Below are positions 1-64,000 of a DNA stretch of 64,000 nucleotides, in pieces (positions within the stretch are counted from its first letter, which is position 1; each line of letters starts with the position of its first letter). Under the pieces are notes generated by a model. It did no database searches. It was not told where the DNA came from and worked only from the letters and a program-made list of their open reading frames with translations. The DNA is taken from positions 64,001-128,000 of the forward strand of contig JAVJWO010000047.1 in the NCBI GenBank assembly GCA_040222015.1. Direction: 5' to 3'. This stretch comes from Coleofasciculus chthonoplastes F2-STO-03. Its GTDB lineage: Bacteria; Cyanobacteriota; Cyanobacteriia; Cyanobacteriales; Coleofasciculaceae. The translations under genes were made by a program, and so were the position numbers.

Positions 1-9
1 CTTAAGATG

Positions 10-100
10 AATGGCACTGACTGGTATGCTGGTGGGCAATGCCCACCCTACGGTCTATCAAAGGTTTCGGCGATCCCCAAAGGCTTATTTCAGTACCATT
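10..100. repeat. MITE-like element with imperfect terminal inverted repeats (AATGGCACTGA...TCAGTACCATT) and an internal REP hairpin GGTGGGCAATGCCCACCCTAC
   Basis: Related copies at 41837-41942, 48651-48737, 61299-61344 and a truncated one at 35827-35862. Confidence 0.7.
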
Positions 101-104
101 GGAC

Positions 105-1082
105 TTAAGGTTTTTTCATCGGCGTTTTCTTCCTCTTCTTCTTCGCCTTGCTTTTCTCATAATCAATTTCCCTAAGCTTCTTAGTAATTCGGCTAAAATA
201 CTCTTGCAGATAGGCTTCCAATGTGGTTGTGTCTTGGGGCTCAAGACCAAAAACCGGATAAGCCTCATCCATGGAAGCCATCATCGGTTTCCCCGTCGCT
301 AACACCTCCGTGAATGCCAAGCGATCCGCGATATTCCACCCCCACTGAAAGAAGCGGGTAATCTGGCGCATCGCCCGCAAGAAATTAATCGGGAGTCGAG
401 CAATCCTGGCATCCTTTGCCGAGAGTCGCTCACATAGACTAATAATCTCATCGGCTCGCCAAGCTCGTGTTCCCACAACCGGAAAGATTTTATTTGTCGT
501 TTCCGGAACCTCAAGAGCGCGAACGGCAAATTTAGCGATATCCTGAGTATCCATATACGCCGTGGGCGCCGCTTTCCCAGTAATCCAAACCGCTTGCCCT
601 TCCAGGATGGGTACAGCATACTGCATAATCAGCCCTTGCATAAACCCAGCGGGCTGCAAGATGGTGTAGTTTAATCCCGATTCTGCCAGAAACACTTCAG
701 TACACCGTTTAATCTCCATCAACGGCACCTTGGGGAATTTCTCACAATTGAGAATCGAGAAAAAGACAAAGCGTTCCACTCCCGCCGCCGCCGCCGCTTG
801 AATCAGCGCCACCTTGCCATCCCAGTCTACCTGTTTAATCGTCAGAGATCCTGTTGGTCTAGAGGTTGCTGCATCAATCACGGCGGTTATGCCTTCAAGA
901 GCAGGGGGTAACGTCTGTGGTTCACACAGGTTACCTTGAACCAATTCCGCTCCCCATTCTTTCAAAAACGTGGCTTTCCTAGGGCTACGCACTAGACAGC
1001 GTACCTGATGACCTTCATCCAGCGCCCGACGAACCACCTGTCTTCCTAAAGTGCCTGTTGCACCGACGACCAACAAGTTCAT
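105..1082 (-). CDS. ycf39: Ycf39-like atypical SDR / NmrA-family NAD(P)H-binding protein (photosystem II assembly)
   Basis: GATGTLG Rossmann motif; RKATFLKEWGAELV and VPLMEIKRCTE segments typical of Ycf39; 325 aa. Confidence 0.85.
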   Translation of the reverse strand: MNLLVVGATGTLGRQVVRRALDEGHQVRCLVRSPRKATFLKEWGAELVQGNLCEPQTLPPALEGITAVIDAATSRPTGSLTIKQVDWDGKVALIQAAAAAGVERFVFFSILNCEKFPKVPLMEIKRCTEVFLAESGLNYTILQPAGFMQGLIMQYAVPILEGQAVWITGKAAPTAYMDTQDIAKFAVRALEVPETTNKIFPVVGTRAWRADEIISLCERLSAKDARIARLPINFLRAMRQITRFFQWGWNIADRLAFTEVLATGKPMMASMDEAYPVFGLEPQDTTTLEAYLQEYFSRITKKLREIDYEKSKAKKKRKKTPMKKP

Positions 1083-1134
1083 TTATAAAATTTTGCCTGT
1101 AAACTTAACATTTCTATATAATTCTATCAGAATT

Positions 1135-1227
1135 TGTCATTGGTCATTGGTCTTTTGTCCTTTGTCATTCGTCATTCGTCGTTTAGTCGGGGCGGGTGTA
1201 GGGTGCGTTAGCGAAGCGTAACGCACC
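1135..1227. repeat. Heptamer STRR array followed by a GTAG-type REP hairpin
   Basis: (TGGTCAT/TTGTCCT/TCGTCAT)n at 1135-1180; GTAGGGTGCGTTAGCGAAGCGTAACGCACC at 1198-1227. Confidence 0.8.
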
Positions 1228-1463
1228 ATTGCAAACTGACACACCGAGCGAAGTCGAGGTGTTCCCCATCACCCCATCACACAAATCTACCCTTCGCCGC
1301 CTTGGATTTTGAGTAACAAAAATCCCAAACCCATACCCACGAGAATTAGAGTAAAGGATAGTACAGCAGCATTGAAAATTTCAGCGTTCATGTGTTATCT
1401 CCTCTGGCGATCGCTAAACAGGCTCTAAGTTATAAGATTATCGTGATTGGGTTCAAATCGAAA

Positions 1464-2564
1464 ATGAAAACAGAAAAACATTTGTTTACACAATCAAGCC
1501 ATCCCCCCCGAGGGCGTCCCCGTTTAGCTGTCACCTTGGGTGATCCGGCGGGGATTGGTGCGGAGGTGGTGCTGAAGGCGTTGGCAGATGAGCAGATGAC
1601 TCAGGATGCTGATATAACAGTCATTGGCAGTCGCTCGTTGTTACAGAAGGCGTATCAGGAATTGCGGCACACCGTAGACAGTACCACGCCTCTAGCTGAA
1701 CCGGATAACCTATCCATATTAGATATCCCTTTAGACGCCTCAACCGAACGTCAGATTACCCTGGGGCGGGGAAATGCGGCGAGTGGAGAGGCGAGTTTTG
1801 CTTACTTGAAACGTGCGATCGCGCAAACCTTGGCGGGTGAGTTTGAGGGAATTGTCACCGCGCCGATTGCCAAGTCATTCTGGAAAGCCGCCGGACATGA
1901 TTATCCCGGTCAAACCGAAGTGCTAGCACAGGCGGCTGGTGTAGAGCGATTCGGGATGTTATTCGTCGCGCGATCGCCTCATACCGGGTGGCTATTGCGA
2001 ACCCTGTTAGCCACAACCCATATTCCCTTGGATCAAGTCCCCCATACCTTAACCCCAGACTTGATGAGAACAAAACTGGATTTACTGGTGGAGTGCTTAC
2101 GGCTGGAGTTTGGCGTAGAAACCCCTCGCATTGCCATTTCTGGGTTAAATCCCCACAGTGGCGAACAGGGACAATTAGGGAGTGAGGAAAAAGACTGGTT
2201 GATTCCCTGGCTCGAACAGGAACGACAGCAACGTCCTCAGCTAAAATTAGATGGACCGGTACCACCCGATACCCTTTGGGTAAAAGCGGGTCAAGCCTGG
2301 TACGATAATCCGGCAATCCCCAATCTCCCCGATGCATACTTGGCACTTTATCATGACCAAGGCTTAATTCCGGTTAAACTCATGGCATTTGACCGAGCGA
2401 TTAACACCACAATTGGTCTACCCTTTGTGCGAACCTCTCCGGATCACGGTACAGCTTATGATATTGCCGGTCAGGGAATTGCTAATCCTACCAGTATGAA
2501 AGCGGCGATTCAACTAGCGGCACAATTGGTGCGACACAGGCAATTTTTGTCGGGGCGGGTTTGA
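1464..2564 (+). CDS. pdxA: 4-hydroxythreonine-4-phosphate dehydrogenase
   Basis: [32 protein letters not shown] and RTSPDHGTA motifs; ATG at 1464 preferred over the GTG at 1392. Confidence 0.95.
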
Positions 2565-2761
2565 CGGATAAGTAGGTAGGGATAATAAAAGTTAACGGCA
2601 CAGATCGTCATTACTAAACCCACCCTGCCAAATCATCAATAATTATCATATTTAATTGATTCTGTCAAGAGGTGATTCCGATAAAGCTAGATGTTAGCGT
2701 AGTGGAGCTAGTCCCTCTTTTTCGGCTGAGTCATAGGATAGCAGTAGGATCAAGCAGAGTA

Positions 2762-5700
2762 ATGATAGAACAGGATCTCAAAGGCGATCGCTCCTTAGTT
2801 TTAGAAACAGCATGGCAGCGATATGCCCAGCTTAAAACCCAAGCTGCAATCACTTATAGACAATATTTGAGTCTTCGGGGCGGATCAATTTTGCTCAGTG
2901 CGATCGCCACATTCCTAGCGGTGGTTATCGCCAGTACAGATAGGCAACTCATCGCCGCCCCACCGGGACGACTATTAATCATTGGTTTAGTTTTAGTTCC
3001 GATTATCAATGTGATCATTTTGGCGATTAGTCGCAACCTGCAACAAGGACAGTATTGGCAAATCCTCAATGCTGGTGCTGAGGAAATTCGCAAAACGATC
3101 TATCTGTATCGGACATTGCTACCGGGACAAGAGAATCGTCATCAATGGTTGAATGAACGAGTTACAGCGATTCAACGCCAGGTATTTGATAGTATTGGCA
3201 GTGATTTAGTAATGCAACCCTATACCGGTAATCTTCCCCCGGATGAGAGGGGCGAATACCAAAATCATGATCCGGGTTTTACGGATTTACTGCCCCCAGA
3301 TTACTTGCATTATCGCCTAGAAGCGCAACGGCAACAATATACCCAAGAACTCGCCCAACTCAACACCACTCGCACTCGCTTACAAATTATCCTGTTCAGT
3401 TTGGCTGGATTGAGTGCATTGTTACCCGTTTTAGGGGTGAGTGTCGGTGTCTGGGTGGCGTTTACCCTGTTTTTGGCAACAGCATTCAGCCTGTGGTTAG
3501 AACTAGGACGAATCGACGATCGCGTGAATGCGAATAACCAGCTAATTGTAGCTCTCAACATGATTCGCGATCGCTGGCAAACGTTAACCGCCAAAGAGCA
3601 GACAGGCGAGGAATTTTTTCAGATCGTGCTGGCGACAGAAAATACACTCTGGAATTACTATAGTCAACCAATTTCCGAACGGCGTCAAATTGCCACACCC
3701 TTGCTGGAGCCGAGTGATGATTTACTCACAGAAGCGCTCAAAGAACCTGTTGTCGAACTCCCCGAAGAATCAAACAAAGTTGAAACCCTAGCCGTTGCCG
3801 CCCAAACCCCCAAAGAAACGGTAACGTTGGAGGTAGTCAAAAAAGTTGAAGAACCTCCTCAGGAGCCGCCGAAAAAGGGATTACCTCATGCCTTTGTGGT
3901 CATGCCCTTTGGACGAAAAAAAGGACCCGATGGGCTTTGGATTGACTTTAACAGCATTTATCGAAACTTAATTAAGCCAGCCTTAGAAGAGGCAGGATTT
4001 GAGTCATTTCGTGCCGATGAAGAAATGGTTAGCGGCGATATTTTGACGGATATGTTTCAGGAGCTATTGCTCGCTGACCTAGTTCTGGCAGATTTAAGCA
4101 TTGATAATGCCAACGTATTTTACGAGTTAGGCATTCGCCACGCCCTGCGTAAGCGCGGCTTGATTCACATCCAATGTGGTCGGGCTTACATGCCTTACGA
4201 CATTTTCAATGTGCGAACACTCCCCTATCACTGTGATGATAGCGGTTGTCCTGACCCAGAGTATTTACACAAAGACAAGCAGGCGATCGTGAAAATGGCG
4301 CGTGCCACCTGGGATTCGGACAAAAACCGCATTCATAGCCCAATTTTCAGTATTTTAACCGGACTGGATGAACCCGATCGCAAGTCCTTGCAAACCCCCC
4401 TGGCAACCGGATACTGGCAGGAATACAAAGAATGGCAAGAGCGGGTGGTGCTTGCCCAGCGACAAAAGCGGATTGGGGATGTCTTGTTATTAACCGAAGA
4501 GGTAAGTAATCCCCTAATTAAAGAAGAAGCCCTGGCGGAAGCAGGGAAAGCCCTAAAAAATCTAGGCAATCATGCCCTAGCGCTCAAAGAATATCGCCAA
4601 GGCTTGAAAATCAACTCCAAAAATTCTGAGTTTCGTAAAGAAGAAGCCTTTCACCTCAGCCGCTTAAAGCAATTTGATGAAGGGATTGTCAAATTAGAAT
4701 CATTGCTCCAGGATGAACCCAGAAATATAGATGCACTCTGTTACTTAGCTCGCATTTACAAAGAAATGTGGCGCAATGAATGGAAAGAAATCTCAGATCA
4801 GCCGGAGCGGTTGAGCGCTGCCTATGATGCCGCTCACTTACTCAAAAAAGCCGTTGATACCTATCTCAAAGCCTATCGGCTGAATCACAATCACTATTAT
4901 GCTGGGATTAATGCCCTAACCTTATTAGTCCTTCTCGATTATTTAGTCCAGCATTGTGACATCGATAGTGATGCCGAAGGAGAAGCCCTGCGGCAACAGT
5001 TGCCCAATCTCAAAGGGGCGGTTCAATTCTGCCTGGAAAGTGCAGTTAAGACCAATGAAAATGATACCTGGGCGTATGTTTCCTTAGGAGATTTAGCGGT
5101 ATTAGCAGCCGACCATCCGAAACAGGTAATGCGAGCCTATAAAAAGGCGCTAACGCTACTTTGGAACAATAAATTTGCCCTAGAAGCCACCCTAAATCAA
5201 CTGGAACTTTTGGCGGCGCTTTCTTTCCGCCCGGAATATGTACAAGCAGGACAAGTGGTGATCCAAGGGGAACTCGACCGACTGAACAATCAAACGGCAA
5301 TAACGGCGGATGAGAGCGAACCAGAACCCACACAAGTTATCCTCTTTTCCGGTCACATGATTGATAGTCCCACCAGGGAGCAACCGCGTTTTCCCGCCGC
5401 CATGGAAAATGAGGCGCGGCAAAAAATTGAGGAGACTCTGGATAAGTTAAAACCCAGTACCAATTGCTTGGCAATTGCTCCCGGTGCAGCCTGTGGCGGT
5501 GATATTTTGTTTATCGAAGCCTGCTTAAAGCGGAATATGAAGGTGGAGGTATTTCTGCCCTTTACCCCAGCTCAGTTTATTCTCGAATCCGTTAGTTTTG
5601 CTGGGGATAACTGGGTATCCCGTTTCTATACAATTCAGAATCACCCTAATGTGTCGTTTAATCTGCAACCGGAACGATTGGGAGACGTGCCGATAGGGGA

Positions 5701-5923
5701 TAATGCCTTCGAGCGCAATAATCGCTGGGCGTTGTATTCTACCTTAATGTATGGCATTGATCGCGTGCGACTGATTGTTCTGTGGAACGGTAAAGGCGGT
5801 GACGCGCCCGGAGGTACAGGTGACATGGTTCATCAGGTACGCCACTTAGGAGGCGTGGTTGAGCATATTGATACCACCAAATTTGACTACTGGAACACGA
5901 GGACGAAGGTATTAGCCAGTTAA
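2762..5923 (+). CDS. Multidomain conflict-system protein: two SLATT-like 2-TM modules, NDT/DRHyd (ASK-like) hydrolase domain, TPR (DUF4071/TPR-S-like) region, C-terminal SLOG-like domain
   Basis: Two TM pairs each followed by a W-containing helix (QYWQILNAGAEEIRK; LWLELGRID); AFVVMPFG...RADE...ADLVLADLSIDNANVFYELG; TPR helices; VILFSGHMID...GAACGGDILF...VFLPF...LWNGKGGDAPGGTGDMV. Confidence 0.75.
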   Translation: MIEQDLKGDRSLVLETAWQRYAQLKTQAAITYRQYLSLRGGSILLSAIATFLAVVIASTDRQLIAAPPGRLLIIGLVLVPIINVIILAISRNLQQGQYWQILNAGAEEIRKTIYLYRTLLPGQENRHQWLNERVTAIQRQVFDSIGSDLVMQPYTGNLPPDERGEYQNHDPGFTDLLPPDYLHYRLEAQRQQYTQELAQLNTTRTRLQIILFSLAGLSALLPVLGVSVGVWVAFTLFLATAFSLWLELGRIDDRVNANNQLIVALNMIRDRWQTLTAKEQTGEEFFQIVLATENTLWNYYSQPISERRQIATPLLEPSDDLLTEALKEPVVELPEESNKVETLAVAAQTPKETVTLEVVKKVEEPPQEPPKKGLPHAFVVMPFGRKKGPDGLWIDFNSIYRNLIKPALEEAGFESFRADEEMVSGDILTDMFQELLLADLVLADLSIDNANVFYELGIRHALRKRGLIHIQCGRAYMPYDIFNVRTLPYHCDDSGCPDPEYLHKDKQAIVKMARATWDSDKNRIHSPIFSILTGLDEPDRKSLQTPLATGYWQEYKEWQERVVLAQRQKRIGDVLLLTEEVSNPLIKEEALAEAGKALKNLGNHALALKEYRQGLKINSKNSEFRKEEAFHLSRLKQFDEGIVKLESLLQDEPRNIDALCYLARIYKEMWRNEWKEISDQPERLSAAYDAAHLLKKAVDTYLKAYRLNHNHYYAGINALTLLVLLDYLVQHCDIDSDAEGEALRQQLPNLKGAVQFCLESAVKTNENDTWAYVSLGDLAVLAADHPKQVMRAYKKALTLLWNNKFALEATLNQLELLAALSFRPEYVQAGQVVIQGELDRLNNQTAITADESEPEPTQVILFSGHMIDSPTREQPRFPAAMENEARQKIEETLDKLKPSTNCLAIAPGAACGGDILFIEACLKRNMKVEVFLPFTPAQFILESVSFAGDNWVSRFYTIQNHPNVSFNLQPERLGDVPIGDNAFERNNRWALYSTLMYGIDRVRLIVLWNGKGGDAPGGTGDMVHQVRHLGGVVEHIDTTKFDYWNTRTKVLAS

Positions 5924-5929
5924 ATAAAT

Positions 5930-5957
5930 GTAGAGACGCGCCATGGCGCGTCTCTAC
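5930..5957. repeat. REP-like palindrome GTAGAGACGCGCCATGGCGCGTCTCTAC
   Basis: Perfect palindrome; related copies near 11432, 31279, 43017 and 47186. Confidence 0.85.
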
Positions 5958-6067
5958 AGGCTATCCTTGTTGCTCTTAAGGATTGACGTGGCTTAATCTT
6001 AAGATCATTGTCCTCGATGACACGGTTAAACTGATGGTTAAAATATTCTCTCTCTAGAGTCAATTCA

Positions 6068-6826
6068 ATGAAAAACTCCTGTACTTTAACCTTTAACAAT
6101 AACCTCACCGCCCATGTTGTTCAAGTCCACAGTCCCACGGCGTTGGCGGCGGCGTTGCACCAGCTTGGTCTTGACCAACCCCGTCCTACCCTGGCGTTAG
6201 TGGGTGGAGCGAGTAAGATTAGTGAGTCTGACAAAAATGATTTGCGACGCATTTTTCTCGAAGTGATTGCGCCTCTGGCTGAACAACTGGGAGTGGTGGT
6301 TGTCGATGGGGGGACGGATGCGGGGATTATGCAATTTATAGGTCAAGCGCGGACAATGATTGGTGGGACATTCCCATTAATTGGTGTCGCCGCGATTGGT
6401 ACGGTTATGCTTCCTGGTGTTAAAAGCATGAATGCTGATGCGGCGATGCTAGAGCCAAATCACACCCACTTTGTCTTAGTTCCAGGCTGCAATTGGGGAG
6501 ATGAATCCCCCTGGTTATCTGAGATTGGTAGTCATTTAGCTAAGGGGTTACCTTCGGTGACGATTGTGGTGAATGGTGGCGAGATTACCTGGCAGGATGT
6601 GGCGCAAAGTGTGAAAGCTAAGCGACCTGCGATTATCCTAGCTGGGAGTGGACGAACGGCTGATAAATTGGCAGCCGCATTGCAGGGAGAGGTAACCGAT
6701 GAACGAGCCACAGATTTAGTGGCATCGGGACTTTTGCACGCTATTGATGTGAGTAAAGATGCAGCAGCACTGGCTCATCTGATTGCACAGATGCTTTCTC
6801 GACCTGCGGATGCGTTGCCCGAATAA
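6068..6826 (+). CDS. LSDAT-type SLOG domain protein (prokaryotic homologue of the TRPM N-terminal SLOG)
   Basis: LVGGA, VVDGGTDAGIM, PLIGVA, LEPNHTHFVLV, WGDE, VNGG and GSGRTAD motifs. Confidence 0.85.
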   Translation: MKNSCTLTFNNNLTAHVVQVHSPTALAAALHQLGLDQPRPTLALVGGASKISESDKNDLRRIFLEVIAPLAEQLGVVVVDGGTDAGIMQFIGQARTMIGGTFPLIGVAAIGTVMLPGVKSMNADAAMLEPNHTHFVLVPGCNWGDESPWLSEIGSHLAKGLPSVTIVVNGGEITWQDVAQSVKAKRPAIILAGSGRTADKLAAALQGEVTDERATDLVASGLLHAIDVSKDAAALAHLIAQMLSRPADALPE

Positions 6827-7091
6827 ATTGTCTCCAAATAAGGTGGGAAGAAGCGTTGACATTGATTCGGTTAAATCGGAGGTTTTAGAGTAAGTGTAAT
6901 TCGGAGATTGATGCTAATGTATTTTTTTTTATGACATAATAAAAATTAAGTTGATTGAGACGTATACCGCTGATCCTGTTTGAATGGTGCATAAAGCATT
7001 TGTTGCTAAAACTAAATTATTCGCTGGGTCATTTCATAATGTCTTAAGCCCACCCTTGTTGTATAGACTCTTGCAGATCAAGGCATAGAAC

Positions 7092-8489
7092 GTGGCAAAA
7101 AAGAACTCTTACAGTCAATATCTTAGGCAACACCTGAGTAACTTAATCGAGCAGACGGACTTGCCCACCTTGAAAAAGGACTTTATGAAAGCCCGGTGGT
7201 TGGATCAAGTGCTGTGGCTGGAAGGACGGGCAACCAAGGAACGCGATCGCCATCACTCTTTGAGGTTACTAACGATTATCGGCGGTGTTATCGTTCCCGC
7301 TCTGGTGGGATTCAAAAGCCCAAATCCTCAGATCCAGGAAATTGTCGGCTGGAGTGCGTTTGGGTTGAGTCAAGCCGTAGCCGTTTCCGCCGCCGTGGAA
7401 GAATTTTTCGCTCATGGGGAAAAATATAAGCAATTCCGCAATACAGCCGAAAATATGAAAATTGAGGGCTGGCAATTCCTGCAAATGGCTGGACAATACA
7501 GTCAGTTTGAATCCCACGACGATGCTTATGCTACGTTTGCCTATCACGTTGAGCAGTTGATTCAGAAAGACGTGCAGGGTTTCGTCGCTCAGTTTGAAGA
7601 AACAGAAAAGAACAGCAAGCAAAAGACAGAAGAAACAGTGGCTCAAAATTCGGCTCTAGCCCTGGAGAATCTCAACCAGCAAATGGAGTATCAGGAGCAA
7701 TTGCGGCGACTTGAAGCGGAAAAACGCCGCTGGCGAGAAGAGAAAGAGCGTTTGGAAAATGAGCGTTCAGCGTCCCTGGAAGATGCGGAAAACAATGGGG
7801 AAGAGGTCCAGACTACCCCGGTTACTCTCGAAGACTTGCCCCCGCTAGGTGCCGCCGCAATGGTTTGGTTTGAAGAAGACGAACCGGAAGAACCCAAAAA
7901 ACAAGCATCGATGAATGGTCAAGGAAATAGTGAGCCAGCCAAACCCGCCGTACCCCAACTGATTACACCCGAACAAGCGTCCAAAATAATGGATTGTCCC
8001 CTAGACGATAGCCAGAAATATTTACCGGGGGTATTGGAGGCGCTGCAAGACTATGACATTTTGGATAAGCAGGTGCTAATTGGTTTACTGGCAACGGTGC
8101 GAGTGGAAACCAACGGGTTTAAACCCATTAATGAGTTTGGTGGAACAAAATATTTTACTAAACATTATGAAGGACGCCGGGATTTAGGCAACGTGCATCC
8201 AGGAGATGGAGCGAAGTATCACGGTAGAGGCTACATTCAGATTACGGGGAGAGCCAATTATCGCACGTATGGGCAAAAATTGGGGGTGGATTTGGAGAAT
8301 AATCCTGAATTAGCTCTAGACCCGGAAATTTCTGCTAAGATACTAGCTTGTTACTTCAAAGATAGAGGAGTCGCCACTGCTGCAAAAGTGGGAGATTGGC
8401 GTAAAGTCAGAAAATTGGTGAATGGCGGCTATAACGGTTGGGATGTTTTTTCTAAGTATGTTGAGAAAGGTAAGGCGGTAATTGGTTAA
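7092..8489 (+). CDS. DUF4231/SLATT 2-TM domain, coiled coil, acidic linker, C-terminal GH19 lysozyme/chitinase-like domain
   Basis: RWLDQVLWLE...IIGGVIVPALV...RNTAENMKIEGWQF (DUF4231-like); VETNGF...INEFG and YHGRGYIQITGRANY...NPEL...VNGGYNG (GH19). Confidence 0.85.
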   Translation: MAKKNSYSQYLRQHLSNLIEQTDLPTLKKDFMKARWLDQVLWLEGRATKERDRHHSLRLLTIIGGVIVPALVGFKSPNPQIQEIVGWSAFGLSQAVAVSAAVEEFFAHGEKYKQFRNTAENMKIEGWQFLQMAGQYSQFESHDDAYATFAYHVEQLIQKDVQGFVAQFEETEKNSKQKTEETVAQNSALALENLNQQMEYQEQLRRLEAEKRRWREEKERLENERSASLEDAENNGEEVQTTPVTLEDLPPLGAAAMVWFEEDEPEEPKKQASMNGQGNSEPAKPAVPQLITPEQASKIMDCPLDDSQKYLPGVLEALQDYDILDKQVLIGLLATVRVETNGFKPINEFGGTKYFTKHYEGRRDLGNVHPGDGAKYHGRGYIQITGRANYRTYGQKLGVDLENNPELALDPEISAKILACYFKDRGVATAAKVGDWRKVRKLVNGGYNGWDVFSKYVEKGKAVIG

Positions 8490-8492
8490 GGT

Positions 8493-8693
8493 ATGGAACC
8501 CACAGAAGAAGTTTTTTTTCAAGTTCAGGAACTCAAGGAAGCGATTCAGGAACTTAAAGAGCAGATCAAAGCAATGCAATCGATAAATGAGGTGCAGCAA
8601 GAGTCAATTACGTCTTTAATTGCTCTGTCTCAGAAGCAAACGACGGTGATTGAGCAGCAAACCTCTGTGATTCAGCAATTGGTGAGTCAGTAA
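8493..8693 (+). CDS. Small coiled-coil protein
   Basis: Starts 3 nt after the upstream stop with AAGG in front; heptad Q/E-rich pattern. Confidence 0.6.
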   Translation: MEPTEEVFFQVQELKEAIQELKEQIKAMQSINEVQQESITSLIALSQKQTTVIEQQTSVIQQLVSQ

Positions 8694-8720
8694 GGGAAAG
8701 ATACAGCAGCACGTTCGTAG

Positions 8721-8739
8721 TCAGCACGAAGCGTGCTGA
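8721..8739. terminator. Hairpin between convergent genes
   Basis: TCAGCACG-AAG-CGTGCTGA. Confidence 0.45.
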
Positions 8740-8755
8740 TAAATAGGGTCTATCA

Positions 8756-11380
8756 TTAATGCAATACTCTGACCAGCTCCTTAATTTTGGCAGACTGCCG
8801 ATCCTTGAATTGATCAGGGAAACTTAATTCTAGCGCGATTTTATTCGGCGAAGAACTACTGCTATCCCCCGGAACCAGAATTTCTAATGAGAGAATTTGG
8901 GTTAAAAATCGCTCCCGTGATTGGCTAATGGCGTCTTGACTTAACAGCAAGCCCACTAAGGGTTTTTCTTGCTGCATTTTCTTTAAATTATCAGGCTTAA
9001 GTAATTTAGCATTCGATGTAATAGAATCATCGAGTTCTAATCGCAAACTTGTCGCCCCAATTGCGGTCACTGTTGCCAAATAAAAGTCTCCTTCCCAAAA
9101 CAATTGAGCTGAAGCTTGAACCCGTTTGCGGACTTTTACTGCCCCTTTATCCACCTTAAATTCCTGGAAAGCACGGAAAAGACCTGTAGCCAAAAATCCT
9201 AAAGACTGCAACGGTTTATCCACATATTCCCGTGTTTGTGAATACCATTCCTTCACGTCGGAATACGTCACTAAGGTTAAATTATCTCGCTGGGATTGGG
9301 TGACATTAATAAACTTAACCGCCAATTCCATTTGATGCTCATTGACCGACTTTGCCACCACAATCTGAGCCTCCATAATCACCCTTGCCCCATAATCACC
9401 CACCAATTCAACTTCGATTTCATCGGGTAAATTGGGTTGACCTTCGACTTCTAAGATCATTCGAGTTCCGGTTTCCGAAACATCCAGCGTCACGCCACTC
9501 CAACTTTTGTCATAGCTGTAAATTGTTGCCCCCAGCCGTCGCCGTAAGCGGTGGGCGGTGCGTTCTTGGGGTTGTTCAAAGGCAACCAGTAATGCTGCCA
9601 TTAACAGAGTTAAGTTAAAAACACACCACAAGGCGTTAACCAAAACTGCCTCTGTATCCTCTGGACGTAGGATCAACCAAAAAGGAACAGACGCTAATCC
9701 TAACACCACCAAACCGGTTATACTTAACAAACCCCGTACAGATTGCCAATCAAAATTGGAGAAGCTAAATTCCCGTTTAATCAGGGTCATGTCTTTGTCC
9801 GTGACGTTAAAAGAACCCAGATTGGGATTAATTAACGCCATTGTCGTCACATACCCCGCCTGGAATGCCATGACAAATTCAAAAATTTCATTCCAGAAAG
9901 AAAAGCGCACATGCTTATACGTAATGTAGTTGGTATTAAGGGATAAGAGAATATGAGGAAGTGCATAAGCCAAGGTTTCCAATCCCAAACCCTGAATCGG
10001 GTTGATTCTAAACAATAAGAATAGGGTTGGCGCGATCGCATAAATCAGTCGGGGATAACCGTAGAAGAAGTGAGATGTGGCGCTGAAATAACAAATCCGC
10101 TGGGGAATCGTCAAGTTTAGCTTACGGTTTAACACTGGATTTTCAATCCGCAAAATCTGCGCCATACCCCGCGCCCATCGGACTTGCTGACCCACATAAG
10201 AGGAAAAGTTCTCTGGGGCGAGACCCGCAATCATGATTTTATCGTAGTAAAATGACTTGTATCCCAGAGAATGCAATCGGAATGCAGTATGACAATCTTC
10301 AGTTACGGTTTCGGTAGCAATCCCACCCACTTGTAGGGCATATTCTTTGCGAATGACTGCCGCTGAACCACAGAAGAATGCCGCATTCCAAAAGTCATTT
10401 CCTTTTTGGAGGACTTTATAAAATAACTCATTACCAACTGGAATCCTGCCATCTGTACGCAGGTTCCGTTCAAAAGGATCGGGATTAAAAAACCAGTGGG
10501 GGGTTTGCACAAAAGCCAGTTTTGGATCAAAAAAGAAGCCCGCTACGTGTTTAAGGAAATCTCGGACAGGAATATGATCACAGTCAAGAATCATGACCAA
10601 ATCCCCTTTGGTGCGACGAAACGCGGTATTAATATTCCCCGCCTTGGCATGTTCGTTATTATCCCGCGTCATCATCGTGCAGCCAACTTCTTCGCACATT
10701 TTTCGTAATTTTTCGCGACGGGCTTTATATTTCTCGGCTCGACCATCATCTAAAACATAAACCTTTTTTTTGTCTTCCGGATAGTCAATTGCAATGGCTC
10801 CAATTGCCGTTTTGCGGACAATTTCGACATCTTCGTTATAGGTGGGAATATAGATATCGACCTTGGGCCACTGGTCTTGAGGATATGCCGACAAATCGAC
10901 CGGTTCACGGTCTTGAATATGCAAGGTTTGAAAATAAGCTAGGACTAGGGTGAGGATGGCATAGAGTTCAGCGATCAACAGCAATACACAAAATAAGCCA
11001 TTGATAAAGGCATCAAAGTTGAGCGTGTAGTTGAGGCGATAGTAAAGATATCGAGATGTGGTGACTAAACTTAACCACACTAAAAAGAGGTGATAGTACT
11101 CACTAATTTGTTGATCATTAACCCGGTTTTCCGCTCGCACAACCACTTGCCCGATCGCCAAAACAAAAAAAGCGACAACCCCTTGCTGCCAAACCTTGAG
11201 TGGGGTAATCACTAGGGGAATCGAAATCACCAGTAGAAATAGAACCAGCCATTTTAAATGACTGATACCAATGCGTTCCAATGTACGGTCAAAAAACCGA
11301 GGCAGAACATCAACTAGCCAGTCAGTGGCAAAAGGGCGTCGGGGACGAAATCGCTGGAATTTAGATGAAAATGAGGACAT
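8756..11380 (-). CDS. bcsA: Cellulose synthase catalytic subunit (GT2 plus PilZ)
   Basis: DDG, HAKAGN, DCDH, FFCGS, TED and QQVRW motifs; PilZ motifs RTAHR and DVSETG; multiple TM helices. Confidence 0.93.
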   Translation of the reverse strand: MSSFSSKFQRFRPRRPFATDWLVDVLPRFFDRTLERIGISHLKWLVLFLLVISIPLVITPLKVWQQGVVAFFVLAIGQVVVRAENRVNDQQISEYYHLFLVWLSLVTTSRYLYYRLNYTLNFDAFINGLFCVLLLIAELYAILTLVLAYFQTLHIQDREPVDLSAYPQDQWPKVDIYIPTYNEDVEIVRKTAIGAIAIDYPEDKKKVYVLDDGRAEKYKARREKLRKMCEEVGCTMMTRDNNEHAKAGNINTAFRRTKGDLVMILDCDHIPVRDFLKHVAGFFFDPKLAFVQTPHWFFNPDPFERNLRTDGRIPVGNELFYKVLQKGNDFWNAAFFCGSAAVIRKEYALQVGGIATETVTEDCHTAFRLHSLGYKSFYYDKIMIAGLAPENFSSYVGQQVRWARGMAQILRIENPVLNRKLNLTIPQRICYFSATSHFFYGYPRLIYAIAPTLFLLFRINPIQGLGLETLAYALPHILLSLNTNYITYKHVRFSFWNEIFEFVMAFQAGYVTTMALINPNLGSFNVTDKDMTLIKREFSFSNFDWQSVRGLLSITGLVVLGLASVPFWLILRPEDTEAVLVNALWCVFNLTLLMAALLVAFEQPQERTAHRLRRRLGATIYSYDKSWSGVTLDVSETGTRMILEVEGQPNLPDEIEVELVGDYGARVIMEAQIVVAKSVNEHQMELAVKFINVTQSQRDNLTLVTYSDVKEWYSQTREYVDKPLQSLGFLATGLFRAFQEFKVDKGAVKVRKRVQASAQLFWEGDFYLATVTAIGATSLRLELDDSITSNAKLLKPDNLKKMQQEKPLVGLLLSQDAISQSRERFLTQILSLEILVPGDSSSSSPNKIALELSFPDQFKDRQSAKIKELVRVLH

Positions 11381-11431
11381 ATTCAATGGTAAGGGTTAGT
11401 GAACAAGAAGGTAGAAGGCAGGGGGAGCAAT

Positions 11432-11582
11432 GTAGAGACGTTGCATGCAACGTCTGGGAGCTGGGGGAGCTGGGGGAGCAGAGGGAGCTGGGGGAGCTGG
11501 GGGAGCTGGGGAAGATTTTCCCAATGACAAATGACCAATGACCAATGACCAATGACAAATGACCAATGACAAATGACCAATA
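11432..11582. repeat. Composite intergenic repeat: REP hairpin, 9-bp (GGGGGAGCT)n array and 7-bp (CAATGAC/AAATGAC)n STRR
   Basis: Tandem arrays directly visible between bcsB and bcsA. Confidence 0.85.
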
Positions 11583-11583
11583 A

Positions 11584-14160
11584 CTAATGACTCTTTTGAT
11601 CACTAAGTCGCTTGAGATAGAACTGAGAAATCCCATAGAGCAAAAGCGCGATCGCGAAAATGCCAGCCGGTAAGAAAAACCAATTGTCTTGAATAAAGCG
11701 TGACACCTTACTCAACACTCCCGTATTTTCAATCCGACGAGTCGAAGGCGCACGTTCTAAGAATTCCAATGTGTAGGCATCCGGATCATAGCTAGCCGAA
11801 TCTTGCTGATTGCTGCTGATCAGTACCGTATCTTCCTGGAGTTGGAAGAAAAACGGATCTTTCTTAATCACCTCAAGCACTCGTGCTAACCCATTCGATG
11901 TCTGTGCCGTTAGCGCCAACAGCACCCGTTCCTTGTTATCAGGTGACATAACTTCCTTAATCATGCCTTCGTTATCCGGTAAGGCTTGAATGCTGCCTTG
12001 ATTCCATTGGCGAGAAAAAGCATTCCGTAAGCGGAAACCACTGCCATCAAACACCTCGGGGAAGGGAAATTGCTCTCTGGTACCAATTCCCACCAAATGG
12101 TGACTCTCGCGCACCTCAGCAGGCAACGTTGTCGTTGTATAGGCATCTAAATTAACTGAATCTGCCTTACTCAGTCGTCCCAGACGTTCGCTAATAGTTA
12201 ACAACGTCAGCAAATCCGTATTACTCGGAGAATCCGGCACAACAATCGCGGTTCTGGACAAATCCTGGGGTGCAGCAAAGGGATAACCTTCCTGGAACAG
12301 TTCTAAATCGGGGAGTTGTACCGATTGTTGGCGGTTCAGGTTGAAGCTAGTGTCTGCATGGAGAGTTCCCGTCAATTGTTGGTCAGTGACTTTACCACAT
12401 ACACCCGGTTCTCTGGGATTGAGGCGGAATGCCACTTCCACTTGGGAATCGGGTTTAATTAAGTGCGGCGGTAAATCTACCTTCAATCGTTTTCGCTTGG
12501 CACCGTCTTCTGAACTCAACCGCGCCCCACCGATAAACGTTCCATCCAGTAAGACTTCTACCGCAGAAGTCCGGGGATTAACTTGCGGACTATAGCTATA
12601 GTGCATAGTCATGGAACTTCCCCGCGCAAATTGGTCATCCGGCAAAGCGTGAAAATCAATCAGAATTGGGGGGGCGCCTGACCCGCGTACCGTGATGTCT
12701 TGAAATGGCTCCCCGTTGGCTTGGGTTTGAATTTCGCTGAGGGTAAAGGAATTTTTTTCCGGTAAATAACCGGGCCAATTCCGGAGTGATGGTGTGTCTA
12801 CCTCTTTGAGGCTATTCACCAATACAGCTTGACCTGTACCAAATTTACGGCTGTCAGGCTGGACTAAAAACTGGGCAGCTTTGGCAACACCGTCCGCCCC
12901 ATTGCCTGTCACCACTAAAACGGGAACTGCTCCATCTAAAGTCGTGGTCATCATTAAGATACCCACGTCACTGGGTAAAGCGACTTGGTTCCCATCTAAA
13001 ATTTGATTCCCACTGATGCTAAAGGGCAGATCCAAATCCGCTAATGCAGGTTGTTCGGCGGGTGTGCCAATGACGACCAACCGTTGACCCCACTCGACAT
13101 CCTCTAAATCGTTGATGATTTCCGTATCAATGGGACGGAATTCTGCCATTCTGCCTAATGCGGCTTGAAAGCGAGACGCGGCGGTTAACCAGGTGTCGTT
13201 AACCTTGGGCAAGAGATAAACAATGCGATTGGTATCTAAACTGAGGTCGTCAAAGAAAGGATAGGGATAGCGGCTAAAGTTGAGCGGAATCGGTTGGGGC
13301 TGATATTCAAACTGTAATTCTGAATCCGGTAGTACTTCTGTCCAAAGCGTGGGGTCACCCGGATCGCTACATTTTTCGTCATTGCTTTGGCGAGCGACAA
13401 TTGTCAGTTCGTTATAGTCCTGAATCAGTCGAGAGGGGACGTTGAAGAGGACGCTGCCGATTTCCGATTGTTGGCGGTTGAGGGGGACTGAACCCACACT
13501 TGTGCCATTAACTCGGACGGTGAGATTGGAGTCCTTGGCAATTAGGGCAGGTGAATGCTGGAACCGAATTAGGGCTTTCGCCCCTTGGATTTTCCAGCCC
13601 CGGGGACGGGTAAAGCCGAGTCGCGCTTCAGAATACACCCCTCGGAAGCGGAAGCGGTTCCCGACGATGGGGGAGCGATTGAATTGCAGGATGTATTCTT
13701 CTGTGGGTAAGGGTTCAGCCTCTGCCGTTTCTTCCTCGCGAGCAGGTGAGGAGGATGCAGGAGAACGACGTGCGGGTGCAGGTTCTTCGGGTTCAGTTGA
13801 TGCCGGTGCGGAACGAGTGGGCTGGCTCTGCGGCGGCGGTTGACTAGGTGCAGGCGTCGTTCGCTTGCGCGTTGGCGATGTGGATTTTTTCGGGGGAGAC
13901 GCCGGAGCGGGTTTGTAAACAGGTTCTTTCTGGGGCGTGGTGGGTAGGGTATATTCACGAATTAACTGATCTTCCTGCTCTTGCAGGCTACTGTCGCTTT
14001 GAGCGACGGCAAAGTTGGTCGTGATCACCAGCCCGACGACTAAAACGCTACACAGAAGCAACAATCCGAGTCGCGTTCCTGTAGATACACGGGTGGAGCG
14101 CTGACGTCCGCGATGGGTGGAAGGATTTGGAGATTGGGAGTGACGAAACAGGCGTTTCAT
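11584..14160 (-). CDS. bcsB: Cellulose synthase periplasmic co-polymerase subunit
   Basis: Signal peptide, Pro-rich linker, BcsB-like repeats (SNLTVRVNG, YPYPFFD, LPDLELFQEGYPF), C-terminal TM helix; adjacent to bcsA. Confidence 0.88.
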   Translation of the reverse strand: MKRLFRHSQSPNPSTHRGRQRSTRVSTGTRLGLLLLCSVLVVGLVITTNFAVAQSDSSLQEQEDQLIREYTLPTTPQKEPVYKPAPASPPKKSTSPTRKRTTPAPSQPPPQSQPTRSAPASTEPEEPAPARRSPASSSPAREEETAEAEPLPTEEYILQFNRSPIVGNRFRFRGVYSEARLGFTRPRGWKIQGAKALIRFQHSPALIAKDSNLTVRVNGTSVGSVPLNRQQSEIGSVLFNVPSRLIQDYNELTIVARQSNDEKCSDPGDPTLWTEVLPDSELQFEYQPQPIPLNFSRYPYPFFDDLSLDTNRIVYLLPKVNDTWLTAASRFQAALGRMAEFRPIDTEIINDLEDVEWGQRLVVIGTPAEQPALADLDLPFSISGNQILDGNQVALPSDVGILMMTTTLDGAVPVLVVTGNGADGVAKAAQFLVQPDSRKFGTGQAVLVNSLKEVDTPSLRNWPGYLPEKNSFTLSEIQTQANGEPFQDITVRGSGAPPILIDFHALPDDQFARGSSMTMHYSYSPQVNPRTSAVEVLLDGTFIGGARLSSEDGAKRKRLKVDLPPHLIKPDSQVEVAFRLNPREPGVCGKVTDQQLTGTLHADTSFNLNRQQSVQLPDLELFQEGYPFAAPQDLSRTAIVVPDSPSNTDLLTLLTISERLGRLSKADSVNLDAYTTTTLPAEVRESHHLVGIGTREQFPFPEVFDGSGFRLRNAFSRQWNQGSIQALPDNEGMIKEVMSPDNKERVLLALTAQTSNGLARVLEVIKKDPFFFQLQEDTVLISSNQQDSASYDPDAYTLEFLERAPSTRRIENTGVLSKVSRFIQDNWFFLPAGIFAIALLLYGISQFYLKRLSDQKSH

Positions 14161-14581
14161 AGGAGAACTATTACGGTTGATGGAAATGCCCAGTTTTTAT
14201 TGCTTGGGAACTAACTTATGCGATTCCAACTATCTGGAATTCGGGGATGTTTAAACGAGGCAATTTACGGTGTTGGGTTAGGCGATTGCTTGACCCAACT
14301 GATTGTTGCCAAACGGACAAACTCCCCCTAAACGATGGCAAGCCACATCGTTTACTAAAGAAATCCACTAGAATTAGGCGTGTTTGTAGATAGCATTCCC
14401 GCTTCAGTCCAACGAGTAACAGGTTGACTGAACCCGGTTATTTGTAGAAACGGTGGTGACATTTTCTAGTCCTCTGAATCGGTATTCGACTCGATGCCAC
14501 CCTGATATAAGATGCGATTATTCGGGTTACGAATAAATTCTTAATGGTTTAAAGCCTTGACAGAGGAGATTGACCTCTGTA

Positions 14582-15859
14582 TCATTTCCTTATTGCATTT
14601 CTGGAAAACTGCTGCTGGGATTGGAAAAATTCGGAATTCATTACCAGGTCAGGTGATACAAGGGCGAGCCAGGCTAAGTTTTGAGTATAGTAGGCAGATT
14701 CATCATCCCAAATTCCCTGATTGTATTGGGGTACAAGTTTACTCTCTAATAGTTGTTCAGCTAGAGCCGGATTAATTAAGCGCATAGCGATATAAAGCAT
14801 GGCATATTGGGAGGTGGCATCGTATTTAACTAATGATTCTCCATCGAGGTTAATGCGAGCTGGCAAGCGAGAAGACGATTGCCATTGATCTTCAAGGTAT
14901 TGGGTTGCTGTTTTCAGGTAATTGAGTGCCTCCGTTGATTGAAACCATTCGGCATCCCAAGCGACTCGCCACCAGACGCGATACGCATCAAAGCTATATA
15001 CGCTTTTCAGTTTGCTTTGTGGGGGTATGGACTGAAATTGATTGGTCTGTAAATTCAAAGCAATCCAGTCACTCGGTAACCCAACCGCCGAAACTTTAGA
15101 GGAGTTTTCTAAGACGTAGTAGCTACTATCTATCAAACTCAGCCAGTCTCGTTCGGGATCAACCTGAGCAAACAGGCGAAACGCATAAGGGGCGAGATAG
15201 GAGGGATTAAGATAAAGCGTTGATGGCGAAGGGACAAAGGCTTCCTTAGGTCCAGGAAGGAGATAACGCTTGCCATCGGGTGCAGCGATGGTGGAGTAGT
15301 CCCACAAATCGCGCAGCTTGATTCGCGCTAACTCCAGGTAGTCTGGGCGATTCCAGCGGCGGGATGCCCAAATTAATGCGGTAATCGCATCAATATCAGC
15401 ATCGCTGGCAAAATTTCGATCAATGGCACCCCAATTTTCCTGATCATCTTGACCCCACAGCCAAACCCAAAGATTGTCTTCAGGTTCGCCAGTTTCTGAG
15501 AGTCGATGCAGGTTCGCTTCTGCCCAGTCTAAGGTGAGGGCAAATGTGTTTGGGTCATTAATCAATACAGCCCTGAGCATAGCGTAGGCTTGTCCCTCTG
15601 AAGTAGAGCGATCGCTCGCTTCGTAGTCGATTACTCGACCGTCTTCTTGAATAAATTGTTGTCTGTAGATGACCCAGCTTTGTTCGAGTATATCCTGGAT
15701 AGGCGGCGATGGGGATAAAACGGGAAAATCAGCCACAGGGGAAGCCGTTACAGGAGAGGGAGAAGGGGAAACCGAGGCTTCCGGTGGTTCAGGTTCGGAG
15801 AATTTTATGGATACACAACTGGTGAGATTCAACAGCAGTAACATAGCGCTTGTAGTCAT
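14582..15859 (-). CDS. bcsZ: GH8 endoglucanase (BcsZ-like), probable lipoprotein
   Basis: STSEGQAYAM, ASDADID, LNPSY and FDAYRVWW motifs; lipobox LTSC; the longer ORF start lies inside an STRR array. Confidence 0.88.
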   Translation of the reverse strand: MTTSAMLLLLNLTSCVSIKFSEPEPPEASVSPSPSPVTASPVADFPVLSPSPPIQDILEQSWVIYRQQFIQEDGRVIDYEASDRSTSEGQAYAMLRAVLINDPNTFALTLDWAEANLHRLSETGEPEDNLWVWLWGQDDQENWGAIDRNFASDADIDAITALIWASRRWNRPDYLELARIKLRDLWDYSTIAAPDGKRYLLPGPKEAFVPSPSTLYLNPSYLAPYAFRLFAQVDPERDWLSLIDSSYYVLENSSKVSAVGLPSDWIALNLQTNQFQSIPPQSKLKSVYSFDAYRVWWRVAWDAEWFQSTEALNYLKTATQYLEDQWQSSSRLPARINLDGESLVKYDATSQYAMLYIAMRLINPALAEQLLESKLVPQYNQGIWDDESAYYTQNLAWLALVSPDLVMNSEFFQSQQQFSRNAIRK

Positions 15860-15917
15860 GCTTGTAGTCAGCGCTTTAGCGCTTCTTCTGCTAAAGTGCC
15901 TACTACGAACCCAGTGA

Positions 15918-15993
15918 TTTGTCCTTTGTCCTTTGTCCTTTGTCATTTGTCAGGGAATGGGGAATGGGGAATGGGGAATGGGGAATGGGGAAT
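15918..15993. repeat. STRR heptamer arrays (TTGTCCT)n and (GGGAATG)n
   Basis: Direct tandem repeats. Confidence 0.85.
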
Positions 15994-16004
15994 AACGCGC
16001 CAAA

Positions 16005-18293
16005 CTAGAACCGTTCCCATGGGGGTTGAAATCCTCGTCGTTGTAAAAAGTCTTCCCGAATTTGTTGCATTTGAGTCGATAGTTCTGGATCTAACGTTCC
16101 TCCTTGTTGCAATTGTTCAACTTGCATGGTTTCTAAATCCGCTAAGGCTTCTAGTTGATCATCTTGAACTCGTTTCAGTCCAATCATTGCTTGACGAATT
16201 CCTTGATTATTAGGGTCAAGGGCTAAGGCTTGAGAATAGAGATTTCTGGCTTCATCTAATCGGCGCTGTCGGAATCGAACCCCAGCTAGGGCGGATAATG
16301 CCTCTTGATTATCGGGTTGGGCAGATAAAATTAACTGATAGGCTTGTTCAGCGAGTTCTAAATCATCGATCGCTTGACCAATTTGTCCTTGTAAAAAGTA
16401 GTTGCGGATGTTGGTGGGATCACGGGCGACTAATTGCGCGACTCTAACTCTGGCTTGTTCGGGACTGCGTTGGGCGATAAGCTGAATTGAGCGAATTTGT
16501 ACAGGCAGATTCGTTGGATCAAGCTGAAGCAGTCTGTTATAAAGTGCCTCCCGTTCAGGAGATGGCGGTAATGCTCCCACCAGAGTAAATAGTTCTGGCG
16601 GCGCATTGGTAGCGGGTTGAGTCTGTAGCCAGTAATTGAGAACCCCTTGGGCTTGGGATTCTGAAATCAGATCCGCCTGATATGCTAGGTTAGCGCGGGC
16701 GAGTTGCAGTGTTGTGTCCTGGGGATTACGGGCAATTAACTGATCAAATACAGCCAGGGCTTCTGTGGGACGATTTTGTTGTAGTCGTATATTTGCCAAT
16801 CCCCGTATCGCCGCGTTGAGAAGATCTCGTTCGGCTGGATTACTGGTAATTAAAGCCTGATAACGCTGGGCGCTGGCTTCTAAGTTTCCTTCCCGACGCT
16901 CAATTTCTGCGGCTAATAATTGGGGGGCTAAGTCTTCCGCGCCTGCGGGGGTAGCTGTATAAGCAGCTAACGCCTGTCTTGCTCCAGCAAGGTTATCGTT
17001 TTCTAACAAAATCTGGGCGATGCGGAAATTTAAGAAGGGAACATTGACACCAGATTGGAGGAGATTGGTGTAAATAGGTAATAATTCCGGTCCTGGGGGT
17101 TCAATCCCGGCTAAAGCTTGGGCGATGAGTTGGCGTTGACTAGGATCAGCCGGGAGCGGTTGCAGGGCGCTTAATAGACGGGCTTTGAGTTCGGCTTCGG
17201 AAATTAACCCCAGTTCCCGTTCCAAGGCGACTTGTTTGACTAAGAGAGTGCGGTCATTGGGTTGTAAGCTGATGAGTTGTCGATAGAGATTCAAAGCGGT
17301 TTGCTGTTGGTTGGGTAATCCGCTAAATACGTCAGCAATTTCCCGTAAAAGTTTGGGTTCGGGGTTGGGGGTTTGATTGAGCGCCTGATTATATAAATTC
17401 GCAACTTGTTGAGTCAGGGCTTGGTTCCCTGTCTGATTGCGAATCTCATTCAGCGCTCGTGCTAAGGGTAATGTTGCACTAGGATTGCCTTGTAGGGGGG
17501 TTAAGATATTTAAGGCGTCAGTGGGCTGTTGATTGGCGAGATAGGCTTGGGATAAAGCCGTTCGGGTAAAAATCGCCAATTGTTGATCAGAGAGGAGTTG
17601 GGGCGATCGCAGTTGTCCTTCCAGAATCTGGACAGCCGCCGCCGGATTCCCGGTTTCTTGTAAGGCGCTGGCATAAGCGAGGGCGGGATACCCAGTAATT
17701 TGTCCTCCTGTCGCCAGGTAACGGTTAAACAGTTCCAATCCCCGTTCGGGGTTACCGCTATTGGTAAAGGTTTCCGCCGCCCCCAGCAAAATATTGGGTG
17801 GGGGATTTCCTTGTAGGACAATTTGATAGTCCGCTAAGGCTTCGGCAAATTGTTGTTGAAAACCGTAGAGTTGGGCTCGCAACGCCCGGGCTTCGATATC
17901 GTTGGGATTGAGATTCAGTAATGTGGTGAGGGCTTCGATTCCCTGAACCTGCCATTCGGATCGATAGGTTCCGAATAGACCCACTGATTTTAAGGCTAAT
18001 GCATTGGTGGGATCTTGTGCCAATACTTGTTGATAAGCATTCCAGGCTTGGTCAAGATTCCCCTGTCGTCGATGAGCGATCGCTAACCCTAACTTGGCAT
18101 CCAAGGAATCCGGATAGCGCCGTACCGCTGCTTCAAATGCCGCGATCGCGTCTTGGACTCGTCCTTGACTCAGCAGCGAAAAGGCTTCGCGAACTTCAGT
18201 GGGTACGGTTTGGGCATAAACAGCCGGGATGGTGTACACCATCGGTGCGCTAATGGCTAATCCAGCTAATCCTAATCCAATGAGTTTAGTCAT
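16005..18293 (-). CDS. Secreted TPR protein, probably equivalent to the BcsC periplasmic scaffold
   Basis: Signal peptide ending AVYA; TPR motifs along the whole length; sits within the bcs operon. Confidence 0.75.
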   Translation of the reverse strand: MTKLIGLGLAGLAISAPMVYTIPAVYAQTVPTEVREAFSLLSQGRVQDAIAAFEAAVRRYPDSLDAKLGLAIAHRRQGNLDQAWNAYQQVLAQDPTNALALKSVGLFGTYRSEWQVQGIEALTTLLNLNPNDIEARALRAQLYGFQQQFAEALADYQIVLQGNPPPNILLGAAETFTNSGNPERGLELFNRYLATGGQITGYPALAYASALQETGNPAAAVQILEGQLRSPQLLSDQQLAIFTRTALSQAYLANQQPTDALNILTPLQGNPSATLPLARALNEIRNQTGNQALTQQVANLYNQALNQTPNPEPKLLREIADVFSGLPNQQQTALNLYRQLISLQPNDRTLLVKQVALERELGLISEAELKARLLSALQPLPADPSQRQLIAQALAGIEPPGPELLPIYTNLLQSGVNVPFLNFRIAQILLENDNLAGARQALAAYTATPAGAEDLAPQLLAAEIERREGNLEASAQRYQALITSNPAERDLLNAAIRGLANIRLQQNRPTEALAVFDQLIARNPQDTTLQLARANLAYQADLISESQAQGVLNYWLQTQPATNAPPELFTLVGALPPSPEREALYNRLLQLDPTNLPVQIRSIQLIAQRSPEQARVRVAQLVARDPTNIRNYFLQGQIGQAIDDLELAEQAYQLILSAQPDNQEALSALAGVRFRQRRLDEARNLYSQALALDPNNQGIRQAMIGLKRVQDDQLEALADLETMQVEQLQQGGTLDPELSTQMQQIREDFLQRRGFQPPWERF

Positions 18294-18372
18294 TTGTCAT
18301 TCGTCATTCGTCTTATGTCTTATGTCATTGGTCATTCGTCTTATGTCTTATGTCTTATGTCATTCGTCATTT
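18288..18372. repeat. STRR heptamer array (GTCATTC/GTCTTAT)n
   Basis: Direct tandem repeats. Confidence 0.8.
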
Positions 18373-18403
18373 GCCTCATCTCCCCCATCTACCCCGGCTC
18401 TGT

Positions 18404-21400
18404 TCAATCGATAGGAATCACATCAAATTCAGTTTTCAAGCGCACACCGACATCGGTTTCGGAGAAGTTATTCCGTTGCTGGATGGTAAATCCTAAACGG
18501 AGATTGGATAAGAATCGGAAATCATAGAATAGTTCTAAAACGTCGGGATCTTCTTCTCCTTGGTTATTCGATAATTCTTGCCCATAGCCTAATCCTAGGC
18601 GATCATTTTGGGTAAATACATCCAAAAAGCTCACACCAAAACTATAGGTCGTCGCCGCTTCGTCAATTTCTCGGTTGATATACCGACCATAGCGACCAAA
18701 GATGCCCATATTCCAATCAGGGATAAAGTATTCAGCATTGAGACCATACGCCTCTTCCCGATCATCTTCTTCCAGTCCCACATTATTGTCCCCGCGTGCG
18801 ATGGAGAAAATTTCGTTAAATCCTGTTTCTGAACCCGCATCGCGATTGGTGGCATAAGTGCCGCGAATAATGCCATTGCCATAACGTAAACCCACTTCAC
18901 CGGCAAATCCATCTAAGGCAAAATCACCAATACTTCCCGATGATGAAAACGCCGCTGCTTTGGCTTCAATAGTGTCGGTCAATGTCCAATTAACCAAGAC
19001 GCCGGGACGAGAAGAAATTCCGGTGGCACTTAAGGCTGGATTGGTTTGAAAAACCGGATTAAAGAAATGGGTGACCCCATCTTTAGCAAAGCTATTGCGA
19101 TCAAAGTAAGACGTTAAATCGAGTTGACCGAGTACAAAGCGCAAATTCGGTAAATCGGTAAACGGAGCGGTAGAAAAATAGAGTTCATTAATGTTTAATC
19201 CCTGGTTGGGAGAATCAGCTAAACCACTATCTTCGCTAGTTAAATCTAACGTGGCAGCAAATAGCGCTTTCGGAGTTAGAGGATAGACACCAGCCAACCG
19301 CGCCCGCGCCACAGAAGAGTCGCCCTGTACCACATAGCTTCCTTGGAATGCTAAGGAAGGATCTCGTAAGGCTGTGCTGCGTAGTAGAGAGGAGGATGGA
19401 TTGGACTGAGGTCGTCTTAATGTTGGCGGAGGACTGGGAATGGGGGGAGGTAATGTTGGGTTAGCTGTACCGGGTACAACGACTGGATTGGGTGATCCGA
19501 AAGGAGACTGTGCCACTGTATTCATCCCATTGGACGGATTGACCGTGGGATTAACCATTGGAGGTAGTGCGGCTTGGGTTTGCGGCTGGACATAAACCTG
19601 TCCTGTCGCCGGATTATAACCGTTAAAATTTGGTGAATTTGGGTTAATTGGTGCAGGTAAAACGGCTTGGTTTTGCGGTAAATAGGAAACCTGTCCGCTA
19701 CCCGGATTATAACCGTTAAAATTTTGGGGATTTGGATTAATCGGTGCAGGTAAAACGGCTTGGTTTTGAGGTAAGTAGGAAACCTGTCCGCCACCCGGAT
19801 TATAACCGTTAAAATTTGGTGAATTTGGATTAATTGGTGCAGGTAAAACGGCTTGGTTTTGCGGTAAATAGGAAACCTGTCCGCTACCCGAATTATAACC
19901 GTTAAAATTTTGGGGATTTGGATTAATCGGTGCAGGTAAAACGGCTTGGTTTTGAGGTAAGTAGGAAAACTGTCCGCCACCAGGATTATAGGGATTAAAC
20001 CCAACTGGAATCTGAGTCGGTACCGTTAAGCCAACTTGGGACATTTGGGGAATGTAAGCAACCTGCCCCCCGCCCACGTTATAAGGATTTCCCCCCATGG
20101 GAACTCCCATGGGTTGTACTGGCACAAGGATAAAGGTTTGAGGCAAATAAGGAACTTGTCCTCCCCCTGGGTTGTAGGGATTACCCCCTAGAGGCATTCC
20201 CATGGTTTGGACAGGAACTAAGATTACGGTTTGAGGCAGATAAGGGACTTGTCCCCCTGGATTGTAAGGATTGACTCCTCCAGGAAAACCCTGAGTTGAC
20301 ACAGGAATAAAGTTAGGAGTGGGGACAATATAAGAGGGTTGTCCTCCCGGTTGGTTGTAGGGATTGACACCTGCTGTCCCAGCACCGGGCATAGGGATAA
20401 GATTAGGCGTTTGGGTGACAAAAGAAGAGGATTGTCCCCCAGGTTGGTTGTAAAGATTATTACCCATAGCCGCCCCCGCATTGGGCATGGGGATAACCGT
20501 AGGCGTTTGGGTTCCAGACAGGGACTGTCCCCAGGTTGGGGTGTAGGAGTTAGGACTCATCGCCGCCCCAGTACCGGCCGTAGGGATAGTATTAGGTGTT
20601 TGAGTAAACGAAGAGGGCTGTCCCCAAGTTTGGGTGTAGGGATTCACGCCCTGGGGTTGAACATTCGGTGAAACAACCGTGGGAAAGGCGGGAAGCTGTC
20701 TTGAGTTAGATCCCGTAGAACCCAGAGGAATCGAGTTTGTCGGTACAGGGAGGGGAGATGAATTTTGGAACAGAGTTGGAAGCTGCGCCACCTTCACCTC
20801 GAAGGTATCCCTAAACCGGACTGAGGTTTCAGTGGTAAGGGGTTGGTTACAGGGGGTTGAATCGTGACAATTGTGATCAGAGGAAAATTCGGGAATAAAC
20901 GGTTCTTCCTCAATAGCTAAGGGTTGGTGAGCAGAGTTTAAAGCTAGTTCTAATAAACCCGACTGAGTTGATAGACTAGCTTGAATCGGGGGATTGGGGA
21001 TGGGGGAAGCAATACGGTTGGAATACGCTCTAGTTTCTACGTCTTCTGTTCTCCCTGTTCCGCTATCTTTTGCCCTATCGATGGAGGCGGGATTATTGTC
21101 GTTATTTTGTCGTTCCTCGTGTCTGGCTGGAACGGTTTGGTCAAGGGTTTCATCAATTTTCGCCGCAATAGCATTAGGTTCAAGGGCTACGACTGAAGGG
21201 TTAGAATTCAGGCTTGTCGAGCCAGCAGTATCTCGTCTTGAGACATGCTCCACCCTTTGGGCAGAAACGGGCGCTGGATCTGGATGTTGGTTTAGCTCAG
21301 AACCAGGTTTATGCAAGCGATCGGCTTGATTCAGAGATAATTGGAAATCACCGGACGGTTTTTCTTGTCCAATATCTTGTTGATTGGCGACTTCTGAGTC

Positions 21401-21580
21401 AGGTAGAGTCGCCTGAGCGGGTTTAATTTCAAGTAATCCTAGCGTCCAGAAAACGATAAGTGATCCAATACTAAGCAGATTAATCCATAGCAGCGGCTTA
21501 AGCAAGCCGAATCGTTGAGAATCAGGGACTATTAAGTTCATTACCGGAGTTGGTTTGACCGATTGATGTTTGCCCTGCAC
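18404..21580 (-). CDS. Outer-membrane carbohydrate-porin-like (OprB-type) beta-barrel with a very long P/Q/N/G-rich N-terminal region
   Basis: C-terminal GQLDLTSYFDRNSFA, GIFGRYG, DRLGLGYG, ELFYDF and GVRLKTEF strands; low-complexity N-terminus; start codon uncertain. Confidence 0.7.
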   Translation of the reverse strand: MQGKHQSVKPTPVMNLIVPDSQRFGLLKPLLWINLLSIGSLIVFWTLGLLEIKPAQATLPDSEVANQQDIGQEKPSGDFQLSLNQADRLHKPGSELNQHPDPAPVSAQRVEHVSRRDTAGSTSLNSNPSVVALEPNAIAAKIDETLDQTVPARHEERQNNDNNPASIDRAKDSGTGRTEDVETRAYSNRIASPIPNPPIQASLSTQSGLLELALNSAHQPLAIEEEPFIPEFSSDHNCHDSTPCNQPLTTETSVRFRDTFEVKVAQLPTLFQNSSPLPVPTNSIPLGSTGSNSRQLPAFPTVVSPNVQPQGVNPYTQTWGQPSSFTQTPNTIPTAGTGAAMSPNSYTPTWGQSLSGTQTPTVIPMPNAGAAMGNNLYNQPGGQSSSFVTQTPNLIPMPGAGTAGVNPYNQPGGQPSYIVPTPNFIPVSTQGFPGGVNPYNPGGQVPYLPQTVILVPVQTMGMPLGGNPYNPGGGQVPYLPQTFILVPVQPMGVPMGGNPYNVGGGQVAYIPQMSQVGLTVPTQIPVGFNPYNPGGGQFSYLPQNQAVLPAPINPNPQNFNGYNSGSGQVSYLPQNQAVLPAPINPNSPNFNGYNPGGGQVSYLPQNQAVLPAPINPNPQNFNGYNPGSGQVSYLPQNQAVLPAPINPNSPNFNGYNPATGQVYVQPQTQAALPPMVNPTVNPSNGMNTVAQSPFGSPNPVVVPGTANPTLPPPIPSPPPTLRRPQSNPSSSLLRSTALRDPSLAFQGSYVVQGDSSVARARLAGVYPLTPKALFAATLDLTSEDSGLADSPNQGLNINELYFSTAPFTDLPNLRFVLGQLDLTSYFDRNSFAKDGVTHFFNPVFQTNPALSATGISSRPGVLVNWTLTDTIEAKAAAFSSSGSIGDFALDGFAGEVGLRYGNGIIRGTYATNRDAGSETGFNEIFSIARGDNNVGLEEDDREEAYGLNAEYFIPDWNMGIFGRYGRYINREIDEAATTYSFGVSFLDVFTQNDRLGLGYGQELSNNQGEEDPDVLELFYDFRFLSNLRLGFTIQQRNNFSETDVGVRLKTEFDVIPID
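19611..19990 (-). repeat. Coding tandem repeat, four units of 93 bp (31 aa)
   Basis: GGATTATA-like anchor recurs at 19611, 19704, 19797, 19890 and 19983. Confidence 0.92.
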
Positions 21581-22423
21581 CCTGTCGCCACTTTAGCAAA
21601 GGACTTAGTCCTTGGCGATTCATATAACCTTGGTTGAATGAAGGTTGAATCTTGTCTTAATAGATAATGGAGGATAGCCAGTGACGCTTTTTGGTTATAA
21701 ACATCCACCTGCTTTAGCTAAAACCACTCGGTTACGTCTGAATTCCAGAAAATTGATAGGTCAATTCCCACCATATTTTTTAGGGTACTCTTGCCGCAAC
21801 CGTTCACCTACGAACTAATCCTCACCCGGAAATTTTGCCGAGTCAATGATAGTTGACTAAACAATTTAAGGGAGTTAATTCGAGAAACGTTTAGCTGTAA
21901 ATAGAACGGTTTGGGCAAAGCCTGAATCCGTCCCCTAGTAATTTCACCCAAAGGTACAAGGCATTGAGCGCCCGAAGCCTTGAGTGACTATTCCTGCGCT
22001 CGTTGCCGAAACAGCGATCGCGTTCTCATCAACCTCCTTTGATCAGATCAAAAGTTCAATCAGCTAACGGTGTTGGCGAGTGCAACACTATAACAGATGC
22101 AGATACTTTGACTTTACCGAATGGGTACTCATTTCGTAGACCGTATTTTCACAAATTTTTCGCTCTTAGAGCGAAAATTGCACCCCTGAGTAATTTTTAG
22201 CTCATCTGGCGATAGGTTCCCTAGGCTGTAATTTTTCATTCAGCGCGGGATGAATCACCAGTCCCTATCTAGTTTAATGCGTCCGTTAAGAGAGCCTCCA
22301 TAACCTTTGGGGAATTGGAGTGGCAAGTGAGCATTCCTCTACAACTACGCCTTAACTTCTCAGTTTTAACATATTGAAAGAATTTGCCAAGGGGAATCAG
22401 GGGATAAGGCTTTAGCCTGGGTG

Positions 22424-22548
22424 TAAGTATCTGAACATACAATTCTGTTCACTTTACTAAGAAATGTTAACAAGCCTCAAACCCTTACTGTTGCCTGTTG
22501 CCTGTTGCCTAATCTCCACCGTTAACTTTACTTTTGTCAGACTACTTA
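22424..22548. repeat. MITE-like element (TAAGTA...TACTTA ends) with an internal CCTGTTG heptamer repeat
   Basis: Imperfect terminal inverted repeats; relatives at 49474-49610 and partial copies near 2569, 23470 and 41813. Confidence 0.55.
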
Positions 22549-22748
22549 GTACATCTGGACGGGGGGAACTTCAGCTTAAAGAAGCGATCGCAGAGCAGGG
22601 GGCTAGCCATTTTCATTTTACTTACGCCGATTTATCACACTCTCGTTGTCGATACTGCCATGTCTTTTGTCCGAGAGCTGGATTAGCTGGGGTGCGTTCA
22701 ATCGTTTTAGATTAGAGGTAAGGATGTAATGATTCAAGAGGTCTGATT

Positions 22749-23348
22749 GTGGTCTTTGCTCAAACCAGTTCCCCAGATGTAGGAACAACTCGCCTCACGC
22801 TAGACGAGTATCGGGCGATGGAAGAAACCCACCCGGAACGTCATGAATACCGCAACGGAGAGATTATTACAATGTCGGGAGGTTCTGAAGCCCATAGTGC
22901 GATCGCTAGCAACTTATTAATTTACTTGGGGTTTTTGCTCAGAGATACCGATTTTCGTTTGTATAACAGCGACTTGCGAGTTTGGATTCCTGAATATCAG
23001 TGTGGGACTTATACTGATTTGATGGTGGTTAATGGCTTCCCAGAGTTCAATGGTGAGCGCAATGATGAAATTCTCAATCCTTTCCTGATTGTCGAAGTTC
23101 TATCGCCTTCTACGGAAGCCTATGATCGAGGTGAAAAGTTCAGAAAATATCGTTCTCTTGCTAGTTTTTGTGAATATCTGCTGGTGAGCCAAGCTGAACC
23201 CTACATTGAGCAGTATCATAATCTTGAGCCTAGCAGTAATGATCGCTGGCTGTGGCAAGTGTACTCTAACCTTGAGCAGGTGATCGTCCTGCACAGTTTA
23301 AACATAGAAGTTCCCCTGTCTGAAATCTATCGTCGCATTAATTTTTAA
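22749..23348 (+). CDS. Uma2 family (DUF820) endonuclease-like protein
   Basis: RHEYRNGEIITMSGGS, YTDLMVV, IVEVLSPST, DRGEKF and EYLLVSQ motifs. Confidence 0.92.
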   Translation: MVFAQTSSPDVGTTRLTLDEYRAMEETHPERHEYRNGEIITMSGGSEAHSAIASNLLIYLGFLLRDTDFRLYNSDLRVWIPEYQCGTYTDLMVVNGFPEFNGERNDEILNPFLIVEVLSPSTEAYDRGEKFRKYRSLASFCEYLLVSQAEPYIEQYHNLEPSSNDRWLWQVYSNLEQVIVLHSLNIEVPLSEIYRRINF

Positions 23349-23490
23349 GGGTTATTTCGGCGGACATGATATCAAACCCTTACACTTACAAAGGACGAAG
23401 GACGAATGACAAATGACGAATGACGTAGCTTGCTTCTCGCTCTCGCGAGTTCTTCACCGTTCACGTTAATTATGTCCACCTACTTATAAC

Positions 23491-23521
23491 CCAGCACTCT
23501 AATCTGCGATTAGAGTGCTGG
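23491..23521. terminator. Probable bidirectional terminator hairpin
   Basis: Perfect 14-bp stem CCAGCACTCTAATC-TGC-GATTAGAGTGCTGG between convergent genes. Confidence 0.6.
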
Positions 23522-23580
23522 AGGATGTCACGCGAAGGGAAACAACCAAACCCACCCCTATCAATCAACACTTAGAAAAA

Positions 23581-24948
23581 TTAACGCCCAACTCCGACAT
23601 AGCGGAACCCAGCGTCTTCTAGCACGTTAGGATCGAGAAAGTTACGACCATCAATAAGCACGGCATTATGCATCAGCTTCGCCATCTTGCCATAATCCAG
23701 ACTCTGGAATTGTTCCCAGTCGGTGACTAATACCAAAGCGTCACAGCCATCTGCCAAGCGATCGGGATCACCTTCCACCTGCACACCAGATATACCGTGA
23801 CTCATCCCACTCGATGAAATAATCGGATCATAAGCCTTGACTTTTGCGCCCAACCGATTGAGATTTTCAATCAGAATCAATGCGGGAGCATCGCGCATAT
23901 CATCCGTATCCGGCTTAAAGGTTAATCCCAACAATCCTACTGTTTTACCTTTGAGGATTTTAAGTTCTTGCTGGAGTTTTTCCACAGCAATTAAGCGCTG
24001 ACGATGATTGACACTCACCGCTGCTTTCAACAGTTGAGCATCGAACCCATAATCATCCGCCGTATGAATCAACGCCGAGACATCCTTCGGAAAACAGGAA
24101 CCGCCCCAACCAATCCCAGCTTGCAGGAATTTACCACCAATGCGAGTATCTAAACCAATGCCTTGGGCGACTTGAGTCACATCCGCGCCCACGCGATCGC
24201 AGATATTGGCGATTTCGTTAATGAAGCTAATTTTGGTGGCTAAAAAGGAATTGGAGGCATATTTCACCATTTCCGCTGAACTCAAATCCGTCACCACTAC
24301 CGGAACCGGGGGTAGGGATTTATCTTCAGCAGGTTCACGCTTAACGATTGGCGCATAGAGTTCCTGCATCATGGAAATAGCGCGATCGCTATTACTCCCC
24401 AACACAATGCGATCGGGGTTAAAGGTATCATAAATCGCTGATCCTTCCCGCAAAAACTCCGGATTACTCACCACATCAAACTCAACACTTGTGTCTGACG
24501 TCGTACCTCCAGAGGACTTCTGGTGAGCAGTGACACCATCCATGACAATCATTCGTACCCAATCCCCAGAACCAATGGGCACTGTTGACTTATTCACAAT
24601 CACCTTGTAGCCCCCATTCAGGTGATTGCCGATCCCACGGGCTACGGCTTCCACATAGCGAGTATCACTTTCACCATTGGGTAATGCTGGCGTTCCCACC
24701 GCAATAAACAGAATTTCGCCATGAGCGACACCCCTCGCCAAATCCGAGGTAAACTCCAAACTGCCCGCATTACTGCAAGCTTGCATCAGTTCCGATAGTC
24801 CCGGCTCATAGATGGGCGACTGTCCTGATTTCATTAATTTGACTTTTTCTTCATTGTTATCCACACAGATAACATGGTGTCCGATATGGGCTAAGCACAC
24901 CCCGGTTACTAAGCCAACATATCCAGTACCAATAACACAAACGCGCAT
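23581..24948 (-). CDS. ugd: UDP-glucose 6-dehydrogenase
   Basis: GTGYVGL, KSTVPIG, NPEFLREG, GGSCFPKD and FKPDTDDMRDAP motifs. Confidence 0.95.
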   Translation of the reverse strand: MRVCVIGTGYVGLVTGVCLAHIGHHVICVDNNEEKVKLMKSGQSPIYEPGLSELMQACSNAGSLEFTSDLARGVAHGEILFIAVGTPALPNGESDTRYVEAVARGIGNHLNGGYKVIVNKSTVPIGSGDWVRMIVMDGVTAHQKSSGGTTSDTSVEFDVVSNPEFLREGSAIYDTFNPDRIVLGSNSDRAISMMQELYAPIVKREPAEDKSLPPVPVVVTDLSSAEMVKYASNSFLATKISFINEIANICDRVGADVTQVAQGIGLDTRIGGKFLQAGIGWGGSCFPKDVSALIHTADDYGFDAQLLKAAVSVNHRQRLIAVEKLQQELKILKGKTVGLLGLTFKPDTDDMRDAPALILIENLNRLGAKVKAYDPIISSSGMSHGISGVQVEGDPDRLADGCDALVLVTDWEQFQSLDYGKMAKLMHNAVLIDGRNFLDPNVLEDAGFRYVGVGR

Positions 24949-25075
24949 GAGCTGATCCTCTCTGGTAGATGGTAGGACTCAGGGCTATCTAGCGGATTGA
25001 TTCGTGTCCTAGTAAGCCCCTATGCCCCTATGAGTTAATACTGTAGTCGCTTAACTGGAAACAAGGGAATACCCT

Positions 25076-27004
25076 TCAGCCGTTAAGCGATCGCGCGCGG
25101 AAATCCTCAACAGTCGTTTTTAACCCCTCCTGTAAAGGTATAGTCGGTTGCCAACCCAATAACGTCTTCGCTTTCGTAATATCCGGACGGCGACGTTGCG
25201 GGTCATCTTGCGGTAAATCCTGAAAGATAATTTCTGAATCCGGATTCACCATATTTTGCACCGCCTGCGCCAATTGTAAAATCGTATACTCATCCGGATT
25301 CCCCAGATTAATCGGTCCGGTATGCTCATTATTCATCAACCGAATTAATCCTTCTACTAAATCCGATACATAACAGAAACTGCGCGTTTGTGAACCCTTA
25401 CCATACACCGTTAACGATTCACCTTTAAGCGCTTGCACCACAAAATTACTTACAACTCGCCCATCATTTTCCAGCATCCGAGAGCCGTAGGTATTAAAAA
25501 TACGAGCCACCCGAATGTCCACACCGTTTTGCAGATGGTAATCAAACGCCAACGTTTCCGCCACTCGTTTCCCCTCGTCGTAACAGTTCCCGCAAAACGC
25601 GACTCGTCCATGGCGACGCACACACACCACATGATTCTGCACATTAACGCAGTAAACATTGCCAGCATATCGAAATGGCTCTGGGGTGACTAAATGAGCG
25701 TCTTTTATCGGTCGAATATTCACCCGATATAAATCACGACCTACAGCATGAGACACAACAGACGCCGCATAACCGCAACGCATGGCTAACTCTTGGACAT
25801 CATCAGCCAGTTGTTTTGATTTCGTGTAATAAACATAGCCATCTCCGCGCTGGGAATCATCTCCCATCATCAGCGCCTTAAACAAAATCAGCGACTGACG
25901 CTTGGATAATGATAAAAACTGGCGCGGAATATATTTATCACCCGACTTACCTAGAGGGAGTAAAATTTCTGCCAGTTGTTTACTACAAATCCTGAATTGG
26001 TGGTCATCCGATGAGAAAAACTTAAAGCCGAGGTTGGTTAAACAGTGGGTGATTTTGGCTCGACCTTCTGGATTTTCTTGAGCAATCAGGATGTTATAAT
26101 CAGCTACCTCATAGTCACGTCCACCAACAACCCGCCCTCGTCGTCGGACATGAACGCAGCCTTCAGAAATGTAGTAACCGAGGAATTCCAACCAATCATC
26201 CATCCGAATTCGCTCGATGCTAACCTTCGCGTTTTTCGGTGCAGTTTCCAGTTCAAACCATTCTGGTTCTTCTCCCTGAAACTCACCCCCAGTAGGGACA
26301 CGCCAAGAATGCCAATGTCGGTCTTCATCCGCACGCAAAAATTGCAATTTTCCGGTTTTACTGCGTACATACATCCAGTGATTTGGCGTTACACACAGAT
26401 CGAATTTAGCATTGGCAAACCGGAGCAAATTACCCACGTAAGGCTGCACAATATACTCGTCCGGGACGTGATACTCGACTTGATTATCGGGATTAAGAGT
26501 CGCCACTCGCACCCCTGGCTGTAATTGGGGAAAAGGAACCCAGCCATTTTCCGTTAAAATTTCAGTTTCAGCGTCGTAACAACTGCGGGGTCCAATTGGA
26601 TTAACATTTCCTCGGTATTCTTCGGGTTGAGGATGAACTTCCGGATCACCATACACTTCCGAGGTTGAAGCTAATAAAAATCTCGCCCCTACCCGCTTGG
26701 CTAACCCCAACATATAGAGGGTACCCATAACATTGGTTTTAATCGTCTTGACAGGATTGTACTGATAGTGTATTGGCGAAGCCGGACAAGCCAGATGATA
26801 AATTTGGTCAACCTCGACGCGAATCGGTTCGGTAATATCGTGGCGGATCAGTTCAAAGTAGGGATGATTCAGCCATTTGACGATATTTCGCTTGGTGCCA
26901 GTATAGAAGTTATCCAGACAGAGAACTTCATGACCTGCTTCCATTAACCGATCAACGAGATGGGAACCAATAAAACCAGCACCACCTGTAACTAGAATTC
27001 TCAT
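25076..27004 (-). CDS. UDP-glucuronate decarboxylase (UDP-xylose synthase), interrupted by an intein
   Basis: GGAGFIGS, HLACPASP, ASTSEVYGDP, RS|CYDEGKR and DGRVVSNF; removing the 332-aa insert leaves a 310-aa SDR of normal length. Confidence 0.93.
   Translation of the reverse strand: MRILVTGGAGFIGSHLVDRLMEAGHEVLCLDNFYTGTKRNIVKWLNHPYFELIRHDITEPIRVEVDQIYHLACPASPIHYQYNPVKTIKTNVMGTLYMLGLAKRVGARFLLASTSEVYGDPEVHPQPEEYRGNVNPIGPRSCYDAETEILTENGWVPFPQLQPGVRVATLNPDNQVEYHVPDEYIVQPYVGNLLRFANAKFDLCVTPNHWMYVRSKTGKLQFLRADEDRHWHSWRVPTGGEFQGEEPEWFELETAPKNAKVSIERIRMDDWLEFLGYYISEGCVHVRRRGRVVGGRDYEVADYNILIAQENPEGRAKITHCLTNLGFKFFSSDDHQFRICSKQLAEILLPLGKSGDKYIPRQFLSLSKRQSLILFKALMMGDDSQRGDGYVYYTKSKQLADDVQELAMRCGYAASVVSHAVGRDLYRVNIRPIKDAHLVTPEPFRYAGNVYCVNVQNHVVCVRRHGRVAFCGNCYDEGKRVAETLAFDYHLQNGVDIRVARIFNTYGSRMLENDGRVVSNFVVQALKGESLTVYGKGSQTRSFCYVSDLVEGLIRLMNNEHTGPINLGNPDEYTILQLAQAVQNMVNPDSEIIFQDLPQDDPQRRRPDITKAKTLLGWQPTIPLQEGLKTTVEDFRARSLNG
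25586..26581 (-). mobile_element. Intein of 332 aa with a LAGLIDADG-type homing endonuclease region
   Basis: Block A CYDAETEILTENGW; block B VTPNH; block C FLGYYISEG; block E ALMMGDD; block H TKSKQLADDVQEL; block F/G VYCVNV...FCGN followed by Cys+1. Confidence 0.92.
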
Positions 27005-27070
27005 AGGTTTTTCCGAATAGAGCGATCGCGTAAGCTTAGTGCGGTAAAGTATCAAGCTCTACCATGTTAC

Positions 27071-28460
27071 AATATAGCGATGGTGAAAGCCTCTGTGCTC
27101 TCTTCCAGGGGATGAAACCGAGTTCGGCGTATAGCCAAGCAACTTTAGTTGCGAGTGTTAATCAGCTTGTACCATAATTCTACTATAAGTTTGACGTGGT
27201 AAAATGATTGTCTACGAGGGCAAACTAAAAGGTAAAGAGTATCAGTATAGACGGCTTGATGAAGCTATCCGTACTGGCTTGTTTATCCGTAATGCTTGCC
27301 TTCGCTATTGGGAGGATGGTCATGCTAAGAGCCGGAATGATTTCTCTAAATACTGCACAGTACTTGGGCATTGCCAAAAATTTCCGTGGGCGAGAAAGCT
27401 AAACTCACAAGCCCGACAAGCTATGTCTGAGCGCACCTGGGCTAGTATTAGCCGATTCTTTGATAACTGCAAAAAGAAAATTCCCGGCAAGAAGGGCTAC
27501 CCCAAATACAAAAAAAACCGTCCTAATCACGGTTCCGTGGAGTACAAAACATCCGGATGGAAACTATCAGAGAATCGCGACCAGATCACATTCACTGACG
27601 GTTTTCAAGCCGGAACGTTTAAGCTATATGGGACTCGTGACCTAAACTACTACCAACTTGGGTCAATCAAGAGGGTTAGGATAGTTCGCCGCGCCGATGG
27701 TTATTATGTTCAGTTTTGTATAGACCATGACAGAACTGAAGATAGGGAGCCAAAGGGCAATACTGTAGGATTAGATGTTGGGTTAAACCACTTCTATACC
27801 GACTCAAACGGTCAAACGGTTGATAATCCGAGATTTTTGAGGAAGTCAGAAAGGCAACTAAAACGTCTCCAGAAGCGGGTATCTAGGAAGTTTAAGAAGG
27901 GTCAACCCCAGTCCAATAACTACAAGAAGGCTAAACAGAGGTTAGCCAAGAAGCACTTAAAAGTCAGCAGGCAACGTAAAGACTTTGCAGTTAAGACGGC
28001 ATTGTGCGTAGTCCGGTCTAACGACTTGGTAGCCTACGAGGACTTGCAAGTGCGGAATATGGTCAAGAATCATCATCTGGCTAAATCGATCAGCGACGCA
28101 GCTTGGTCTGAATTTCGTAGATGGCTTGAGTATTTTGGGAGAGTATTTGGTGTGGCGACGGTTGCCGTTAAGCCTCACTACACCTCCCAGAACTGTTCCA
28201 ATTGCGGTTGTGTTGTGAAGAAAACGCTCTCAACGAGAACACACCAGTGTAAATGCGGATGTGTCTTAGACCGTGATTGGAATGCAGCCATCAACATACT
28301 CAAAGAGGCACTTCGTACTGTGGGACACACAGGAACGCTCCAGGATTACTGGATAAACGCTTCGGGACAACTTGCCCTCTGGGGTATTGATGAAAATCAA
28401 TATTCTAAGGTGATTGGATGAACGAAGAATCCCCCGCGTTTTCAACCGGGGGAGTGTCAA
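27071..28460 (+). mobile_element. Non-autonomous IS200/IS605-family (IS1341-like, IS608-type ends) element carrying tnpB only
   Basis: TTAC at 27067-70, AAAG at +16..+19, then the left hairpin; GAAT, right hairpin CCCCC...GGGGG and terminal TCAA ending at 28460; no tnpA. Confidence 0.8.
27204..28421 (+). CDS. tnpB: RNA-guided endonuclease TnpB
   Basis: RuvC-I GLDVG, RuvC-II AYEDL, Zn finger CSNC...CKC, RuvC-III DRDWNAAINI. Confidence 0.95.
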   Translation: MIVYEGKLKGKEYQYRRLDEAIRTGLFIRNACLRYWEDGHAKSRNDFSKYCTVLGHCQKFPWARKLNSQARQAMSERTWASISRFFDNCKKKIPGKKGYPKYKKNRPNHGSVEYKTSGWKLSENRDQITFTDGFQAGTFKLYGTRDLNYYQLGSIKRVRIVRRADGYYVQFCIDHDRTEDREPKGNTVGLDVGLNHFYTDSNGQTVDNPRFLRKSERQLKRLQKRVSRKFKKGQPQSNNYKKAKQRLAKKHLKVSRQRKDFAVKTALCVVRSNDLVAYEDLQVRNMVKNHHLAKSISDAAWSEFRRWLEYFGRVFGVATVAVKPHYTSQNCSNCGCVVKKTLSTRTHQCKCGCVLDRDWNAAINILKEALRTVGHTGTLQDYWINASGQLALWGIDENQYSKVIG

Positions 28461-28869
28461 ATTGAAATCCAGACTGGCAAGTCCTTGCCATGCTGAAAAT
28501 CGCTTAATTCCTTTCAGGACGTGAAATTGAGACAAATTCAACGCCCAACCCCTGACAATCGCTCTTGCCTGTGGTTATGATATTAGTTGAACTTTCTTAA
28601 CACAACTAGATCTTAGGCAAACCAACGCGGTTTAGGGTGCAGGATTTGAGCGTTGACGTGCCATACCTCAAGAGTTTTACCTGATTCGCTAACAAAACTG
28701 CCAAATTTATTTTGGCTCAAAGGTTGTCGCTCGATCCTCACGGATCGAAGTGAGGCTGTAACCTGGCACAACGTTGCTGGGAGGTTTCTGAGGGGAATTT
28801 TATGGCAATTTTTCCGTCAGAGATATTAATTCGGTGCTTGATTTGTATCTACCTGCTTGAACTTAATTT

Positions 28870-31008
28870 ATGTTGCTAGAGACTTTAAACTCACCAGAGT
28901 CTGTCCTCGCTCAAATGGATACATTTAGTACCGGGAAGTTAGAACTGTGGTTTCAGCCCGTTTATCAAACAGCGACGGGTGCTGTATTACACAATGAAAT
29001 ACTTCTGCGTTGGCGAGACGAAGCCGGAAATCTGCACTTACCCCAGGAATTCTTACCCACGTTGTCGGATACCGGACAACTGCAAAAGACTGATCGCGCC
29101 GTTATCCGTAAGGCAATAGAACTCTTAGCGGAACAGCCGGATCGATGCCTGTCGATTAATCTTTCGGGAGAGGGATTAAATAACTTTGAACTGATCGAAT
29201 ATATTGAAACACTTCTGGATCAGTCAGGAGTTGACCCGAAGCAACTGAGTTTTGAGCTAACCGAATCAACCATCGCCAAAGATTTTCCCACAATTCGGGC
29301 ATTTGTCCGCGAACTCAAAAGTCTCGGTTGTGCGATCGTTCTGGATAACTTTGCCAGTCGCGAATTAACATTGTTTCAATGTCAACAACTGGCGGTTGAT
29401 CTGGTTAAAGTTGATGGTCAACTCATCCAACGCTTAAAAACAGAACCGAGTAGTCGTGTCTTAACCAAAGCCATTCTCGAAGGCATTCAGGCGCTGAGTC
29501 AGGTGGCGGCTAAATTTGTCAGCGATGCGGTTACCCTCTCACTGGTGGAAGAAGTCGGGATTGATTTAGTCCAAGGACACCATCTTAAAACCCCTAGTCC
29601 AGCACCCGATTGGACGGAACTGGTTCGCCCAGAGGAGGAACAGGATTCACCCACGGCTGAAGTCCAAAAATCTACTCAATCCTGGCGTTTCCTGGTGGGA
29701 ACTGGGTTTGTGGTGCTGGGATTAGGGGCAGTTGGTGTGGGGATTGCCTCCATTGGCTATCGCCTCAGTCACTTAGTTGTAGACGGTAGCACGATTAACG
29801 GGCGAATTGTGCGGCTACAAGCGCCAACCACTGGCAATATTCAAGCCTTTTACGCCCAGCCAGGGGTCGTTGTGAAATCAGGACAACTTCTCGCCCGGAT
29901 TAGCCAAGAACCCAGTCCCCAAGAACAAGAAGCCCTACTCCGCCTAGAACGCGCCCAAGACCAAGAACAAATCCGCAATCAGCTTGAAAGTCTCGAATTA
30001 CAAGGGCAGATTCAGGTGAATGCAACTCAGCTAGCATCGGCAAAACAGTCCCTAGCATTACTGAAAACTCAGTTACAGCAACTTGAACGTCGAGACCAAG
30101 CCGTGCGCCAAGTGGATGTAGAACTGGGCTTAGAGTCGATTAAGGAACAACAAGCCGTGGTTCAAGCAGCACAGGCAAAAGCTGAAGCCGCCCGGTTAGA
30201 TTATCAACGGTATCAAAAGTTATTAGAAGCCGGGGGTGTATCCGCACAGGAAACCGATCAATTGCGCTTACTCTGGCAATCCGCACAAGCCGAAGTTCAG
30301 CAAGCCAAATCTGTCCTAGATGGGACGCAAAAGGCGGTCAATGCTGCCCAAGCGGGTATTGCTCGCAGTAATCGCAATAATATTATGGGCGGGGTTCTGT
30401 CCGATCAACGGATTAGTTTGCAGCAGACGATTCAACAGCAATCGGTGGTGGTGAATACGATGGAAGCTCAATTGGCTAAACTCAAGCAGCAGCTAAATAA
30501 CAGCCAGTCTCTACAAAAAAATGCCCCTTCTCTGGTTAATGATCTCAAACAACTGCAAAGCGAACGGAAAGTGCAAAACGTGTCAGCGCCTTTTGCGGGT
30601 GTTGTCTACACAGCGGAACGAGAACAAGGTGAACAAGTTAATCAGTTAGAACCGATAGTGACGCTACTCGATTGCAATAACCTGTGGGTAGAAACCGTGG
30701 TTAGCGCTGAACAAGCCAGTTCAATTAATACCGATAAACCCGTGACTGTAGGACTAGCAGGTTATGCCCAAACAGTCAAGGGTGAAATTGACTTAATTCA
30801 GCCAATTAGTAATATGCAACAGCTTAATAAGTTGACCCAGGTTCAAGCCCTACAGCCTGCGATTCCGCCTAAATTGGTGGGACAACCGTTGACGCGGATT
30901 ACAGTACAAATTCCACCGCCGCCGCAACATGAGAATTCCCAACAGTTCTGTGGATTGGGACAAGCGGCGAGGCTAACGTTTCCGAAGAAACTTTTTGGTA
31001 ATCGTTGA
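28870..31008 (+). CDS. Degenerate EAL domain, TM helix and HlyD/Alg44-like membrane-fusion domain
   Basis: FQPV, EILLRW, SINLS, FELTE, LDNFAS, VKVDG and QGHH; TM FLVGTGFVVLGLGAVGVGI; APTTG...V.SGQLL, long coiled coil, APFAGVV...LLDC. Confidence 0.82.
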   Translation: MLLETLNSPESVLAQMDTFSTGKLELWFQPVYQTATGAVLHNEILLRWRDEAGNLHLPQEFLPTLSDTGQLQKTDRAVIRKAIELLAEQPDRCLSINLSGEGLNNFELIEYIETLLDQSGVDPKQLSFELTESTIAKDFPTIRAFVRELKSLGCAIVLDNFASRELTLFQCQQLAVDLVKVDGQLIQRLKTEPSSRVLTKAILEGIQALSQVAAKFVSDAVTLSLVEEVGIDLVQGHHLKTPSPAPDWTELVRPEEEQDSPTAEVQKSTQSWRFLVGTGFVVLGLGAVGVGIASIGYRLSHLVVDGSTINGRIVRLQAPTTGNIQAFYAQPGVVVKSGQLLARISQEPSPQEQEALLRLERAQDQEQIRNQLESLELQGQIQVNATQLASAKQSLALLKTQLQQLERRDQAVRQVDVELGLESIKEQQAVVQAAQAKAEAARLDYQRYQKLLEAGGVSAQETDQLRLLWQSAQAEVQQAKSVLDGTQKAVNAAQAGIARSNRNNIMGGVLSDQRISLQQTIQQQSVVVNTMEAQLAKLKQQLNNSQSLQKNAPSLVNDLKQLQSERKVQNVSAPFAGVVYTAEREQGEQVNQLEPIVTLLDCNNLWVETVVSAEQASSINTDKPVTVGLAGYAQTVKGEIDLIQPISNMQQLNKLTQVQALQPAIPPKLVGQPLTRITVQIPPPPQHENSQQFCGLGQAARLTFPKKLFGNR

Positions 31009-31062
31009 ATTGGGATTTATATCTCAATTTTTTTTATCTGTATTCCCTTGATTGCAAGTTTA

Positions 31063-31153
31063 TAGGACTTAGGCAAAGGATCTATAGGTAGGGTGTGTTA
31101 GCGTAGCGTAACGCACCTTAACCAATATATATGGTTTGGCTGCGTAAGTCCTG
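31063..31153. mobile_element. 91-bp MITE (AGGACTTA.GCA TIRs) carrying a REP hairpin, 5-bp TSD GTTTA
   Basis: GTTTA at 31058-62 and 31154-58; sibling of the element at 33507-33597. Confidence 0.82.
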
Positions 31154-31205
31154 GTTTAGTTACATCTTTTGTGAGGTAAAACATGATAACTGTAATCTCT
31201 CTTGG

Positions 31206-31302
31206 TCGGGGCGGGTTTAGTTACATCTGGGTGAGGTGACAAATGATAGTCGTAAAACCCGCCCCTACAAATAATTCAAGACGCGCCATGGCACGTCTCT
31301 AC
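31206..31302. repeat. REP-like inverted repeats (GGGGCGGGTTT...AAACCCGCCCCTAC) plus a GACGCGCCATGGCACGTCTCTAC palindrome
   Basis: Similar pairs at 2549-2628 and 57026-57092. Confidence 0.7.
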
Positions 31303-31315
31303 ATTCAAAAACTCT

Positions 31316-33409
31316 ATGACTCGACTATTTCGTTGGCAAAATATTTCGTCCTATCTCAATTGGTTCGCCCTGCTGAGTCTTTCCGCCTTCGGTTTTATTG
31401 GCTTTTACTTGCTGCGTAACCCAGAACAATTAGACCTATTAGGCATATCTGGTTTAATTAGTATGGGGCTGATCGGCATTTGGCGATGGTCATGGTGGGC
31501 GCTGCAAGTGATTCGTTCTCGGATTTACCTACACTGGGTTTTTCCCCGGTGGCGCAAACAAGCCGATCGCATCCCCCTTGACAAGTTACCGCCTGTTTGT
31601 TTATTAGTCCCTACCTATAAGGAAAAACCCTGGATCACGGAACGAGTCTTCCGAGTCATCGCCCAAGAAGCCCAAAGCCTCTCTCATCCCCTGACACTGC
31701 TAGTTACCAGTAGCAGTAATGCAGAAAATGCTGCCATTTTAAAGGTACTTAAATCCGTTGATCCGGAACTCAGTTGTATTCGCCTAATCCAAATGGTGCA
31801 GACGGGGGAAGGGAAGCGCAAAGCCATGGCGGATGGATTACGAGAATTAGCGCGTTTAAATCTACCCCAAAATGCCGTTGTTGGTTTAATGGATGGCGAT
31901 TCTGAACTGACGCCTGGAACCTTACGTCGCTGTTTGCCATTTTTTCGCCTATTTCCCAAAATGGGGGCGCTGACAACGGATGAGTTACCGATTGTTGAGG
32001 GATCGTATCTGTTTTCTGAGTGGTTCCATTTACGCCTATCCCAGCGTCATTATCAAATGTGTTCTGTGTCCCTGTCGCAAAAAGTCATGTGTTTGACAGG
32101 ACGCTTTTCCCTATTTCGGGCGGAGGCGGCGCTGCATCCTACATTTGCGGATCAGTTAGAACTGGATACGTTGGATGATTGGTTGTGGGGACAGTTTAAA
32201 TTCCTCTCTGGCGACGATAAAACGACGTGGTATTGGCTACTGCGCCGAGGTTACGATATGCTTTATATCCCCGATGTGATTGTCTATTCCATTGAGACGA
32301 TTTCTGGGTCATTAGTTGATCGCGCTTACCAGAATATGCGCCGTTGGTATGGGAATATGCTGCGGAACAGCGATCGCGCGATCGGCTTGGGTCCGGGTAA
32401 GGCGGGATGGTTTATGTGGTATTGTCTCCTGGATCAACGGATTAGTTACTGGACGACTCTAATCACTCCCGGTTCGTTATCAATTTGTTTAGTTCAAGGA
32501 TATTGGTTAGCCGCTGGACTCATTTTCTGTTGGATTCTTTGTACTCGACCGATCATTTTAACCATCATTTTCTGGGGGCGACAGTCTCGGCTTAAACCGA
32601 TTCATTTACCTGTCTTTTTAATCGCCCAGTGGAGTTCCTGCATTATCAAAATCTGGACTCAGATGAACCTTGCCCAACAAAAGTGGTCGAATCGAGGCAA
32701 TCAAAGTATATCAGCCGCCGGATCGGGGTTGGAACGGTTGGTTAAAGTGAGTGTGTCTCGTTTTCTTTATGTCTCCCAGTTATTTGGCTTTGTGATTATT
32801 TTATGTTGGTTTGCTAGCCTTCTCAGTCCCTTACAAGATGTGGTAGGTTTATGGTCAAACAGTAGCTGGGCGATGAGTCAATCGGTTCCCCCTCAAATTA
32901 TTGAAGCGATTGATCATGGAATTATTCCCAATGATGGTAAAGATGATGCCAAATCCCTCCAGGCGTTAATTAATCGTCTTTCGGGGGAAGACCCGGTTCA
33001 GATTAATTTACCCATTGGTGAAATTGATTTGTTTCATCCCATCGAAATTAATCGCAGTCACACGATTATTAAAGGGCAAGGGATGCGGCGAACGATTTTA
33101 CAAGCGCATATTAGTAAACCCGATACAGAAGCCGTTCTAGTCATGCGACCCCTAATCGAAAAACTGGATTCTCATCAGAATCGGATTCAGGATATACATT
33201 TAAGTGGATTTACACTCCGGAAAAAATCACCCAACTCAACTGAAAATATATCTGCTGTTAGCAGTATCATTTTGGAAAATGTAGTAGGGTCTTCGCTGAG
33301 AAACCTTGATTTAGCAAACAGTAGGAATCGGGCTTTAATCCTGCGTAATACGGAGGATGTAACTGTCGAGTATGTGTTGCCAGAGACAGCAATAAAGAAA
33401 AAGGAATAA
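31316..33409 (+). CDS. Alg8-like processive GT2 polysaccharide synthase with a short C-terminal pectate-lyase-like beta-helix start
   Basis: IGIWRWSW, GKRKAM, MDGDS, LTGRFSLFRA, FLSGDDKTTW and RRWYGNMLR match Alg8; C-terminal GIIPNDGKDDAKSLQALI...IKGQG. Confidence 0.82.
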   Translation: MTRLFRWQNISSYLNWFALLSLSAFGFIGFYLLRNPEQLDLLGISGLISMGLIGIWRWSWWALQVIRSRIYLHWVFPRWRKQADRIPLDKLPPVCLLVPTYKEKPWITERVFRVIAQEAQSLSHPLTLLVTSSSNAENAAILKVLKSVDPELSCIRLIQMVQTGEGKRKAMADGLRELARLNLPQNAVVGLMDGDSELTPGTLRRCLPFFRLFPKMGALTTDELPIVEGSYLFSEWFHLRLSQRHYQMCSVSLSQKVMCLTGRFSLFRAEAALHPTFADQLELDTLDDWLWGQFKFLSGDDKTTWYWLLRRGYDMLYIPDVIVYSIETISGSLVDRAYQNMRRWYGNMLRNSDRAIGLGPGKAGWFMWYCLLDQRISYWTTLITPGSLSICLVQGYWLAAGLIFCWILCTRPIILTIIFWGRQSRLKPIHLPVFLIAQWSSCIIKIWTQMNLAQQKWSNRGNQSISAAGSGLERLVKVSVSRFLYVSQLFGFVIILCWFASLLSPLQDVVGLWSNSSWAMSQSVPPQIIEAIDHGIIPNDGKDDAKSLQALINRLSGEDPVQINLPIGEIDLFHPIEINRSHTIIKGQGMRRTILQAHISKPDTEAVLVMRPLIEKLDSHQNRIQDIHLSGFTLRKKSPNSTENISAVSSIILENVVGSSLRNLDLANSRNRALILRNTEDVTVEYVLPETAIKKKE
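33332..33390 (+). repeat. 59-bp direct repeat A (3' end of the alg8-like gene); second copy at 35864-35922
   Basis: 57 of 59 identical by manual alignment. Confidence 0.92.
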
Positions 33410-33429
33410 AAAGAATCTGATTTTCATAT

Positions 33430-33616
33430 TCTTCAGGCTGACTACATCAAGTCCGGGCAATCGTCTGATCAGCCAACGCAATATGGCTCCGTTAAAGTTT
33501 TCGTCATTGGACTTACGCAAAACCTCTATGTGTAGGGTGTGTTAGCGTAGCGTAACGCACCTTTGCCACGATATGTGGTGTAGCTGCATAAGTCCTGCGT
33601 CAGTCAAAAGACGCAC
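33430..33616 (-). pseudogene. DUF5615 PIN-like toxin remnant, interrupted by a MITE and truncated
   Basis: Removing the MITE and one TSD restores GTG-RLLTDENFNGAILRWLIRRLPGLDVV. Confidence 0.7.
33507..33597. mobile_element. 91-bp MITE carrying a REP hairpin, 5-bp TSD CGTCA
   Basis: CGTCA at 33502-06 and 33598-602; GGACTTACGCA...TGCATAAGTCC ends. Confidence 0.85.
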
Positions 33617-33684
33617 TTGATATCAGCTCACTAGTGCAGCGGGCGTAGAAATAACTAACTAGTTAACAAGCTACCTAAAAGCAG

Positions 33685-33867
33685 CTACCATAAGCCTTCT
33701 AGCCTTCTGCCCTCTGCATTCGGACTTCTGCCTTCTTGTACTAGGTATTGATGGCGAGCAAGGAGACGTTGCCTGAGATTAACCAAGTTATAGTTTTGAG
33801 CCAGTTCCTGTCTGTGCTGTTGAGCTTTTTGGCGATTAACATGATTTTTTTTATTTTGACTTGACAA
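33685..33867 (-). pseudogene. Probable C-terminal remnant of a DUF433-type antitoxin
   Basis: QQHRQEL...NLRQRLLAR resembles the tails of DUF433 genes that precede DUF5615; located directly upstream of the toxin remnant. Confidence 0.4.
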
Positions 33868-33946
33868 AGTGGCTCAAAACGGTAAGCTAATTAGCAATTG
33901 TATATTTTGAATCCTTTCGGTCGTCGTTGCTTTTGATCGCATCCAT

Positions 33947-34462
33947 TTGATCGCATCCAATGGACTTCTATCCGATGACAACCTTGCCATGCCAAGTTTA
34001 ACCTTGGCGAGTCTGAATCAACCAAGTGAAGAGAACTCTGATTCACTTGAATTGGATTGCCTCAAGTGGGAGGCAGAATTCTCATTTATCAGTTATGGGG
34101 TGCGTATTGGCGTTCGCGTCAATGAAGCAAGGATGCTGGAATGTCTTCCTGATTATTTGCCCCCCGGTTGGGAGCCTTCTACCTCACCCGATGTAGATCA
34201 ACTGTACTCGCTGATTGGTGATGAATCGAATTATCAACTCTGGCGCGATCGCGAGATACTGGCTGAAGCGAGTTTACCGAGTGTTGTTTCTGGTACTTTC
34301 CGGATGGCAGGGAAGCGGGGGGAAGCCGCAGCAGTAGCGGTAGCGTTGTTGCACCAATTGGATGATTGGATTGAGGATTCCTCCGATATTGCACCTGTCG
34401 CTTTAACCATCAAACCCGCGAACCTCCCAGAAGAAAAAAGAAAAGAAATGCGATCGCGCTAA
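33947..34462 (+). pseudogene. Hypothetical protein, possibly an internally deleted HPr-kinase-related protein
   Basis: YGVRIGVRVN...LPPGW...DQLYSLI N-terminus joined to a RGEA-type C-terminus with no P-loop core between them. Confidence 0.4.
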
Positions 34463-34504
34463 TATTTAAGTTTTGAGATGGAAGCAAGCAACTGAGGAAA
34501 AATA

Positions 34505-35107
34505 ATGACGACGCTGCTAATTCAAACCCAAAGTGTCCCCCTGACGGTGAATTTTCCTGCTCTCAAATCGATTAGTGTTGAACAATTCTACGAATTCTGT
34601 CTAGCCAATCGCGATTTGAGAATCGAGCGTACTGCCAGTGGGGAAGTTATTATTATGCCACCAGCCTTTTCAGATACAGGGAATCGCAACATGAAAATTG
34701 CTCAACAAGTTGCGAACTGGGCAGAACAAGATGGTACGGGTGAAGTGTTTGACTCCAGCGCTGGCTTTACCTTACCCAATGGAGCAATCCGCTCCCCTGA
34801 TGGTTCATGGATTAAACTAGAGCGCTGGGATGCCTTAAGTGAGGAACAAAAAGCCTCTTTTGCACCGATTTGTCCAGATTTCGTAATTGAGTTACGTTCT
34901 CAGAGCGATACCCTTAGTGGATTGCGAAACAAAATGCAGGAATATATTGACAATGGTACATTACTCGGCTTGTTGATCGACCGCAAAAACAGAAACGTTT
35001 ATATCTACCGCCCCAATCAAGAACCGGAAATCTTGGAGAATCCTGAAACAGTCAGCGGTGAGCCAGTGCTACCAGGATTTGTCTTGCGGATGGCAAAAAT
35101 TTGGTGA
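34505..35107 (+). CDS. Uma2 family (DUF820) endonuclease-like protein
   Basis: IERTASGEVIIMPP, FDSSAGFTLPNGAIRSPD, CPDFVIELRS and KMQEYIDNG motifs. Confidence 0.93.
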   Translation: MTTLLIQTQSVPLTVNFPALKSISVEQFYEFCLANRDLRIERTASGEVIIMPPAFSDTGNRNMKIAQQVANWAEQDGTGEVFDSSAGFTLPNGAIRSPDGSWIKLERWDALSEEQKASFAPICPDFVIELRSQSDTLSGLRNKMQEYIDNGTLLGLLIDRKNRNVYIYRPNQEPEILENPETVSGEPVLPGFVLRMAKIW

Positions 35108-35157
35108 TTGACTGTCCTAACCGTTGTGGCGGTTGCAATACAATCCAACATCCTATC

Positions 35158-35772
35158 TTAATGCAAATTTTGTTCACATCGCTGAAAAATATAGCGCAGC
35201 AACCCTAAAATCTCGTCGAGATGAGCAATTCCATAGAGTAATGTTTCATACACCTCACCTTCAGTTGTTAATTTATAAAACCGCCAACCATCTCCATTGG
35301 TAACGATTCCAAACACATCAATCTCCTGCTCGCGTTGGCGATTTTGCCAGGAACACGCTTGCATTTCTACTAAACACTCAGCTAATCCTTGCTCAAAGTT
35401 ATCTTTTTTGGCTTCAACAATACAGAGATAAGGAGATTCAATATAAGCCTTACGTTCAGTAATCAAATAATCAACATTTCCTGTAGTGATATCAGAGTCT
35501 AGAGCCGCCCCTTTCCATATTTTTAGTTTTTTATAGGGTTGGATAGCTTCTTCGCAAATTGCGTCAATCACTATTTTTTTAGATTCTTCATACTTTTGTA
35601 AATCAAAACATTGTAATCTAGCCCAGCGTTCTTGGAAAAAGGGACTGGGTGTAACAGGTTTACTATCAATATTCCAGGGTAATAATTCACTGATGCTTAA
35701 TTGCTTGAAGGCTTCTGTGGTATTAAAGCTAGCAAAGTTTTTTTTCTTTCGCTTTTTGGCATTTGACGACAT
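35158..35772 (-). CDS. PD-(D/E)xK-like protein (HsdR N-terminal-like)
   Basis: VDYLI...IVEAKKD...GLAECLVEM...FGIVTNGDGWRF. Confidence 0.7.
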   Translation of the reverse strand: MSSNAKKRKKKNFASFNTTEAFKQLSISELLPWNIDSKPVTPSPFFQERWARLQCFDLQKYEESKKIVIDAICEEAIQPYKKLKIWKGAALDSDITTGNVDYLITERKAYIESPYLCIVEAKKDNFEQGLAECLVEMQACSWQNRQREQEIDVFGIVTNGDGWRFYKLTTEGEVYETLLYGIAHLDEILGLLRYIFQRCEQNLH

Positions 35773-35863
35773 TTTGCGCCTTCCTGGTTAAAAAATACGC
35801 CGAAGGGTGAGGGCTTTAGCTTAGAGTGAATGGCACACTCCTCGTATTCTGGTGGGCAATGCT

Positions 35864-35922
35864 GCTTTAATCATGCGTCATACGGAGGATGTAACTGTCG
35901 AGTATGTGTTGCCAGAGACAGC
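35864..35922 (+). repeat. Second copy of the alg8-like 3' end (repeat A')
   Basis: Matches 33332-33390. Confidence 0.92.
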
Positions 35923-36004
35923 GATTCGGGGAGAGTATAGCGGTTCTCAATTGCTAATACTATACCAAAAATCCGGTAAAATTATAAGTTAGTTTGATGA
36001 AGAG

Positions 36005-36289
36005 ATGAGCAACCTTAGTCCAAACACGATCCGGCGTCTCGCGACGCTCTTCGCTCCGGAAGATGCCGATGAAGCTACTCGGCTCCTCGAGCAAATAGAG
36101 GTCGGGAGTGGGTATGCCTATACCCGTCTTTGTGAGAGAATCTGTACTGCCGCGCTCAAAGTCAGCCAGGGCGACCTAGCGGAACTACGGAACGCGATAA
36201 AATTGGCTAAGATCGATTGGAGGGATCTGCTGGTCGAGGCTGGGTTCGCGGAAGACCCGCTGTTGCACGAGACCTGGTGGCCAGATTGA
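36005..36289 (+). CDS. Small hypothetical protein (DWRDLL-type), apparently foreign
   Basis: Clean 94-aa ORF, visibly more GC-rich than its neighbours; ERI..AALKVSQGDL..L..AI.LAKIDWRDLL. Confidence 0.7.
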   Translation: MSNLSPNTIRRLATLFAPEDADEATRLLEQIEVGSGYAYTRLCERICTAALKVSQGDLAELRNAIKLAKIDWRDLLVEAGFAEDPLLHETWWPD

Positions 36290-36291
36290 AG

Positions 36292-36404
36292 GCAAATGTT
36301 GTTCACATCGCTGAAAAATATAGCGCAGCAACCCTAAAATCTCGTCAAGATGAGCAATTCCATAGAGTAATATTTCGTACACCTCACCTTGAGTTGTTAA
36401 TTTA
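36292..36404 (-). pseudogene. 113-bp duplicate of the 3' end of the 35158-35772 gene (repeat B')
   Basis: Matches 35163-35275 with 5 mismatches by manual alignment. Confidence 0.9.
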
Positions 36405-36460
36405 GGGCTTGCTGCATGAGTGTGGAAGATAGACCAGATATAGTTTTGACCGCTACCTAA

Positions 36461-37636
36461 TTAACCCAAGATACTCGTGTATACCTCTTCCAGGCAAGCC
36501 GTGTTCCGCTGCAGACTAAATCGTTGCTCTACGCGCTGACGTGCCGCGATCGCAAACGCTCCCCTCATCTGTGTATCCTGCACCAGAATCAAGATACATT
36601 TTGCCAGATTTTGCCAATCCCTTTCTCGAACCAGAAACCCTGTTTCGCCATCCACCACAGCTTCAGGAATCCCCGCACTCCTAGAACTCACCACAGGTAA
36701 TCCCATCGCCATGGCTTCTAAAATAACTATCGGCAGCCCCTCTGTCTCTCCCCGATCAGTCGTGATACTTGGCGCACAGAGTACAGAAGCACAATTCATC
36801 CACATTTTAACCGTTTCTGGTGCTTGTACTCCCAGGAAACGGTAGCGACTTAATCCCTTTTTCGCTAACGTTTCTAAACTCTGACGCAGAGAACCATCGC
36901 CAATCATCACTAACTCGACATCGGGTCTAATTTTTTGCACCTCAGCCATTGCCCGAATTAAATAGTCGCACCCTTTTTTTTCAACCAAACGCCCCACAAA
37001 CAAAACCGTTGATTCTCGCTGAACCTGGGAATCCGGCATAAATTTATCGACATCAATGCCAATATAACCAACTTTCACCTTGTCCGCTGGACATCCTTTT
37101 TCTATCAGTTGAGAACGGATAAACTGGGAAACCGCAATTAAACAATCGGCTTCTCGAAAAAGTATCTCGCGCCTTCTCCCATAAAACTCCCGAAAAAACT
37201 GCCCCCGTCGCTGGAAAAAATCTTCCCCATATTCATACCACGTTTTTCCGCTTACCTCGATTTCCGCCGTGGCATAATAGCCATGGAATGTAACAACTAG
37301 CGGAATACCTAACTTCCGAGCTAAAGGTAATGCTAAAACGCCATCCAAGCCAAAATGAGCGTGAATCAAGCTAGGTGATAAATTTTTGATTCGCCTCAGC
37401 CAATTTGGATGAAGTACGCCAGCTAATTTATACGCTGTCTTCCACAAACCGGGCAAGGGTTTTTCATCATCCAAAACCAGGCAATTTTCCTTTAGTACCA
37501 TAGATTTAGCACTAGGCAGATAGGAAGAACCAACGTAGAACCCTTGATAAGACGTAAAACTTTCAACTTGAGCCGGAATAAACGTTTCTGAATAAGGTAA
37601 CAGTTGGTCGCGGTAAATAAGAACTATTTTTTTCAT
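36461..37636 (-). CDS. Glycosyltransferase family 4 (WcaL-like)
   Basis: HAHFG, FVGRLVEKKG and EGLPIVILEAMA motifs. Confidence 0.92.
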   Translation of the reverse strand: MKKIVLIYRDQLLPYSETFIPAQVESFTSYQGFYVGSSYLPSAKSMVLKENCLVLDDEKPLPGLWKTAYKLAGVLHPNWLRRIKNLSPSLIHAHFGLDGVLALPLARKLGIPLVVTFHGYYATAEIEVSGKTWYEYGEDFFQRRGQFFREFYGRRREILFREADCLIAVSQFIRSQLIEKGCPADKVKVGYIGIDVDKFMPDSQVQRESTVLFVGRLVEKKGCDYLIRAMAEVQKIRPDVELVMIGDGSLRQSLETLAKKGLSRYRFLGVQAPETVKMWMNCASVLCAPSITTDRGETEGLPIVILEAMAMGLPVVSSRSAGIPEAVVDGETGFLVRERDWQNLAKCILILVQDTQMRGAFAIAARQRVEQRFSLQRNTACLEEVYTSILG

Positions 37637-37648
37637 TAATGATTTAGC

Positions 37649-38557
37649 CTATTTCGGCAGCAGAGGACGCAGGATCGACTTAGCTAGACTGCGAATTAAC
37701 GGAGGACCAGTCAACGGAGAGAAAGCCAGTTCTGGTGCAACGTTAGACGCTTTTAAATAACTCTGCCAAGCCGTTCTATAGTTCCCCTTTCTATATTCAT
37801 TTTCCGCGCTTTGCGACAAACGAGCGCTTTCTCGAATCCGGTTTCCCTTGGGTTGCTCTGTAGCCGGAAGGCTATCAATAAACTCCTGAAACACTTTTTC
37901 TCTGAGTTCTTCTATATTTTTCGGTCGCCACTGTTTACCGTGAACGCGGTAATCTAGTACAATATCTGGAATAAGAGCAACTTTACCCAATTTAGCCACT
38001 TTCAGCCAGAGTTGCCTATCCTCACAGATTATCAGATCGGGTCGATAACCCCCCACTTCTCTAACAACCGTTGTTCGGTATAAATTCTGACCTGAAATCG
38101 AAGACCAACCCGCCAGCAATTCCGACCAAATGAATTTCTCTAAATAAATGATTTGATGTTCTATTTTCAGGGCATAGTCACCCGCTTTAAATTTCCATCT
38201 TGCACCAACTGAAGCCACAAGGTTGTGATTTTTAACCAAAGGTTTGACTAAATTTGCTAAAGCATTTTGACGCAGTAAATCATCATCATCAAGAAACATG
38301 ATGAACTCTCCTCTAGCCTCTTTTAAGCCTCGGTTCCGTGCTGCCGAACGTTCATGATTTTCGGGTTGCTTAAATATCCTAATATTAGGTTGATTTCTGG
38401 TGGTTAGCCACGTCCAAGTTTCGTCTTCAGAAGCATCATCGACAATCAGAAGTTCCCAATTTTTAAAGTCTTGGGCTTCAACGCTAGCGACAGCTTCTTT
38501 GAGAAATTCCAGCCGATTATAAGTTGAAATTACCACAGAAACCAAGGGATGATGCAT
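37649..38557 (-). CDS. Glycosyltransferase family 2
   Basis: VSVVISTYNR, VDDAS, ARNRG, FLDDDD and CED motifs. Confidence 0.92.
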   Translation of the reverse strand: MHHPLVSVVISTYNRLEFLKEAVASVEAQDFKNWELLIVDDASEDETWTWLTTRNQPNIRIFKQPENHERSAARNRGLKEARGEFIMFLDDDDLLRQNALANLVKPLVKNHNLVASVGARWKFKAGDYALKIEHQIIYLEKFIWSELLAGWSSISGQNLYRTTVVREVGGYRPDLIICEDRQLWLKVAKLGKVALIPDIVLDYRVHGKQWRPKNIEELREKVFQEFIDSLPATEQPKGNRIRESARLSQSAENEYRKGNYRTAWQSYLKASNVAPELAFSPLTGPPLIRSLAKSILRPLLPK

Positions 38558-38567
38558 TACTTTTACC

Positions 38568-39470
38568 TCAAACGGTTAACCAGCTTGTTAAATCTTTATC
38601 AAGAAGCTCTTGAAGCTTCAATATGTCTTCTCGATACTCTTCTATCAGTTGTTTACGAACCTCTGGAAGCAGGGGAGGCTTGGGACGGCGGTTAAGGTTT
38701 AATAATCTGGATTTTACCGACTTACGTAATTCAGGTGAAACAAATTTACGCAAAAATGTACTGGTTGAATTGCGAGGATCGAGAACCTGACTTAGGGTTT
38801 TATTTTTAGGGATGTAAGTAACATTATGTTGCTTAGATACATCAGGAATAAAATTATCATCTACTTGCAAAAAAAAGAATATATCTTTCATCACGACATT
38901 AGGATCATTATTCAAGTCTTCATACAAATAAACCTTAATATGATCTGGGTCAAAAATATCAAAATAGCGTTTGATCTGACGGTAATAAAATCCTCTCTGT
39001 TTATAGTGCCACCAAGGCAACCAATTTTGATGAATCCTTTCTTTTTCTGCGACCAAAGCTTGAGCAAAATCTTCTATGAATTCGCGATTTTCCGCAATCA
39101 TATAGGTAAACTGTGAATAAGCTCTCTCAACTGGATCACGCAATATGGCAATTAATTTAACATTAGGAATGTAATAGTTAATACGTTCTGCTGCCTGGGG
39201 CTGATAAAGATACCAAGTTGAAGCCTCACCAATGGCAATTTCTGTTGATACATTTTCAAATAGACTTAGGTAGGCATTGAGGGTCGCATATCTCTTAATT
39301 TTTTCTACACCAGGACCTTGAAAATTTTCTACTGCTTGCCCATCAAGAGCAAAAAAATAAGGTTCTTTAACAGGACTCATATAAATTTGTGGGTGCTGCT
39401 CTAAGAAACGATAAAGAGCAGTTGTTCCTGCTTTTGCTGCACCGATAACTAAAAAATTAGGAAATGTCAT
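38568..39470 (-). CDS. PAPS-dependent sulfotransferase
   Basis: 5'-PSB IGAAKAGTT, KEPYFF, and 3'-PB LRDPVERAYS. Confidence 0.92.
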   Translation of the reverse strand: MTFPNFLVIGAAKAGTTALYRFLEQHPQIYMSPVKEPYFFALDGQAVENFQGPGVEKIKRYATLNAYLSLFENVSTEIAIGEASTWYLYQPQAAERINYYIPNVKLIAILRDPVERAYSQFTYMIAENREFIEDFAQALVAEKERIHQNWLPWWHYKQRGFYYRQIKRYFDIFDPDHIKVYLYEDLNNDPNVVMKDIFFFLQVDDNFIPDVSKQHNVTYIPKNKTLSQVLDPRNSTSTFLRKFVSPELRKSVKSRLLNLNRRPKPPLLPEVRKQLIEEYREDILKLQELLDKDLTSWLTV

Positions 39471-39503
39471 ATTTTTGGGGTTTTGCTAATGAGATTATCT
39501 TAT

Positions 39504-40715
39504 TTATTTACCTAAAAGTGTATTAATTTTGGTTTGACCAATTCTGGCTCGTTTACACAAATCGTAGAATGCGGCTAAAAACTGAGATTGATTATGGTTG
39601 GCTAGAACCCATTCTCTACCTTCTTTACCTAAGCGAGTTCGTAACTCCCGATCCTCTATCAGGCAAGTCAAACCGTCAATAAACTTAGGAATACTGTCCA
39701 TCCCACTCCCATCCCAACGCCCCACATAAATCCCGAACCGAGACACGACATCTTGAGGATTAACACAACTTAACAAAGGAGTTTCACATTTGAGTGCTTC
39801 TTGGAAGCTGACAGCTAATCCTTCATGAATAGAGGTGTTAACCAAGACCCAGGCTGAAGCCAGAAGGCGAACTTTTTCTTCTCCTTGAACATGACCCATT
39901 AGTTTCACATTATCAGGTAAGTTATCGGGTTGCCAAGCCCCCTTGCCTTCAAAATGAGGTTGTCCCATAAAGATAAACTCGACATCCGGAAAATGGCTGG
40001 CTAATTCGGCAAAAAGCCAAGGGCGTTTATAGGGGTCAAGACGGGCTAAAAAAATGACGCTTGGTTTTTCACTTTTGACAATCTCTCCCGGTTCTATATC
40101 AATAATATTGGGCAAAAAATAAACTTCTGGCGGTTGTACTCCGTAAGTTCCTAAAACTTTATCTTTGAGAAAAGGTGCAGGAGTGGCAAAGAGAATCCGA
40201 CGCCCCATCCATTTTGATTGGTTAACGACTCCAGCAAAGGATGTACAGTCAAAGCATTTTAGCCCTAAGGGCAACATATTTTCTTGCCCCGGAATGCGTA
40301 CTGTATTAATTTTTTCGACATCTTCTGGCGGACGCGGATCACGTACCCAAAGAACGATAGGTGTGCGCGGTAGCAGCCAAAATAAAGGGCGATAATTTGG
40401 GCGGTAGTCAATCGATAGGATTAAGTCGATTTTTTCACTCCAAATGCGACGAGCATAAGCCCATTTATTGGGCTGACGCAGGATGAGAGGTGTTTGATGA
40501 ATTCGGGAATCGGGTTGACTAGATTGAGCGTAGGATTCACCCGCAATAAAGACGACATCCACGCCTAAGTTGGGATTAGCGTTAAAGCAGTTAGCCACTT
40601 GCCGTGTCGCCCAGCCAAATCCGCCCATGCGACTGACAGATAGATCGAAAAATTCGTTAGCAATTACACCTACTTTTAGATTTCCTTGGGAATGTTTGGG
40701 AGTTGATTGGTTCAT
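39504..40715 (-). CDS. Glycosyltransferase family 4
   Basis: FLARLDPYKRP and NTSIHEGLAVSFQEA motifs. Confidence 0.88.
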   Translation of the reverse strand: MNQSTPKHSQGNLKVGVIANEFFDLSVSRMGGFGWATRQVANCFNANPNLGVDVVFIAGESYAQSSQPDSRIHQTPLILRQPNKWAYARRIWSEKIDLILSIDYRPNYRPLFWLLPRTPIVLWVRDPRPPEDVEKINTVRIPGQENMLPLGLKCFDCTSFAGVVNQSKWMGRRILFATPAPFLKDKVLGTYGVQPPEVYFLPNIIDIEPGEIVKSEKPSVIFLARLDPYKRPWLFAELASHFPDVEFIFMGQPHFEGKGAWQPDNLPDNVKLMGHVQGEEKVRLLASAWVLVNTSIHEGLAVSFQEALKCETPLLSCVNPQDVVSRFGIYVGRWDGSGMDSIPKFIDGLTCLIEDRELRTRLGKEGREWVLANHNQSQFLAAFYDLCKRARIGQTKINTLLGK

Positions 40716-40748
40716 GAAATTAATAAATAATTAAATTTAGCGCCAAAA

Positions 40749-41690
40749 CTAACGTTTTCTCAAATAGAAAGGACTTGCTAAACTATTAACTAGCAATGAC
40801 ATTTCACTCGCAGCTACGATATCAGTCGTCATCACCCGGCGGTATTTTAACCAATGAATTGCGAGGCGACGAAAATCGTTAATCAGATACAAGAAAAACA
40901 TAAAGGGACGTTGCCATCGTTTATATCGTAGCATACGAGTATGATGGCGACCCCTGCCGATTCCCTGAAAAAACTGCTGTAAGTATTGCTTTTCCAAGCG
41001 GGTTTTGGGAATGTAATGCTCGATATGCATTTCCGAGTTATACCAAATTTCCCAGCCAGCTTTTTGTATGTAGATAAGGGCTTCTATATCTTCACCTTTT
41101 GCGGCTAAGGATTGACCAACTGGTCCTTGTAAAATCAAATATTTGGGGATGCAGTCTAACCAAGCCTGTTGGCGAATGACTAATCCAGCACCGGGGGGTA
41201 ATACTCCCTTGGCTCTGTAGGTGTTGAAACAAATGGTTTGTTGACGTTCAACGATAGGCAAAAAGCCAGCAATGCGTTCAAAGTTTTCCGGTGGAGGAAC
41301 TTCAAACGTTCCATGAATTTGACTGCCGTAAGCACCAGATTGGGGATGAGACTGAGCAAATAAGTAAGCTTGCGCTACCCAGTCTAATGCCGGTAAATTA
41401 TCGTCGTCTAGAAAGCCAATCAGAGGAGATTGAGCTTCTTGAATGGCGCGTTGCCTTGCATAATAGGCTCCTGGCTGGGATTCAAAAAAGTATTTGAGCG
41501 GAAATGCTTGAGTCCAGTTGCGTTGATAGTCTTGAATAATCTTTGCTGTATTGTCTGTACTGTTGTTATCGACGACAATAATTTCCCAATTGATATTTTC
41601 GGTGTCGCGCTGTGATCGCAGTCTTTCCAACAGGGCTGGTAAGTAATTTTCACGATTGTAAGTGCGAATAGCTACAGTAAATTCAGGCAT
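40749..41690 (-). CDS. HpsE-like GT2 glycosyltransferase
   Basis: FTVAIRTYN, VVDNNSTD, GFLDDDNLP, LPPGAGLVIR and GEDIE, typical of the hormogonium-polysaccharide HpsE family. Confidence 0.8.
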   Translation of the reverse strand: MPEFTVAIRTYNRENYLPALLERLRSQRDTENINWEIIVVDNNSTDNTAKIIQDYQRNWTQAFPLKYFFESQPGAYYARQRAIQEAQSPLIGFLDDDNLPALDWVAQAYLFAQSHPQSGAYGSQIHGTFEVPPPENFERIAGFLPIVERQQTICFNTYRAKGVLPPGAGLVIRQQAWLDCIPKYLILQGPVGQSLAAKGEDIEALIYIQKAGWEIWYNSEMHIEHYIPKTRLEKQYLQQFFQGIGRGRHHTRMLRYKRWQRPFMFFLYLINDFRRLAIHWLKYRRVMTTDIVAASEMSLLVNSLASPFYLRKR

Positions 41691-41836
41691 TGAGTTTATT
41701 ATTTACTAATAATTTTTTGGGAATAGCATCATTAATTCAATGGTAATTTTTTTGGTTTGGGAGAAAAATAGTTTTCCGAAAATTTAATGAAAACTTCACA
41801 AAATAATCGCGATAAGTAGGTAGACACAATTAAGTA

Positions 41837-41942
41837 GAATGCCACTGACTGGTATGTTGGTGGGCAATGCCCACCCTACGGTATATCAAAGGTTTTGGTG
41901 ATTCCCTCTTTTTACTGGGGAGTTCTAAATTCAGTGCTATTC
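41837..41942. repeat. MITE-like element with REP hairpin (same family as 10-100)
   Basis: GAATGCCACTGA...TCAGTGCTATTC ends with GGTGGGCAATGCCCACCCTAC inside. Confidence 0.7.
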
Positions 41943-41957
41943 GAGTGAATTTTTCGG

Positions 41958-42860
41958 CTAGTTGTTGACGTCTGAAACAGAAAAATCAGCAAAATCGACA
42001 TACACATCTTTCGGAGTTGCCCAAGAGGGATCACCACCGCCAAAAAAGGTGGAGAAGAATATGCCATCAATTTTGAGATCATCAACGGTACGGAATGTTA
42101 ATCCTTGCTCATCTAGAACCATAGTTCCATCTAACCAAACTTTAACCTGACCATTAGCTTGACCCGGTTCATTCAGGACAACCTCCTGCTCAATATGATG
42201 CCAAGTTCCGGGGATAAATTGCCAATTTCCCCGACCAATTGATGTGCCGTATTCGTCACTGGTGGGTAGATAGGCATACAGTTCCCCATCGCCATTTCGT
42301 CTCCACATGAAGCGCGTCGAAAATCCATCGGTTCCATCAGGCGTTTTTCCGCCACTAGCACCGTCACCGCCGTAAAGTCCTGGCAATTTCCCCCCCTTAA
42401 CAAAGTCAAAGTCGTCGGAAAAACGAACATAATAACTCAAGCGCAGAGAATCTTTAGCGGGTAAACCTAAATCCGCATAAAACTGCGTACCTCCTAAGGG
42501 GGCGTCATTTTTTCGAGAAACCGTAGGGCTAGCTGAACCAGCCGGATACTTCACCCGCAGCACCATCTCAAATCTGCCGTCGGCGTCTTTAATTACTTCA
42601 CTATTTTCTAAACCCCACTGTTTCTCACTTTTAAAATTCCAAGATTGCTGCCAATCCGTTGCTGCAAAGCTATCTGACCAAAGCGGGGTAACATCAGCGT
42701 TAGAGGCTACATCTTGACGGGTTTCTGTGGAATTGCTTAAGGCAGAAGAGGACTCTATTTCATTTGAAGCAGTCTGAGCGCAACTATTCAGCATGATGAC
42801 TAAAAAAGCTGCACTTAATAATTGACCTGAAGCGCTTAGATGCTTAAATTTGATTGACAT
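41958..42860 (-). CDS. Polysaccharide lyase family 14 (polyuronate lyase), lipoprotein
   Basis: YYVRF..DFDFVKGGKLPGLYGG, GFSTRFMWR, ELYAYLP and FSTFFGG; lipobox LNSC. Confidence 0.85.
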   Translation of the reverse strand: MSIKFKHLSASGQLLSAAFLVIMLNSCAQTASNEIESSSALSNSTETRQDVASNADVTPLWSDSFAATDWQQSWNFKSEKQWGLENSEVIKDADGRFEMVLRVKYPAGSASPTVSRKNDAPLGGTQFYADLGLPAKDSLRLSYYVRFSDDFDFVKGGKLPGLYGGDGASGGKTPDGTDGFSTRFMWRRNGDGELYAYLPTSDEYGTSIGRGNWQFIPGTWHHIEQEVVLNEPGQANGQVKVWLDGTMVLDEQGLTFRTVDDLKIDGIFFSTFFGGGDPSWATPKDVYVDFADFSVSDVNN

Positions 42861-43057
42861 GGGTTTGGCTTAAACGTGCGGGATAGTGTAGAGTTTTGAG
42901 CATTTTCATCTTGATGCACCCTCAACCATCCAATTTAATCCTTGCTCTCGGCTTTTGTCAGCCCTTGACTGAAGGTCGGATATTTAATTTCTTGTCCCCC
43001 AGCTTCTCCTGCTCCCAGACGCGCCATGGCGCGTCTCTACCTTGCCCCCCAGCTTTC

Positions 43058-44869
43058 CTACTGGGGTTCGAGGCGCAATACTGCCATAAATGCTTCCTGA
43101 GGCACATCAACTGTACCTAAAGATTTCATCCGCTTTTTCCCTTTTGCCTGCTTCTGCAACAATTTTTTCTTACGGCTAATATCCCCGCCGTAACATTTAG
43201 CGAGTACGTCTTTCCGTAATGCAGGAATATGTTCGCTGGCAATTACCCGACTTCCAATTGAGGCTTGCAGAGGAATTTTAAATTGGTGACGGGGAATTAA
43301 TTCCCGGAGTTTTTCCACTAACGCCCGACCAACACTGTAGGCTTTATCCCGGTGGACAATCATTGCCAGAGAATCCACTGGATCACCATTAATTAACACA
43401 TCGAGGCGAACCAGAGTGTTTTCCTGATACCCAATCAGGTGATACTCCATACTGGCATAACCGCGCGATCGCGATTTGAGTTGGTCAAAAAAGTCAGTCA
43501 CGACTTCCGCCAGAGGTAATTCATACACCAAGGTGGTTCGCCCTTGGGTTAAATACCGCATATCTTTAAACTCACCCCGCCGCGTTTGGCACAGTTCCAT
43601 CAGCGTCCCCACATAAGTTTCTGGGGTAATCATCTCGATGCGAACATAAGGTTCTTCAATTTTCTCCCGCTGCTGGGGTGGAGGGAGTAAGCTGGGGTTG
43701 TCAATTTCCAAAACCTCCCCATCCATATTCGTGACTCGATAGACCACTGATGGAGCGGTAATGATTAAATCTAAATCATACTCCCGTTCTAACCGCTCCT
43801 GGACGATTTCCATGTGCAATAAGCCCAAGAAACCACATCGGAAACCAAACCCCATGGCGCTGGAGGTTTCGGGTTCATAGTTGAGAGCCGAATCATTGAG
43901 CTTGAGACGGTTGAGAGCTTCGCGTAAATCTTCGTACTGATCCGCGTCGGTGGGGAATAAGCCGCAGAACACCATAGGTTTGGCTTTCTTATAACCCGGT
44001 AAGGGGTTATCGGCGGGTTCAGCAGCTAGGGTAATTGTATCGCCGACACGGGCATCTTCTACGGTTTTAATCGCCGCCGCTATATATCCCACTTCTCCGG
44101 CGTGGAGTTGATCAACCTGGATTTGCGTCGGTGACAATACACCCAGTTCATCAATTTCATATTCTTTTTTGGATACCATCAGGCGAACTTTTTCCCCAGT
44201 TCTGACGCTACCATCCATCACCCGGAAATAGACGATGACGCCTCGGTAGGGGTCATAGTAGCTATCGAAAATCAAGGCTCGCAGGGGCTGATTGATGGTA
44301 TCCTGGGGAGATGGAACCAGATGGACGATGGATTCTAAAATTTCATCAATGCCAATTCCCTCCTTTGCCGATGCGAGAATGGCTCCGCTACAATCGAGAC
44401 CAATGATCTCTTCGATTTCTGAGATCACTCGTTCGGGTTCTGCTCCTGGGAGGTCAATCTTATTCAGAACCGGAATAATTTCGAGGTCATGCTCCAAGGC
44501 TAAATAAACATTTGCCAGAGTTTGAGCTTCAACCCCCTGAGAGGCGTCTACCACGAGCAATGCGCCCTCGCAAGCGACCAGCGATCGCGAGACCTCATAA
44601 GAGAAATCCACATGACCCGGGGTGTCAATTAAATTGAGAACGTATTGCTCACCATCTTGCGCCCGATAGTTCATGCGAGCGGCTTGCAGTTTAATGGTAA
44701 TCCCGCGCTCCCGTTCCAATTCCATGTTGTCCAGGAACTGTTCCTTCATCTGGCGATCGCTCACCGTACCGGTTGTCTGTAAGAGGCGATCGGCTAAAGT
44801 GGATTTACCATGATCAATGTGGGCAATGATGGAAAAATTGCGAATGCGAGAGACAGGAACATCAGTCAT
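43058..44869 (-). CDS. lepA: Translation elongation factor 4
   Basis: [29 protein letters not shown] and [14 protein letters not shown]; real start MTDVPVS at 44869. Confidence 0.97.
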
Positions 44870-45069
44870 AGAATTATCGGGTGACAAAAAATCGGAAACA
44901 CGGAATGGATGGTTCTTAATGTATTTTAATGTTTCTTGCCAAAATGGGGACAATACTCCTGATACTCTAACTCCAGAGAACCTTTTCGGGCTGATTGCGT
45001 CACGAATCTCAGGTGGCAAGGAGCAAGTTGTCGTAAACTGTAGTGTAGGGGAACACCAAAACGCTGAAA

Positions 45070-45300
45070 ATGAATAATCATGCCATTCATCGAGAGCATT
45101 CAACAAACAAGGAAGAAATATCTATCCTCATGGATGCTCAACTGTTAGACCAAATCAAACACTTAACCAATGATCCGTCTAAGGTGATAGAAACAGCCAT
45201 TCGTCAATGGCTAAGAGGAGAGCGCGATCGCGATGATGAGCTAACCCGCACCTTGAGACGAAATCCACCAGTACCGCCACGAGGCGAATGGAACGATTGA
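45070..45300 (+). CDS. Small hypothetical protein, ribbon-helix-helix-like
   Basis: [14 protein letters not shown]...[12 protein letters not shown] pattern; divergent from lepA. Confidence 0.65.
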
Positions 45301-45425
45301 GAGCCAATAGGTTCGTCGCTTTAATAGTTCGCCTGAGGCTCCAGGGCGTTAAGGGGTTGCATTTATGTCTGTCTTGGTGCGAGCGCTAATCCTTTCGCTG
45401 CTTGTAGTTTCCCGGTTTCTTGTAG

Positions 45426-47135
45426 ATGATTGCTCCTGCTGATTTCCACCATCCTCGATTTGGGTATACCACTATGCAATCTACTACTGCACAAGGCAAG
45501 TCCAGCTTTTTGCAGGAGTTAGAGGTTGAGCTGATGTGTAGCCAAGATGCATCAGGTCAGTATCACTCCTTTTATTGGCGACAAGCCGAGCAGTATGATT
45601 TAACTCAAGAACAGGTTATTGGGGTTCCCCTCAACGAAACCTTTCATCCCATTGCTATAGATGCTTATCGGGATCGAATCCAGCGGATTCTAGACAACCG
45701 CACCCCAGAACGCTGCATCCATGACTTCTGTTATGGCGATCAAGTTTTTCCCTTTGAACTGGTGATCAGCCCAATTTTACAAGCAGACGGTCAGGCAACT
45801 CAGGTTTGGGTGATGGGTCATCTGTTACCTGAGGGTTCGGTGCAAAAAGTGATCGATTCGCTGGTACCGTTAAGTGTCGATCCCAATCAAAAACTACTCA
45901 CCCAAATTGCCCGCCGGATTCGCCGGACGTTAGACTTAGATACAATCTGGCAACAAACGGTAGACAGTTTAGGGAAAGCTCTACAAGTCAGTCGCTGTAT
46001 TATCTGTTCATACAAACCCGACTACATTGATGTCAAGGTGGAAGCAGAGTATCGCCAAGAGTCATTAGAGGAAATGTTGGGGATGACGCTGGAACTAGAG
46101 TCGGAACTGATAATGAAACAAGCGATGTGGAGTTCCGAACCCGTTGTAGTTGACCAAGTCGCCCCGAGTCGGTTTCAAGAAAAATCGCTGCTGGTGGTTT
46201 CCACGTCCTATAAAGACGAACCCAATGGGTTAATTAGTTTACAACAGTGCGATCGCCACCGTCAGTGGAGTGATGCGGAAATTGAGCTAGTGCGGGAGTT
46301 AGCCGAACAAGTGGGAACCGCGATCGCTCATGGTACTCTCTATAAAGAACTGGAACTAGCCAGAGAACAAGCTGAAGAAGTATCCCGTCTCAAGAGTGAA
46401 TTTCTTGCCAGCACGTCTCACGAATTGCGGACGCCCCTAAATGGGATGATTGGCTTTCTCAAGCTGATTCTGGAAGGAATGGCGGATGACCCCGAAGAAC
46501 AGCGAGAGTTTATCCAGGAAGCCCATAATAGTGCCTTACACCTGCTCAACATCATCAACGATATCTTGGATATCGCCAAGATTGAAGCCGGAAAAATGGA
46601 GCTGGAGTTTAGTCCAGTTGAGTTAGAGTATCTATTTAATAAGGTCTATGATTTTACCGCGCAGCAAGCCCATCACAAGAACTTGAGTTTCACCCTGGAA
46701 ATTCCCGCCGTCTACGATGGCATTGTTATGTATGGGAACTATCAACGGTTGCTACAGGTGATGCTAAACCTAGTGGGGAATGCCATCAAATTCACCGATG
46801 AAGGGGGAATTACCATCAGCGCCGAAGTCATTCGCAAGAAAGTCCATTTTCAGGGACAGGAGTTTCCTGGACATGTGAAAGTGCGGGTTGCGGATACAGG
46901 GATTGGGGTATCCTTGGATAAGCAAGACAAACTCTTCCAATCTTTTAGCCAGGTACATGGTGGACTCAATCGTCCTTACGGGGGAACCGGGTTAGGGTTA
47001 GCTATTTCCCAAAAGCTAGTGGAAACCATGGGCGGTGTCGTACATTTCTTCAGCATGGGGGAAAACTTAGGTTCAACTGTGACATTTACTGTACCCCTTT
47101 ATCAAGAACCCGTGATGGTGTCGCGCACAGATTGA
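45426..47135 (+). CDS. Sensor histidine kinase (PAS-like, GAF, HisKA, HATPase)
   Basis: IRRTLDL...QCDRHRQW (GAF); SHELRTPLNG; NLVGNAIKFT; DTGIG; GGTGLGL. Confidence 0.93.
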   Translation: MIAPADFHHPRFGYTTMQSTTAQGKSSFLQELEVELMCSQDASGQYHSFYWRQAEQYDLTQEQVIGVPLNETFHPIAIDAYRDRIQRILDNRTPERCIHDFCYGDQVFPFELVISPILQADGQATQVWVMGHLLPEGSVQKVIDSLVPLSVDPNQKLLTQIARRIRRTLDLDTIWQQTVDSLGKALQVSRCIICSYKPDYIDVKVEAEYRQESLEEMLGMTLELESELIMKQAMWSSEPVVVDQVAPSRFQEKSLLVVSTSYKDEPNGLISLQQCDRHRQWSDAEIELVRELAEQVGTAIAHGTLYKELELAREQAEEVSRLKSEFLASTSHELRTPLNGMIGFLKLILEGMADDPEEQREFIQEAHNSALHLLNIINDILDIAKIEAGKMELEFSPVELEYLFNKVYDFTAQQAHHKNLSFTLEIPAVYDGIVMYGNYQRLLQVMLNLVGNAIKFTDEGGITISAEVIRKKVHFQGQEFPGHVKVRVADTGIGVSLDKQDKLFQSFSQVHGGLNRPYGGTGLGLAISQKLVETMGGVVHFFSMGENLGSTVTFTVPLYQEPVMVSRTD

Positions 47136-47148
47136 GCAAAAGGCGAGG

Positions 47149-47251
47149 TATAGCAATCGCCATAGCGGTTAGGACGCATCTTATGGTAGAGACATTGCAT
47201 TTTAGTCTCTACAACAGTTCGTTTGTCCTAATCGATGTGTCTACTGCTATA
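47149..47251. repeat. MITE-like element (TATAGCA...TGCTATA ends) with an internal GTAGAGAC...GTCTCTAC hairpin
   Basis: Terminal inverted repeats plus inner TTAGGAC/GTCCTAA inverted pair. Confidence 0.65.
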
Positions 47252-47552
47252 TCCTAGTGCAGCGTCGCAGAAATAGCCTTAAATCAGTACCATTCCGTTA
47301 GGTTGGTAGCTGGAAAACTTATTGAATTGAAAAGACTTACTGGCGAAGGCATTTCCTGTTCCCTGTTCCCTATTCATTCTATTTTATTCAAAAAGTTAGG
47401 GGAATCCCCTAAGTCTGACACCTTCCCCTAACTGTTTATTTAAGATAATCACTACCGTCCAGCCTCTAGAGGATACTGTTGGCATAAGGAAAGTTCTGCC
47501 AACTATTCTGAACTCAACGTAAGCGATTAGAGTTGAGTCAGGAACATTATCT

Positions 47553-47924
47553 ATGAATACTCAGGCTGGCATAGTATTAAACCTAATTCTTTGGGGAACG
47601 GTTTTGAGTCAGCCTGTCATTGGCATTCAACCTCATCAACGTTTCCTGATGTTACAGTTTCACCCTCAAGCTGGACAGGATTTATTATTAATCCAAAAAA
47701 ACGTCATCCAAGTAGACGAACCCCCACTCAATCCAGGTTCTCCCGATGAACGGATACCAGCAGGAACCCACAAGGGCAATAGTTTGGCTGTTTTGCCAAC
47801 ACGGAAGGATGGGGTAAGAGTGGAAGACGAACCGACTCCACCAAAAGAGCAGATACCAGGGGGTAGTCGGTGGATTACACAGACAGATCCCCGACTTTTC
47901 CAAGAAGTCGGGGATCTTGCTTAA
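47553..47924 (+). CDS. Small putative secreted protein
   Basis: Hydrophobic N-terminus; two related motifs ERIPAGTH and EQIPGGSR. Confidence 0.5.
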   Translation: MNTQAGIVLNLILWGTVLSQPVIGIQPHQRFLMLQFHPQAGQDLLLIQKNVIQVDEPPLNPGSPDERIPAGTHKGNSLAVLPTRKDGVRVEDEPTPPKEQIPGGSRWITQTDPRLFQEVGDLA

Positions 47925-48149
47925 GGCTGTACTTCATCAACCTGAAATCTGCTGTAAATCAATCTTAAGGAAGAGGCAGATGCGGCGACAATTTTTTAAT
48001 AAAAATCATCCGATCCTTCTAGGACAAATCTATGTAATTTGATAGAAAACCTAAACCCGATCGCTTTGTTAACCTGATCACAGTGGTGGTAAAGAGGCTC
48101 ACTGGAGATTGAACAGCCCCTCGGCTGGAACAAATAGATTAGCACTGGT

Positions 48150-48324
48150 GTAGGGTGCGTTAGGCGCATAGTTTTTTATTCACTTTTATTTCCCACAGAA
48201 CACTCATGCGCCGTAACGCACCACCTTGGTTGGTGTGTTACTAACGCACGATGGCGGACTGACACAGCTAAAATTGTGGAATAGATTTGACGTTTAAACC
48301 GGGCGCAAGTCCTTGCGCCCCTAC
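48150..48324. repeat. Cluster of GTAG-type REP hairpins
   Basis: GTAGGGTGCGTTAGGCGCAT...ATGCGCCGTAACGCACC and GGGCGCAAGTCCTTGCGCCCCTAC. Confidence 0.7.
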
Positions 48325-48750
48325 AATTATAATCCACCAAATAAGGTGTGCTACGCCACTACCCAAATTACAATTAATGAGGCTTTTTACTCGCGATATC
48401 TTGACATTAATAATTTATAAATAAGGCATAAGATAGAAGAGAAAGATTGGCAAATGTAAACCCGCGCAGGCGGGTTTTGTTTGTGTAGCTGCGGTTTCTA
48501 ACCGCCCAGCTAAATTGTTGTGGGGAATTTTTTATGATCACTTCGGTTAGGGCGCACGTCCGTGCTACGGGATTGTGGTATTGTTATCCTCATTAACGGA
48601 ATTGCGATCGCGAAGATGGGAAATCCCTTCCGGATGGCAAAACCTATAAGGATGTAATGCTGGTGGGCAATGCCCACCCTACGGTATATCAAGGGTTTTG
48701 GCGAGCGGAACATGCAGAAGGCGAGCGTGCCATTCAACTTAAAATCCAGA

Positions 48751-49467
48751 TTAGCTCAGGGCGCGGCGTTGAGCGTCTAACAACTCCTTAATGCCTATTT
48801 CTGCCATATCAATTAACTGATTTAGCTGAGTCCGACTAAAGCTTTCTTCTTCCGCCGTCCCCTGAATTTCAATAATATTTAATTCGTCGTTCATGACAAT
48901 ATTGAAATCCGTTTGCGCGGCGACATCTTCTTCGTACTTTAAATCCAAAAACGGCTCACCCGCCAACAGTCCCACCGAAACCGCCGCGATTTGGTGACGG
49001 ATTGGCGATCGCTCTAATTCTCCAGCTTGGACTAATTTATCTAACGCCTCAGCCAGGGCGACGTATCCCCCAGTAATCGAAGCGGTGCGAGTTCCTGCAT
49101 CAGCTTGCAACACATCCGCATCCACAAACACCGTGCGTTCTCCTAAGGCGGTTAAATCTACAGCCGCTCTTAAACTGCGTCCAATCAATCGTTGAATCTC
49201 TTGAGTTCGACCCGATAGTTTGAGTAATTCCCGCGTTTGGCGTTGGGGTGTAGCGCCGGGAAGCATCCGATACTCGGCGGTTAACCAACCACTACCCGTT
49301 CCTTCCAGAAATCGCGGGATTCCCGGCTGAATGGTGACATTACACAACACCTGGGTATCACCACACTTGATTAATACAGAAGCTGGTGCAAATTTAGTGA
49401 ATCCGCGTACAAAACTGATGGGACGCAGTTGGTTGGGTTGGCGATGATCAGGACGTTGCCAAGACAT
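48751..49467 (-). CDS. rph: Ribonuclease PH
   Basis: [27 protein letters not shown] and [14 protein letters not shown] motifs. Confidence 0.97.
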
Positions 49468-49473
49468 GGTAGT

Positions 49474-49610
49474 TAAGTAGGTGTGAACAATTAAAGTTAA
49501 CGGTGGGGATTGTCATTCGTCATTCGTCATTCGTCATTTGTTTATGTAAGGGTTTGAGGACTATTGACATAACTTGTCGGGTGTTAGGTTTATTTCCACT
49601 AACCTACTTA
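49474..49610. repeat. MITE-like element (TAAGTAGGT...ACCTACTTA) enclosing a (GTCATTC)n STRR
   Basis: 9-bp perfect terminal inverted repeat. Confidence 0.65.
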
Positions 49611-49628
49611 TTTCCGATTCAAAAAATT

Positions 49629-50252
49629 TTAATCGTCCAGTTCAAGTTTGTGCAAGATATTCTGCTGAACTTGCTCTGGCGGTTGGTCGCCGTTGATCGT
49701 CAACAGCTTTTGACGATAGCCATAGTACTCCAGGATGGGAACCGTGCGCTCGTAGAATAACTCGATGCGGCGCGGGACAATTTTGGGATGGTCATCCAGA
49801 CGAGACTTAGTTGATGGGGTGCTATCTTGAGCCTGGTTTTGGGTTGGCGGAGTCTGTTCCGAAGGAACGTATCGCGCCACGGAACGAGTCATCATCACCG
49901 ATTCAGGTACGGTTAAGTAAATCGCCCAATTTAGCTGCTGATTTAAGTCCTCAAGCAGAAAATCCAATTCCTCGGCTTGGAACGCGGTACGGGGATACCC
50001 CTCTAACACCCAACCTTTCGCCGTGTCGGGTTGCAGCAGGCGCTGGCGCATGAATTCGATCAGGATTTCATCCGGGACTAATTCTCCCTTCTCGACGTAG
50101 GGCTGCGCCTTATGACCTAAGTCGGTTTGAGATGCGATCGCACGACGCAAAATGTTACCACTGGAAATCTCCACGATCCCCAAATGGCGACACAACTGTC
50201 GCGCCTGTGTGCTTTTCCCTGACCCTGGACCTCCCAGAATCACTAGTCTCAC
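49629..50252 (-). CDS. Adenylate kinase family protein (short-lid paralogue)
   Basis: GGPGSGKSTQA, GELVPDE and LEGYPRT; GTG start at 50252 preceded by GAGGAG. Confidence 0.88.
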   Translation of the reverse strand: MRLVILGGPGSGKSTQARQLCRHLGIVEISSGNILRRAIASQTDLGHKAQPYVEKGELVPDEILIEFMRQRLLQPDTAKGWVLEGYPRTAFQAEELDFLLEDLNQQLNWAIYLTVPESVMMTRSVARYVPSEQTPPTQNQAQDSTPSTKSRLDDHPKIVPRRIELFYERTVPILEYYGYRQKLLTINGDQPPEQVQQNILHKLELDD

Positions 50253-50748
50253 GATAATAGCTCCTCTGTTCCTAGCCTGGACAAGTCTTTCATCAATGTT
50301 GCACAAATCCTTTGCATCTGGGCAGGTTTTGACGCTACTGACCGTCATTTTGCCACGAATCCCCCTGGATGAACATTCTCCGGGACTTACTCTTGACGGA
50401 CTTGTAGATATGGTGTTTGATTAGGGATGCCACTGAAAAAAATACGCTATATCTTGTTCGCTGCATCGATTGAATTTCTAGTTAAGTTCCTTGAATTACT
50501 TGTAGGTTTTGTGATACAGTGACAATGTAGGCAGGGATAGGGGAGAAGGAAAGAATTATTGGACTTGAGTTAAGTTGTAAACGGCTATAATCCCCAAACC
50601 AAAAGGATTCGGTGGAATAGTAGCAGAAACAGGCGATCGCGAGACACGGTTAACAGCGAATTCTGCCAAAAAGCTGTCTAAAGCGACCATGAGACACTGA
50701 TCGAGGAAAGCTTGAGCAGTGTCCATTAGATTCATTGCTCTTTAATAG

Positions 50749-51291
50749 TTGACTATGGTTTCCCAGTTAGAAACTCCTACCCTTAATTCAGCGCATCACC
50801 TGACCTACAGCCTAGAAGGGCTGGTACAAGTCTTTACCAGTGCCCAGCGCAGCTTTTTTACCAATGTGATTGCCCAAGGCTTGAGAATCGCTGGACAGGG
50901 GACACCCGTGCTAGTGGTTCAGTTTCTCAAAGGGGGTATTGGTCAAGGACACCAGCATCCGATTCGGTTGGGACAGTATTTAGAATGGATTCGCTGTGAC
51001 TTGCCACGATATATTGATACCCCAGAGTTAGATGAGGCAGAACATAAATCCCTGAAGCAGTTATGGCATCATACTCAGCAGGTGGTGTATGAGGGGAAAT
51101 ATTCTGTCGTTGTCCTTGATGAATTGAGTTTAGCGATCAACTACGGCTTAATCCCCCTCAGTGAAGTCTTGAGATTTCTGGAAAGTCGCCCCAGTTCAGT
51201 AGATATTATTCTCACAGGACCCGATATGCCACCAGAACTTCTAGAGGTGGCTGACCAAATCACAGAAATTCGTCGCAGTCATCAGCCTTAG
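50749..51291 (+). CDS. CobA/BtuR-like cob(I)alamin adenosyltransferase paralogue with a degenerate P-loop
   Basis: VVQFLKGG, VVLDEL, IILTG and ADQITE present; GKGKTT replaced by AQRSFF. Confidence 0.78.
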   Translation: MTMVSQLETPTLNSAHHLTYSLEGLVQVFTSAQRSFFTNVIAQGLRIAGQGTPVLVVQFLKGGIGQGHQHPIRLGQYLEWIRCDLPRYIDTPELDEAEHKSLKQLWHHTQQVVYEGKYSVVVLDELSLAINYGLIPLSEVLRFLESRPSSVDIILTGPDMPPELLEVADQITEIRRSHQP

Positions 51292-51359
51292 TAGGGGCTT
51301 GGTTACTGTACAATTTTGTACAGGAAAGTGTTTTGTCGCTCATTCTAAGGTAAAGTGAC

Positions 51360-52256
51360 ATGGCAACGGAAGCGAGAGCGGTTCGTTTCCAGATTGGAAA
51401 CATTGAGGTTTCTGGTTATCAGCTAACCTCTGATCAGGATCAGCGTCTGTTGTTCACCCACAGGCAAATCGCCGAAGTCGTGGGTAAAAGCAAGGGAACA
51501 GCGCAAAAGTTTTGTAAATCAAACGAAAACAACTTGCCAGAAACCGTCAAGACTGTGGTTCCGGATAAACCCAGACCGATCGCGTTATCATCCTGGGATG
51601 CAGCCGTAGCGTTTTGGCAACATCAAGCTAATGCTGGGAATGAGACAGCAACAGCTTTGGTAGAAGCAGCGCGTTCCACACCACCAGAGACTCTCCAGAT
51701 TGAACCAGCGAGTGAGATAGAGCCAGTTGAGACATCCTATCCCAAAGACATCGAAGGCGCGATCGCACAATTACCCCAAACCGATGAATTCCCCCTTGAT
51801 AACCAACTCCAGCAACTGGATCAGGGGTTACGGTTAATCGCTAAATGGTTAGAAGAAGCGGGATTGGATCAACGTGCGATCGCGTCTTGGAAATTGAATG
51901 TACTCACCCAGCGTTTTCCGGCTTTAGCCAGTGCTGCGAATCAAGCACAGCAGCTTTTAGTCACCCATTCGGTTGAGGAGCCATCCGGGATGATCGCCTC
52001 CCAAGTGGCTGAGAAGGTGTCAGCGCAATTAGGACGAAAGGTTAAAGCCGCTCAAGTTAACGCCGCACTCCATGAATTAGGCATTCAGGAATGGACTAAA
52101 CCTGGTTCCAGAGAGCGACGACTTACCGAAAAAGGAAAAGAATACGGGCGAGCCATGCTAGCCACATCCAAAACCAATACCTGGAGTGGAGCGCAGTTGC
52201 GATGGTTTGATAATGTTGTTCCTTTGTTATGTGAATATTTGGCAGATTCCAAATAA
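51360..52256 (+). CDS. Putative DNA-binding protein with a phage antirepressor-like C-terminus
   Basis: HTH-like QIAEVVGK; ASQVA...AAQVNAALHELG...LTEKGKEYG...QLRW. Confidence 0.55.
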   Translation: MATEARAVRFQIGNIEVSGYQLTSDQDQRLLFTHRQIAEVVGKSKGTAQKFCKSNENNLPETVKTVVPDKPRPIALSSWDAAVAFWQHQANAGNETATALVEAARSTPPETLQIEPASEIEPVETSYPKDIEGAIAQLPQTDEFPLDNQLQQLDQGLRLIAKWLEEAGLDQRAIASWKLNVLTQRFPALASAANQAQQLLVTHSVEEPSGMIASQVAEKVSAQLGRKVKAAQVNAALHELGIQEWTKPGSRERRLTEKGKEYGRAMLATSKTNTWSGAQLRWFDNVVPLLCEYLADSK

Positions 52257-52279
52257 AATATGCCCCAGTTCGACCAGCC

Positions 52280-52759
52280 TTAGCCGTAATCTATCGGTAA
52301 TGACAGAGGTTGTGTTGGATTCTCGGTACTCCACTGCTCTAGAATCTTTTGCAAACGAGCTAAGGCATCTTCATCGCTACTAAACTTAATTTCAGCAATA
52401 ACAGTGGGGATACCTCTAGGAAACCGTGATATATTCTTATCTTTTTCGTAAAGTAGAATCAACGGGATATTATGGATTTCTGCATAAGCTAATTCCATCC
52501 CAACGCCAAAAGAAGGACAACCCAGGTAGGCGATGACTAAATCTGACGAACTAACTTGGCGCTTGTCTGTCTCAAAAACTTGTCGAGCGCTAACATCAGG
52601 GTTATTAATCGGATCGGTTTTGAGATGGGGAACATAGACTTGAAATTCCATCGTTTCACAAAGCTCCCCAATCGCTTCATAAAATGCCTTGAGTTTTAAA
52701 GGATTTTCAACTCCAGTTAACGCACCTGAAATGTAAATGTGTGCTTGAGTTTGATTCAT
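52280..52759 (-). CDS. Nucleoside 2-deoxyribosyltransferase / DNPH1(RCL)-like nucleotide N-glycosidase
   Basis: IYISGAL, VYVPH, D...V..SDLVIA and SFGVGMELAYA motifs. Confidence 0.85.
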   Translation of the reverse strand: MNQTQAHIYISGALTGVENPLKLKAFYEAIGELCETMEFQVYVPHLKTDPINNPDVSARQVFETDKRQVSSSDLVIAYLGCPSFGVGMELAYAEIHNIPLILLYEKDKNISRFPRGIPTVIAEIKFSSDEDALARLQKILEQWSTENPTQPLSLPIDYG

Positions 52760-52821
52760 AACTTAATGAATAAAGACACCTAAGTTAATTAGTTAATTCA
52801 GGATGATTTATTTAAAAGATA

Positions 52822-53577
52822 TTATTTGGCTTTTAATATCTCGACAACAAAAGGACTTATACCACCGATAACAGCCGCTAAAGAAGCGCCTATCACTGGA
52901 TTAATTAAAGAGGTTACAATACCAATAGCTAAAGCGACAACAGCAAAAGAAGCCATCCCGAATAATCGATTTTGACGTTCCCGTCTTTCCCTCTCTTTCT
53001 CTTCTTTTATTTCTCGCTCCTGTCGTTGTTTTTCTTGATTAGCCTTCTCTCTAAGCTGCTGTTTTTCTTGACTAGCCTTTTCTATAAGCTGCTGCCAGAT
53101 GTCATCTCTGTCAGGAGGTCTTCCAACAGACACTTTAGCTTGAGAATCTACTCTGAAAAAGCAAACTGTGCAGAAAGAATCTCCCAGTCGAAGTTCTACA
53201 GGACTATCGCGATAGTTGTGGCAAGAAATTAAAAGTTTACCAGTCCATCCGGGATCTACAGTAGTAGAGATGTGAGATAATCCTTGAGAATTAACCCGTG
53301 TAGCCATGGCATGAATAGTTGCTCCCACCTCCCTTGATAAAGTTATAGACTCCAACGTCTCAATAACTACTGTATCCCTAGGTTCAATTTCAATTCCACC
53401 GTCTCTTTCAATATTTTCTTCACGTTTATTATTCCAAGAAAATCCTTTTTTTCCAACTCGCAAATCATAACCAACCGGTGTTAAATACTTTTTATCAAAA
53501 GGCTCTATTGAGATTCCTGTATCTGGATCTCTCTTTTGAGATTCTAGTTGTTTTTCAATATCAACATCGCTAAACAC
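52822..53577 (-). CDS. dCTP deaminase/dUTPase-fold protein with a C-terminal coiled coil and two hydrophobic helices
   Basis: IEPF...PVGYDLRVG, TLESITL and VDPGWTGKL; E/K/R-rich coil; MASFAVVALAIGIVTSLI and IGASLAAVIGGISPFVV. Confidence 0.75.
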   Translation of the reverse strand: MFSDVDIEKQLESQKRDPDTGISIEPFDKKYLTPVGYDLRVGKKGFSWNNKREENIERDGGIEIEPRDTVVIETLESITLSREVGATIHAMATRVNSQGLSHISTTVDPGWTGKLLISCHNYRDSPVELRLGDSFCTVCFFRVDSQAKVSVGRPPDRDDIWQQLIEKASQEKQQLREKANQEKQRQEREIKEEKERERRERQNRLFGMASFAVVALAIGIVTSLINPVIGASLAAVIGGISPFVVEILKAK

Positions 53578-53619
53578 AGTTCCTTGACCTCAACTATTAG
53601 TTTGGGTATGAGATAACGG

Positions 53620-54162
53620 TTATACGCTAGCTCTAGCAACAGACGTCGGCTTTAATAAAAATGATGCCGCTCTGTTTGCTGTTTCATCAGATAGCTGAAT
53701 TTTTTTCAGGGTAACTAAACCCTCATTGATAAATGAATCTCTAACCAGAATGCTTCCTCCACTGTTAAAGGGAGTTTCATAAAAGACTTCATGGATGCCA
53801 GCAGAAATGATCAGTTTTAAACAAGAAAGACAAGGTTCTAGGGTGACGTAAATACTGGCATCAGTCGTCGCAATGCCATGTTTAGCCGCTTGTGCCAGCG
53901 CATTGGCTTCAGCGTGAACAGCGCGAGATGGCATCTCTTTACTGGCATCACAGCTACTTAAACCTGGGTAGCAATATCCCTGTTCTGTACAATGAGCTGA
54001 TCCGGCGGGTGATCCATTGTAGCCAGTGGCTAAAACTTGTTTGTTTTTAACAATTACTGCACCAACCGGAAAAGCCAAGCACGTTGAGCGAGTAGCGGCA
54101 AGTTTTGCCAGCATGAGGAAGTATTCATCCCATGTTGGTCGATCTTGATCAAATGGTGTCAT
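53620..54162 (-). CDS. dCMP deaminase (ComEB-like)
   Basis: RPTWDEYF, RSTC, VGAVIV, TGYNG, HAEANA and PCLSC zinc motifs. Confidence 0.93.
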   Translation of the reverse strand: MTPFDQDRPTWDEYFLMLAKLAATRSTCLAFPVGAVIVKNKQVLATGYNGSPAGSAHCTEQGYCYPGLSSCDASKEMPSRAVHAEANALAQAAKHGIATTDASIYVTLEPCLSCLKLIISAGIHEVFYETPFNSGGSILVRDSFINEGLVTLKKIQLSDETANRAASFLLKPTSVARASV

Positions 54163-55655
54163 TTACTATCCTGGGTATAGAGCTTATTCGTTTTCAGTGA
54201 TTCAGCGGCTTTCTGTAACTCCATTCCTAAATAAGCGGCATGATCGGGTTGAATAGCTGGGGAAGCTGCACAAATTTCCCTGATCAGCGTTAGGGGATTT
54301 TTGCCTGAATAGCAAGCAACGACTTCACCACTACCCGGAGTTGTTTGTTTAACAACGATTTTGTTGGCGTCAATTTCAATTAAAAAGTTACCCGCCGGGT
54401 CATAAAAGTCTCGATTCCGACAAATTGCAGGATATTGTTTTCGGATTAACTGATCTGCATTTTCCCAGGTATCATCATAAATATGAGCGCTCTGACTGAT
54501 AGTAATCAATGGTCCCATTCGCAAATCATAACTAGAGCGCTGGGCAATTTCGTCTCGGATGTACTGTTGCAGGGCGCGTAGTCCCATGGCGTTCGAGGGC
54601 CACGCCATGTACATATCATTACTGCGGAGAGTCGCAGTCAGGGATAACTCATTATCGACAACCCTCGCCCAAAGGTGATTCAGACAAGGACTACCCCCTT
54701 GTTCGTGATCCTTAACATCCCACAGAGACATCACGGCACTTGCCGCATCAATTTCTCCAATTAATTTAGTAATAATCTGCTCAATTTGGTCTTTGCCAAA
54801 CCATGAACGGAGGCGTTGACCGTAAGTATATTTCACACCTTCTCGATAAGGCGCATCATCTAAAATTTGGTGAATGTACTCCTGAATAAAAGCGCGATCG
54901 CAGGGTAAATAGTTGGGTTCAGGGAAATAGAACCCTGGGGGTTCATCCGTCACCACCGCCATCAAATCAATTAATTCTTGCCATTGCCCATCATAACCCG
55001 TGGGACGAATGGTTCCAGTTGTTTTAATCCGATGAATAATTTTGACCCAGGTTTCAGCAATCGTCTTGCCTTCGATTCGATGTCCGTAGCGCGGTCCCGG
55101 TAAAACTGTTGGTACGGCTTCAGTTAGGGGAAATTCTAGCGGCGCACCCCAGGGTTCAACCCTATCCCTCACCGCATAAGACTTTACCTGACTCACCGCT
55201 TCAGCCATTGATTTCGCCTCTTGCCACTCCACCGATTGCCGGAGAGTCTCCAAAGCATTAGCCTCAATTTCAATATCGATATAGCCAGGAATCGCAGATC
55301 GAATCACCCAACAGCGACGCCCTGTATCGCTGAACCCTTCAGTAAAACCATTGCGGAAGAAGTCTAATAAGCATATCCCACCCCCAGCATTTTTGTCTTC
55401 TTTCGTAGCGTTGAGAACCAGAAGGTAGCGGACATGAGGATTCGCTAATAGATTCCGGATCAGCAGGCTGATACCCCGTGTCGGACTATAGAGTTGACCG
55501 ATAACAGCAAACTCATGAGGTTGTAACTGTTTGGCGATCGCACCTTTAACCGTCCAACCTGTAACCACCGCCGTCTGACCCGTACCGTAAATGAGCTGGT
55601 TGGGCTTGTGTAGGGGTTTGTACTGGAATTGAGTAATCTGAGCGCTAGCTGTCAT
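54159..55655 (-). CDS. Thymidylate synthase (ThyA fold) fused to an MtrA-like N-terminal and a DUF4346-like C-terminal domain
   Basis: YTYGQRL, SPCL, RSNDMYMAWPSN and SAHIYD; IRNLLANPHVRYL; DPAGNFLI...HAAYLGMELQKA; 4-nt overlap with the downstream gene. Confidence 0.85.
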   Translation of the reverse strand: MTASAQITQFQYKPLHKPNQLIYGTGQTAVVTGWTVKGAIAKQLQPHEFAVIGQLYSPTRGISLLIRNLLANPHVRYLLVLNATKEDKNAGGGICLLDFFRNGFTEGFSDTGRRCWVIRSAIPGYIDIEIEANALETLRQSVEWQEAKSMAEAVSQVKSYAVRDRVEPWGAPLEFPLTEAVPTVLPGPRYGHRIEGKTIAETWVKIIHRIKTTGTIRPTGYDGQWQELIDLMAVVTDEPPGFYFPEPNYLPCDRAFIQEYIHQILDDAPYREGVKYTYGQRLRSWFGKDQIEQIITKLIGEIDAASAVMSLWDVKDHEQGGSPCLNHLWARVVDNELSLTATLRSNDMYMAWPSNAMGLRALQQYIRDEIAQRSSYDLRMGPLITISQSAHIYDDTWENADQLIRKQYPAICRNRDFYDPAGNFLIEIDANKIVVKQTTPGSGEVVACYSGKNPLTLIREICAASPAIQPDHAAYLGMELQKAAESLKTNKLYTQDSK

Positions 55656-55706
55656 AGGAGGCTGCGAGTTAAGAAATCTCTAGCCTAGAATAGCAAAGAA
55701 ACGGAG

Positions 55707-56978
55707 TTACACAGCAGGTAAACGCACCTGAAAGCAGCTACCCACCCCAACCTGACTCGTCACCGTGATTTTCCCACCATGACGTTGCGCGATCGCTTGA
55801 GCAATAGCTAAACCCAACCCTGTCCCCCCTTCTCGGCGAGAACGGGCTTTGTCCGCCCGCCAGAAGCGATCAAACACAAAGGGTAATTGTTCTCGCTCAA
55901 TGCCAATTCCTGTATCCTTAACACTAACAACGGCAAAGCGATTATTTTTCGCTAAAATTAGGTCTACTTTCCCTTTAGCAGGCGTGTATTGAATCGCATT
56001 TTCCAGCAAGTTACAAAATAAACGACTCAGTTGTGATTCATCCCCTACCACAGAAACTGTAGCTAGCCACTGAGACTGGATTTTCACCTCTTTGTCTTGT
56101 GCAAAAGGTTCTAATAACTCCAGCAAGTTCTTTAAAATCTTATTCAGAGAGATTGTGATTTTCTCACGGCTAGGCGTTGATATCTTACTATCGTTTCGCG
56201 CTAAAAAAAGTAAGTCTTCTGATAAGTGACTCATCTGATCCGTAGCACTCGCGATCGCCGCTAACTTTTTCGCATCTTTAGGATGAATTCGTTCCGGATG
56301 ATTTCGCATCACATCAACCGATGCTTTAATCGCCATCAAAGGACTGCGTAACTCATGAGACGCATCCGCCGTAAACTGTTTAAGTTGCTGAAAACTTTGC
56401 TCAATTGGCTCCAAAGCTTTCTGTGTCAACCACAGTCCGCCCAAACCCACTAAACCTAACCCCATAACACCACCCATTCCCAATCCCCACAGCATTTGGC
56501 GTTGGAAGATTTGGATATCCTCCATCGATTGTGAGGCACGAATATACCCTTCTAGAGAGGGCTGATTGGGGGTTGAGCCATCTTTAAACACCGAAATTGT
56601 ATACGTGCGAACCTGTCTGGGCTTTTGCTTTTCTTCTTGAGTTTGAGAACCGACTCGGAGTCGAGAGTCCAACTCTAATGCACCTCGACTTGCCAACAGT
56701 TGACCCTTGGCATCAAACCATTCTAAACTTTGCTGATCCCGATTAAAAATATCGCGCCAGGGAACCGCATCCACTTGATTCAGATATCGAGGTCCCTTCA
56801 TTTTGACAGGCGTAAACGAGGCGGCAGCGGCTTGAGCCAGAGTCAATAGTTTTTTATCCAGTTGGTAATAAAGATTGCGGCTAACAAAGACATAAACTCC
56901 CGTGCCAAAGAGACTCAAAATTGCTGCCATTACAGTTAGGTAAGACAACAATAGACGCCAGCGTAAACCTTGAAACAT
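55707..56978 (-). CDS. Membrane sensor histidine kinase
   Basis: Two TM helices; ADASHELRSPL, NLLENAIQYT, DTGIG and GTGLGL; ATG at 56978 because the longer ORF start lies in a REP. Confidence 0.93.
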   Translation of the reverse strand: MFQGLRWRLLLSYLTVMAAILSLFGTGVYVFVSRNLYYQLDKKLLTLAQAAAASFTPVKMKGPRYLNQVDAVPWRDIFNRDQQSLEWFDAKGQLLASRGALELDSRLRVGSQTQEEKQKPRQVRTYTISVFKDGSTPNQPSLEGYIRASQSMEDIQIFQRQMLWGLGMGGVMGLGLVGLGGLWLTQKALEPIEQSFQQLKQFTADASHELRSPLMAIKASVDVMRNHPERIHPKDAKKLAAIASATDQMSHLSEDLLFLARNDSKISTPSREKITISLNKILKNLLELLEPFAQDKEVKIQSQWLATVSVVGDESQLSRLFCNLLENAIQYTPAKGKVDLILAKNNRFAVVSVKDTGIGIEREQLPFVFDRFWRADKARSRREGGTGLGLAIAQAIAQRHGGKITVTSQVGVGSCFQVRLPAV

Positions 56979-57127
56979 TCTAAGAACCGTATAGATGTAG
57001 CATCCTACGTCTGAGTTTTGATTGTGTAGGGGCGGGTTTATGTGCTTTCGTTTCACTATGTATAATAACATTTATTCAAAACCCGCCCTGTATGATGTTT
57101 AAATTATAAATCTTCCCCAATCACCAA

Positions 57128-57799
57128 TCATTGTTTTAAACGATAACCCAAACCATAAACCGTTTCAATCAAATCACTGGGAGCGCCACCCGCTTCAAGT
57201 TTCTGTCGTAAACTGCGGATATGCGCTTTCACCGTCGCTTCTTCCGGGAGTCGCTCAAAGGGCCACAGGTGTTCTAAGATTTGAGCGCGGCTAAACACAC
57301 GACGACCATGGCGTAAGAAAAATTCTAACAACGAATATTCTTTAGGTGAAAGCGATAGGAGGAGATCTTGATAAAAAACTTCACAGGTACTTGGATCTAA
57401 CCGTAGTTTACCCCACTCCAATACCGGGGGGGCGGTGGAAACACCCCGACGCAGTAAGGCTCGAATACGAGCTGATAATTCTTCTAGGTCAAAGGGTTTA
57501 ACCAAATAGTCATCAGCTCCTGCATCCAATCCCACAACCTTATCAGTAATTGTATCCTTAGCCGTTAGCATCAGAATCGGAGTACTACAGCCTTGGGAGC
57601 GTAGTCGCCGACAAAGTGTAATCCCATCGATTTTGGGTAACATAATGTCGAGCAAAATTAAGTCATAGGTGACAGAATCAGCGAGATTTAACCCCTCCTC
57701 TCCATCATGCACCACATCGATCGCATAATGTTGATCGGTGAGATCTTCTTCTAGGGCATCGGTAATGCGCTCATCATCTTCCACGAGTAAAAGTCTCAT
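57128..57799 (-). CDS. OmpR-family response regulator
   Basis: LLVEDD, LDIMLP, LTAK, GADDYLVKPF and IETVYGLGY motifs. Confidence 0.96.
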   Translation of the reverse strand: MRLLLVEDDERITDALEEDLTDQHYAIDVVHDGEEGLNLADSVTYDLILLDIMLPKIDGITLCRRLRSQGCSTPILMLTAKDTITDKVVGLDAGADDYLVKPFDLEELSARIRALLRRGVSTAPPVLEWGKLRLDPSTCEVFYQDLLLSLSPKEYSLLEFFLRHGRRVFSRAQILEHLWPFERLPEEATVKAHIRSLRQKLEAGGAPSDLIETVYGLGYRLKQ

Positions 57800-57869
57800 T
57801 CTGACACCTGTTACTTAATATGACTTGTCACTCCCAAGGTAAGCTGTTCACGTTCTGATCAAGCTATGG

Positions 57870-58097
57870 TTATGGCGTAGCCTCACCGTCTTCCTCTTCT
57901 TCTCCAGGCATAGCCTCAGTTTCTTCCTCCCCAGGCATAGCCTCAGTTTCTTCCTCTCCAGGCATAGTCTCGGTTTCTTCTGCTGGAGTTGGCTCTTCTA
58001 CACCCGTCTCATCAGGTGTAGTTGTATCAGTCTGACAAGCTCCCAGCAATGATGTCAAACCCAACAACAGTGAAAAAGCGATAATCTTCAGCTTCAC
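57870..58097 (-). CDS. Small acidic lipoprotein with a 27-bp (MPGEEETEA) tandem repeat
   Basis: Lipobox LGAC; AGGAGG upstream; repeat anchor at 57904, 57931 and 57958. Confidence 0.8.
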   Translation of the reverse strand: MKLKIIAFSLLLGLTSLLGACQTDTTTPDETGVEEPTPAEETETMPGEEETEAMPGEEETEAMPGEEEEDGEATP

Positions 58098-58342
58098 AGC
58101 ATTACCTCCTAAAATTTTCCAAATTCAACCTTCTTACCGGGGTAATCAAGTTGCTTATACGTTTCTACTTGGCGTTAATCGCCGTTAAACCCTTAAACAG
58201 CCCTGAATTTTTCGGGTTCATCTGCCAAGTTAAACTCAAAAAGTAAAAAACTCGATAAAACCGCCCAATAGTTTCCGTCTTGCCATAAAACCCGTAGCCA
58301 CTCCGGTAGGCATCATCTTGTCATGAGTCCGATCTCCGACGC

Positions 58343-58468
58343 CCTAGTGCAGCGCGGCAAAAATACTTGAGCAGCTTCGTAGATACGATGAAGCAGGGGG
58401 AGCAGAGGGAGCAGGGGAAGCTGGGGGAGATATTAGCTGTTCAGTTATTTCTGCTTTCTTGCACTAGG
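58343..58468. repeat. MITE-like element (CCTAGTGCA...TGCACTAGG) enclosing a 9-bp GGGGGAGCA array
   Basis: 9-bp terminal inverted repeat; left-end relatives near 33631 and 47253. Confidence 0.65.
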
Positions 58469-58708
58469 TTCAAGTCATAAGCTGTCACACATTTAAATTG
58501 GGAATGGGTAGCGAGCAAGATGCAAAGCCTGCGGCATGGCTTCGCTTAACGCATTACAAGGGTTTTGCCGTTTTTGACATTAAGGTTTAAATGCCGAACA
58601 GCTTACCAGACGGGTGACTTCCATCGATCTGAATTGCTTTGTCGCCAAATTCTGCGGGAGCAACCGTATTGATAAATGCCTGTGCTGTCTTCAGCCGAAT
58701 CCCCTGTA

Positions 58709-60784
58709 TCAGAAATTATCTTGATAAAATCGGTAAAATGAATAATCATCTTGGAATGCATAGTCATCAAGAACATGATGAATAATACCGCTATCAATGA
58801 AAATTTGTCCGATGCGAATCGCTTCTTGTCGAGAACTCTGAGTCCGTTGTGCTAGCCATTCCACGGCTTCTGCACCAATGAAGCATTGAGGATAAAGATT
58901 TCCTCGATAGCGACGATCTTTTATTTCCACACCATCTGCACCCCGCATCGCTGCAACTAATGCTTCAATTTCTGTCTCGGTTAGGGTTTTGGCTGGAGTG
59001 ATTGTCCGGGATACTGATCCGGATATCTCAGTCGTAGACGTGAGCGAGTCTTGCGGTTGAGAATGGGGAGTATGGTTGGATTGATTCTCATTCGCAGGCT
59101 CAATTGATCGAGGAGAAAATGTCGATGAATCCCGATCTAATAACAGATTGAAAATTTCGTCAAGTTTAGGCGATCGCAGATGTAAATCCCGTTGCGGAAA
59201 GGGAATCTCAATCCTATGATGTCGCAGACAGGCTTCAATCCGATAGTTGAGATCGCTTTTAACTTTAAACTGTTTCTTCGGTTCTCCAGTCCACACCAAT
59301 AAATCAAAGTCGAGGGAACTCTCCCCAAACCCCTGAAACCATACCTGAGGCGGCGGTTGCAGCAGCACTTCGGGATGATTTTTGATAGCTTCAAGTAAGG
59401 CGGTTTGCACTTTCTCGATATCTGAACCATACGCCACACCCACAGGAATCCGCAGCCGAGAAATCGGGTTCCCATGACTCCAGTTAATTACCTCAGTCTC
59501 TAAAAAGCGGGAGTTGGGTACGATAATGGTGACTTGATCTAACGTACAAATCTCCGTACTGCGTGCGCCGATGCGTTCTACGGTTCCCAGTAAATCACCC
59601 ACTTTGACAAAATCACCGATTTGGATGGGGCGTTCAAAGGTAATAATAATCCCGCTAATAAAGTTATTGGCAATATTCTGAACGCCAAAACCAATCCCTA
59701 CACCGAGAACACTGGCAAGAATGGTTAAAGACCCAACATCTAAACCCCAAATTTGTAACAGGACAATCCATCCGAGAAAGGTGAGAACATATTGAGTGAG
59801 GACAGTAATCACCTCTTGCAATCTGGGTTCAGCCCCGGTGTGGGCTAAGACATAGGATTTAAACAGCTTAGTCAGAAAACTAACCGCAAACCACAAGCAA
59901 ACAGTTAAGCCCAAAAGCAATAGTAATTCTAGGGCAGAATATTTACTACTACCTAAGCTAATCACAGGCGCATTGAGAATATCAAAAACCTTAGCGATAA
60001 AATCAAATAACTCATAGCGCCAAATCCGACTGGCGGGAAACAAATCGGTCACATAATAGGCGATCGCGATCCATAATCCGCCCTGTAACCCTAGTCGGGC
60101 AAGGCGTACCATGAATTGGGCGGGATCTTCCCAGGCGTGAAACGAGGAGGTGGGTTGTCCTAGCCACACTCTCAAGCGATGAGACACCCATTTTCCCAGA
60201 AACAGTAAACCAACATGAATCGCGATCGCAACCAGTATCGCCCCAAGGACAAAGCCTAACGCCTGACGAATATAGGCGGGCGATCGCTCAAATTCTGCTT
60301 GTACAAATGCCTTTTCCAGAATTCTCTGCCAAATTCGGGCTTGCTGAAGAGCCGTTAGTTCTGGTAGGACATCCTTGTCGGTTACAGTGAGTAAATGGTC
60401 TGACTCAAGCAAGGAAGGAATAGTTAGGGTGGTTTGATCCTCTGTCTGATTCACTTCAACGCTGACAGGTTGAGAGGATTGCACCGCTTGCGCCAAAATA
60501 TCGTTAATCCGCTTTGCCCGATTTTCGGCTGTATAGTTATTATTTAAACTTCTTACCTGTAGTAAAACGCGACCATCTAGCACGATGGGTGCTTTGTCAT
60601 TATGATTGGTTGGGGAGGTTTGGGCAAAGCTGGGAAATGGGTTCAGCGTCAGCAGTAGCGTCAGCAATGCCAACAGGATAAACCGCCAACGTTTTAGAGG
60701 GAGCCAACGTTTTAGAGGGAGCGGGAGCTGGGGGAGCTGGGGGAGCCGGGGGAGCTGAGGGAGCCGGGGGAGCTGAGGGAGCAT
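58709..60784 (-). CDS. MscS-family mechanosensitive channel with an N-terminal periplasmic domain and a C-terminal DEP domain
   Basis: LGVGIGFGVQNIANNFISG, ERPIQIGD, IVPNS, VGVAYGSD and IPFPQRDLH; DEP-like IKDRRYR...CFIGAEAVEWL...GIIHHV...FYRF. Confidence 0.88.
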   Translation of the reverse strand: MLPQLPRLPQLPRLPQLPQLPLPLKRWLPLKRWRFILLALLTLLLTLNPFPSFAQTSPTNHNDKAPIVLDGRVLLQVRSLNNNYTAENRAKRINDILAQAVQSSQPVSVEVNQTEDQTTLTIPSLLESDHLLTVTDKDVLPELTALQQARIWQRILEKAFVQAEFERSPAYIRQALGFVLGAILVAIAIHVGLLFLGKWVSHRLRVWLGQPTSSFHAWEDPAQFMVRLARLGLQGGLWIAIAYYVTDLFPASRIWRYELFDFIAKVFDILNAPVISLGSSKYSALELLLLLGLTVCLWFAVSFLTKLFKSYVLAHTGAEPRLQEVITVLTQYVLTFLGWIVLLQIWGLDVGSLTILASVLGVGIGFGVQNIANNFISGIIITFERPIQIGDFVKVGDLLGTVERIGARSTEICTLDQVTIIVPNSRFLETEVINWSHGNPISRLRIPVGVAYGSDIEKVQTALLEAIKNHPEVLLQPPPQVWFQGFGESSLDFDLLVWTGEPKKQFKVKSDLNYRIEACLRHHRIEIPFPQRDLHLRSPKLDEIFNLLLDRDSSTFSPRSIEPANENQSNHTPHSQPQDSLTSTTEISGSVSRTITPAKTLTETEIEALVAAMRGADGVEIKDRRYRGNLYPQCFIGAEAVEWLAQRTQSSRQEAIRIGQIFIDSGIIHHVLDDYAFQDDYSFYRFYQDNF
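60720..60783. repeat. 9-bp (GGGGGAGCT/C)n array in frame at the mscS 5' end
   Basis: Translates as (LPQ/LPR)n; a related array in the opposite orientation lies at 61459-61522. Confidence 0.8.
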
Positions 60785-60839
60785 TTTTAGGGATGGGTTA
60801 TTTTCACAAATGACTACTAGCGCCGGATTTAAGAAATCA

Positions 60840-61253
60840 CTAATTGGGTAAATTAATTGGATAAATTTGATGCTTCATAAGCCAGGGTGAAGGATTGTTG
60901 ATCATGTTGACGAAACCTGTTAAAACTTGGTTGTACGTTCCATAAACTTCTCGACCGACTTGAATATCCATATAGCTACATTTAACAGCAAACTCTATCC
61001 AAGTTTGAGTTTCAGCCGCTTCTGCTTCGCAGTCATTTAGTTTAGCGATGAAAGCAGCTTCATATCGTCTTTTACGCCAGGCTTCTGCTAGATTGGCACA
61101 AACTGAGCGAGAAGAACGACGAATCTGGTCAGTTAAAGAATATCGCTCCTCTACAGGAAATTTTTTGGATAACTCGAAAATTATCATGGCTGAATCAAAC
61201 GCCATCTTATAAACTTCTAAGTCTCTATGGCTTTTCAACATGTTTCTACTCAT
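60840..61253 (-). CDS. Four-helix-bundle protein (23S rRNA IVP-like family)
   Basis: RDLEVY, FPVEERYSLTDQIRRSSRSVCANLAEAW and EAAETQTW motifs. Confidence 0.9.
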   Translation of the reverse strand: MSRNMLKSHRDLEVYKMAFDSAMIIFELSKKFPVEERYSLTDQIRRSSRSVCANLAEAWRKRRYEAAFIAKLNDCEAEAAETQTWIEFAVKCSYMDIQVGREVYGTYNQVLTGFVNMINNPSPWLMKHQIYPINLPN

Positions 61254-61522
61254 CTTCCTCGACTAAACCAAATACTTACTACTCAAATAAACTATAAGTT
61301 GAATGTCACGCTCCTCGTATTCTGGTGGGCAATGCCCACCCTACTAGCTTGGCAAGGTTAAAACGGTGGTCAAGTATTTTCAAGGAACCCTTATGAGAGT
61401 AGCGATCCAGAAAAATTTTGCCCACAACTTTAAGCTTGCCAGCCTACTATGGTGTATCTTCCCCAGCTTCCCCAGCTTCCCCAGCTCCCCCAGCTTCCCC
61501 CGCTTCCCCCGCTTCCCCCGCT

Positions 61523-62071
61523 TCATTTCACCAGACGACTACTAGACGGCGCTGTGGGTGAAGGTTGAGGGCGCGATCGCTCTAAAATAGTGCTGGCTAC
61601 TGCCCATGCACCAAATGTGGTTAACAAGAGAACGCCTATCCCAATAGACCAAATCACTACTTTTTGTTGGGGGATAGACTTCACCGACGGTTTAAAACTG
61701 GCTACATTGGGACTCTGGGCGGTGGCGTTCAGGTCATTACTGTGGACTAAGGTGGCGGTCATTTTATAGGGACCCATCCGTAGGGTATCTTTAAACGAAA
61801 TCGGTTGATTGGCTTGACGCAGGGGTCGCCCATTCAGAAATGTACCGTTAGCACTGCGTTGATCGGTAATATAAATTTGGTTATTTGCCACCGTAATCAG
61901 GACATGAAACCGGGAGATCTCTGGGTTAGCCAGTTCTAACCGAGATACCGACTCTCCTCCCCAATACTCTGGCATTTGATCCAATTCTCGACCGATCGCG
62001 ATCGGTGCAGCTAAGAGCGATCGCTTGACTTCCCCCATTTCTGGATCTTCCCAGGTTAATTGAATATACAT
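61523..62071 (-). CDS. FHA domain protein with a C-terminal TM helix
   Basis: IGR, ISRFH and SANGTFLNG motifs; TM VVIWSIGIGVLLLTTFGAWAV. Confidence 0.88.
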   Translation of the reverse strand: MYIQLTWEDPEMGEVKRSLLAAPIAIGRELDQMPEYWGGESVSRLELANPEISRFHVLITVANNQIYITDQRSANGTFLNGRPLRQANQPISFKDTLRMGPYKMTATLVHSNDLNATAQSPNVASFKPSVKSIPQQKVVIWSIGIGVLLLTTFGAWAVASTILERSRPQPSPTAPSSSRLVK

Positions 62072-62314
62072 AGACGTGGTAGACCTCGAACACCTGCTAT
62101 AGTAATGGTTCCCGTTTTTTGAGTGATCGTGCAGGCATTCACCGAAACTGCAACGCCTGTTGTCACGTCAAGTTTTTTGGGTCGTCGATTCAACAATCGG
62201 GTAAAGGATTTTTGATAACGGTGATGATGATTTGATTCCTATCAAAATCATATCGTTAAAAATAATTACGATAATAGGTTAAGGATGCAGTTTTCCTGTA
62301 ACGAGGGGTAGGGT

Positions 62315-64000
62315 ATGAGTTTCAATCTTTTCCGTCGCTTTCAATCCACGAATACGGATCAACCCCTCGGTGGACGCTATAAAATCGAGCGTCAACTAGG
62401 AATAGGTGGATTTGGTCAAACCTTTCTGGCGCAAGATCTCCATTTACCTGGACACCCTCAATGTGTGATTAAGCAACTTAAACCGAAAACCACTGACCCC
62501 GCCAGCCTAGAAACCGCTAGACGCCTATTTGACACCGAAGCTCAAGTTCTCTATCAACTGGGTAATCATGACCAAATTCCCCGGCTGCTGGCACATTTTG
62601 AAGAGAATCAGGAATTTTATTTAGCACAAGAATTAATTCTTGGCAATCCCCTCACCCAGGAATTGAAAAAAGGTCAACAATGGTTAGAATCTAAAACCAT
62701 TGCCCTACTACAGGATATTCTCCAGGTTTTGGCGTATGTCCATGAGCAAAATGTCATTCATCGCGATATCAAACCCTCTAATCTGATTCGCCGCCAGCCG
62801 GATGGCAAAATTGTCTTGATTGACTTTGGTGCGGTAAAGCAAGTCACCACCCAATTTAGTCATCCTCAATCGGGACAAACCAATTTAACCATTTCCATTG
62901 GTACTCAAGGCTATGTTCCTAAAGAACAGTTGGGTGGACAACCCCGGTTTAGTAGTGATGTGTATGCGGTGGGTCTATTAGGGATTCAAGCCTTAACCGG
63001 GACACATCCTCGATTGCTGCGGGAAAATCCAGAGACGGGGGAAATTCAGTGGCGTGATTTAGCCCCTCATGTTAGTCTCAACTTGGCTGAAATTCTGGAT
63101 CAGATGATCCGGTATGATTTCCGCGATCGCTATCAAACTGCTACCGAAGCCTTAAACGCCCTACAACGTCTATCCAGCGATATTCCAGCCTCCGATACAA
63201 CGCAACGATTACCCGATTCCTCAGACACCACAGCATCGATTCCAGAACATTCAAAGCCTTCTCAAGAGCAGGAGAGAGGTTTGGAGAGAGGTCTTCCAGA
63301 TTCCCCAACTCCATCCCCATCAACCACCAGTAGCACTCAGTTACCCGAAACCTGGCGGAATTCCCAACCCGCATCAGGGAGTTCGGTTCCCACAATCGTT
63401 ACACCGGGTTCAAACCCAAAACGAGGGCTTAATCTTTGGTGGGTTGTAGCAATTTTAGGCATTGTCGGCGGAACGGCTGGAGTCGCGACAACACGGCTGA
63501 TTCCGCAGTTTACCAGCAAAACGACGAATCAGAGTCAGGAATTAACTGTTAATTCTGCGAACTCTGCAACTCAACCATCGCCCACATCATCCCCTGAACC
63601 TTCCCCCACGGATGAGACACCAACGAATCCCAGTTCAGACTCAGAGTCACCTACCTCTGAACAGCCTACTCCTGATACACCAAAAACAGGTGAACAACCG
63701 TCTCCTGTTCCTTCACCGGAATCAACTCCTTCCCCTTCTGTGAAAAAGTCACCCCCAGTAACTCAAAATCCTGCACCCCCCAAACCAGCAACGCCAACGC
63801 CAACTCCCGTAGCGCCAAAGCCAACCAAGGTTCAGCCAACACCATCACCCGTTCCATCGGCTTCTCCTTCCCCTAATACCGCCAACGCCAAAACCCATTG
63901 GCAACGCTGCTATGATTTAAACACCCAGCAGCGTCCCCAAGAAGCGATTCAGGCGTGCGATCGCGCTTTAGCCATTAATCCTGATTATCCGGAAGCCTTG
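62315..64000 (+). CDS. Hanks-type Ser/Thr protein kinase with TM helix, Pro-rich linker and start of a TPR region (partial; absent from the ORF track)
   Basis: Manual translation from ATG 62315: RYKIERQLGIGGFGQTFLA, CVIKQLK, HRDIKPSN, LIDFGAVK, SDVYAVG; TPR-like segment at the window end. Confidence 0.93.
   Translation, partial: MSFNLFRRFQSTNTDQPLGGRYKIERQLGIGGFGQTFLAQDLHLPGHPQCVIKQLKPKTTDPASLETARRLFDTEAQVLYQLGNHDQIPRLLAHFEENQEFYLAQELILGNPLTQELKKGQQWLESKTIALLQDILQVLAYVHEQNVIHRDIKPSNLIRRQPDGKIVLIDFGAVKQVTTQFSHPQSGQTNLTISIGTQGYVPKEQLGGQPRFSSDVYAVGLLGIQALTGTHPRLLRENPETGEIQWRDLAPHVSLNLAEILDQMIRYDFRDRYQTATEALNALQRLSSDIPASDTTQRLPDSSDTTASIPEHSKPSQEQERGLERGLPDSPTPSPSTTSSTQLPETWRNSQPASGSSVPTIVTPGSNPKRGLNLWWVVAILGIVGGTAGVATTRLIPQFTSKTTNQSQELTVNSANSATQPSPTSSPEPSPTDETPTNPSSDSESPTSEQPTPDTPKTGEQPSPVPSPESTPSPSVKKSPPVTQNPAPPKPATPTPTPVAPKPTKVQPTPSPVPSASPSPNTANAKTHWQRCYDLNTQQRPQEAIQACDRALAINPDYPEAL

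What the first reader, a model, noticed from the sequence alone, without database searches (positions are those of the whole stretch)
2762..8693. Candidate undescribed nucleotide-signalling defence/suicide system: SLATT-NDT-TPR-SLOG, LSDAT SLOG and a SLATT-lysozyme fusion
Seen: four co-oriented genes between pdxA and bcsA that together encode three SLATT/DUF4231-like 2-TM modules, one NDT/DRHyd glycosidase-fold domain, a TPR array, two different SLOG domains and a GH19 domain. Established: SLOG domains bind or process nucleotides (ThsA SLOG in Thoeris senses a TIR-derived signal), SLATTs are predicted membrane effectors of conflict systems, and LSDAT plus DUF4231 is a recognised pairing related to the TRPM channel N-terminus. 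Inference: the TPR senses a trigger, the NDT or SLOG domain makes or reads a nucleotide messenger, the SLATT modules permeabilise the membrane, and GH19 degrades the wall. I do not recognise this full combination as a named system.
Basis: partly seen in the sequence, partly recalled or inferred. Interest (0 to 1): 0.88.

Follow-up and report, generated by a model that had tools for sequence, protein, structure and literature searches.

The report
Fused Thoeris-like effector plus SLATT-lysozyme module
Four neighbouring cyanobacterial genes encode membrane-pore, nucleotide-sensor and cell-wall-cutting domains that look like the killing half of a known bacterial anti-virus alarm system, wired together in a way not yet tested at the bench.

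Summary

P1 has two SLATT hairpins, a TIR/DRHyd-class domain, TPR-S and a YpsA-type SLOG. P2 is LSDAT_prok. P3 is DUF4231 fused to a GH19 endolysin domain. P4 is a small conserved coiled coil.

"Undescribed" is overstated. DRHyd+TPR-S is the architecture reported for the type VIII Thoeris effector ThsI, and SLATT is that of the type VII effector ThsH. Both are reported to respond to TIR-made cADPR. LSDAT next to DUF4231 is a recognised pairing.

Of 80 P1-family loci examined, 22 carry a TIR gene, 15 an LSDAT gene and 18 a DUF4231 gene. 46 carry none of these, and the full four-gene block occurs only in Coleofasciculus.

LSDAT and DUF4231 are adjacent in 21 of 31 cyanobacterial genomes that hold LSDAT, mostly without P1.

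DUF4231-lysozyme fusions (GH19 or GH24) recur across cyanobacteria. I found no description of them in the papers I could search.

Best reading: a TIR-less set of effectors and sensors of a Thoeris-like abortive-infection network. It is a new variant of a known kind. Function is inferred, not shown.

The parts
2762..5923 (+). P1, 1053 aa: SLATT(DUF4231-type)-SLATT_1-TIR/DRHyd-class domain-TPR-S-YpsA-type SLOG. Member of a family with at least 1968 relatives in Cyanobacteriota and Chloroflexota.
   Evidence: ORF. Start fits the homologues. Family size. Pfam hits.
2819..3106 (+). P1 aa about 20-115: first 2-TM SLATT module (DUF4231-type). Hydrophobic helices at 40-58 and 71-89.
   Evidence: No Pfam hit in the window's own protein. 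DUF4231 at aa 24-116 in 3 of 3 homologues scanned. Hydropathy. hhalign against the P3 DUF4231 was weak.
3302..3655 (+). P1 aa 181-298: second 2-TM module, SLATT_1.
   Evidence: Pfam E 3.9e-12. NCBIfam SLATT_1 at 37.7 bits, below its cut-off of 41. hhalign against the P3 DUF4231: probability 66.5%, E 5.4e-5.
3878..4351 (+). P1 aa about 373-530: TIR/DRHyd-class Rossmannoid domain. Motifs PHAFVVMPFG and NVFYELG. Glu455 is invariant.
   Evidence: Invariant columns in 22 sequences and in 16 sequences that include SLATT-less relatives. Fold matches. PADLOC TIR-effector model at E 8.3e-5. Atlas lead to NDT clusters at 0.88.
4520..5224 (+). P1 aa about 587-821: TPR array including TPR-S (605-722) and MAP3K_TRAF_bd-like repeats (646-821).
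5330..5896 (+). P1 aa about 857-1045: YpsA-type SLOG domain. Glycine motifs GAACGGD and PGGTGDM.
5929..5958 (.). Perfect 30-nt palindrome directly after the P1 stop. It belongs to a dispersed genome repeat, and a promoter-like site follows at 6017-6044.
   Evidence: for the hairpin and promoter-like site; 95 copies of the 24-nt core in the genome. RNA-library contigs break here.
6068..6826 (+). P2, 252 aa: LSDAT_prok SLOG domain protein.
   Evidence: Pfam E 7.9e-72. Alignment of 13 relatives with invariant GGA, DGGT and GGE motifs.
7092..8489 (+). P3, 465 aa: DUF4231 SLATT (aa 38-143; helices 56-74 and 84-102), a coiled-coil acidic linker (about 180-300), and a GH19 endolysin-type domain (aa 307-462) with Glu339 and Glu348.
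8493..8693 (+). P4, 66 aa: coiled-coil protein with no family. It starts 4 nt after the P3 stop and is conserved beside GH19-bearing P3 homologues.
   Evidence: tblastn hits in L002-L006, L034 and L062. Homologous 60-aa ORF in L062. No family. Atlas gave no usable lead.

Best explanation
The locus encodes the sensor and effector side of a Thoeris-like abortive-infection network, in which a TIR protein makes an NAD+-derived nucleotide signal. The locus has no TIR gene of its own.

P1 is a single-chain fusion of the two effector types reported to respond to cADPR: SLATT (as in ThsH) and DRHyd+TPR-S (as in ThsI). It also carries a YpsA-type SLOG.

Shown here:
- The domain architecture.
- Four predicted membrane helices with a lysine/arginine-rich N-terminus, which places the DRHyd-TPR-S-SLOG part in the cytoplasm.
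- An invariant Glu455 in the FYELG motif.
- Recurrent TIR neighbours in relatives, most of them TIR-WD40 proteins.

Inferred for P1: a messenger made by a TIR-WD40 protein binds TPR-S and/or the SLOG. P1 then oligomerises, its SLATT hairpins breach the membrane, and the DRHyd domain hydrolyses NAD+ or nucleotides. In this genome the TIR-WD40 would be encoded elsewhere. Less likely, the signal comes from the locus's own DRHyd or SLOG.

P2, P3 and P4 form a second sensor-effector pair.

Shown here:
- LSDAT is adjacent to this DUF4231 subfamily in 21 of 31 LSDAT-bearing genomes.
- In two loci LSDAT sits beside a patatin phospholipase and a TIR gene instead.
- The DUF4231 carries GH19, GH24 or C39+GH19 domains in different lineages.
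- The hairpin topology puts GH19 on the cytoplasmic side, and there is no signal peptide.

Inferred for P2-P4: LSDAT binds the nucleotide and opens the DUF4231 lesion. The tethered muramidase then reaches the murein through that lesion, like a holin and endolysin in one chain, and the cell lyses. The role of P4 is unknown.
For: Architecture.

Literature:
- ThsH (SLATT) and ThsI ('CMP hydrolase' plus the TPR predicted by Aravind's group) both arrest growth when cADPR is supplied. Rare operons hold both (section 8 of bioRxiv 10.64898/2025.12.03.692087).
- LSDAT, YspA, patatin and calcineurin accompany the 'core Tpr' (passages of bioRxiv 10.1101/2023.05.26.542521).

Neighbourhoods. Only the best 80 of 239 genome relatives were kept:
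- TIR proteins lie within 6 kb of P1 in 22 of 80 loci, in both cyanobacteria and Anaerolineales. 19 of the 22 belong to the cluster whose two scanned representatives are TIR-WD40. Most are immediately upstream and co-oriented.
- LSDAT is present in 15 of 80, DUF4231 in 18 of 80, and any of the three in 34 of 80.

Rosetta-stone evidence: SLATT-less P1 forms are followed by a separate DUF4231 gene in L045, L048 and L051, in G300 and G380 and in G002.

LSDAT module:
- 31 of 401 cyanobacterial genomes hold LSDAT, and 31 hold P3-type DUF4231. 28 hold both, and the two genes are adjacent in 21.
- LSDAT-patatin-TIR occurs in L096 and L098. TIR lies beside LSDAT in 5 of 19 LSDAT loci.

Lysozyme fusions:
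- 577 P3 relatives were found. Among the best 120 listed, DUF4231 is combined with GH19 or with GH24.
- The C-terminal domain matches endolysins in 1405 phage records, at up to 46% identity to Synechococcus phage endolysins.
- Both GH19 glutamates align with glutamates of PWe2 endolysin.

Possible signal source in this genome: 22 TIR_2 matches. Four loci are 69-74% identical over about 300-700 aa to the triple-TIR protein of locus L011. None of the four loci examined has a SLATT, SIR2 or Macro effector beside it.
Against: - No TIR or other known signal-making gene lies on the window's contig.
- P1 has none of the three partner genes in 46 of 80 loci, and in 20 of 43 loci with enough flank. It may therefore work alone.
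- LSDAT-DUF4231 occurs without P1 in most genomes. P1 was found in only 5 of 401 genomes, against 31 for LSDAT. In G080 P1 and LSDAT lie 186 kb apart.
- A strong hairpin repeat and a promoter-like site separate P1 from P2, so the four genes need not be one operon.
- The flanks look like housekeeping genes, not a defence island. LSDAT loci are also mostly flanked by housekeeping genes.
- PADLOC 2.0.0 gave only weak partial hits.
- The DRHyd call is not separable from TIR or CheY by fold.
- I could not compare P1 with the tested ThsI and ThsH sequences, because the preprint's supplements are closed.
- No ligand, toxicity or phage data exist for any of these four proteins.
- Coverage by RNA-library contigs is similar to the flanks and could be carried-over DNA.
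Confidence: 0.55

Rival explanations
1. The locus holds two independent systems that only sit side by side. P1 is a self-contained single-gene sensor-effector. P2-P3-P4 is a separate LSDAT-SLATT system. Each has its own trigger, and there is no shared messenger or cross-talk.
For: - P1 stands without LSDAT, DUF4231 or TIR in 46 of 80 loci.
- LSDAT-DUF4231 is present in 28 sampled genomes that lack P1 or have it elsewhere.
- A 13-bp-stem palindrome and a promoter-like site separate P1 from P2.
- RNA-library contigs join P2, P3 and the start of P4 (5963-8590), but none joins P1 to P2. The break falls at a 95-copy repeat, so this point is weak.
Against: - P1 lies beside LSDAT and/or P3-type DUF4231 in several genera: Coleofasciculus, Allocoleopsis, Waterburya, Caldora, Symploca, Microcystis, Pleurocapsa, a Xenococcaceae MAG and a Sericytochromatia MAG.
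- The gene order varies between these loci: upstream, downstream, with or without LSDAT. Chance would not give this in 5-8 Mb genomes.
- SLATT-less P1 forms are always followed by DUF4231 in the 6 cases seen.
- Both modules recur beside TIR genes.
Confidence: 0.25
2. The locus is not immunity. It is a developmental or physiological programmed-lysis or cell-wall remodelling device of filamentous, mat-forming bacteria, for example sacrificial cell death or filament breakage, driven by an endogenous nucleotide signal.
For: - The block keeps its chromosomal position after the pdxA-like ORF in 3 Coleofasciculus loci with enough upstream sequence (L002, L004, L006).
- The flanks are housekeeping genes.
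- The P1 family is concentrated in cyanobacteria, many of them filamentous, and in Chloroflexota.
- DUF4231-lysozyme fusions are common in Nostocales and Leptolyngbyaceae.
- A ~95-96%-identical relative is covered by contigs of four mat/hypersaline RNA libraries at depths like its neighbours.
Against: - Distribution is patchy: P1 in 5 of 401 genomes and LSDAT in 31 of 401.
- The genomic context differs between genera of the same family.
- TIR-WD40 neighbours and effector swapping (SLATT, patatin, lysozymes) are hallmarks of conflict systems.
- The closest tested relatives are anti-phage systems.
Confidence: 0.12
3. P3-P4 is a leftover prophage lysis cassette (holin, endolysin, accessory protein) that happens to lie beside conflict genes.
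For: The GH19 domain is endolysin-type: 1405 phage records match it, and phrog_181 matches at E 1.6e-48. P3 aa 28-164 matches phrog_7395, of unknown function, at E 1.1e-12.
Against: - The P3 DUF4231 part found only one weak match (22.6% identity, E 2e-4) in 50,697 phage records.
- It found no relative in the viral-contig scan.
- No other phage genes flank it.
- The DUF4231 partner is conserved next to LSDAT in 21 of 31 genomes.
Confidence: 0.03

Closest known systems
Type VIII Thoeris effector ThsI, also called the 'core Tpr' (BcTpr) architecture of Burroughs & Aravind 2020
   Same: A TIR/DRHyd-class ('CMP hydrolase'-like) domain sits directly before the TPR-S repeats. A TIR gene is adjacent in 22 of 80 relatives' loci. 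SLATT-less relatives at 38-44% identity exist in other lineages; named records include Nitrospira, Caldimonas, Burkholderiaceae and Nitrososphaeraceae.
   Different: P1 adds two N-terminal SLATT hairpins and a C-terminal YpsA-type SLOG. The window has no TIR gene on its contig. The reported type VIII systems are said to be most abundant in Pseudomonadota, whereas this family is cyanobacterial and Chloroflexota.
Type VII Thoeris effector ThsH (SLATT)
   Same: A SLATT 2-TM module acts as the predicted membrane-breaching effector of a TIR-derived signal. The preprint notes rare operons with both ThsH and ThsI. P1 is the fused form of that combination.
   Different: In P1 the SLATT modules are fused to the sensor and enzyme domains instead of standing alone. 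In P3 the SLATT is of the DUF4231 type and carries a muramidase.
Prokaryotic LSDAT-DUF4231 pair (Pfam LSDAT_prok; Burroughs et al. 2015, recalled and not read here)
   Same: P2 is a strong LSDAT_prok member directly upstream of a DUF4231 gene. The same holds in 21 of 31 LSDAT-bearing cyanobacterial genomes.
   Different: Here the DUF4231 protein carries a GH19 endolysin domain and is followed by P4. Most partners in the 401-genome sample are DUF4231-only frames of about 184-220 aa. The pair also sits beside a TPR-S protein.
Phage holin-endolysin lysis cassettes
   Same: A membrane-lesion protein works with a cytoplasmic, signal-less GH19 muramidase.
   Different: The two functions are in one polypeptide. 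The membrane part is a SLATT family essentially not found in phage records. Control is predicted to come from a nucleotide sensor, not from holin timing.
Type I Thoeris ThsA (SIR2-SLOG)

Membership tests
ThsI-like / core Tpr (type VIII Thoeris effector) | TPR-S repeat module (PF20308) | tested here: met
   E 4.5e-17, 62.9 bits against a cut-off of 27.6, aa 605-722.
ThsI-like / core Tpr (type VIII Thoeris effector) | DRHyd ('CMP hydrolase' / NDT-like) domain N-terminal to the TPR | tested here: inconclusive
ThsI-like / core Tpr (type VIII Thoeris effector) | TIR-domain gene in the same operon | tested here: not met
   None of the 22 TIR_2 matches in the genome lies on contig C47. The feature is met in 22 of 80 relatives' loci.
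ThsI-like / core Tpr (type VIII Thoeris effector) | Activation by cADPR and protection against phage | not testable with these tools
   This needs bench work. It is reported only for other proteins.
ThsI-like / core Tpr (type VIII Thoeris effector) | Sequence homology to the experimentally tested ThsI/BcTpr proteins | not tested
SLATT effectors (ThsH-like) | 2-TM SLATT domain | tested here: met
   SLATT_1 in P1 at E 3.9e-12 and DUF4231 in P3 at E 6.9e-28. Hydrophobic hairpins. The first P1 hairpin is supported only through homologues.
LSDAT-DUF4231 pair | LSDAT_prok protein adjacent to a DUF4231 protein | tested here: met
   P2 at E 7.9e-72. P3 starts 266 nt downstream. The pairing recurs in 21 of 31 genomes.
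SLOG superfamily, YpsA clade | SLOG Rossmannoid fold with glycine-rich loops | tested here: met
GH19 endolysins | Two catalytic glutamates in the GH19 core | tested here: met
   Glu339 and Glu348 align with glutamates of PWe2 endolysin 9ms7 in the printed alignment. That these two are the catalytic pair is recalled knowledge of GH19.
Phage lysis cassette | Prophage context, with the membrane partner found in phages | tested here: not met
   One weak phage match for the DUF4231 part, none in viral contigs, and no phage genes in the flanks.
Named systems of PADLOC-DB 2.0.0 | Full-length match to a system protein model | tested here: not met
   Only partial weak hits: TIR effector 8.3e-5, TPR 7.5e-4, JetC 0.007, PDC-M09A 0.0032. 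P2 gave none. The library dates from 2023 and predates Thoeris VII/VIII.

The most novel reading that the evidence does not exclude
DUF4231-lysozyme proteins are single-chain 'holin plus endolysin' suicide effectors under second-messenger control. An LSDAT nucleotide sensor opens the SLATT lesion. The muramidase, tethered on the cytoplasmic side by a long acidic linker, then threads through the lesion to dissolve the wall. This gives regulated autolysis of an infected cell, or of a sacrificial cell in a filament. The LSDAT + 2-TM pair would then be a free-standing bacterial counterpart of nucleotide gating by the TRPM channel N-terminus. P1 would show that cADPR-type signalling can drive nucleotide depletion, membrane breach and wall lysis from a single locus.
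Probability: 0.3. Interest if true: 0.75.

Novelty: new variant of a known kind. Interest (0 to 1): 0.55.

Why it matters
If the reading is right, this locus extends Thoeris-type TIR/cADPR immunity into cyanobacteria and Chloroflexota. The effector there would merge the two cADPR-responsive effector types and add a SLOG.

It would also give a testable function to the widespread but untested LSDAT-DUF4231 pair, present in 31 of 401 sampled cyanobacterial genomes.

The recurrent fusion of a SLATT module to three different wall-hydrolase arrangements (GH19, GH24, C39+GH19) suggests a lysis effector type that I did not find described in the searchable literature. It would bear on how mat- and bloom-forming cyanobacteria die under phage attack, and on the bacterial ancestry of the TRPM channel's nucleotide-sensing N-terminus.

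Tried and rejected
- Pfam on the isolated P1 segments (aa 1-170, 370-570, 840-1053) gave nothing useful.
- phmmer of P1, and a 22-sequence profile of it, against PDB sequences found only generic TPR proteins. No ASK1, NDT or SLOG chain appeared.
- Complex prediction for P2 with P3 aa 1-180 was never run. The queue was full, and then the tool was declared unavailable. No statement on binding is made.
- Burroughs et al. 2015 (PMC4678834) and Burroughs & Aravind 2020 (PMC7685563, DOI 10.1128/JB.00365-20) are not held. What I say of them is recalled, or taken from papers that cite them.
- Literature searches for a described SLATT-lysozyme or LSDAT defence system:
  - Ten papers hold both 'SLATT' and 'lysozyme' (nine listed), none in title or abstract.
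  - I read passages of only one of them, PMC7159879, and it does not describe the fusion.
  - LSDAT appears in a bacterial-defence context only in the BcTir/Tpr preprint.
- The search of earlier findings returned nothing.
- Atlas search for P4 gave no usable lead. PHROGs gave none for P2 or P4.
- A contig in two of the four RNA libraries (X3, X5) joins 2571 to 5928, skipping P1. Its side is only 24 nt and it ends in the dispersed palindrome, so I treat it as a repeat artefact and not as a P1-less strain.
- The RNA-library contigs cannot show transcription or operon structure.
- I did not use the one search of protein representatives.

Full report
**What is there.** I did not check either flanking name against a family library.

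- P1: 2762-5923.
- P2: 6068-6826.
- P3: 7092-8489, GTG start.
- P4: 8493-8693.

The starts of P1, P2 and P3 agree with aligned homologues. GC content across the block (0.44-0.50) does not stand out from the flanks.

**Domains of P1.**

- Pfam gives SLATT_1 (aa 181-298, E 3.9e-12), TPR-S (605-722, E 4.5e-17) and MAP3K_TRAF_bd (646-821).
- The first 170 residues have no hit of their own. Three of three homologues scanned show DUF4231 at aa 24-116, above the Pfam cut-off. Hydropathy shows a hairpin at 40-58 and 71-89, and a second one around 205-250.
- That makes four membrane helices. The N-terminus is rich in lysine and arginine, so the rest of the protein should be cytoplasmic. This is an inference from the positive-inside rule.
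- The middle domain (about 373-530) is the most conserved part of the family. PHAFVVMPFG, SGDI and DLSIDNANVFYELG are invariant or nearly so in 22 sequences. Glu455 is invariant in 16 of 16 sequences that include SLATT-less relatives.
- Fold alone therefore places the middle domain in the TIR/DRHyd class and no finer. The language-model atlas points to 'nucleoside 2-deoxyribosyltransferase' clusters (0.88) and, lower, to a MAP3K5 cluster carrying DRHyd-ASK (0.79). These are leads only.

**P2, P3, P4.**

- P2 is a textbook LSDAT_prok protein (E 7.9e-72).
- P3 is DUF4231 (E 6.9e-28), then a 120-residue coiled-coil acidic linker, then a GH19 endolysin-type domain.
  - It matches solved PWe2 endolysin at E 5e-21, with both glutamates aligned (Glu339, Glu348).
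  - It matches phrog_181 endolysin at E 1.6e-48.
  - It matches 1405 phage records, at up to 46% identity to Synechococcus phage endolysins.
- The two P3 helices (56-74, 84-102) form a hairpin behind a basic N-terminus, and there is no signal peptide. GH19 should therefore start on the cytoplasmic side, away from its substrate.
- P4 has no family. It is conserved next to GH19-bearing P3 homologues in seven loci of at least three genera.

**Is the combination real or chance?** P1 belongs to a large family: at least 1968 proteins at E <= 0.001 among the 7999 candidates scored. A scan of one genome per species found 239 relatives, and I examined the best 80 loci. Within 6 kb of P1:

- A TIR-domain protein lies in 22 of 80 loci. 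19 of the 22 belong to one cluster whose two scanned representatives are TIR-WD40. Most are directly upstream and co-oriented. They occur in cyanobacteria and in Anaerolineales alike.
- An LSDAT gene lies in 15 of 80 loci.
- A separate DUF4231 gene lies in 18 of 80 loci.
- Any of the three lies in 34 of 80 loci.
- Among the 43 loci with at least 3 kb on both sides, the counts are 16, 9, 11 and 23. Twenty of these show P1 with none of the three.

The complete four-gene order is seen only in the five Coleofasciculus loci L002-L006. Other arrangements mix the same parts:

- TIR-WD40, P1, LSDAT, DUF4231 (L009).
- P1, LSDAT, DUF4231, pentapeptide protein, then triple-TIR-WD40 (L011).
- A five-TIR protein, Peptidase_M15-like, DUF4231-GH19, P4, P1, without LSDAT (L034, L062).
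- Triple-TIR-WD40, SLATT-less P1, DUF4231 (L045, L048, L051).

For one search I scanned 32 of 40 picked cluster representatives. The other recurrent neighbours look like lineage synteny (histidine kinase, T2SSE, peptidases). The exceptions are a cNMP-binding protein upstream of P1 in 12 loci and a calcineurin-like phosphoesterase in 5.

**A sample of 401 cyanobacterial genomes gives the background.**

- LSDAT_prok occurs in 31 genomes.
- The P3-type DUF4231 occurs in 31.
- The DRHyd-TPR-S-SLOG part of P1 occurs in only 5.
- 28 genomes hold both LSDAT and this DUF4231, and the two genes are adjacent in 21. This comes from my comparison of the coordinates.
- Of the five P1 genomes, two have LSDAT adjacent (G000, G002). 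One has it 186 kb away (G080). Two have no LSDAT but have DUF4231 directly after a short P1 (G300, G380).

I fetched 20 regions around these genes: 19 around LSDAT genes and one around a DUF4231-GH19 gene with no LSDAT nearby (L104). I scanned 44 of 86 selected neighbours. I left out the TIR proteins themselves and the outer genes.

- Most flanks are housekeeping genes.
- TIR proteins sit beside LSDAT in 5 of the 19 LSDAT loci.
- In the two LSDAT genomes that lack this DUF4231 (L096, L098), the neighbour is a patatin phospholipase followed by a TIR protein.
- One locus (L099) has TIR, DUF4231-C39-GH19, DUF4231 and LSDAT.

So LSDAT behaves as a constant sensor with swappable membrane or wall effectors. 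That is the pattern expected of a conflict system.

**The lysozyme fusion.** P3 has 577 relatives at E <= 0.001 among 8000 scored. In the best 120 listed, DUF4231 is combined with Glyco_hydro_19 (Coleofasciculus, Leptolyngbyaceae, Leptothoe and others) or with Phage_lysozyme GH24 (Nostoc, Anabaena, Calothrix). I confirmed this on P0334 and P0313. Independent fusion of different muramidases to the same 2-TM module argues that pore and wall hydrolase act together.

The DUF4231 part is essentially not found in phage collections. It has one weak match in 50,697 phage records and none in the viral-contig scan. That argues against a prophage lysis remnant.

**Comparison with what is known.** A 2025 preprint (bioRxiv 10.64898/2025.12.03.692087; passages, section 8 read) reports the following:

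- Type VII Thoeris uses a SLATT effector (ThsH).
- Type VIII uses an effector annotated 'CMP hydrolase' plus the TPR that Aravind and colleagues had predicted to take part in TIR signalling (ThsI).
- Both systems are reported to use canonical cADPR made by their TIR proteins.
- Rare operons encode both effectors.

A 2023 preprint on BcTir/Tpr (passages) summarises Burroughs & Aravind 2020. There a 'core Tpr' is accompanied by TIR, YspA (SLOG), patatin, LSDAT or calcineurin. Papers from Aravind's group that I could read in passages place TIR, DRHyd and SLOG in one Rossmannoid clade, and they predict SLATT to be a pore regulated by nucleotide or ADPR derivatives.

P1 is thus a fused variant of these described parts, and P2-P3 is the recognised LSDAT-DUF4231 pair. 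What I did not find described is the following:

- The SLATT-SLATT-DRHyd-TPR-S-SLOG single chain as such.
- The DUF4231-lysozyme fusions.
- The small P4 partner.
- Any experiment on LSDAT proteins in bacteria.

These absences rest on searches. The limits are that the two key Burroughs papers are not held and that the preprints' supplements are closed. PADLOC 2.0.0 names nothing here, but it predates these Thoeris types.

**Where would the signal come from?** The window's contig has no TIR match, while the genome has 22 TIR_2 matches in about a dozen frames. Three loci (C10, C18, C176) are 69-74% identical over about 650-700 residues to the triple-TIR protein encoded in the P1-LSDAT-DUF4231 locus L011. 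A fourth (C30) is about 72% identical over about 300 residues. Two loci on C72 are 44-48% identical to the single-TIR-WD40 proteins next to P1 in L009 and L038.

Scanning 22 of 27 ORFs around four of these genes found CHAT and DUF928 or housekeeping neighbours. None of them had a SLATT, SIR2 or Macro effector. Supply of the signal in trans is therefore possible, but it is unproven.

**Operon structure and expression.**

- A perfect 30-nt palindrome follows the P1 stop, with a promoter-like site before P2. The palindrome is a dispersed repeat, with 95 copies of its 24-nt core in the genome.
- P3 and P4 are 4 nt apart.
- Contigs from four metatranscriptome libraries (hypersaline or marine) cover a ~95-96%-identical relative. 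One contig spans all of P1 (2687-5938). Another spans P2, P3 and the start of P4 (5963-8590). Depths are like those of the flanking genes.
- The contigs break at the repeat, and DNA carry-over cannot be excluded. This shows presence in those libraries and no more.

**Context.** In three other genera of the same family, the pdxA-like and bcsA-like genes lie on different contigs. In G002 the P1-LSDAT-DUF4231 block lies on a third contig. The block is therefore accessory and changes context between genera, while it is stable within Coleofasciculus.

**Verdict.** The locus is best read as a TIR-less sensor and effector set of a Thoeris-like nucleotide-signalling network, and as a new variant of a known kind. 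Its most interesting untested element is a nucleotide-gated SLATT-muramidase lysis effector. All functional steps are inferred.

Noticed in passing
window 5929-5958: A perfect 30-nt palindrome lies right after the P1 stop. Its 24-nt core occurs 95 times in the genome, so it is a dispersed REP-like repeat. RNA-library contigs end at it.
   Followed up: partly
window 11361-11636 (- strand ORFs): Short ORFs upstream of the bcsA-like gene read as reiterated peptide units (VIGHWSF...; PQLPQL/PSSPSS). This suggests a tandem DNA repeat in the intergenic region.
   Followed up: no
L104:8340-9584; L062:6506-7732; also L006 and L034 (cluster 23): A Peptidase_M15_3-type protein of about 410 aa sits next to DUF4231-GH19 genes. 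It is a second murein hydrolase. The Pfam hit is from L104. Three loci form the cluster seen, and the L062 ORF was read. The window itself has none.
   Followed up: partly
L096:8993-13540; L098:8985-13594: The gene order is LSDAT, patatin-like phospholipase, then an 827-aa TIR protein. These two LSDAT genomes lack the P3-type DUF4231, so this looks like an effector swap.
   Followed up: partly
L099:2400-11887: The order is a TIR protein of 1491 aa, DUF4231-Peptidase_C39_2-GH19 (732 aa), a second DUF4231 protein (502 aa), then LSDAT. This is a richer version of the module.
   Followed up: partly
L050:374-871; L060:2341-2850, and 10 more Anaerolineales loci: A cNMP-binding protein of about 166 aa lies directly upstream of P1 homologues in 12 loci. 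A calcineurin-like phosphoesterase is nearby in 5 loci.
   Followed up: no
G000 C72:31000-48000, C18:60000-76000, C30:65000-79000 (L082, L083, L085): The genome's own TIR-WD40 genes are flanked by large CHAT (caspase-like) proteins and, at two of the three loci (L082, L085), by DUF928 proteins. In L094 a TIR-DUF928 pair sits directly before LSDAT-DUF4231.
   Followed up: no
L050-L061, L066-L081 (Anaerolineales P1 homologues): The match to P1 spans 3.5-4.3 kb instead of 3.2 kb, and the N-terminal third is too divergent for tblastn at high score. The proteins may have insertions or a different N-terminal module.
   Followed up: no
L086:6816-8390; L090:11219-12811: An NAD(P)H-hydrate repair enzyme (YjeF_N + Carb_kinase) lies next to LSDAT in 2 of 19 LSDAT loci. 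This may be chance or an NAD-related link.
   Followed up: no
window 2571 / 5928: Contigs in 2 of 4 RNA libraries join 2571 to 5928, skipping all of P1. The flank is only 24 nt and lies inside the dispersed palindrome, so this is probably a repeat artefact.
   Followed up: no

Follow-up and report, generated by a model that had tools for sequence, protein, structure and literature searches.

The signal-activated membrane effectors of bacterial immunity, including SLATT and other two-helix proteins, are thought to kill the cell by depolarizing or perforating the membrane. The SLATT domain reportedly owes its name to an association with SLOG domains that was described by Burroughs et al. in 2015 in the SLOG-SLATT conflict systems. 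In SAR endolysins, the catalytic domain is immediately preceded by a single, weakly hydrophobic helix at the N-terminus, and export proceeds through the Sec system. In type VII Thoeris, a TIR protein is combined with a SLATT effector, ThsH, in what is presented as a validated anti-phage system with cADPR as the signal (bioRxiv 10.64898/2025.12.03.692087). Among the GH19 endolysins, PaGH19Lys (9eoi) is characterized as a muramidase that lacks chitinase activity, and its catalytic residues E51 and E60 are spaced by nine positions (PMC12329726).

Here we analyze a SLATT-GH19 fusion protein encoded in a stretch of 64,000 nucleotides from Coleofasciculus chthonoplastes F2-STO-03 (hereafter, the window). 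We consider it reasonably probable that this protein carries out the killing in a Thoeris-like (SLOG/TIR-SLATT) nucleotide-signaling suicide system, where it would breach the membrane and thereby bring its own muramidase to the wall. In the accessible portion of the literature searched, we found no description of a SLATT-lysozyme fusion; supplements to preprints may list such architectures.

Domain architecture of the fusion protein

The features of the fusion gene and the adjacent genes are listed in Table 1. The reading frame of the fusion is open and starts with GTG, a start that appears to be right because 20 homologs align from residue 1 of the predicted N-terminus (MAKK...). Matches to Pfam, NCBIfam and PHROG families on this one ORF bear out the preliminary description, which depicted a SLATT (DUF4231) module fused to a GH19 endolysin-like domain. 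The N-terminal module matches Pfam DUF4231 (PF14015; residues 38-143, E = 6.9e-28, 97.5 bits against a cut-off of 24.7) and NCBIfam SLATT_1 (NF033634; residues 31-167, E = 1.9e-26, 92.6 bits against a cut-off of 41). A comparison of the SLATT part of the AlphaFold2 model with about 48,000 solved chains returned generic helical matches only (Z <= 8.7).

Table 1. Features of the fusion gene and the adjacent cassette genes (positions in the window)
Feature	Position (nt)	Strand	Residues or length	Basis
SLATT(DUF4231)-coiled coil-acidic linker-GH19 predicted muramidase fusion	7092..8489	+	465 aa	ORF
SLATT/DUF4231 module	7092..7586	+	residues 1-165	Pfam, NCBIfam, hydropathy, model helices
Predicted membrane helices	7257-7313, 7341-7409	+	residues 56-74, 84-106	hydropathy
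Long single helix, presumed coiled coil	7515..7775	+	residues 142-228	AlphaFold2 model
Acidic disordered linker	7776..7967	+	residues 229-292	pLDDT, charge
Motif LPPLGAAAMVW in the linker	7836-7868	+	residues 249-259	conserved
GH19 endolysin-type predicted catalytic domain	7968..8486	+	residues 293-465	fold match, invariant Glu pair
Predicted catalytic E339, E348	8106-8108, 8133-8135	+		invariance in 55/55 GH19-type homologs
Large upstream gene (BIG), SLATT_1/TPR-S protein	2672..5923	+	1083 aa	ORF; Pfam TPR-S, SLATT_1
Stand-alone SLOG protein, LSDAT_prok family	6068..6826	+	252 aa	Pfam LSDAT_prok, E = 7.9e-72
Small ORF, Gln-rich coiled coil	8493..8693	+	66 aa	starts 4 nt after the fusion stop

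Hydropathy analysis identified exactly two hydrophobic stretches in the entire fusion protein, with a loop of 9-10 residues between them and no hydrophobic segment past residue 120; the model has helices at residues 26-72 and 79-106 of this module. The N-terminus is hydrophilic, and the protein accordingly has no signal peptide, as had been noted from the first reading of the sequence. The N-terminal 55 residues include 11 Lys/Arg, and in the AlphaFold2 model, the N-terminal helices and the helices that follow the second membrane helix are located on the same side. We infer a topology in which both termini and the enzyme are cytoplasmic. Among 79 homologs, 26 columns of the SLATT module are invariant, and the helices of this module outside the membrane are the best-conserved part of the entire protein.

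The coiled coil and the acidic linker that had been proposed to follow the SLATT module were recovered as well: the model includes a single long helix, followed by a disordered segment (residues 228-284, pLDDT < 50), and residues 235-295 comprise 12 acidic and 3 basic ones. All 53 fusions (those from 52 related loci and the window) contain a net acidic linker of 120-237 residues. Within it, six columns (L249, P250, L252, G253, A256 and W259) show a conservation of 90% or more among 55 homologs. A strict W-x-[DE]-[DE] motif was considered as a general feature of the linker and dropped because it is present in only 20/53 fusions. The SLATT forms of 363 aa end in a low-complexity tail of acidic repeats for which no PDB match was found.

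The GH19 domain and its relationship to endolysins

The extent of the GH19 domain given in the preliminary description (nt 7959-8489) agrees with the one obtained here (residues ~290-465). The match to Pfam GH19 (PF00182) is partial (E = 2e-7, 31.5 bits against a cut-off of 25.5), the match to PHROG 181 'endolysin' has an E-value of 1.6e-48, and the best PDB sequence match is the PWe2 endolysin (9ms7, E = 7.6e-22). The fold of the modeled domain also matches 9ms7 (rmsd 2.2 A over 176 residues), and endolysin folds score higher (Z = 23.7 for 9ms7, 22.9 for 9eoi and 21.7) than chitinases (17.7, 16.9 and 15.6); the SPN1S endolysin (4ok7) is retrieved by Foldseek with an E-value of 1.7e-7. The candidate catalytic glutamates that had been pointed out in the VET and INE motifs correspond to E339 and E348, and the GRGYIQITG signature begins at residue 378. 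In the alignment, the invariant E339/E348 pair corresponds to the two glutamates of the SPN1S endolysin, and its spacing is that of E51/E60 in PaGH19Lys. The nearest relatives outside the SLATT fusions (56-68% identity) bear the peptidoglycan-binding domains PF01471 and PF09374, which are absent from the fused forms. The greater similarity of the fold to endolysins than to chitinases and the peptidoglycan-binding domains of the free relatives uphold the assignment to the phage-endolysin type, and we predict that the GH19 domain is an endolysin-type muramidase, of the peptidoglycan-cutting rather than the chitinase kind.

A protein with such a domain could conceivably be a membrane-anchored housekeeping muramidase, with both ends in the periplasm, that would remodel the wall constitutively and use the SLATT module as a mere anchor. 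Membrane-tethered wall hydrolases are known to exist, and the closest free GH19 relatives are ordinary peptidoglycan-binding enzymes. Assemblies of RNA libraries from natural mats also contain the locus: a relative with ~95% identity is found in contigs of 4/4 metatranscriptome runs, in each of which the SLOG gene and the fusion gene are covered by a single contig (a sign of presence in RNA libraries, not proof of transcription; contig ends and uncovered parts do not enter this evidence). Under this arrangement, however, the Lys/Arg-rich N-terminal segment would need to be translocated with no signal sequence to guide it, and the loss of the peptidoglycan-binding domains in the fused forms also speaks against it. 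Furthermore, 26 invariant SLATT columns, with the highest conservation outside the membrane, would be unexpected for an anchor, and the conserved neighbors include SLOG and TIR proteins, that is, cytoplasm-type partners. Thus, we regard a housekeeping role as quite improbable.

Spread of the fusion and exchange of the enzymatic domain

The fusion is not unique to this assembly, a possibility that was checked because it would have undermined the preliminary description: a SLATT-lysozyme fusion is encoded in 52/78 related genome loci. Relatives of the fusion are present in many filamentous cyanobacteria; judging from their general morphology, we take the named taxa that carry the lysozyme fusion to be filamentous. 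The 79 sequences compared share an identity of at least 47% in the SLATT module, to which a GH19 domain is attached C-terminally in 33 cases, a second GH19 subtype in 3 and a GH24 lysozyme in 17. In the tree of the SLATT module, the distribution of GH24 implies 3 changes and that of GH19 implies 9, of which 4 are required by branches with good support. The clade of the second GH19 subtype includes one nested GH24 form. The GH24 catalytic triad is largely intact, with E in 17/17, D in 15/17 (C in the other 2) and T in 17/17 sequences. This distribution indicates that, while the SLATT module stayed closely conserved, the predicted enzyme attached to it was replaced several times, with GH24 and the two subtypes of GH19 substituting for one another. 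Because the swaps are repeated and the catalytic residues are kept each time, wall cutting looks like the selected function.

These exchanges bear on another explanation, under which the lysozyme-like domain spares the wall of its own cell, either binding or sensing muropeptides in the cytoplasm to gate a SLATT pore or being released by proteolysis and acting on a different target. The conserved short motif in the linker would fit such a role, as would the lack of an explained route for a tethered folded domain across the membrane. Nevertheless, the conservation of the catalytic residues in all three enzyme families that occupy the C-terminal position points to catalysis rather than binding, and the cytoplasm is generally known to contain no polymeric substrate for a muramidase. 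This explanation appears improbable to us.

Genomic context of the fusion gene

In the window, the fusion gene is the third in a cassette that starts with the large SLATT_1/TPR-S protein (BIG), followed by the LSDAT-type SLOG, and ends with the 66-aa coiled-coil ORF. The start of BIG is probably located near nt 2762 because its homologs align from about residue 31 of the ORF. BIG consists of an N-terminal helical part, a SLATT_1 two-helix module (residues 211-328), an invariant middle domain, TPR-S/TPR repeats from 635-752 onward and a C-terminal domain with weak signals of the SLOG superfamily; the Pfam matches are to TPR-S (E = 5e-17), SLATT_1 (E = 4.1e-12) and MAP3K_TRAF_bd (E = 5.2e-7). 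A profile of the whole protein retrieved TPR matches only from PDB sequences.

The C-terminal domain of BIG weakly matches YAcAr, a SLOG family, in 5/18 members (best E = 0.0025); LSDAT was considered for this domain and rejected, with an hhalign probability of 0.1%. For the middle domain, there are weak hints of a PADLOC TIR model (E = 8.7e-5), of DNPH1 chains (E ~1) and of Nuc_deoxyrib_tr, the latter in 5/13 members with E-values of 0.088 or worse. An hhalign comparison of the middle domain with the TIR_2 domains of the neighbors' triple-TIR proteins did not support its identification as TIR (probability 0.2%), and Foldseek returned no match at E <= 0.001 for this domain, the AlphaFold2 model of which is poor (pLDDT 54.6).

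The LSDAT SLOG gene, the sole copy in the genome, ends 266 nt upstream of the fusion gene. Across 42 homologs, its glycine-rich motifs do not vary, and the protein is presumed to be a receptor of a nucleotide signal. The 66-aa ORF that directly follows the fusion gene has no Pfam match and is retained at the same position in 14 related loci, with 50-97% identity. A scan for promoters and terminators showed no excess over the shuffled expectation.

Across the 53 fusion loci, the genes for putative signaling proteins recur: an LSDAT SLOG is encoded in 34/53 (in 33/52 of the related loci, within 5 kb of the fusion), a triple-TIR protein in 30/53 and a TPR-S protein in 11/53. At least one of these three is present in 48/53 loci, and none in 5/53 within the DNA covered. 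The triple-TIR partners are giant proteins with WD40 or CHASE2 domains; in Nostocales, the partner contains CHASE2, an extracytoplasmic sensor domain, followed by DUF928. Genes of this kind (SLOG, TPR-S, triple-TIR) drive abortive infection, in keeping with the setting originally suggested for the fusion. A TIR_2 search of the window's own contig detected no TIR gene, which counts against the Thoeris-like reading.

A second gene for a wall peptidase-like protein is common next to the fusion. An M15 peptidase or a 447-aa relative, lacking an N-terminal hydrophobic segment in either case, is encoded in 38/53 lysozyme-fusion loci compared to 1/24 in the comparison set (with cut rows excluded); however, this link is represented by 5 independent contrasts only and is not significant (median p 0.5). 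The 447-aa protein, which is encoded downstream in the Nostocales cassettes, has neither a Pfam nor a PDB match; our impression is that it contains a YkuD-like His/Cys motif. In the genome studied here, the M15 gene is located on a separate contig, away from any SLATT, SLOG or TIR gene. If a membrane lesion is the common exit, a second signal-less wall hydrolase-like gene would be expected. With this gene in most of the relatives and a conserved small coiled-coil ORF directly downstream, the original notion of a one-protein holin-endolysin has to be given up: the fusion is rather the apparent effector of a multi-gene cassette.

The similarity to phage proteins raises the question of whether the locus is what is left of a prophage lysis cassette, that is, a holin and an endolysin without a function in the host. 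In addition to the endolysin families of PHROG that match the enzymatic domain, the SLATT part matches phrog_7395, a phage family of unknown function (E = 1.1e-12). There are, however, no phage genes in the flanks, the base composition is unremarkable, the gene order is conserved across genera, the reading frames are intact and this genome contains a single copy of the cassette. A prophage origin of this kind is thus highly improbable.

Alternatively, the same device could serve a developmental or social purpose. In this case, chosen cells of a filament would be lysed in a programmed manner in response to non-phage cues perceived by the CHASE2, WD40 or TPR sensors; examples would be sacrificial cells that break filaments and free motile fragments, or the release of cell contents into the mat. 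The lysozyme fusion is found in filamentous taxa, and the SLATT-only forms mainly in unicellular or colonial ones; the CHASE2 domain of the Nostocales triple-TIR partner suits a cue from the envelope or the exterior. The flanks of the cassette in the window contain housekeeping genes (pdxA and an adjoining cellulose synthase operon) rather than a defense island, and the PADLOC models of known defense systems yielded no match for SLOG, a chance-level match for the fusion and no match at the system level; the nature of the flanks counts against a defense function. Conversely, none of the loci examined includes a linked developmental gene. Moreover, all pairs of TIR and SLATT tested to date are anti-phage (bioRxiv 10.64898/2025.12.03.692087), and the definitions of SLATT, SLOG and TPR-S all derive from conflict systems (PMC7159879). 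On balance, we consider the developmental purpose rather unlikely.

Proposed mode of action and implications

Most likely, the fusion lets the cell burst itself on command. At rest, the SLATT module would form a two-helix hairpin in the cytoplasmic membrane, with both ends in the cytoplasm, and the muramidase would be kept off the peptidoglycan because it has no export signal. A threat, most likely phage infection, would be detected by a sensor, which in this genome could be the TPR-S protein encoded two genes upstream and in the relatives the triple-TIR protein with WD40 or CHASE2. A small-molecule signal would then be produced, and its recognition by the neighboring SLOG protein and/or the cytoplasmic helices of SLATT would cause the SLATT modules to assemble, presumably as an oligomeric pore, and to open a lesion in the membrane. 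The enzyme, on its flexible linker of 120-237 residues, would pass through this lesion or be exposed by it and cut the glycan strands, resulting in cell lysis. A folded domain of 20 kDa would need a large lesion, which speaks against this scheme.

More tentatively, we propose that the locus is a host-owned, immune-signaled lysis cassette, in which a SLATT lesion opened by TIR or SLOG signaling would serve as the holin both for the tethered muramidase and for the separate signal-less peptidase, the 66-aa coiled-coil protein would act as a brake, and the outcome would be excision of a cell from a multicellular organism. If so, a host system would reproduce the holin-endolysin logic of phages under immune-type control, and the infected or otherwise designated cell would be dissolved out of the filament, with its connections to the neighbors cut. 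Such programmed cell excision would amount to tissue-level immunity in bacteria, and the repeated swaps of GH19 and GH24 would be traces of an arms race against phage inhibitors that target the enzyme. The restriction to filamentous forms raises the question of how infection is stopped, or a cell removed, in a chain of cells with a common periplasm and a common sacculus. One and the same scaffold occurs naturally with GH19, with GH24 and without an enzyme, so that suitable controls are at hand; in addition, the two catalytic glutamates are simple to mutate and lysis is simple to score.

Comparison with known systems

Among the closest counterparts of the cassette is type VII Thoeris. In both, a SLATT membrane effector is encoded beside TIR signal generators (here, in the loci with triple-TIR proteins), and the expected logic is the same, proceeding from a signal to SLATT assembly, membrane breach and cell death. 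However, the paper on that system presents ThsH as a SLATT protein and never uses the word 'lysozyme', whereas here a predicted muramidase is tethered to the module. Furthermore, the TIR domains of the partner come in threes, within a giant protein that also contains WD40 or CHASE2, a SLOG protein is usually encoded separately, and the window's contig lacks a TIR gene; the likeness to ThsH is one of description.

The combination of an LSDAT-type SLOG with a two-helix SLATT effector and a TPR sensor protein also resembles the SLOG-SLATT systems reportedly described by Burroughs et al. in 2015. With the phage pair of a holin and a signal-less endolysin, the fusion shares a presumably cytoplasmic muramidase that has no export signal and would need a membrane lesion, an enzyme of a phage endolysin family and, often, a second signal-less peptidase-like gene nearby, reminiscent of lysis cassettes that encode two enzymes. 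In contrast to that pair, the membrane part is SLATT, with no holin family among the Pfam and PHROG matches, the enzyme is covalently tethered, the context is chromosomal rather than prophage, and the fusion is apparently controlled by immune-type signaling genes, not by a lysis clock. As in SAR endolysins, the muramidase would be held inactive by membrane association, but the fusion contains two helices and ~190 residues of coiled coil and linker before the enzyme. Finally, the enzymatic domain shares the fold and the Glu pair with nine-residue spacing with PaGH19Lys (9eoi), SPN1S (4ok7) and PWe2 (9ms7); whereas GH19 endolysins are free, soluble proteins of ~180-220 residues, here this domain makes up the C-terminal third of a protein located in the membrane.

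Architecture of the SLATT-GH19 fusion protein

The fusion gene begins with GTG and specifies a protein of 465 residues; its start is assigned correctly, as 20 homologs align from the first residue (MAKK...). The N-terminal region matches DUF4231 in Pfam (residues 38-143, E = 6.9e-28) and SLATT_1 in NCBIfam (residues 31-167, E = 1.9e-26), in both cases far over the curated cut-off. Following a hydrophilic, Lys/Arg-rich N-terminus, the hydropathy profile contains exactly two hydrophobic stretches of membrane length (56-74 and 84-106), separated by a loop of 9-10 residues, and no hydrophobic segment past residue 120. In the AlphaFold2 model (alignment of 55 homologs, mean pLDDT 79), the helices 7-21, 26-72, 79-106 and 108-130 are followed by a very long single helix (142-228), an acidic, disordered region (228-284) and a confidently modelled globular domain (293-464).

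Sequence searches matched the globular domain to the family PHROG 181 'endolysin' (E = 1.6e-48) and to solved GH19 endolysins (9ms7, E = 7.6e-22); in fold comparisons, it is closer to endolysins (Z = 23.7 for 9ms7, 22.9 for 9eoi and 21.7 for 8p8e) than to chitinases (Z = 15.6-17.7). The preliminary description, a two-helix DUF4231-like module at the N-terminus followed by a coiled coil, an acidic linker and an endolysin-like GH19 domain with both candidate catalytic glutamates and a GRGYIQITG motif, is thus borne out in every detail, and the fusion protein is a true member of both SLATT/DUF4231 and the GH19 endolysin subfamily. The glutamates, E339 and E348, are invariant in 55/55 GH19-type homologs, match the equivalent two residues of the SPN1S endolysin in the alignment and are spaced like the catalytic E51 and E60, nine residues apart, of PaGH19Lys (9eoi), an enzyme demonstrated to be a muramidase that does not act on chitin (PMC12329726).

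With only the GH19 part as query, 1010 proteins were retrieved (E of 1e-10 or better). Among the 120 matches listed, the closest SLATT-less relatives (56-68% identity) have domains for peptidoglycan binding (PF01471, PF09374), and some also contain C39-like or YkuD domains, so the GH19 domain originates from a cyanobacterial pool of peptidoglycan enzymes.

The linker between SLATT and enzyme spans 120-237 residues and is net acidic in every fusion. A motif within it, LPPLGxxALxW (residues 249-259), reaches 90% conservation or more across 55 homologs within disordered, acidic surroundings, and SLATT forms with a 190-residue tail (L050) have three acidic EEDDDEF-x-P-x-Q-type repeats in that tail. 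These elements may be docking sites for TPR or WD40 sensors.

The cassette and its flanks

Coordinates of features in the window and in related loci (L, loci from other genomes; G000 contig C197, a contig of the window's own genome)
Feature	Location	Strand	Remarks
Upstream protein	window 2672-5923	+	1083 aa; SLATT_1 + TPR-S; first in same-strand order
Middle domain of upstream protein	window 3845-4456		204 residues
Perfect palindrome	window 5929-5958		30 nt; between upstream and SLOG genes; single copy in window
SLOG protein, LSDAT_prok	window 6068-6826	+	252 aa; E 7.9e-72; second
SLATT-GH19 fusion	window 7092-8489	+	third
Linker motif	window 7836-7868		within fusion
Gln-rich coiled-coil ORF	window 8493-8693	+	66 aa; four bases past fusion stop
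Cellulose synthase operon	window 8756-15946	-	convergent with cassette
BcsA with PilZ domain	window 8756-11386	-
BcsB	window 11584-14160	-
GH8 glucanase	window 14582-15946	-
Second, shorter DUF4231 protein	G000 C197:5629-5901		283-aa ORF
SLATT with acidic repeats	L050:8511-9089
Triple-TIR giants (examples)	L010:3690-6833; L023:3746-7921; L060:3561-7778
108-111 aa gene	L010:9527-9859		downstream of SLATT-lysozyme gene
447-aa gene	L010:10004-11347		pair with preceding gene also in L006, L008, L009, L011, L013-L019, L021, L023, L025-L028

The 66-aa ORF, which is absent from the preliminary description, keeps its position in 14 loci with 50-97% identity and is a real fourth gene of the cassette; its product could be a brake on, or a partner of, the effector's long coiled coil. 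The middle domain of the upstream protein, almost invariant in 13 homologs, has a strand-helix pattern compatible with a Rossmann-like fold. Family, profile and fold searches gave no significant match for this domain, which is a candidate for making or binding a signal. The SLOG protein is the only LSDAT_prok in the genome.

The base composition of the cassette is unremarkable. The flanks consist of housekeeping genes (pdxA, bcsA/bcsB of cellulose synthase, GH8) rather than a defense island, and PADLOC identified no known defense system at the cassette. At the palindrome, the depth of RNA-library contigs is about 10 times that of the surroundings and assemblies break; this element is probably a repeat dispersed in the lineage. 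In four metatranscriptome runs, contigs of a relative with about 95% identity cover the cassette, with one contig spanning the SLOG and fusion genes in each run; these contigs, which could reflect DNA carry-over, weakly support expression.

Exchange of enzymes on a constant SLATT module

The full-length fusion retrieved 577 proteins at E of 0.001 or better. Among the 120 matches listed, about 68, from Coleofasciculus, Spirulinaceae, Leptolyngbya, Leptothoe, Moorena and others, combine PF14015 with PF00182, and 20, from Nostocales, pair PF14015 with the GH24 phage lysozyme family (PF00959). The ESM Atlas contains a cyanobacterial cluster of 57 members with the DUF4231 + GH19 architecture. Scanning one genome for each species confirmed 238 relatives, from which 78 loci were retained; apart from two contigs of uncultured bacteria and two from a MAG labelled Sericytochromatia, all are cyanobacterial records. 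The fusion is hence not peculiar to this assembly, a prospect that the preliminary description had raised. No SLATT-lysozyme fusion is described in the literature covered; the founding SLATT paper of 2015 or preprint supplements could contain one.

ORFs called in the 78 loci and scored against the window's own domains include 81 SLATT modules, second copies among them. The C-terminal part is a GH19 domain of the window's type in 33, a second GH19 subtype in 3, GH24 in 17, a coiled coil only in 7 and an acidic low-complexity tail in 2; 15 modules are bare and 4 are cut by contig ends. The SLATT module itself is at least 47% identical to that of the window, with 26 invariant columns. On a tree of this module (a quick maximum-likelihood search with SH-aLRT support only, excluding only ORFs with fewer than 140 aligned SLATT residues), the C-terminal type changes at least 16 times (seven classes), or 13 times without the four cut rows. 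GH24 by itself requires three changes, all forced by well-supported branches, and one GH24 protein is nested inside the clade of the second GH19 subtype. The GH24 triad is kept, with Glu and Thr each in 17/17 proteins and the middle position occupied by Asp (15/17) or Cys (2/17). Because unrelated muramidase families with intact active sites swap at one position, wall cutting appears to be maintained by selection, and this enzyme replacement is the strongest argument for that.

Gene neighborhoods

Neighbor genes were first examined in 11 fusion loci without a SLOG gene, and all loci were then searched with these and other neighbors; the related loci extend no more than 8 kb to either side, and less on the many shorter contigs, which makes absences soft. 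Beside the SLOG-less fusion genes, we uncovered giant proteins in which three tandem TIR domains are joined to 12-14 WD40 repeats or to CHASE2, the latter with a DUF928 gene following. Triple-TIR proteins occur in 30 of the 53 fusion loci (window included), LSDAT SLOG genes in 34 and TPR-S proteins in 11, with at least one of the three in 48. Triple-TIR genes adjoin SLATT genes in about 42 of the 78 loci, including those of unicellular cyanobacteria; the window's own genome has them on four other contigs.

The recurrent layouts, with arrowheads marking the coding strand, are TIR3-CHASE2 > DUF928 > SLOG > SLATT-GH24 > 111-aa ORF > 447-aa ORF in Nostocales; TIR3 < M15 < followed by SLATT-GH19 > SLOG > in Leptolyngbya/Leptothoe; TIR3-WD40 > SLATT-GH19 (second type) > 111 aa > 447 aa in Floridaenema/Phormidium; and TIR3 > homolog of the C-terminal part of the window's upstream protein > bare SLATT in unicellular forms.

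A second putative wall hydrolase accompanies many fusions. M15_3 peptidase proteins are encoded in 20 of the 53 loci and the 447-aa relative, which shares its N-terminal domain with the M15 proteins beside GH19 fusions of other lineages, in 18. In raw counts, one or the other is present in 38/53 lysozyme-fusion loci versus 1/24 enzyme-less SLATT (cut rows set aside), but this difference includes only five phylogenetically independent contrasts, with a sign test far from significant; the association is a lead. Neither protein has an N-terminal hydrophobic segment. Like the tethered muramidase, both would depend on a membrane lesion for access to the wall. The M15 homolog of the window's genome is on a different contig, among unrelated neighbors. 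The 108-111 aa and 447-aa genes form a conserved pair in Nostocales and Phormidium-type loci, and their products have no Pfam or PDB matches.

Predicted function and relationship to known systems

TIR together with SLATT constitutes type VII Thoeris, a system validated by experiment: the phage-activated TIR makes cADPR, supplied cADPR stops the growth of system-carrying cells, and the SLATT effector, the presumed cADPR target, has been modelled as a homo-oligomer that spans the membrane (bioRxiv 10.64898/2025.12.03.692087). An earlier prediction described SLATT as a pore former that responds to nucleotides and is linked to SLOG sensors (PMC7159879). On these grounds, we read the fusion protein as most likely a signal-gated SLATT effector with an added muramidase payload. 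Alongside the observed architecture, active-site conservation, enzyme swaps and neighborhood, we infer topology, assembly, signal, enzyme passage and trigger: the SLATT hairpin would hold both protein ends on the cytoplasmic side; the SLATT helices outside the membrane, which are highly conserved, would receive a signal, directly or via the SLOG protein; the SLATT assembly would open the membrane; and the muramidase, on its long acidic tether, would then gain access to the wall.

The same mechanism could serve developmental or social lysis, a serious rival explanation of the purpose given that relatives have CHASE2-type sensors, which would be suited to cues other than phage.

As a system, the window cassette is closest to type VII Thoeris and SLOG-SLATT systems; the adjacent TIR gene that defines the former was looked for at the window and not found, so the cassette is not filed under that type. 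The fusion protein, tentatively described at the outset as a one-protein holin-endolysin, belongs to no holin family and no prophage, although its proposed action would be like that of a holin together with a canonical endolysin.

Follow-up and report, generated by a model that had tools for sequence, protein, structure and literature searches.

A predicted class 1 intein with a nested LAGLIDADG endonuclease in the UDP-glucuronate decarboxylase gene of Coleofasciculus chthonoplastes

The UXS precursor gene and its insertion site

The window analyzed here is a stretch of 64,000 nucleotides from the genome of Coleofasciculus chthonoplastes F2-STO-03, and all of the features described below lie on its reverse strand. 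At 25076..27004 we found the gene for the precursor of a UDP-glucuronate decarboxylase (UXS), a protein of 642 amino acids in which both host segments, or exteins, match human UXS1. The open frame (25076..27055) reaches a TTG at 27055, and the ATG at 27004 is the likely start. Directly downstream and on the same strand is a UDP-glucose 6-dehydrogenase gene (23581..24948), in which three UDPG_MGDP_dh domains were detected (E 2.4e-66 to 3.8e-30). UDP-glucose 6-dehydrogenase produces UDP-glucuronate, the substrate of UXS.

The N-extein (26582..27004, 141 residues) contains the NAD-binding motif GGAGFIGSH and the STSEVYG segment with the active-site Thr and Glu, and it ends in ...NPIGPRS. The C-extein (25076..25585, 169 residues plus the stop codon) begins with Cys+1 (25583-25585), followed by the catalytic YDEGK (YxxxK) at 25568-25582. 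By its similarity to characterized UXS enzymes, and by its GxxGxxG, TSE, and YxxxK motifs, the host enzyme is predicted to be a UXS, an extended SDR. When compared with the human UXS1 chain 4gll, the N-extein aligns with residues 7-146 (E 2.3e-68) and the C-extein with residues 147-310 (E 2.4e-67); the PDB families that come after UXS1 match the exteins at 1e-21 to 1e-27 or more weakly. Because the two exteins abut exactly on the human protein, host residues are neither missing nor duplicated. The Pfam Epimerase/GDP_Man_Dehyd match is broken in two by the insert. Homologues in public records are named variously GDP-mannose 4,6-dehydratase, dTDP-glucose 4,6-dehydratase, and NAD-dependent epimerase.

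The intein follows Ser141 directly, and the next host residue is the Cys in front of the catalytic Tyr of YxxxK. The first-pass annotation of this DNA had located the insert at this motif, and it does indeed sit one residue before the catalytic Tyr. We detected a single UXS in this genome, which is 99.99% complete, the next best SDR matches being at most 38% identical. As the sole UXS carries the intein, the UDP-xylose made by this enzyme should require splicing. The 642-residue product is therefore best annotated as a UXS precursor with one intein, and not as a novel fusion protein.

Anatomy and predicted fold of the intein

The intein spans 25586..26581 and comprises 332 residues (precursor residues 142-473), from Cys1 to a terminal Cys-Gly-Asn. 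These limits are exactly those proposed in the first pass, and the Cys1, TxxH, two LAGLIDADG blocks, F:4 Cys, Gly-Asn end, and Cys+1 that it had listed were all recovered. The HINT splicing domain is split in two. Its N-terminal part (intein residues 1-112, 26246..26581, with an approximate boundary drawn from the secondary structure of the model described below) holds Cys1 of block A (26579-26581) and the TPNH of block B (residues 65-68, 26378-26389). Its C-terminal part (residues 292-332, 25586..25708) holds Cys311 of block F, within VYCVNV (25649-25651), and Cys330-Gly331-Asn332 of block G (25586-25594). Between them lies a LAGLIDADG homing-endonuclease domain (residues 113-291, 25709..26245) with block C, MDDWLEFLGYYISEG (residues 127-141, 26159-26203), and block E, LILFKALMMGDDS (residues 231-243, 25853-25891), the latter carrying a Gly to Asp change at residue 242.

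Inside the insert, the Pfam domain LAGLIDADG_3 was detected above the cut-off (E 1.1e-6) and Hint_2 only weakly, below it, and the intein sequence matched nothing in the PDB at E 1 or better. This null result called for a fold search and, together with the low score of Hint_2, it means that the identification of the intein rests on its motifs, its homologues, and its predicted fold. The AlphaFold2 model (pLDDT 91.9, pTM 0.90) overlays the TliVMA intein 7qsu along residues 1-332 (Z 26.9, rmsd 3.9, 302 residues aligned), and it also overlays PI-TkoII (2cw7, Z 26.7), PI-SceI (Z about 21.5), and PI-PfuI (Z 21.4) over the full length. The split HINT domain matches the mini-inteins 6zgq (Z 20.2, rmsd 1.8, 143 residues aligned) and 7oec (Z 17.6), and the endonuclease fold matches I-DmoI in Foldseek, with TM scores, normalized to the target, of 0.59-0.65. 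The two LAGLIDADG helices have acidic ends, Glu140 in block C and Asp241 in block E; a catalytic role of the acidic residues of this motif is described in part of PMC8966425.

A six-frame search of the same genome with LAGLIDADG_3 listed three other intein-bearing frames and missed the UXS intein, which reflects the sensitivity limit of this first-look filter, as hmmscan on the protein passes the cut-off. The GC content of the intein is 0.465 versus 0.458 in the exteins, which gives no sign of a foreign composition, and the GC profile runs without a step.

Splicing residues and intein class

We consider it very likely that the UXS insert is a class 1 intein with a nested LAGLIDADG homing endonuclease, and both splicing and homing are predicted for it. 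At its C-terminal end, Asn332 followed by Cys+1 corresponds to what is expected of class 1. An alignment of 34 inteins from the UXS and MCM sites shows no variation at C1, T65, H68, C311, C330, or G331, and conservation at E140 and D241 is 90% or higher. Among the best 120 database homologues, both junctions are the same in 118, and TxxH and the F:4 Cys are each found in 119; the 118 with readable junctions end in CGN (96), CGQ (21), or CAN (1). A chance pattern is excluded by the hundreds of full-length homologues that share the insertion site. Cys1 is retained well beyond these, in 235 of the 244 domains of the wider intein family.

The penultimate His, which is usual but not obligatory in class 1, is absent and replaced by Gly331, as had been noticed in the first pass. 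Across the wider family, the penultimate residue is Gly in 211 of 244 domains and His in two, while F:4 is Cys in 222 and Asp in 11. The missing His and the F:4 Cys characterize a very large family of inteins and are no sign of decay. A class 1 intein with a penultimate Gly was reported to splice completely, and its splicing was slowed when this Gly was changed to His (Kelley et al., 2016; part of PMC5050341), so that Gly331 is no bar to class 1. Comparisons within the genus gave dN/dS values of 0.01-0.10 in the splicing domain and 0.04-0.26 in the endonuclease domain, with 0.04-0.11 in the exteins. The literature that we searched yielded neither protein-level evidence of splicing nor a cleavage assay for the UXS intein or any of its orthologues.

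Distribution and mobility

Seven of the nine species of the genus carry the intein. In the two other congeners, the site is empty with nearly identical flanks, and the uninterrupted gene reads ...NPIGPRSCYDEGKR...; these are the intein-less alleles that the first pass had suggested looking for in close strains. The intein part gave no matches in 43 genomes from the other 23 genera of the family, and it was present in nine of 401 cyanobacterial genomes in a sample of the phylum. Orthologous alleles, 67-98% identical and at the same site, occur in Trichodesmium erythraeum IMS101, Okeania, Prochloron, Planktothrix, Microcoleus, Phormidium, and others, and the UXS-site allele is also found in Acidobacteriota, Myxococcota, and Methanosarcinales. 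All 59 UXS-hosted loci have the insertion site in common.

The intein and its host gene have different histories. In the intein tree, the window copy belongs with those of Coleofasciculus within the clade of bacterial UXS inteins, and the acidobacterial and myxococcal inteins nest within those of cyanobacteria. The extein tree, in contrast, groups by phylum (support of 98 for both the Acidobacteriota clade and the cyanobacterial clade), and its intein-bearing alleles are scattered among intein-free ones. Compared with the intein and exteins of the window, the acidobacterial inteins are 74-80% similar and their exteins 68-70%, and the myxococcal inteins are 69-71% similar and their exteins 60-67%. 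Since the host genes follow the phylum and the intein does not, the intein appears to spread by homing. It represents a clean case of one homing intein allele across Cyanobacteriota, Acidobacteriota, Myxococcota, and Methanosarcinales, with a host gene that stays phylum-specific. Moreover, occupied and empty alleles coexist in one genus, which offers a practical natural setting in which to study the homing cycle in a gene unrelated to replication.

Several features of the locus were considered and set aside. The initial 18 nt of the C-extein differ from the empty alleles at three synonymous positions, which raised the question of a co-conversion footprint; with five more occupied alleles, the differences were either private to the window or spanned both classes, and no footprint is left. 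The intein and the C-extein share the start TGTTACGACG (Cys-Tyr-Asp), a 10-nt direct repeat that could permit precise deletion of the intein. As a special feature, this CYD microhomology was rejected: relatives from unrelated hosts begin with CYD as well, so that it is a family trait that matches the UXS site by coincidence. Among non-UXS relatives in the genome collection, the archaeal MCM inteins come nearest, and a search of the full library returned 5,538 representatives with E values of 1e-30 or lower, spread over many hosts. We accordingly dropped the idea of a special jump from MCM to UXS, MCM being just one host among many.

Proposed splicing and homing, and alternative readings

The precursor would be translated as a single chain of 642 residues, in which Cys1 would form the N-terminal thioester with the aid of Thr65 and His68. 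The N-extein would then be passed to Cys+1, and cyclization of Asn332 would be accompanied by ligation of the exteins. The expected product is a normal UXS of about 310 residues with an intact ...IGPRS-CYDEGK... active site. For its part, the endonuclease would cut intein-free alleles at the very conserved UXS site, and repair would copy the intein in, which would explain its patchy spread in cyanobacteria and into other phyla. The patchy distribution, the empty alleles of congeners, the spread across phyla, and an endonuclease domain under purifying selection are all consistent with a selfish homing element, and we regard the UXS intein as most likely a selfish element without a demonstrated regulatory role.

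Block E of the window copy reads GDD, with Asp242 where a conserved Gly follows the catalytic Asp. GDD was found in one of the 69 locus and window inteins and in none of the best 120 database homologues; 106 of the latter have GDG, as do the five closest Coleofasciculus copies, and in the wider family column 242 is Gly in 231 of 244 domains and Asp in two. With GDD in place of the conserved GDG, the endonuclease of the window copy may be impaired. The change from Gly242 to Asp, beside Asp241, could even have inactivated it, leaving an intein that splices but no longer homes, and that persists as its precise loss is rare. We see this as a serious possibility, if short of a probable one: the change is private to the window genome and rare at its column, and with 7/9 species occupied, the genus has already reached the high occupancy at which the homing-cycle model predicts decay (part of PMC8966425). 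However, the acidic catalytic residues Glu140 and Asp241 are both retained, dN/dS of the endonuclease domain is 0.04-0.10 in comparisons with the window, and a sequencing error is a possible source of the change. The first-pass annotation had suspected that the second endonuclease motif was decayed; the altered motif is real and found in the window genome alone, but with both acidic residues kept, its decay is possible only.

The other readings concern splicing itself. That the intein no longer splices, and that UXS is a pseudogene, is very hard to credit: nothing specific speaks for it, even if the intein of a Spirulina MAG has an internal stop, whereas here the frame is open, the splicing residues are all intact, strong purifying selection acts on exteins and intein, and the gene is the only UXS of a nearly complete genome. 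A non-canonical chemistry, in which Cys311 would be the nucleophile of a class 3-like branched intermediate or would stand in for the usual F:4 Asp in activating Cys+1, could draw on the prevalence of the F:4 Cys given above, and on its co-occurrence with a penultimate Gly rather than His. We think it improbable, as class 3 inteins are defined by the lack of an N-terminal nucleophile and by a Trp-Cys-Thr triplet at B12, F4, and G5 (PMC2807308; part of PMC5050341), whereas here Cys1 is invariant and the three positions are Met70 (counted from TPNH), Cys311, and Cys330. It has also been proposed that splicing is conditional: under oxidative or other stress, reversible disulfides among Cys1, Cys311 (F:4), Cys330 (G:5), and Cys+1 would pause it, and thereby throttle UDP-xylose and EPS composition. 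The genome's only UXS gene adjoins that of UDP-glucose dehydrogenase, the three cysteines of the intein do not vary across the alignment of 34 inteins from the UXS and MCM sites, and there is a precedent in the DnaBi1 intein of M. smegmatis, in which oxidation ties the catalytic Cys into an intramolecular disulfide and so inhibits the intein reversibly (part of PMC6195587). Such a switch is nevertheless unlikely in our view. In congeners and most relatives the UXS gene does without the intein, so that a lineage-wide need for a switch is not visible, and the intein moves across phyla independently of the host gene. Furthermore, only 85 of the 244 family domains have Cys at position 330 (83 have Ser and 27 Thr), and the F:4 Cys typifies the family across many unrelated hosts, which makes the cysteines no adaptation to UXS. 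We give slightly less credence still to the stronger form of this proposal, in which the cysteine-rich centre without a penultimate His would be a reversible thiol switch, redox would gate UDP-xylose synthesis and the xylose of sheath or EPS post-translationally in those mat-forming cyanobacteria that have the intein in their sole UXS, and the intein would be a domesticated regulator where it is near fixation (7/9 species). The redox or salt switch on EPS raised in the first pass is speculation. The selfish homing element that we favor opens no long-standing question, and the regulatory idea would matter only if splicing is condition-dependent.

Comparison with known systems

The window intein is an orthologue of an allele that has already been sequenced and catalogued. 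Trichodesmium erythraeum IMS101 (NC_008312.1) carries two inteins in the same host enzyme, and the first of these, which we take to be the InBase entry Ter Ndse-1, occupies the same site and is 67-68% identical to the window intein over its full length. Its junctions are like those of the window (...IGIRS-C...CG[N/Q]-CYDEGKR), and it has the same blocks, F:4 Cys, and penultimate Gly, although it ends in Gln where the window has Asn, and its block E reads GDN. The second is a canonical intein, from Ser1 to His-Asn and followed by Thr, inserted between RIFN and TYGP, and is absent from the window gene.

The supplement of Novikova et al. (2016; part of PMC4760082) lists "WcaG, 8 inteins, COG0451, Cyanobacteria" as well as inteins in GMD, RfbB, and Ugd. 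The COG0451 inteins belong to the same superfamily and phylum as the window UXS, and they are likely the UXS-site allele; site and species are not given in this part of the table. The first-pass annotation had considered the host unusual. A nucleotide-sugar SDR does fall outside the top 15 intein hosts, but it is already on record as an intein host, and together with the database homologues this supplement makes the allele both known and widespread, an outcome that the first pass had named as counting against its novelty. Present at one site in many sequenced genomes, this intein is an ordinary mobile element rather than a novel one. In our literature searches, the co-mention of an intein with UDP-xylose was the citation of an unrelated engineered xylanase, and nothing on a UXS intein was found with UDP-glucuron..., as judged by titles and the start of abstracts. 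No paper pairing an intein with Ndse was found, and the Arthrospira genome paper lists other inteins, none of them of the UXS type.

Among inteins of known structure, TliVMA (7qsu/7qss), PI-TkoII (2cw7), PI-PfuI (1dq3), and PI-SceI (1vde) have the same HINT domain split by a double-LAGLIDADG endonuclease (Z 21-27). They share only 9-20% identity with the window intein, occupy other hosts and sites, and exceed it in size, with additional regions for DNA recognition. The gp51 (RDF) intein of mycobacteriophage Bethlehem (Kelley et al., 2016; part of PMC5050341) is similar by description, being a class 1 intein with Cys1, a penultimate Gly, an endonuclease, and complete splicing, in a host and at a site that differ from UXS.

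Relatives from the same intein family are found in MCM helicase (Methanoculleus and other archaea), NrdD, RNA polymerase Rpb2/Rpb1, family B DNA polymerase, D12 methyltransferase, phage portal proteins, and group 1 glycosyltransferases. These are full-length matches, with profile E values down to 1e-188, and they share with the window intein the start CY[D/S]xxTE[I/V]LT, the F:4 Cys, and the ...[C/S]GN end. The MCM copies are 34-36% identical to it, and the insertion sites differ across these other hosts.

Host gene and insertion site

The gene for the UDP-glucuronate decarboxylase (UXS) precursor lies in an open reading frame at 25076..27055 (-), with a likely ATG start at 27004 and a product of 642 aa. 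Pfam assigns its two halves (residues 1-141 and 474-642) to an extended short-chain dehydrogenase (SDR); the 332-aa intein insert between them (25586-26581, -), recognized from sequence, Pfam, homologues and predicted fold, splits the Epimerase and GDP_Man_Dehyd models into two matches each. In a PDB sequence search, the N-extein matched residues 7-146 (E 2.3e-68) and the C-extein residues 147-310 (E 2.4e-67) of human UDP-glucuronate decarboxylase (chain 4gll), far above the runner-up families (E 1e-21 to 1e-27 or weaker), so the host is UXS; because these residues are contiguous, no host residue was lost or doubled. The insertion point, ...NPIGPRS / CYDEGKR, is one residue ahead of the catalytic Tyr of YxxxK. 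The first-pass annotation had described a 332-aa insert before this catalytic motif of UXS: its coordinates are exact to the base, and both extein alignments to 4gll bear out its position. The features it had claimed (Cys1, TxxH, LAGLIDADG-like blocks, a Gly-Asn end, an F:4 Cys and Cys+1) can all be read in the sequence, as an N-terminal Cys, TPNH at intein residues 65-68, LAGLIDADG helices MDDWLEFLGYYISEG (127-141) and LILFKALMMGDDS (231-243), VYC at 309-311, and a terminal Cys-Gly-Asn followed by Cys (+1).

A 10-nt direct repeat, TGTTACGACG, marks the starts of the C-extein and of the intein (25583-25592 and 26572-26581, -). Both copies code Cys-Tyr-Asp, and precise deletion across them would restore an intein-free UXS gene. 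The CYD match looks coincidental, since relatives in unrelated hosts also begin CYD.

Directly downstream, a UDP-glucose 6-dehydrogenase gene (23581-24948, -; domain match) fits with UXS as a gene pair for UDP-Glc to UDP-GlcA to UDP-Xyl. A divergent TnpB-type gene (OrfB_IS605 and Cas12f1-like TNB domain, 405 aa; 27204-28421, +) begins 200 nt upstream of UXS. Near these UDP-sugar genes, a protein combining EAL and HlyD-type membrane-fusion domains (28870-31008, +) and the next gene, for a 697-aa family 2 glycosyltransferase (31316-33409, +), look like a c-di-GMP-linked polysaccharide synthesis/export pair. We also noted an open frame of 1058 aa (18404-21580, -), for which Pfam gave nothing at E 1e-5 or better, and two Uma2-family putative restriction endonuclease genes (22749-23348, +, E 2.2e-28; 34505-35107, +, E 8.2e-43).

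Distribution of the allele

With the intein part alone as query, 779 of 3,529 candidate proteins reached E 0.001 or better. Each of the top 120 shows at least 69% identity across 100% of the intein and has a UXS-like host; 118 share both junctions with the window (ends CGN in 96, CGQ in 21, CAN in 1) and two agree at the N-terminal junction only. The first-pass annotation had suggested looking for inteins at this site, and contigs taken from one genome per species gave 71 confirmed loci, 59 of them UXS genes with the intein at the identical site. These include five Coleofasciculus MAGs (96-98% intein identity), Trichodesmium erythraeum IMS101 (67%), Okeania, Prochloron, Planktothrix, Microcoleus, Phormidium, Limnothrix and Halomicronema, Pyrinomonadaceae and other Acidobacteriota (72-80%), Myxococcota/'Deltaproteobacteria' MAGs (about 70%) and Methanosarcinales (41-44%); the remaining 12 are copies in archaeal MCM (34-38%). 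We consider the window intein an orthologue of this widespread allele.

In many relatives UXS is interrupted by a second intein, of canonical type (Ser1 ... His-Asn / Thr, about 424-464 aa), at RIFN|TYGP. It occurs in 15 of the 59 UXS loci, in the C-extein of L012, L030, L040, L041, L054, L056 and L065 for example, and 28 of the 118 database homologues have two-intein length. The window gene has the first intein only, and locus L080 of a genome from its family (G038) the second only; with none, first, second and both observed, all four states occur. The Trichodesmium pair is presumably 'Ter Ndse-1/-2' of InBase. Our literature search turned up neither a text describing an intein in UXS nor the name 'Ndse'. 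A supplementary table entry of Novikova et al. (2016) reads 'WcaG, 8 inteins, COG0451 (M), Cyanobacteria' (PMC4760082, supplementary file 2), alongside inteins in GMD, RfbB and Ugd, and the allele has probably been counted in that survey already. The earlier reading of UXS as an unusual host thus stands as to the intein's presence there and loses its novelty, the same-site allele being widespread and cyanobacterial COG0451 inteins already listed (PMC4760082).

In the window's own genome (99.99% complete), frames of 1117, 1327 and 1418 aa match Intein_splicing and LAGLIDADG_3 models, with matches on C22 (~48179-49105), C158 (~26555-28177) and C126 (~8611-10833); the genome therefore holds several more inteins.

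Empty sites and mobility

Among 52 genomes of the family (the window's own and the unpublished G005 included), the intein is present in seven of nine species of the genus. The intein-less alleles that the first-pass annotation had proposed to seek in close strains were found in congeners G017 and G020, as an uninterrupted 327/338-aa frame reading ...NPIGPRSCYDEGKR... The intein part had no match in any of the 43 genomes of the family's other 23 genera, in one of which (G006, 77% complete) UXS was not matched at all. An even phylum sample gave 9/401 genomes, the window's included, and 9/156 genera. The congeners' empty sites look like available targets, because they differ very little from the sequences flanking the intein in occupied alleles (a single difference from L011 within about 36 nt each side).

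In the extein tree, 24 acidobacterial sequences form one clade (support 98), in which six intein-bearing and 18 intein-free alleles are intermixed, and 41 cyanobacterial exteins form a separate clade (support 98). The intein tree places the acidobacterial and myxococcal copies inside the cyanobacterial group. Identity to the window is 74-80% for acidobacterial inteins vs 68-70% for exteins, and 69-71% vs 60-67% for myxococcal copies; these exteins are much more constrained than the inteins, yet less similar to the window. In a 41-genome acidobacterial family sample (unpublished G468 and G483 included), two genomes have the intein, and in 37 only the extein parts of UXS found matches. Taken together, occupancy, trees and identities show, at the level of sequence comparison, transfer of the intein alone and not of the whole gene, and by its behaviour we class it as a mobile element.

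Stop codons were reported in two relatives. L024 (Spirulina sp. MAG) has one in an otherwise 77%-identical intein, reflecting either decay of that copy or a mistake in assembly. In G450 (Myxococcota MAG), a six-frame search gives one TAG within the match to intein-bearing UXS; the reading frame taken from its locus, L038, has no stop within the intein.

Selection, endonuclease state and consequences for the host

Among six Coleofasciculus copies, the exteins have a pairwise dN/dS of 0.04-0.11, the splicing domain one of 0.01-0.10 and the endonuclease domain one of 0.04-0.26 (L007/L008, with identical inteins, yielded no ratio), so the endonuclease domain is not drifting neutrally. Blocks C and E both retain their catalytic acid (role described in PMC8966425). 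At block E the window alone reads GDD; its five closest relatives have GDG, as do 106 of 120 homologues. The substitution in the motif suspected of decay is real, the acids are kept and the domain is under purifying selection; this one copy may have a weakened endonuclease, though we hold that less likely than not.

No second UXS was found in the window's genome, where other SDR matches to UXS are 38% identical or less, so active UXS should depend on splicing. The precursor is very unlikely to function as an enzyme before splicing, because the insertion parts Thr/Glu of STSEVYG from Tyr/Lys of YDEGK. With four active-site cysteines, and with the M. smegmatis DnaBi1 intein as a precedent (PMC6195587), a redox switch on splicing is conceivable, though unlikely; the intein-free congeners speak against a required role. 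The first-pass observation is confirmed and its interpretation partly supported.

Intein class and fold

An alignment of 34 intein sequences shows no variation at C1, T65, H68, C311, C330 and G331, with E140 and D241 at least 90% conserved; the penultimate His reported missing is indeed replaced by invariant Gly331. Searching 1.84 billion representative proteins with the intein profile gave 5,538 at E 1e-30 or better. Among 244 near-full-length domains aligned from 147 of the best 150 proteins, Cys1 occurs in 235, Thr65 in 240, His68 in all 244, F:4 Cys in 222 (Asp in 11), penultimate Gly in 211 (His in 2) and terminal Asn in 214. Hosts include NrdD, RNA polymerase Rpb2/Rpb1, family B DNA polymerase, MCM, a D12 methyltransferase, phage portal proteins, group 1 glycosyltransferases and, judged by flanks, proteins resembling radical-SAM enzymes and papain-type proteases. 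Such inteins (F:4 Cys, ...[C/S]GN end) form a very large family and also occur as several copies in very long proteins of up to 3,760 aa, RNA polymerase and NrdD among them (P0121-P0270).

Class 3 inteins are described as lacking the N-terminal nucleophile and carrying Trp-Cys-Thr at B12, F4 and G5 (PMC2807308, PMC5050341). The window intein retains Cys1 and, with Met at B12 and Cys at G5, lacks the triplet; we therefore reject class 3 and assign it to class 1, its F:4 Cys being unusual. The absent penultimate His is no sign of a defect, since a class 1 phage intein with penultimate Gly is reported to splice completely and was slowed by Gly to His (PMC5050341). We regard the odd residues as family traits, not decay.

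Pfam matched LAGLIDADG_3 inside the insert (E 1.1e-6) and Hint_2 below threshold, and a PDB sequence search with the intein found no match. The AlphaFold2 model, built from 34 homologues, is confident (mean pLDDT 91.9, pTM 0.90). The insert is a real class 1 LAGLIDADG intein and is probably competent to splice. Its model overlays solved endonuclease-bearing inteins across its full length: TliVMA (7qsu; Z 26.9, rmsd 3.9, 302 aligned residues), PI-TkoII (2cw7; Z 26.7), PI-SceI (Z about 21.5) and PI-PfuI (Z 21.4).
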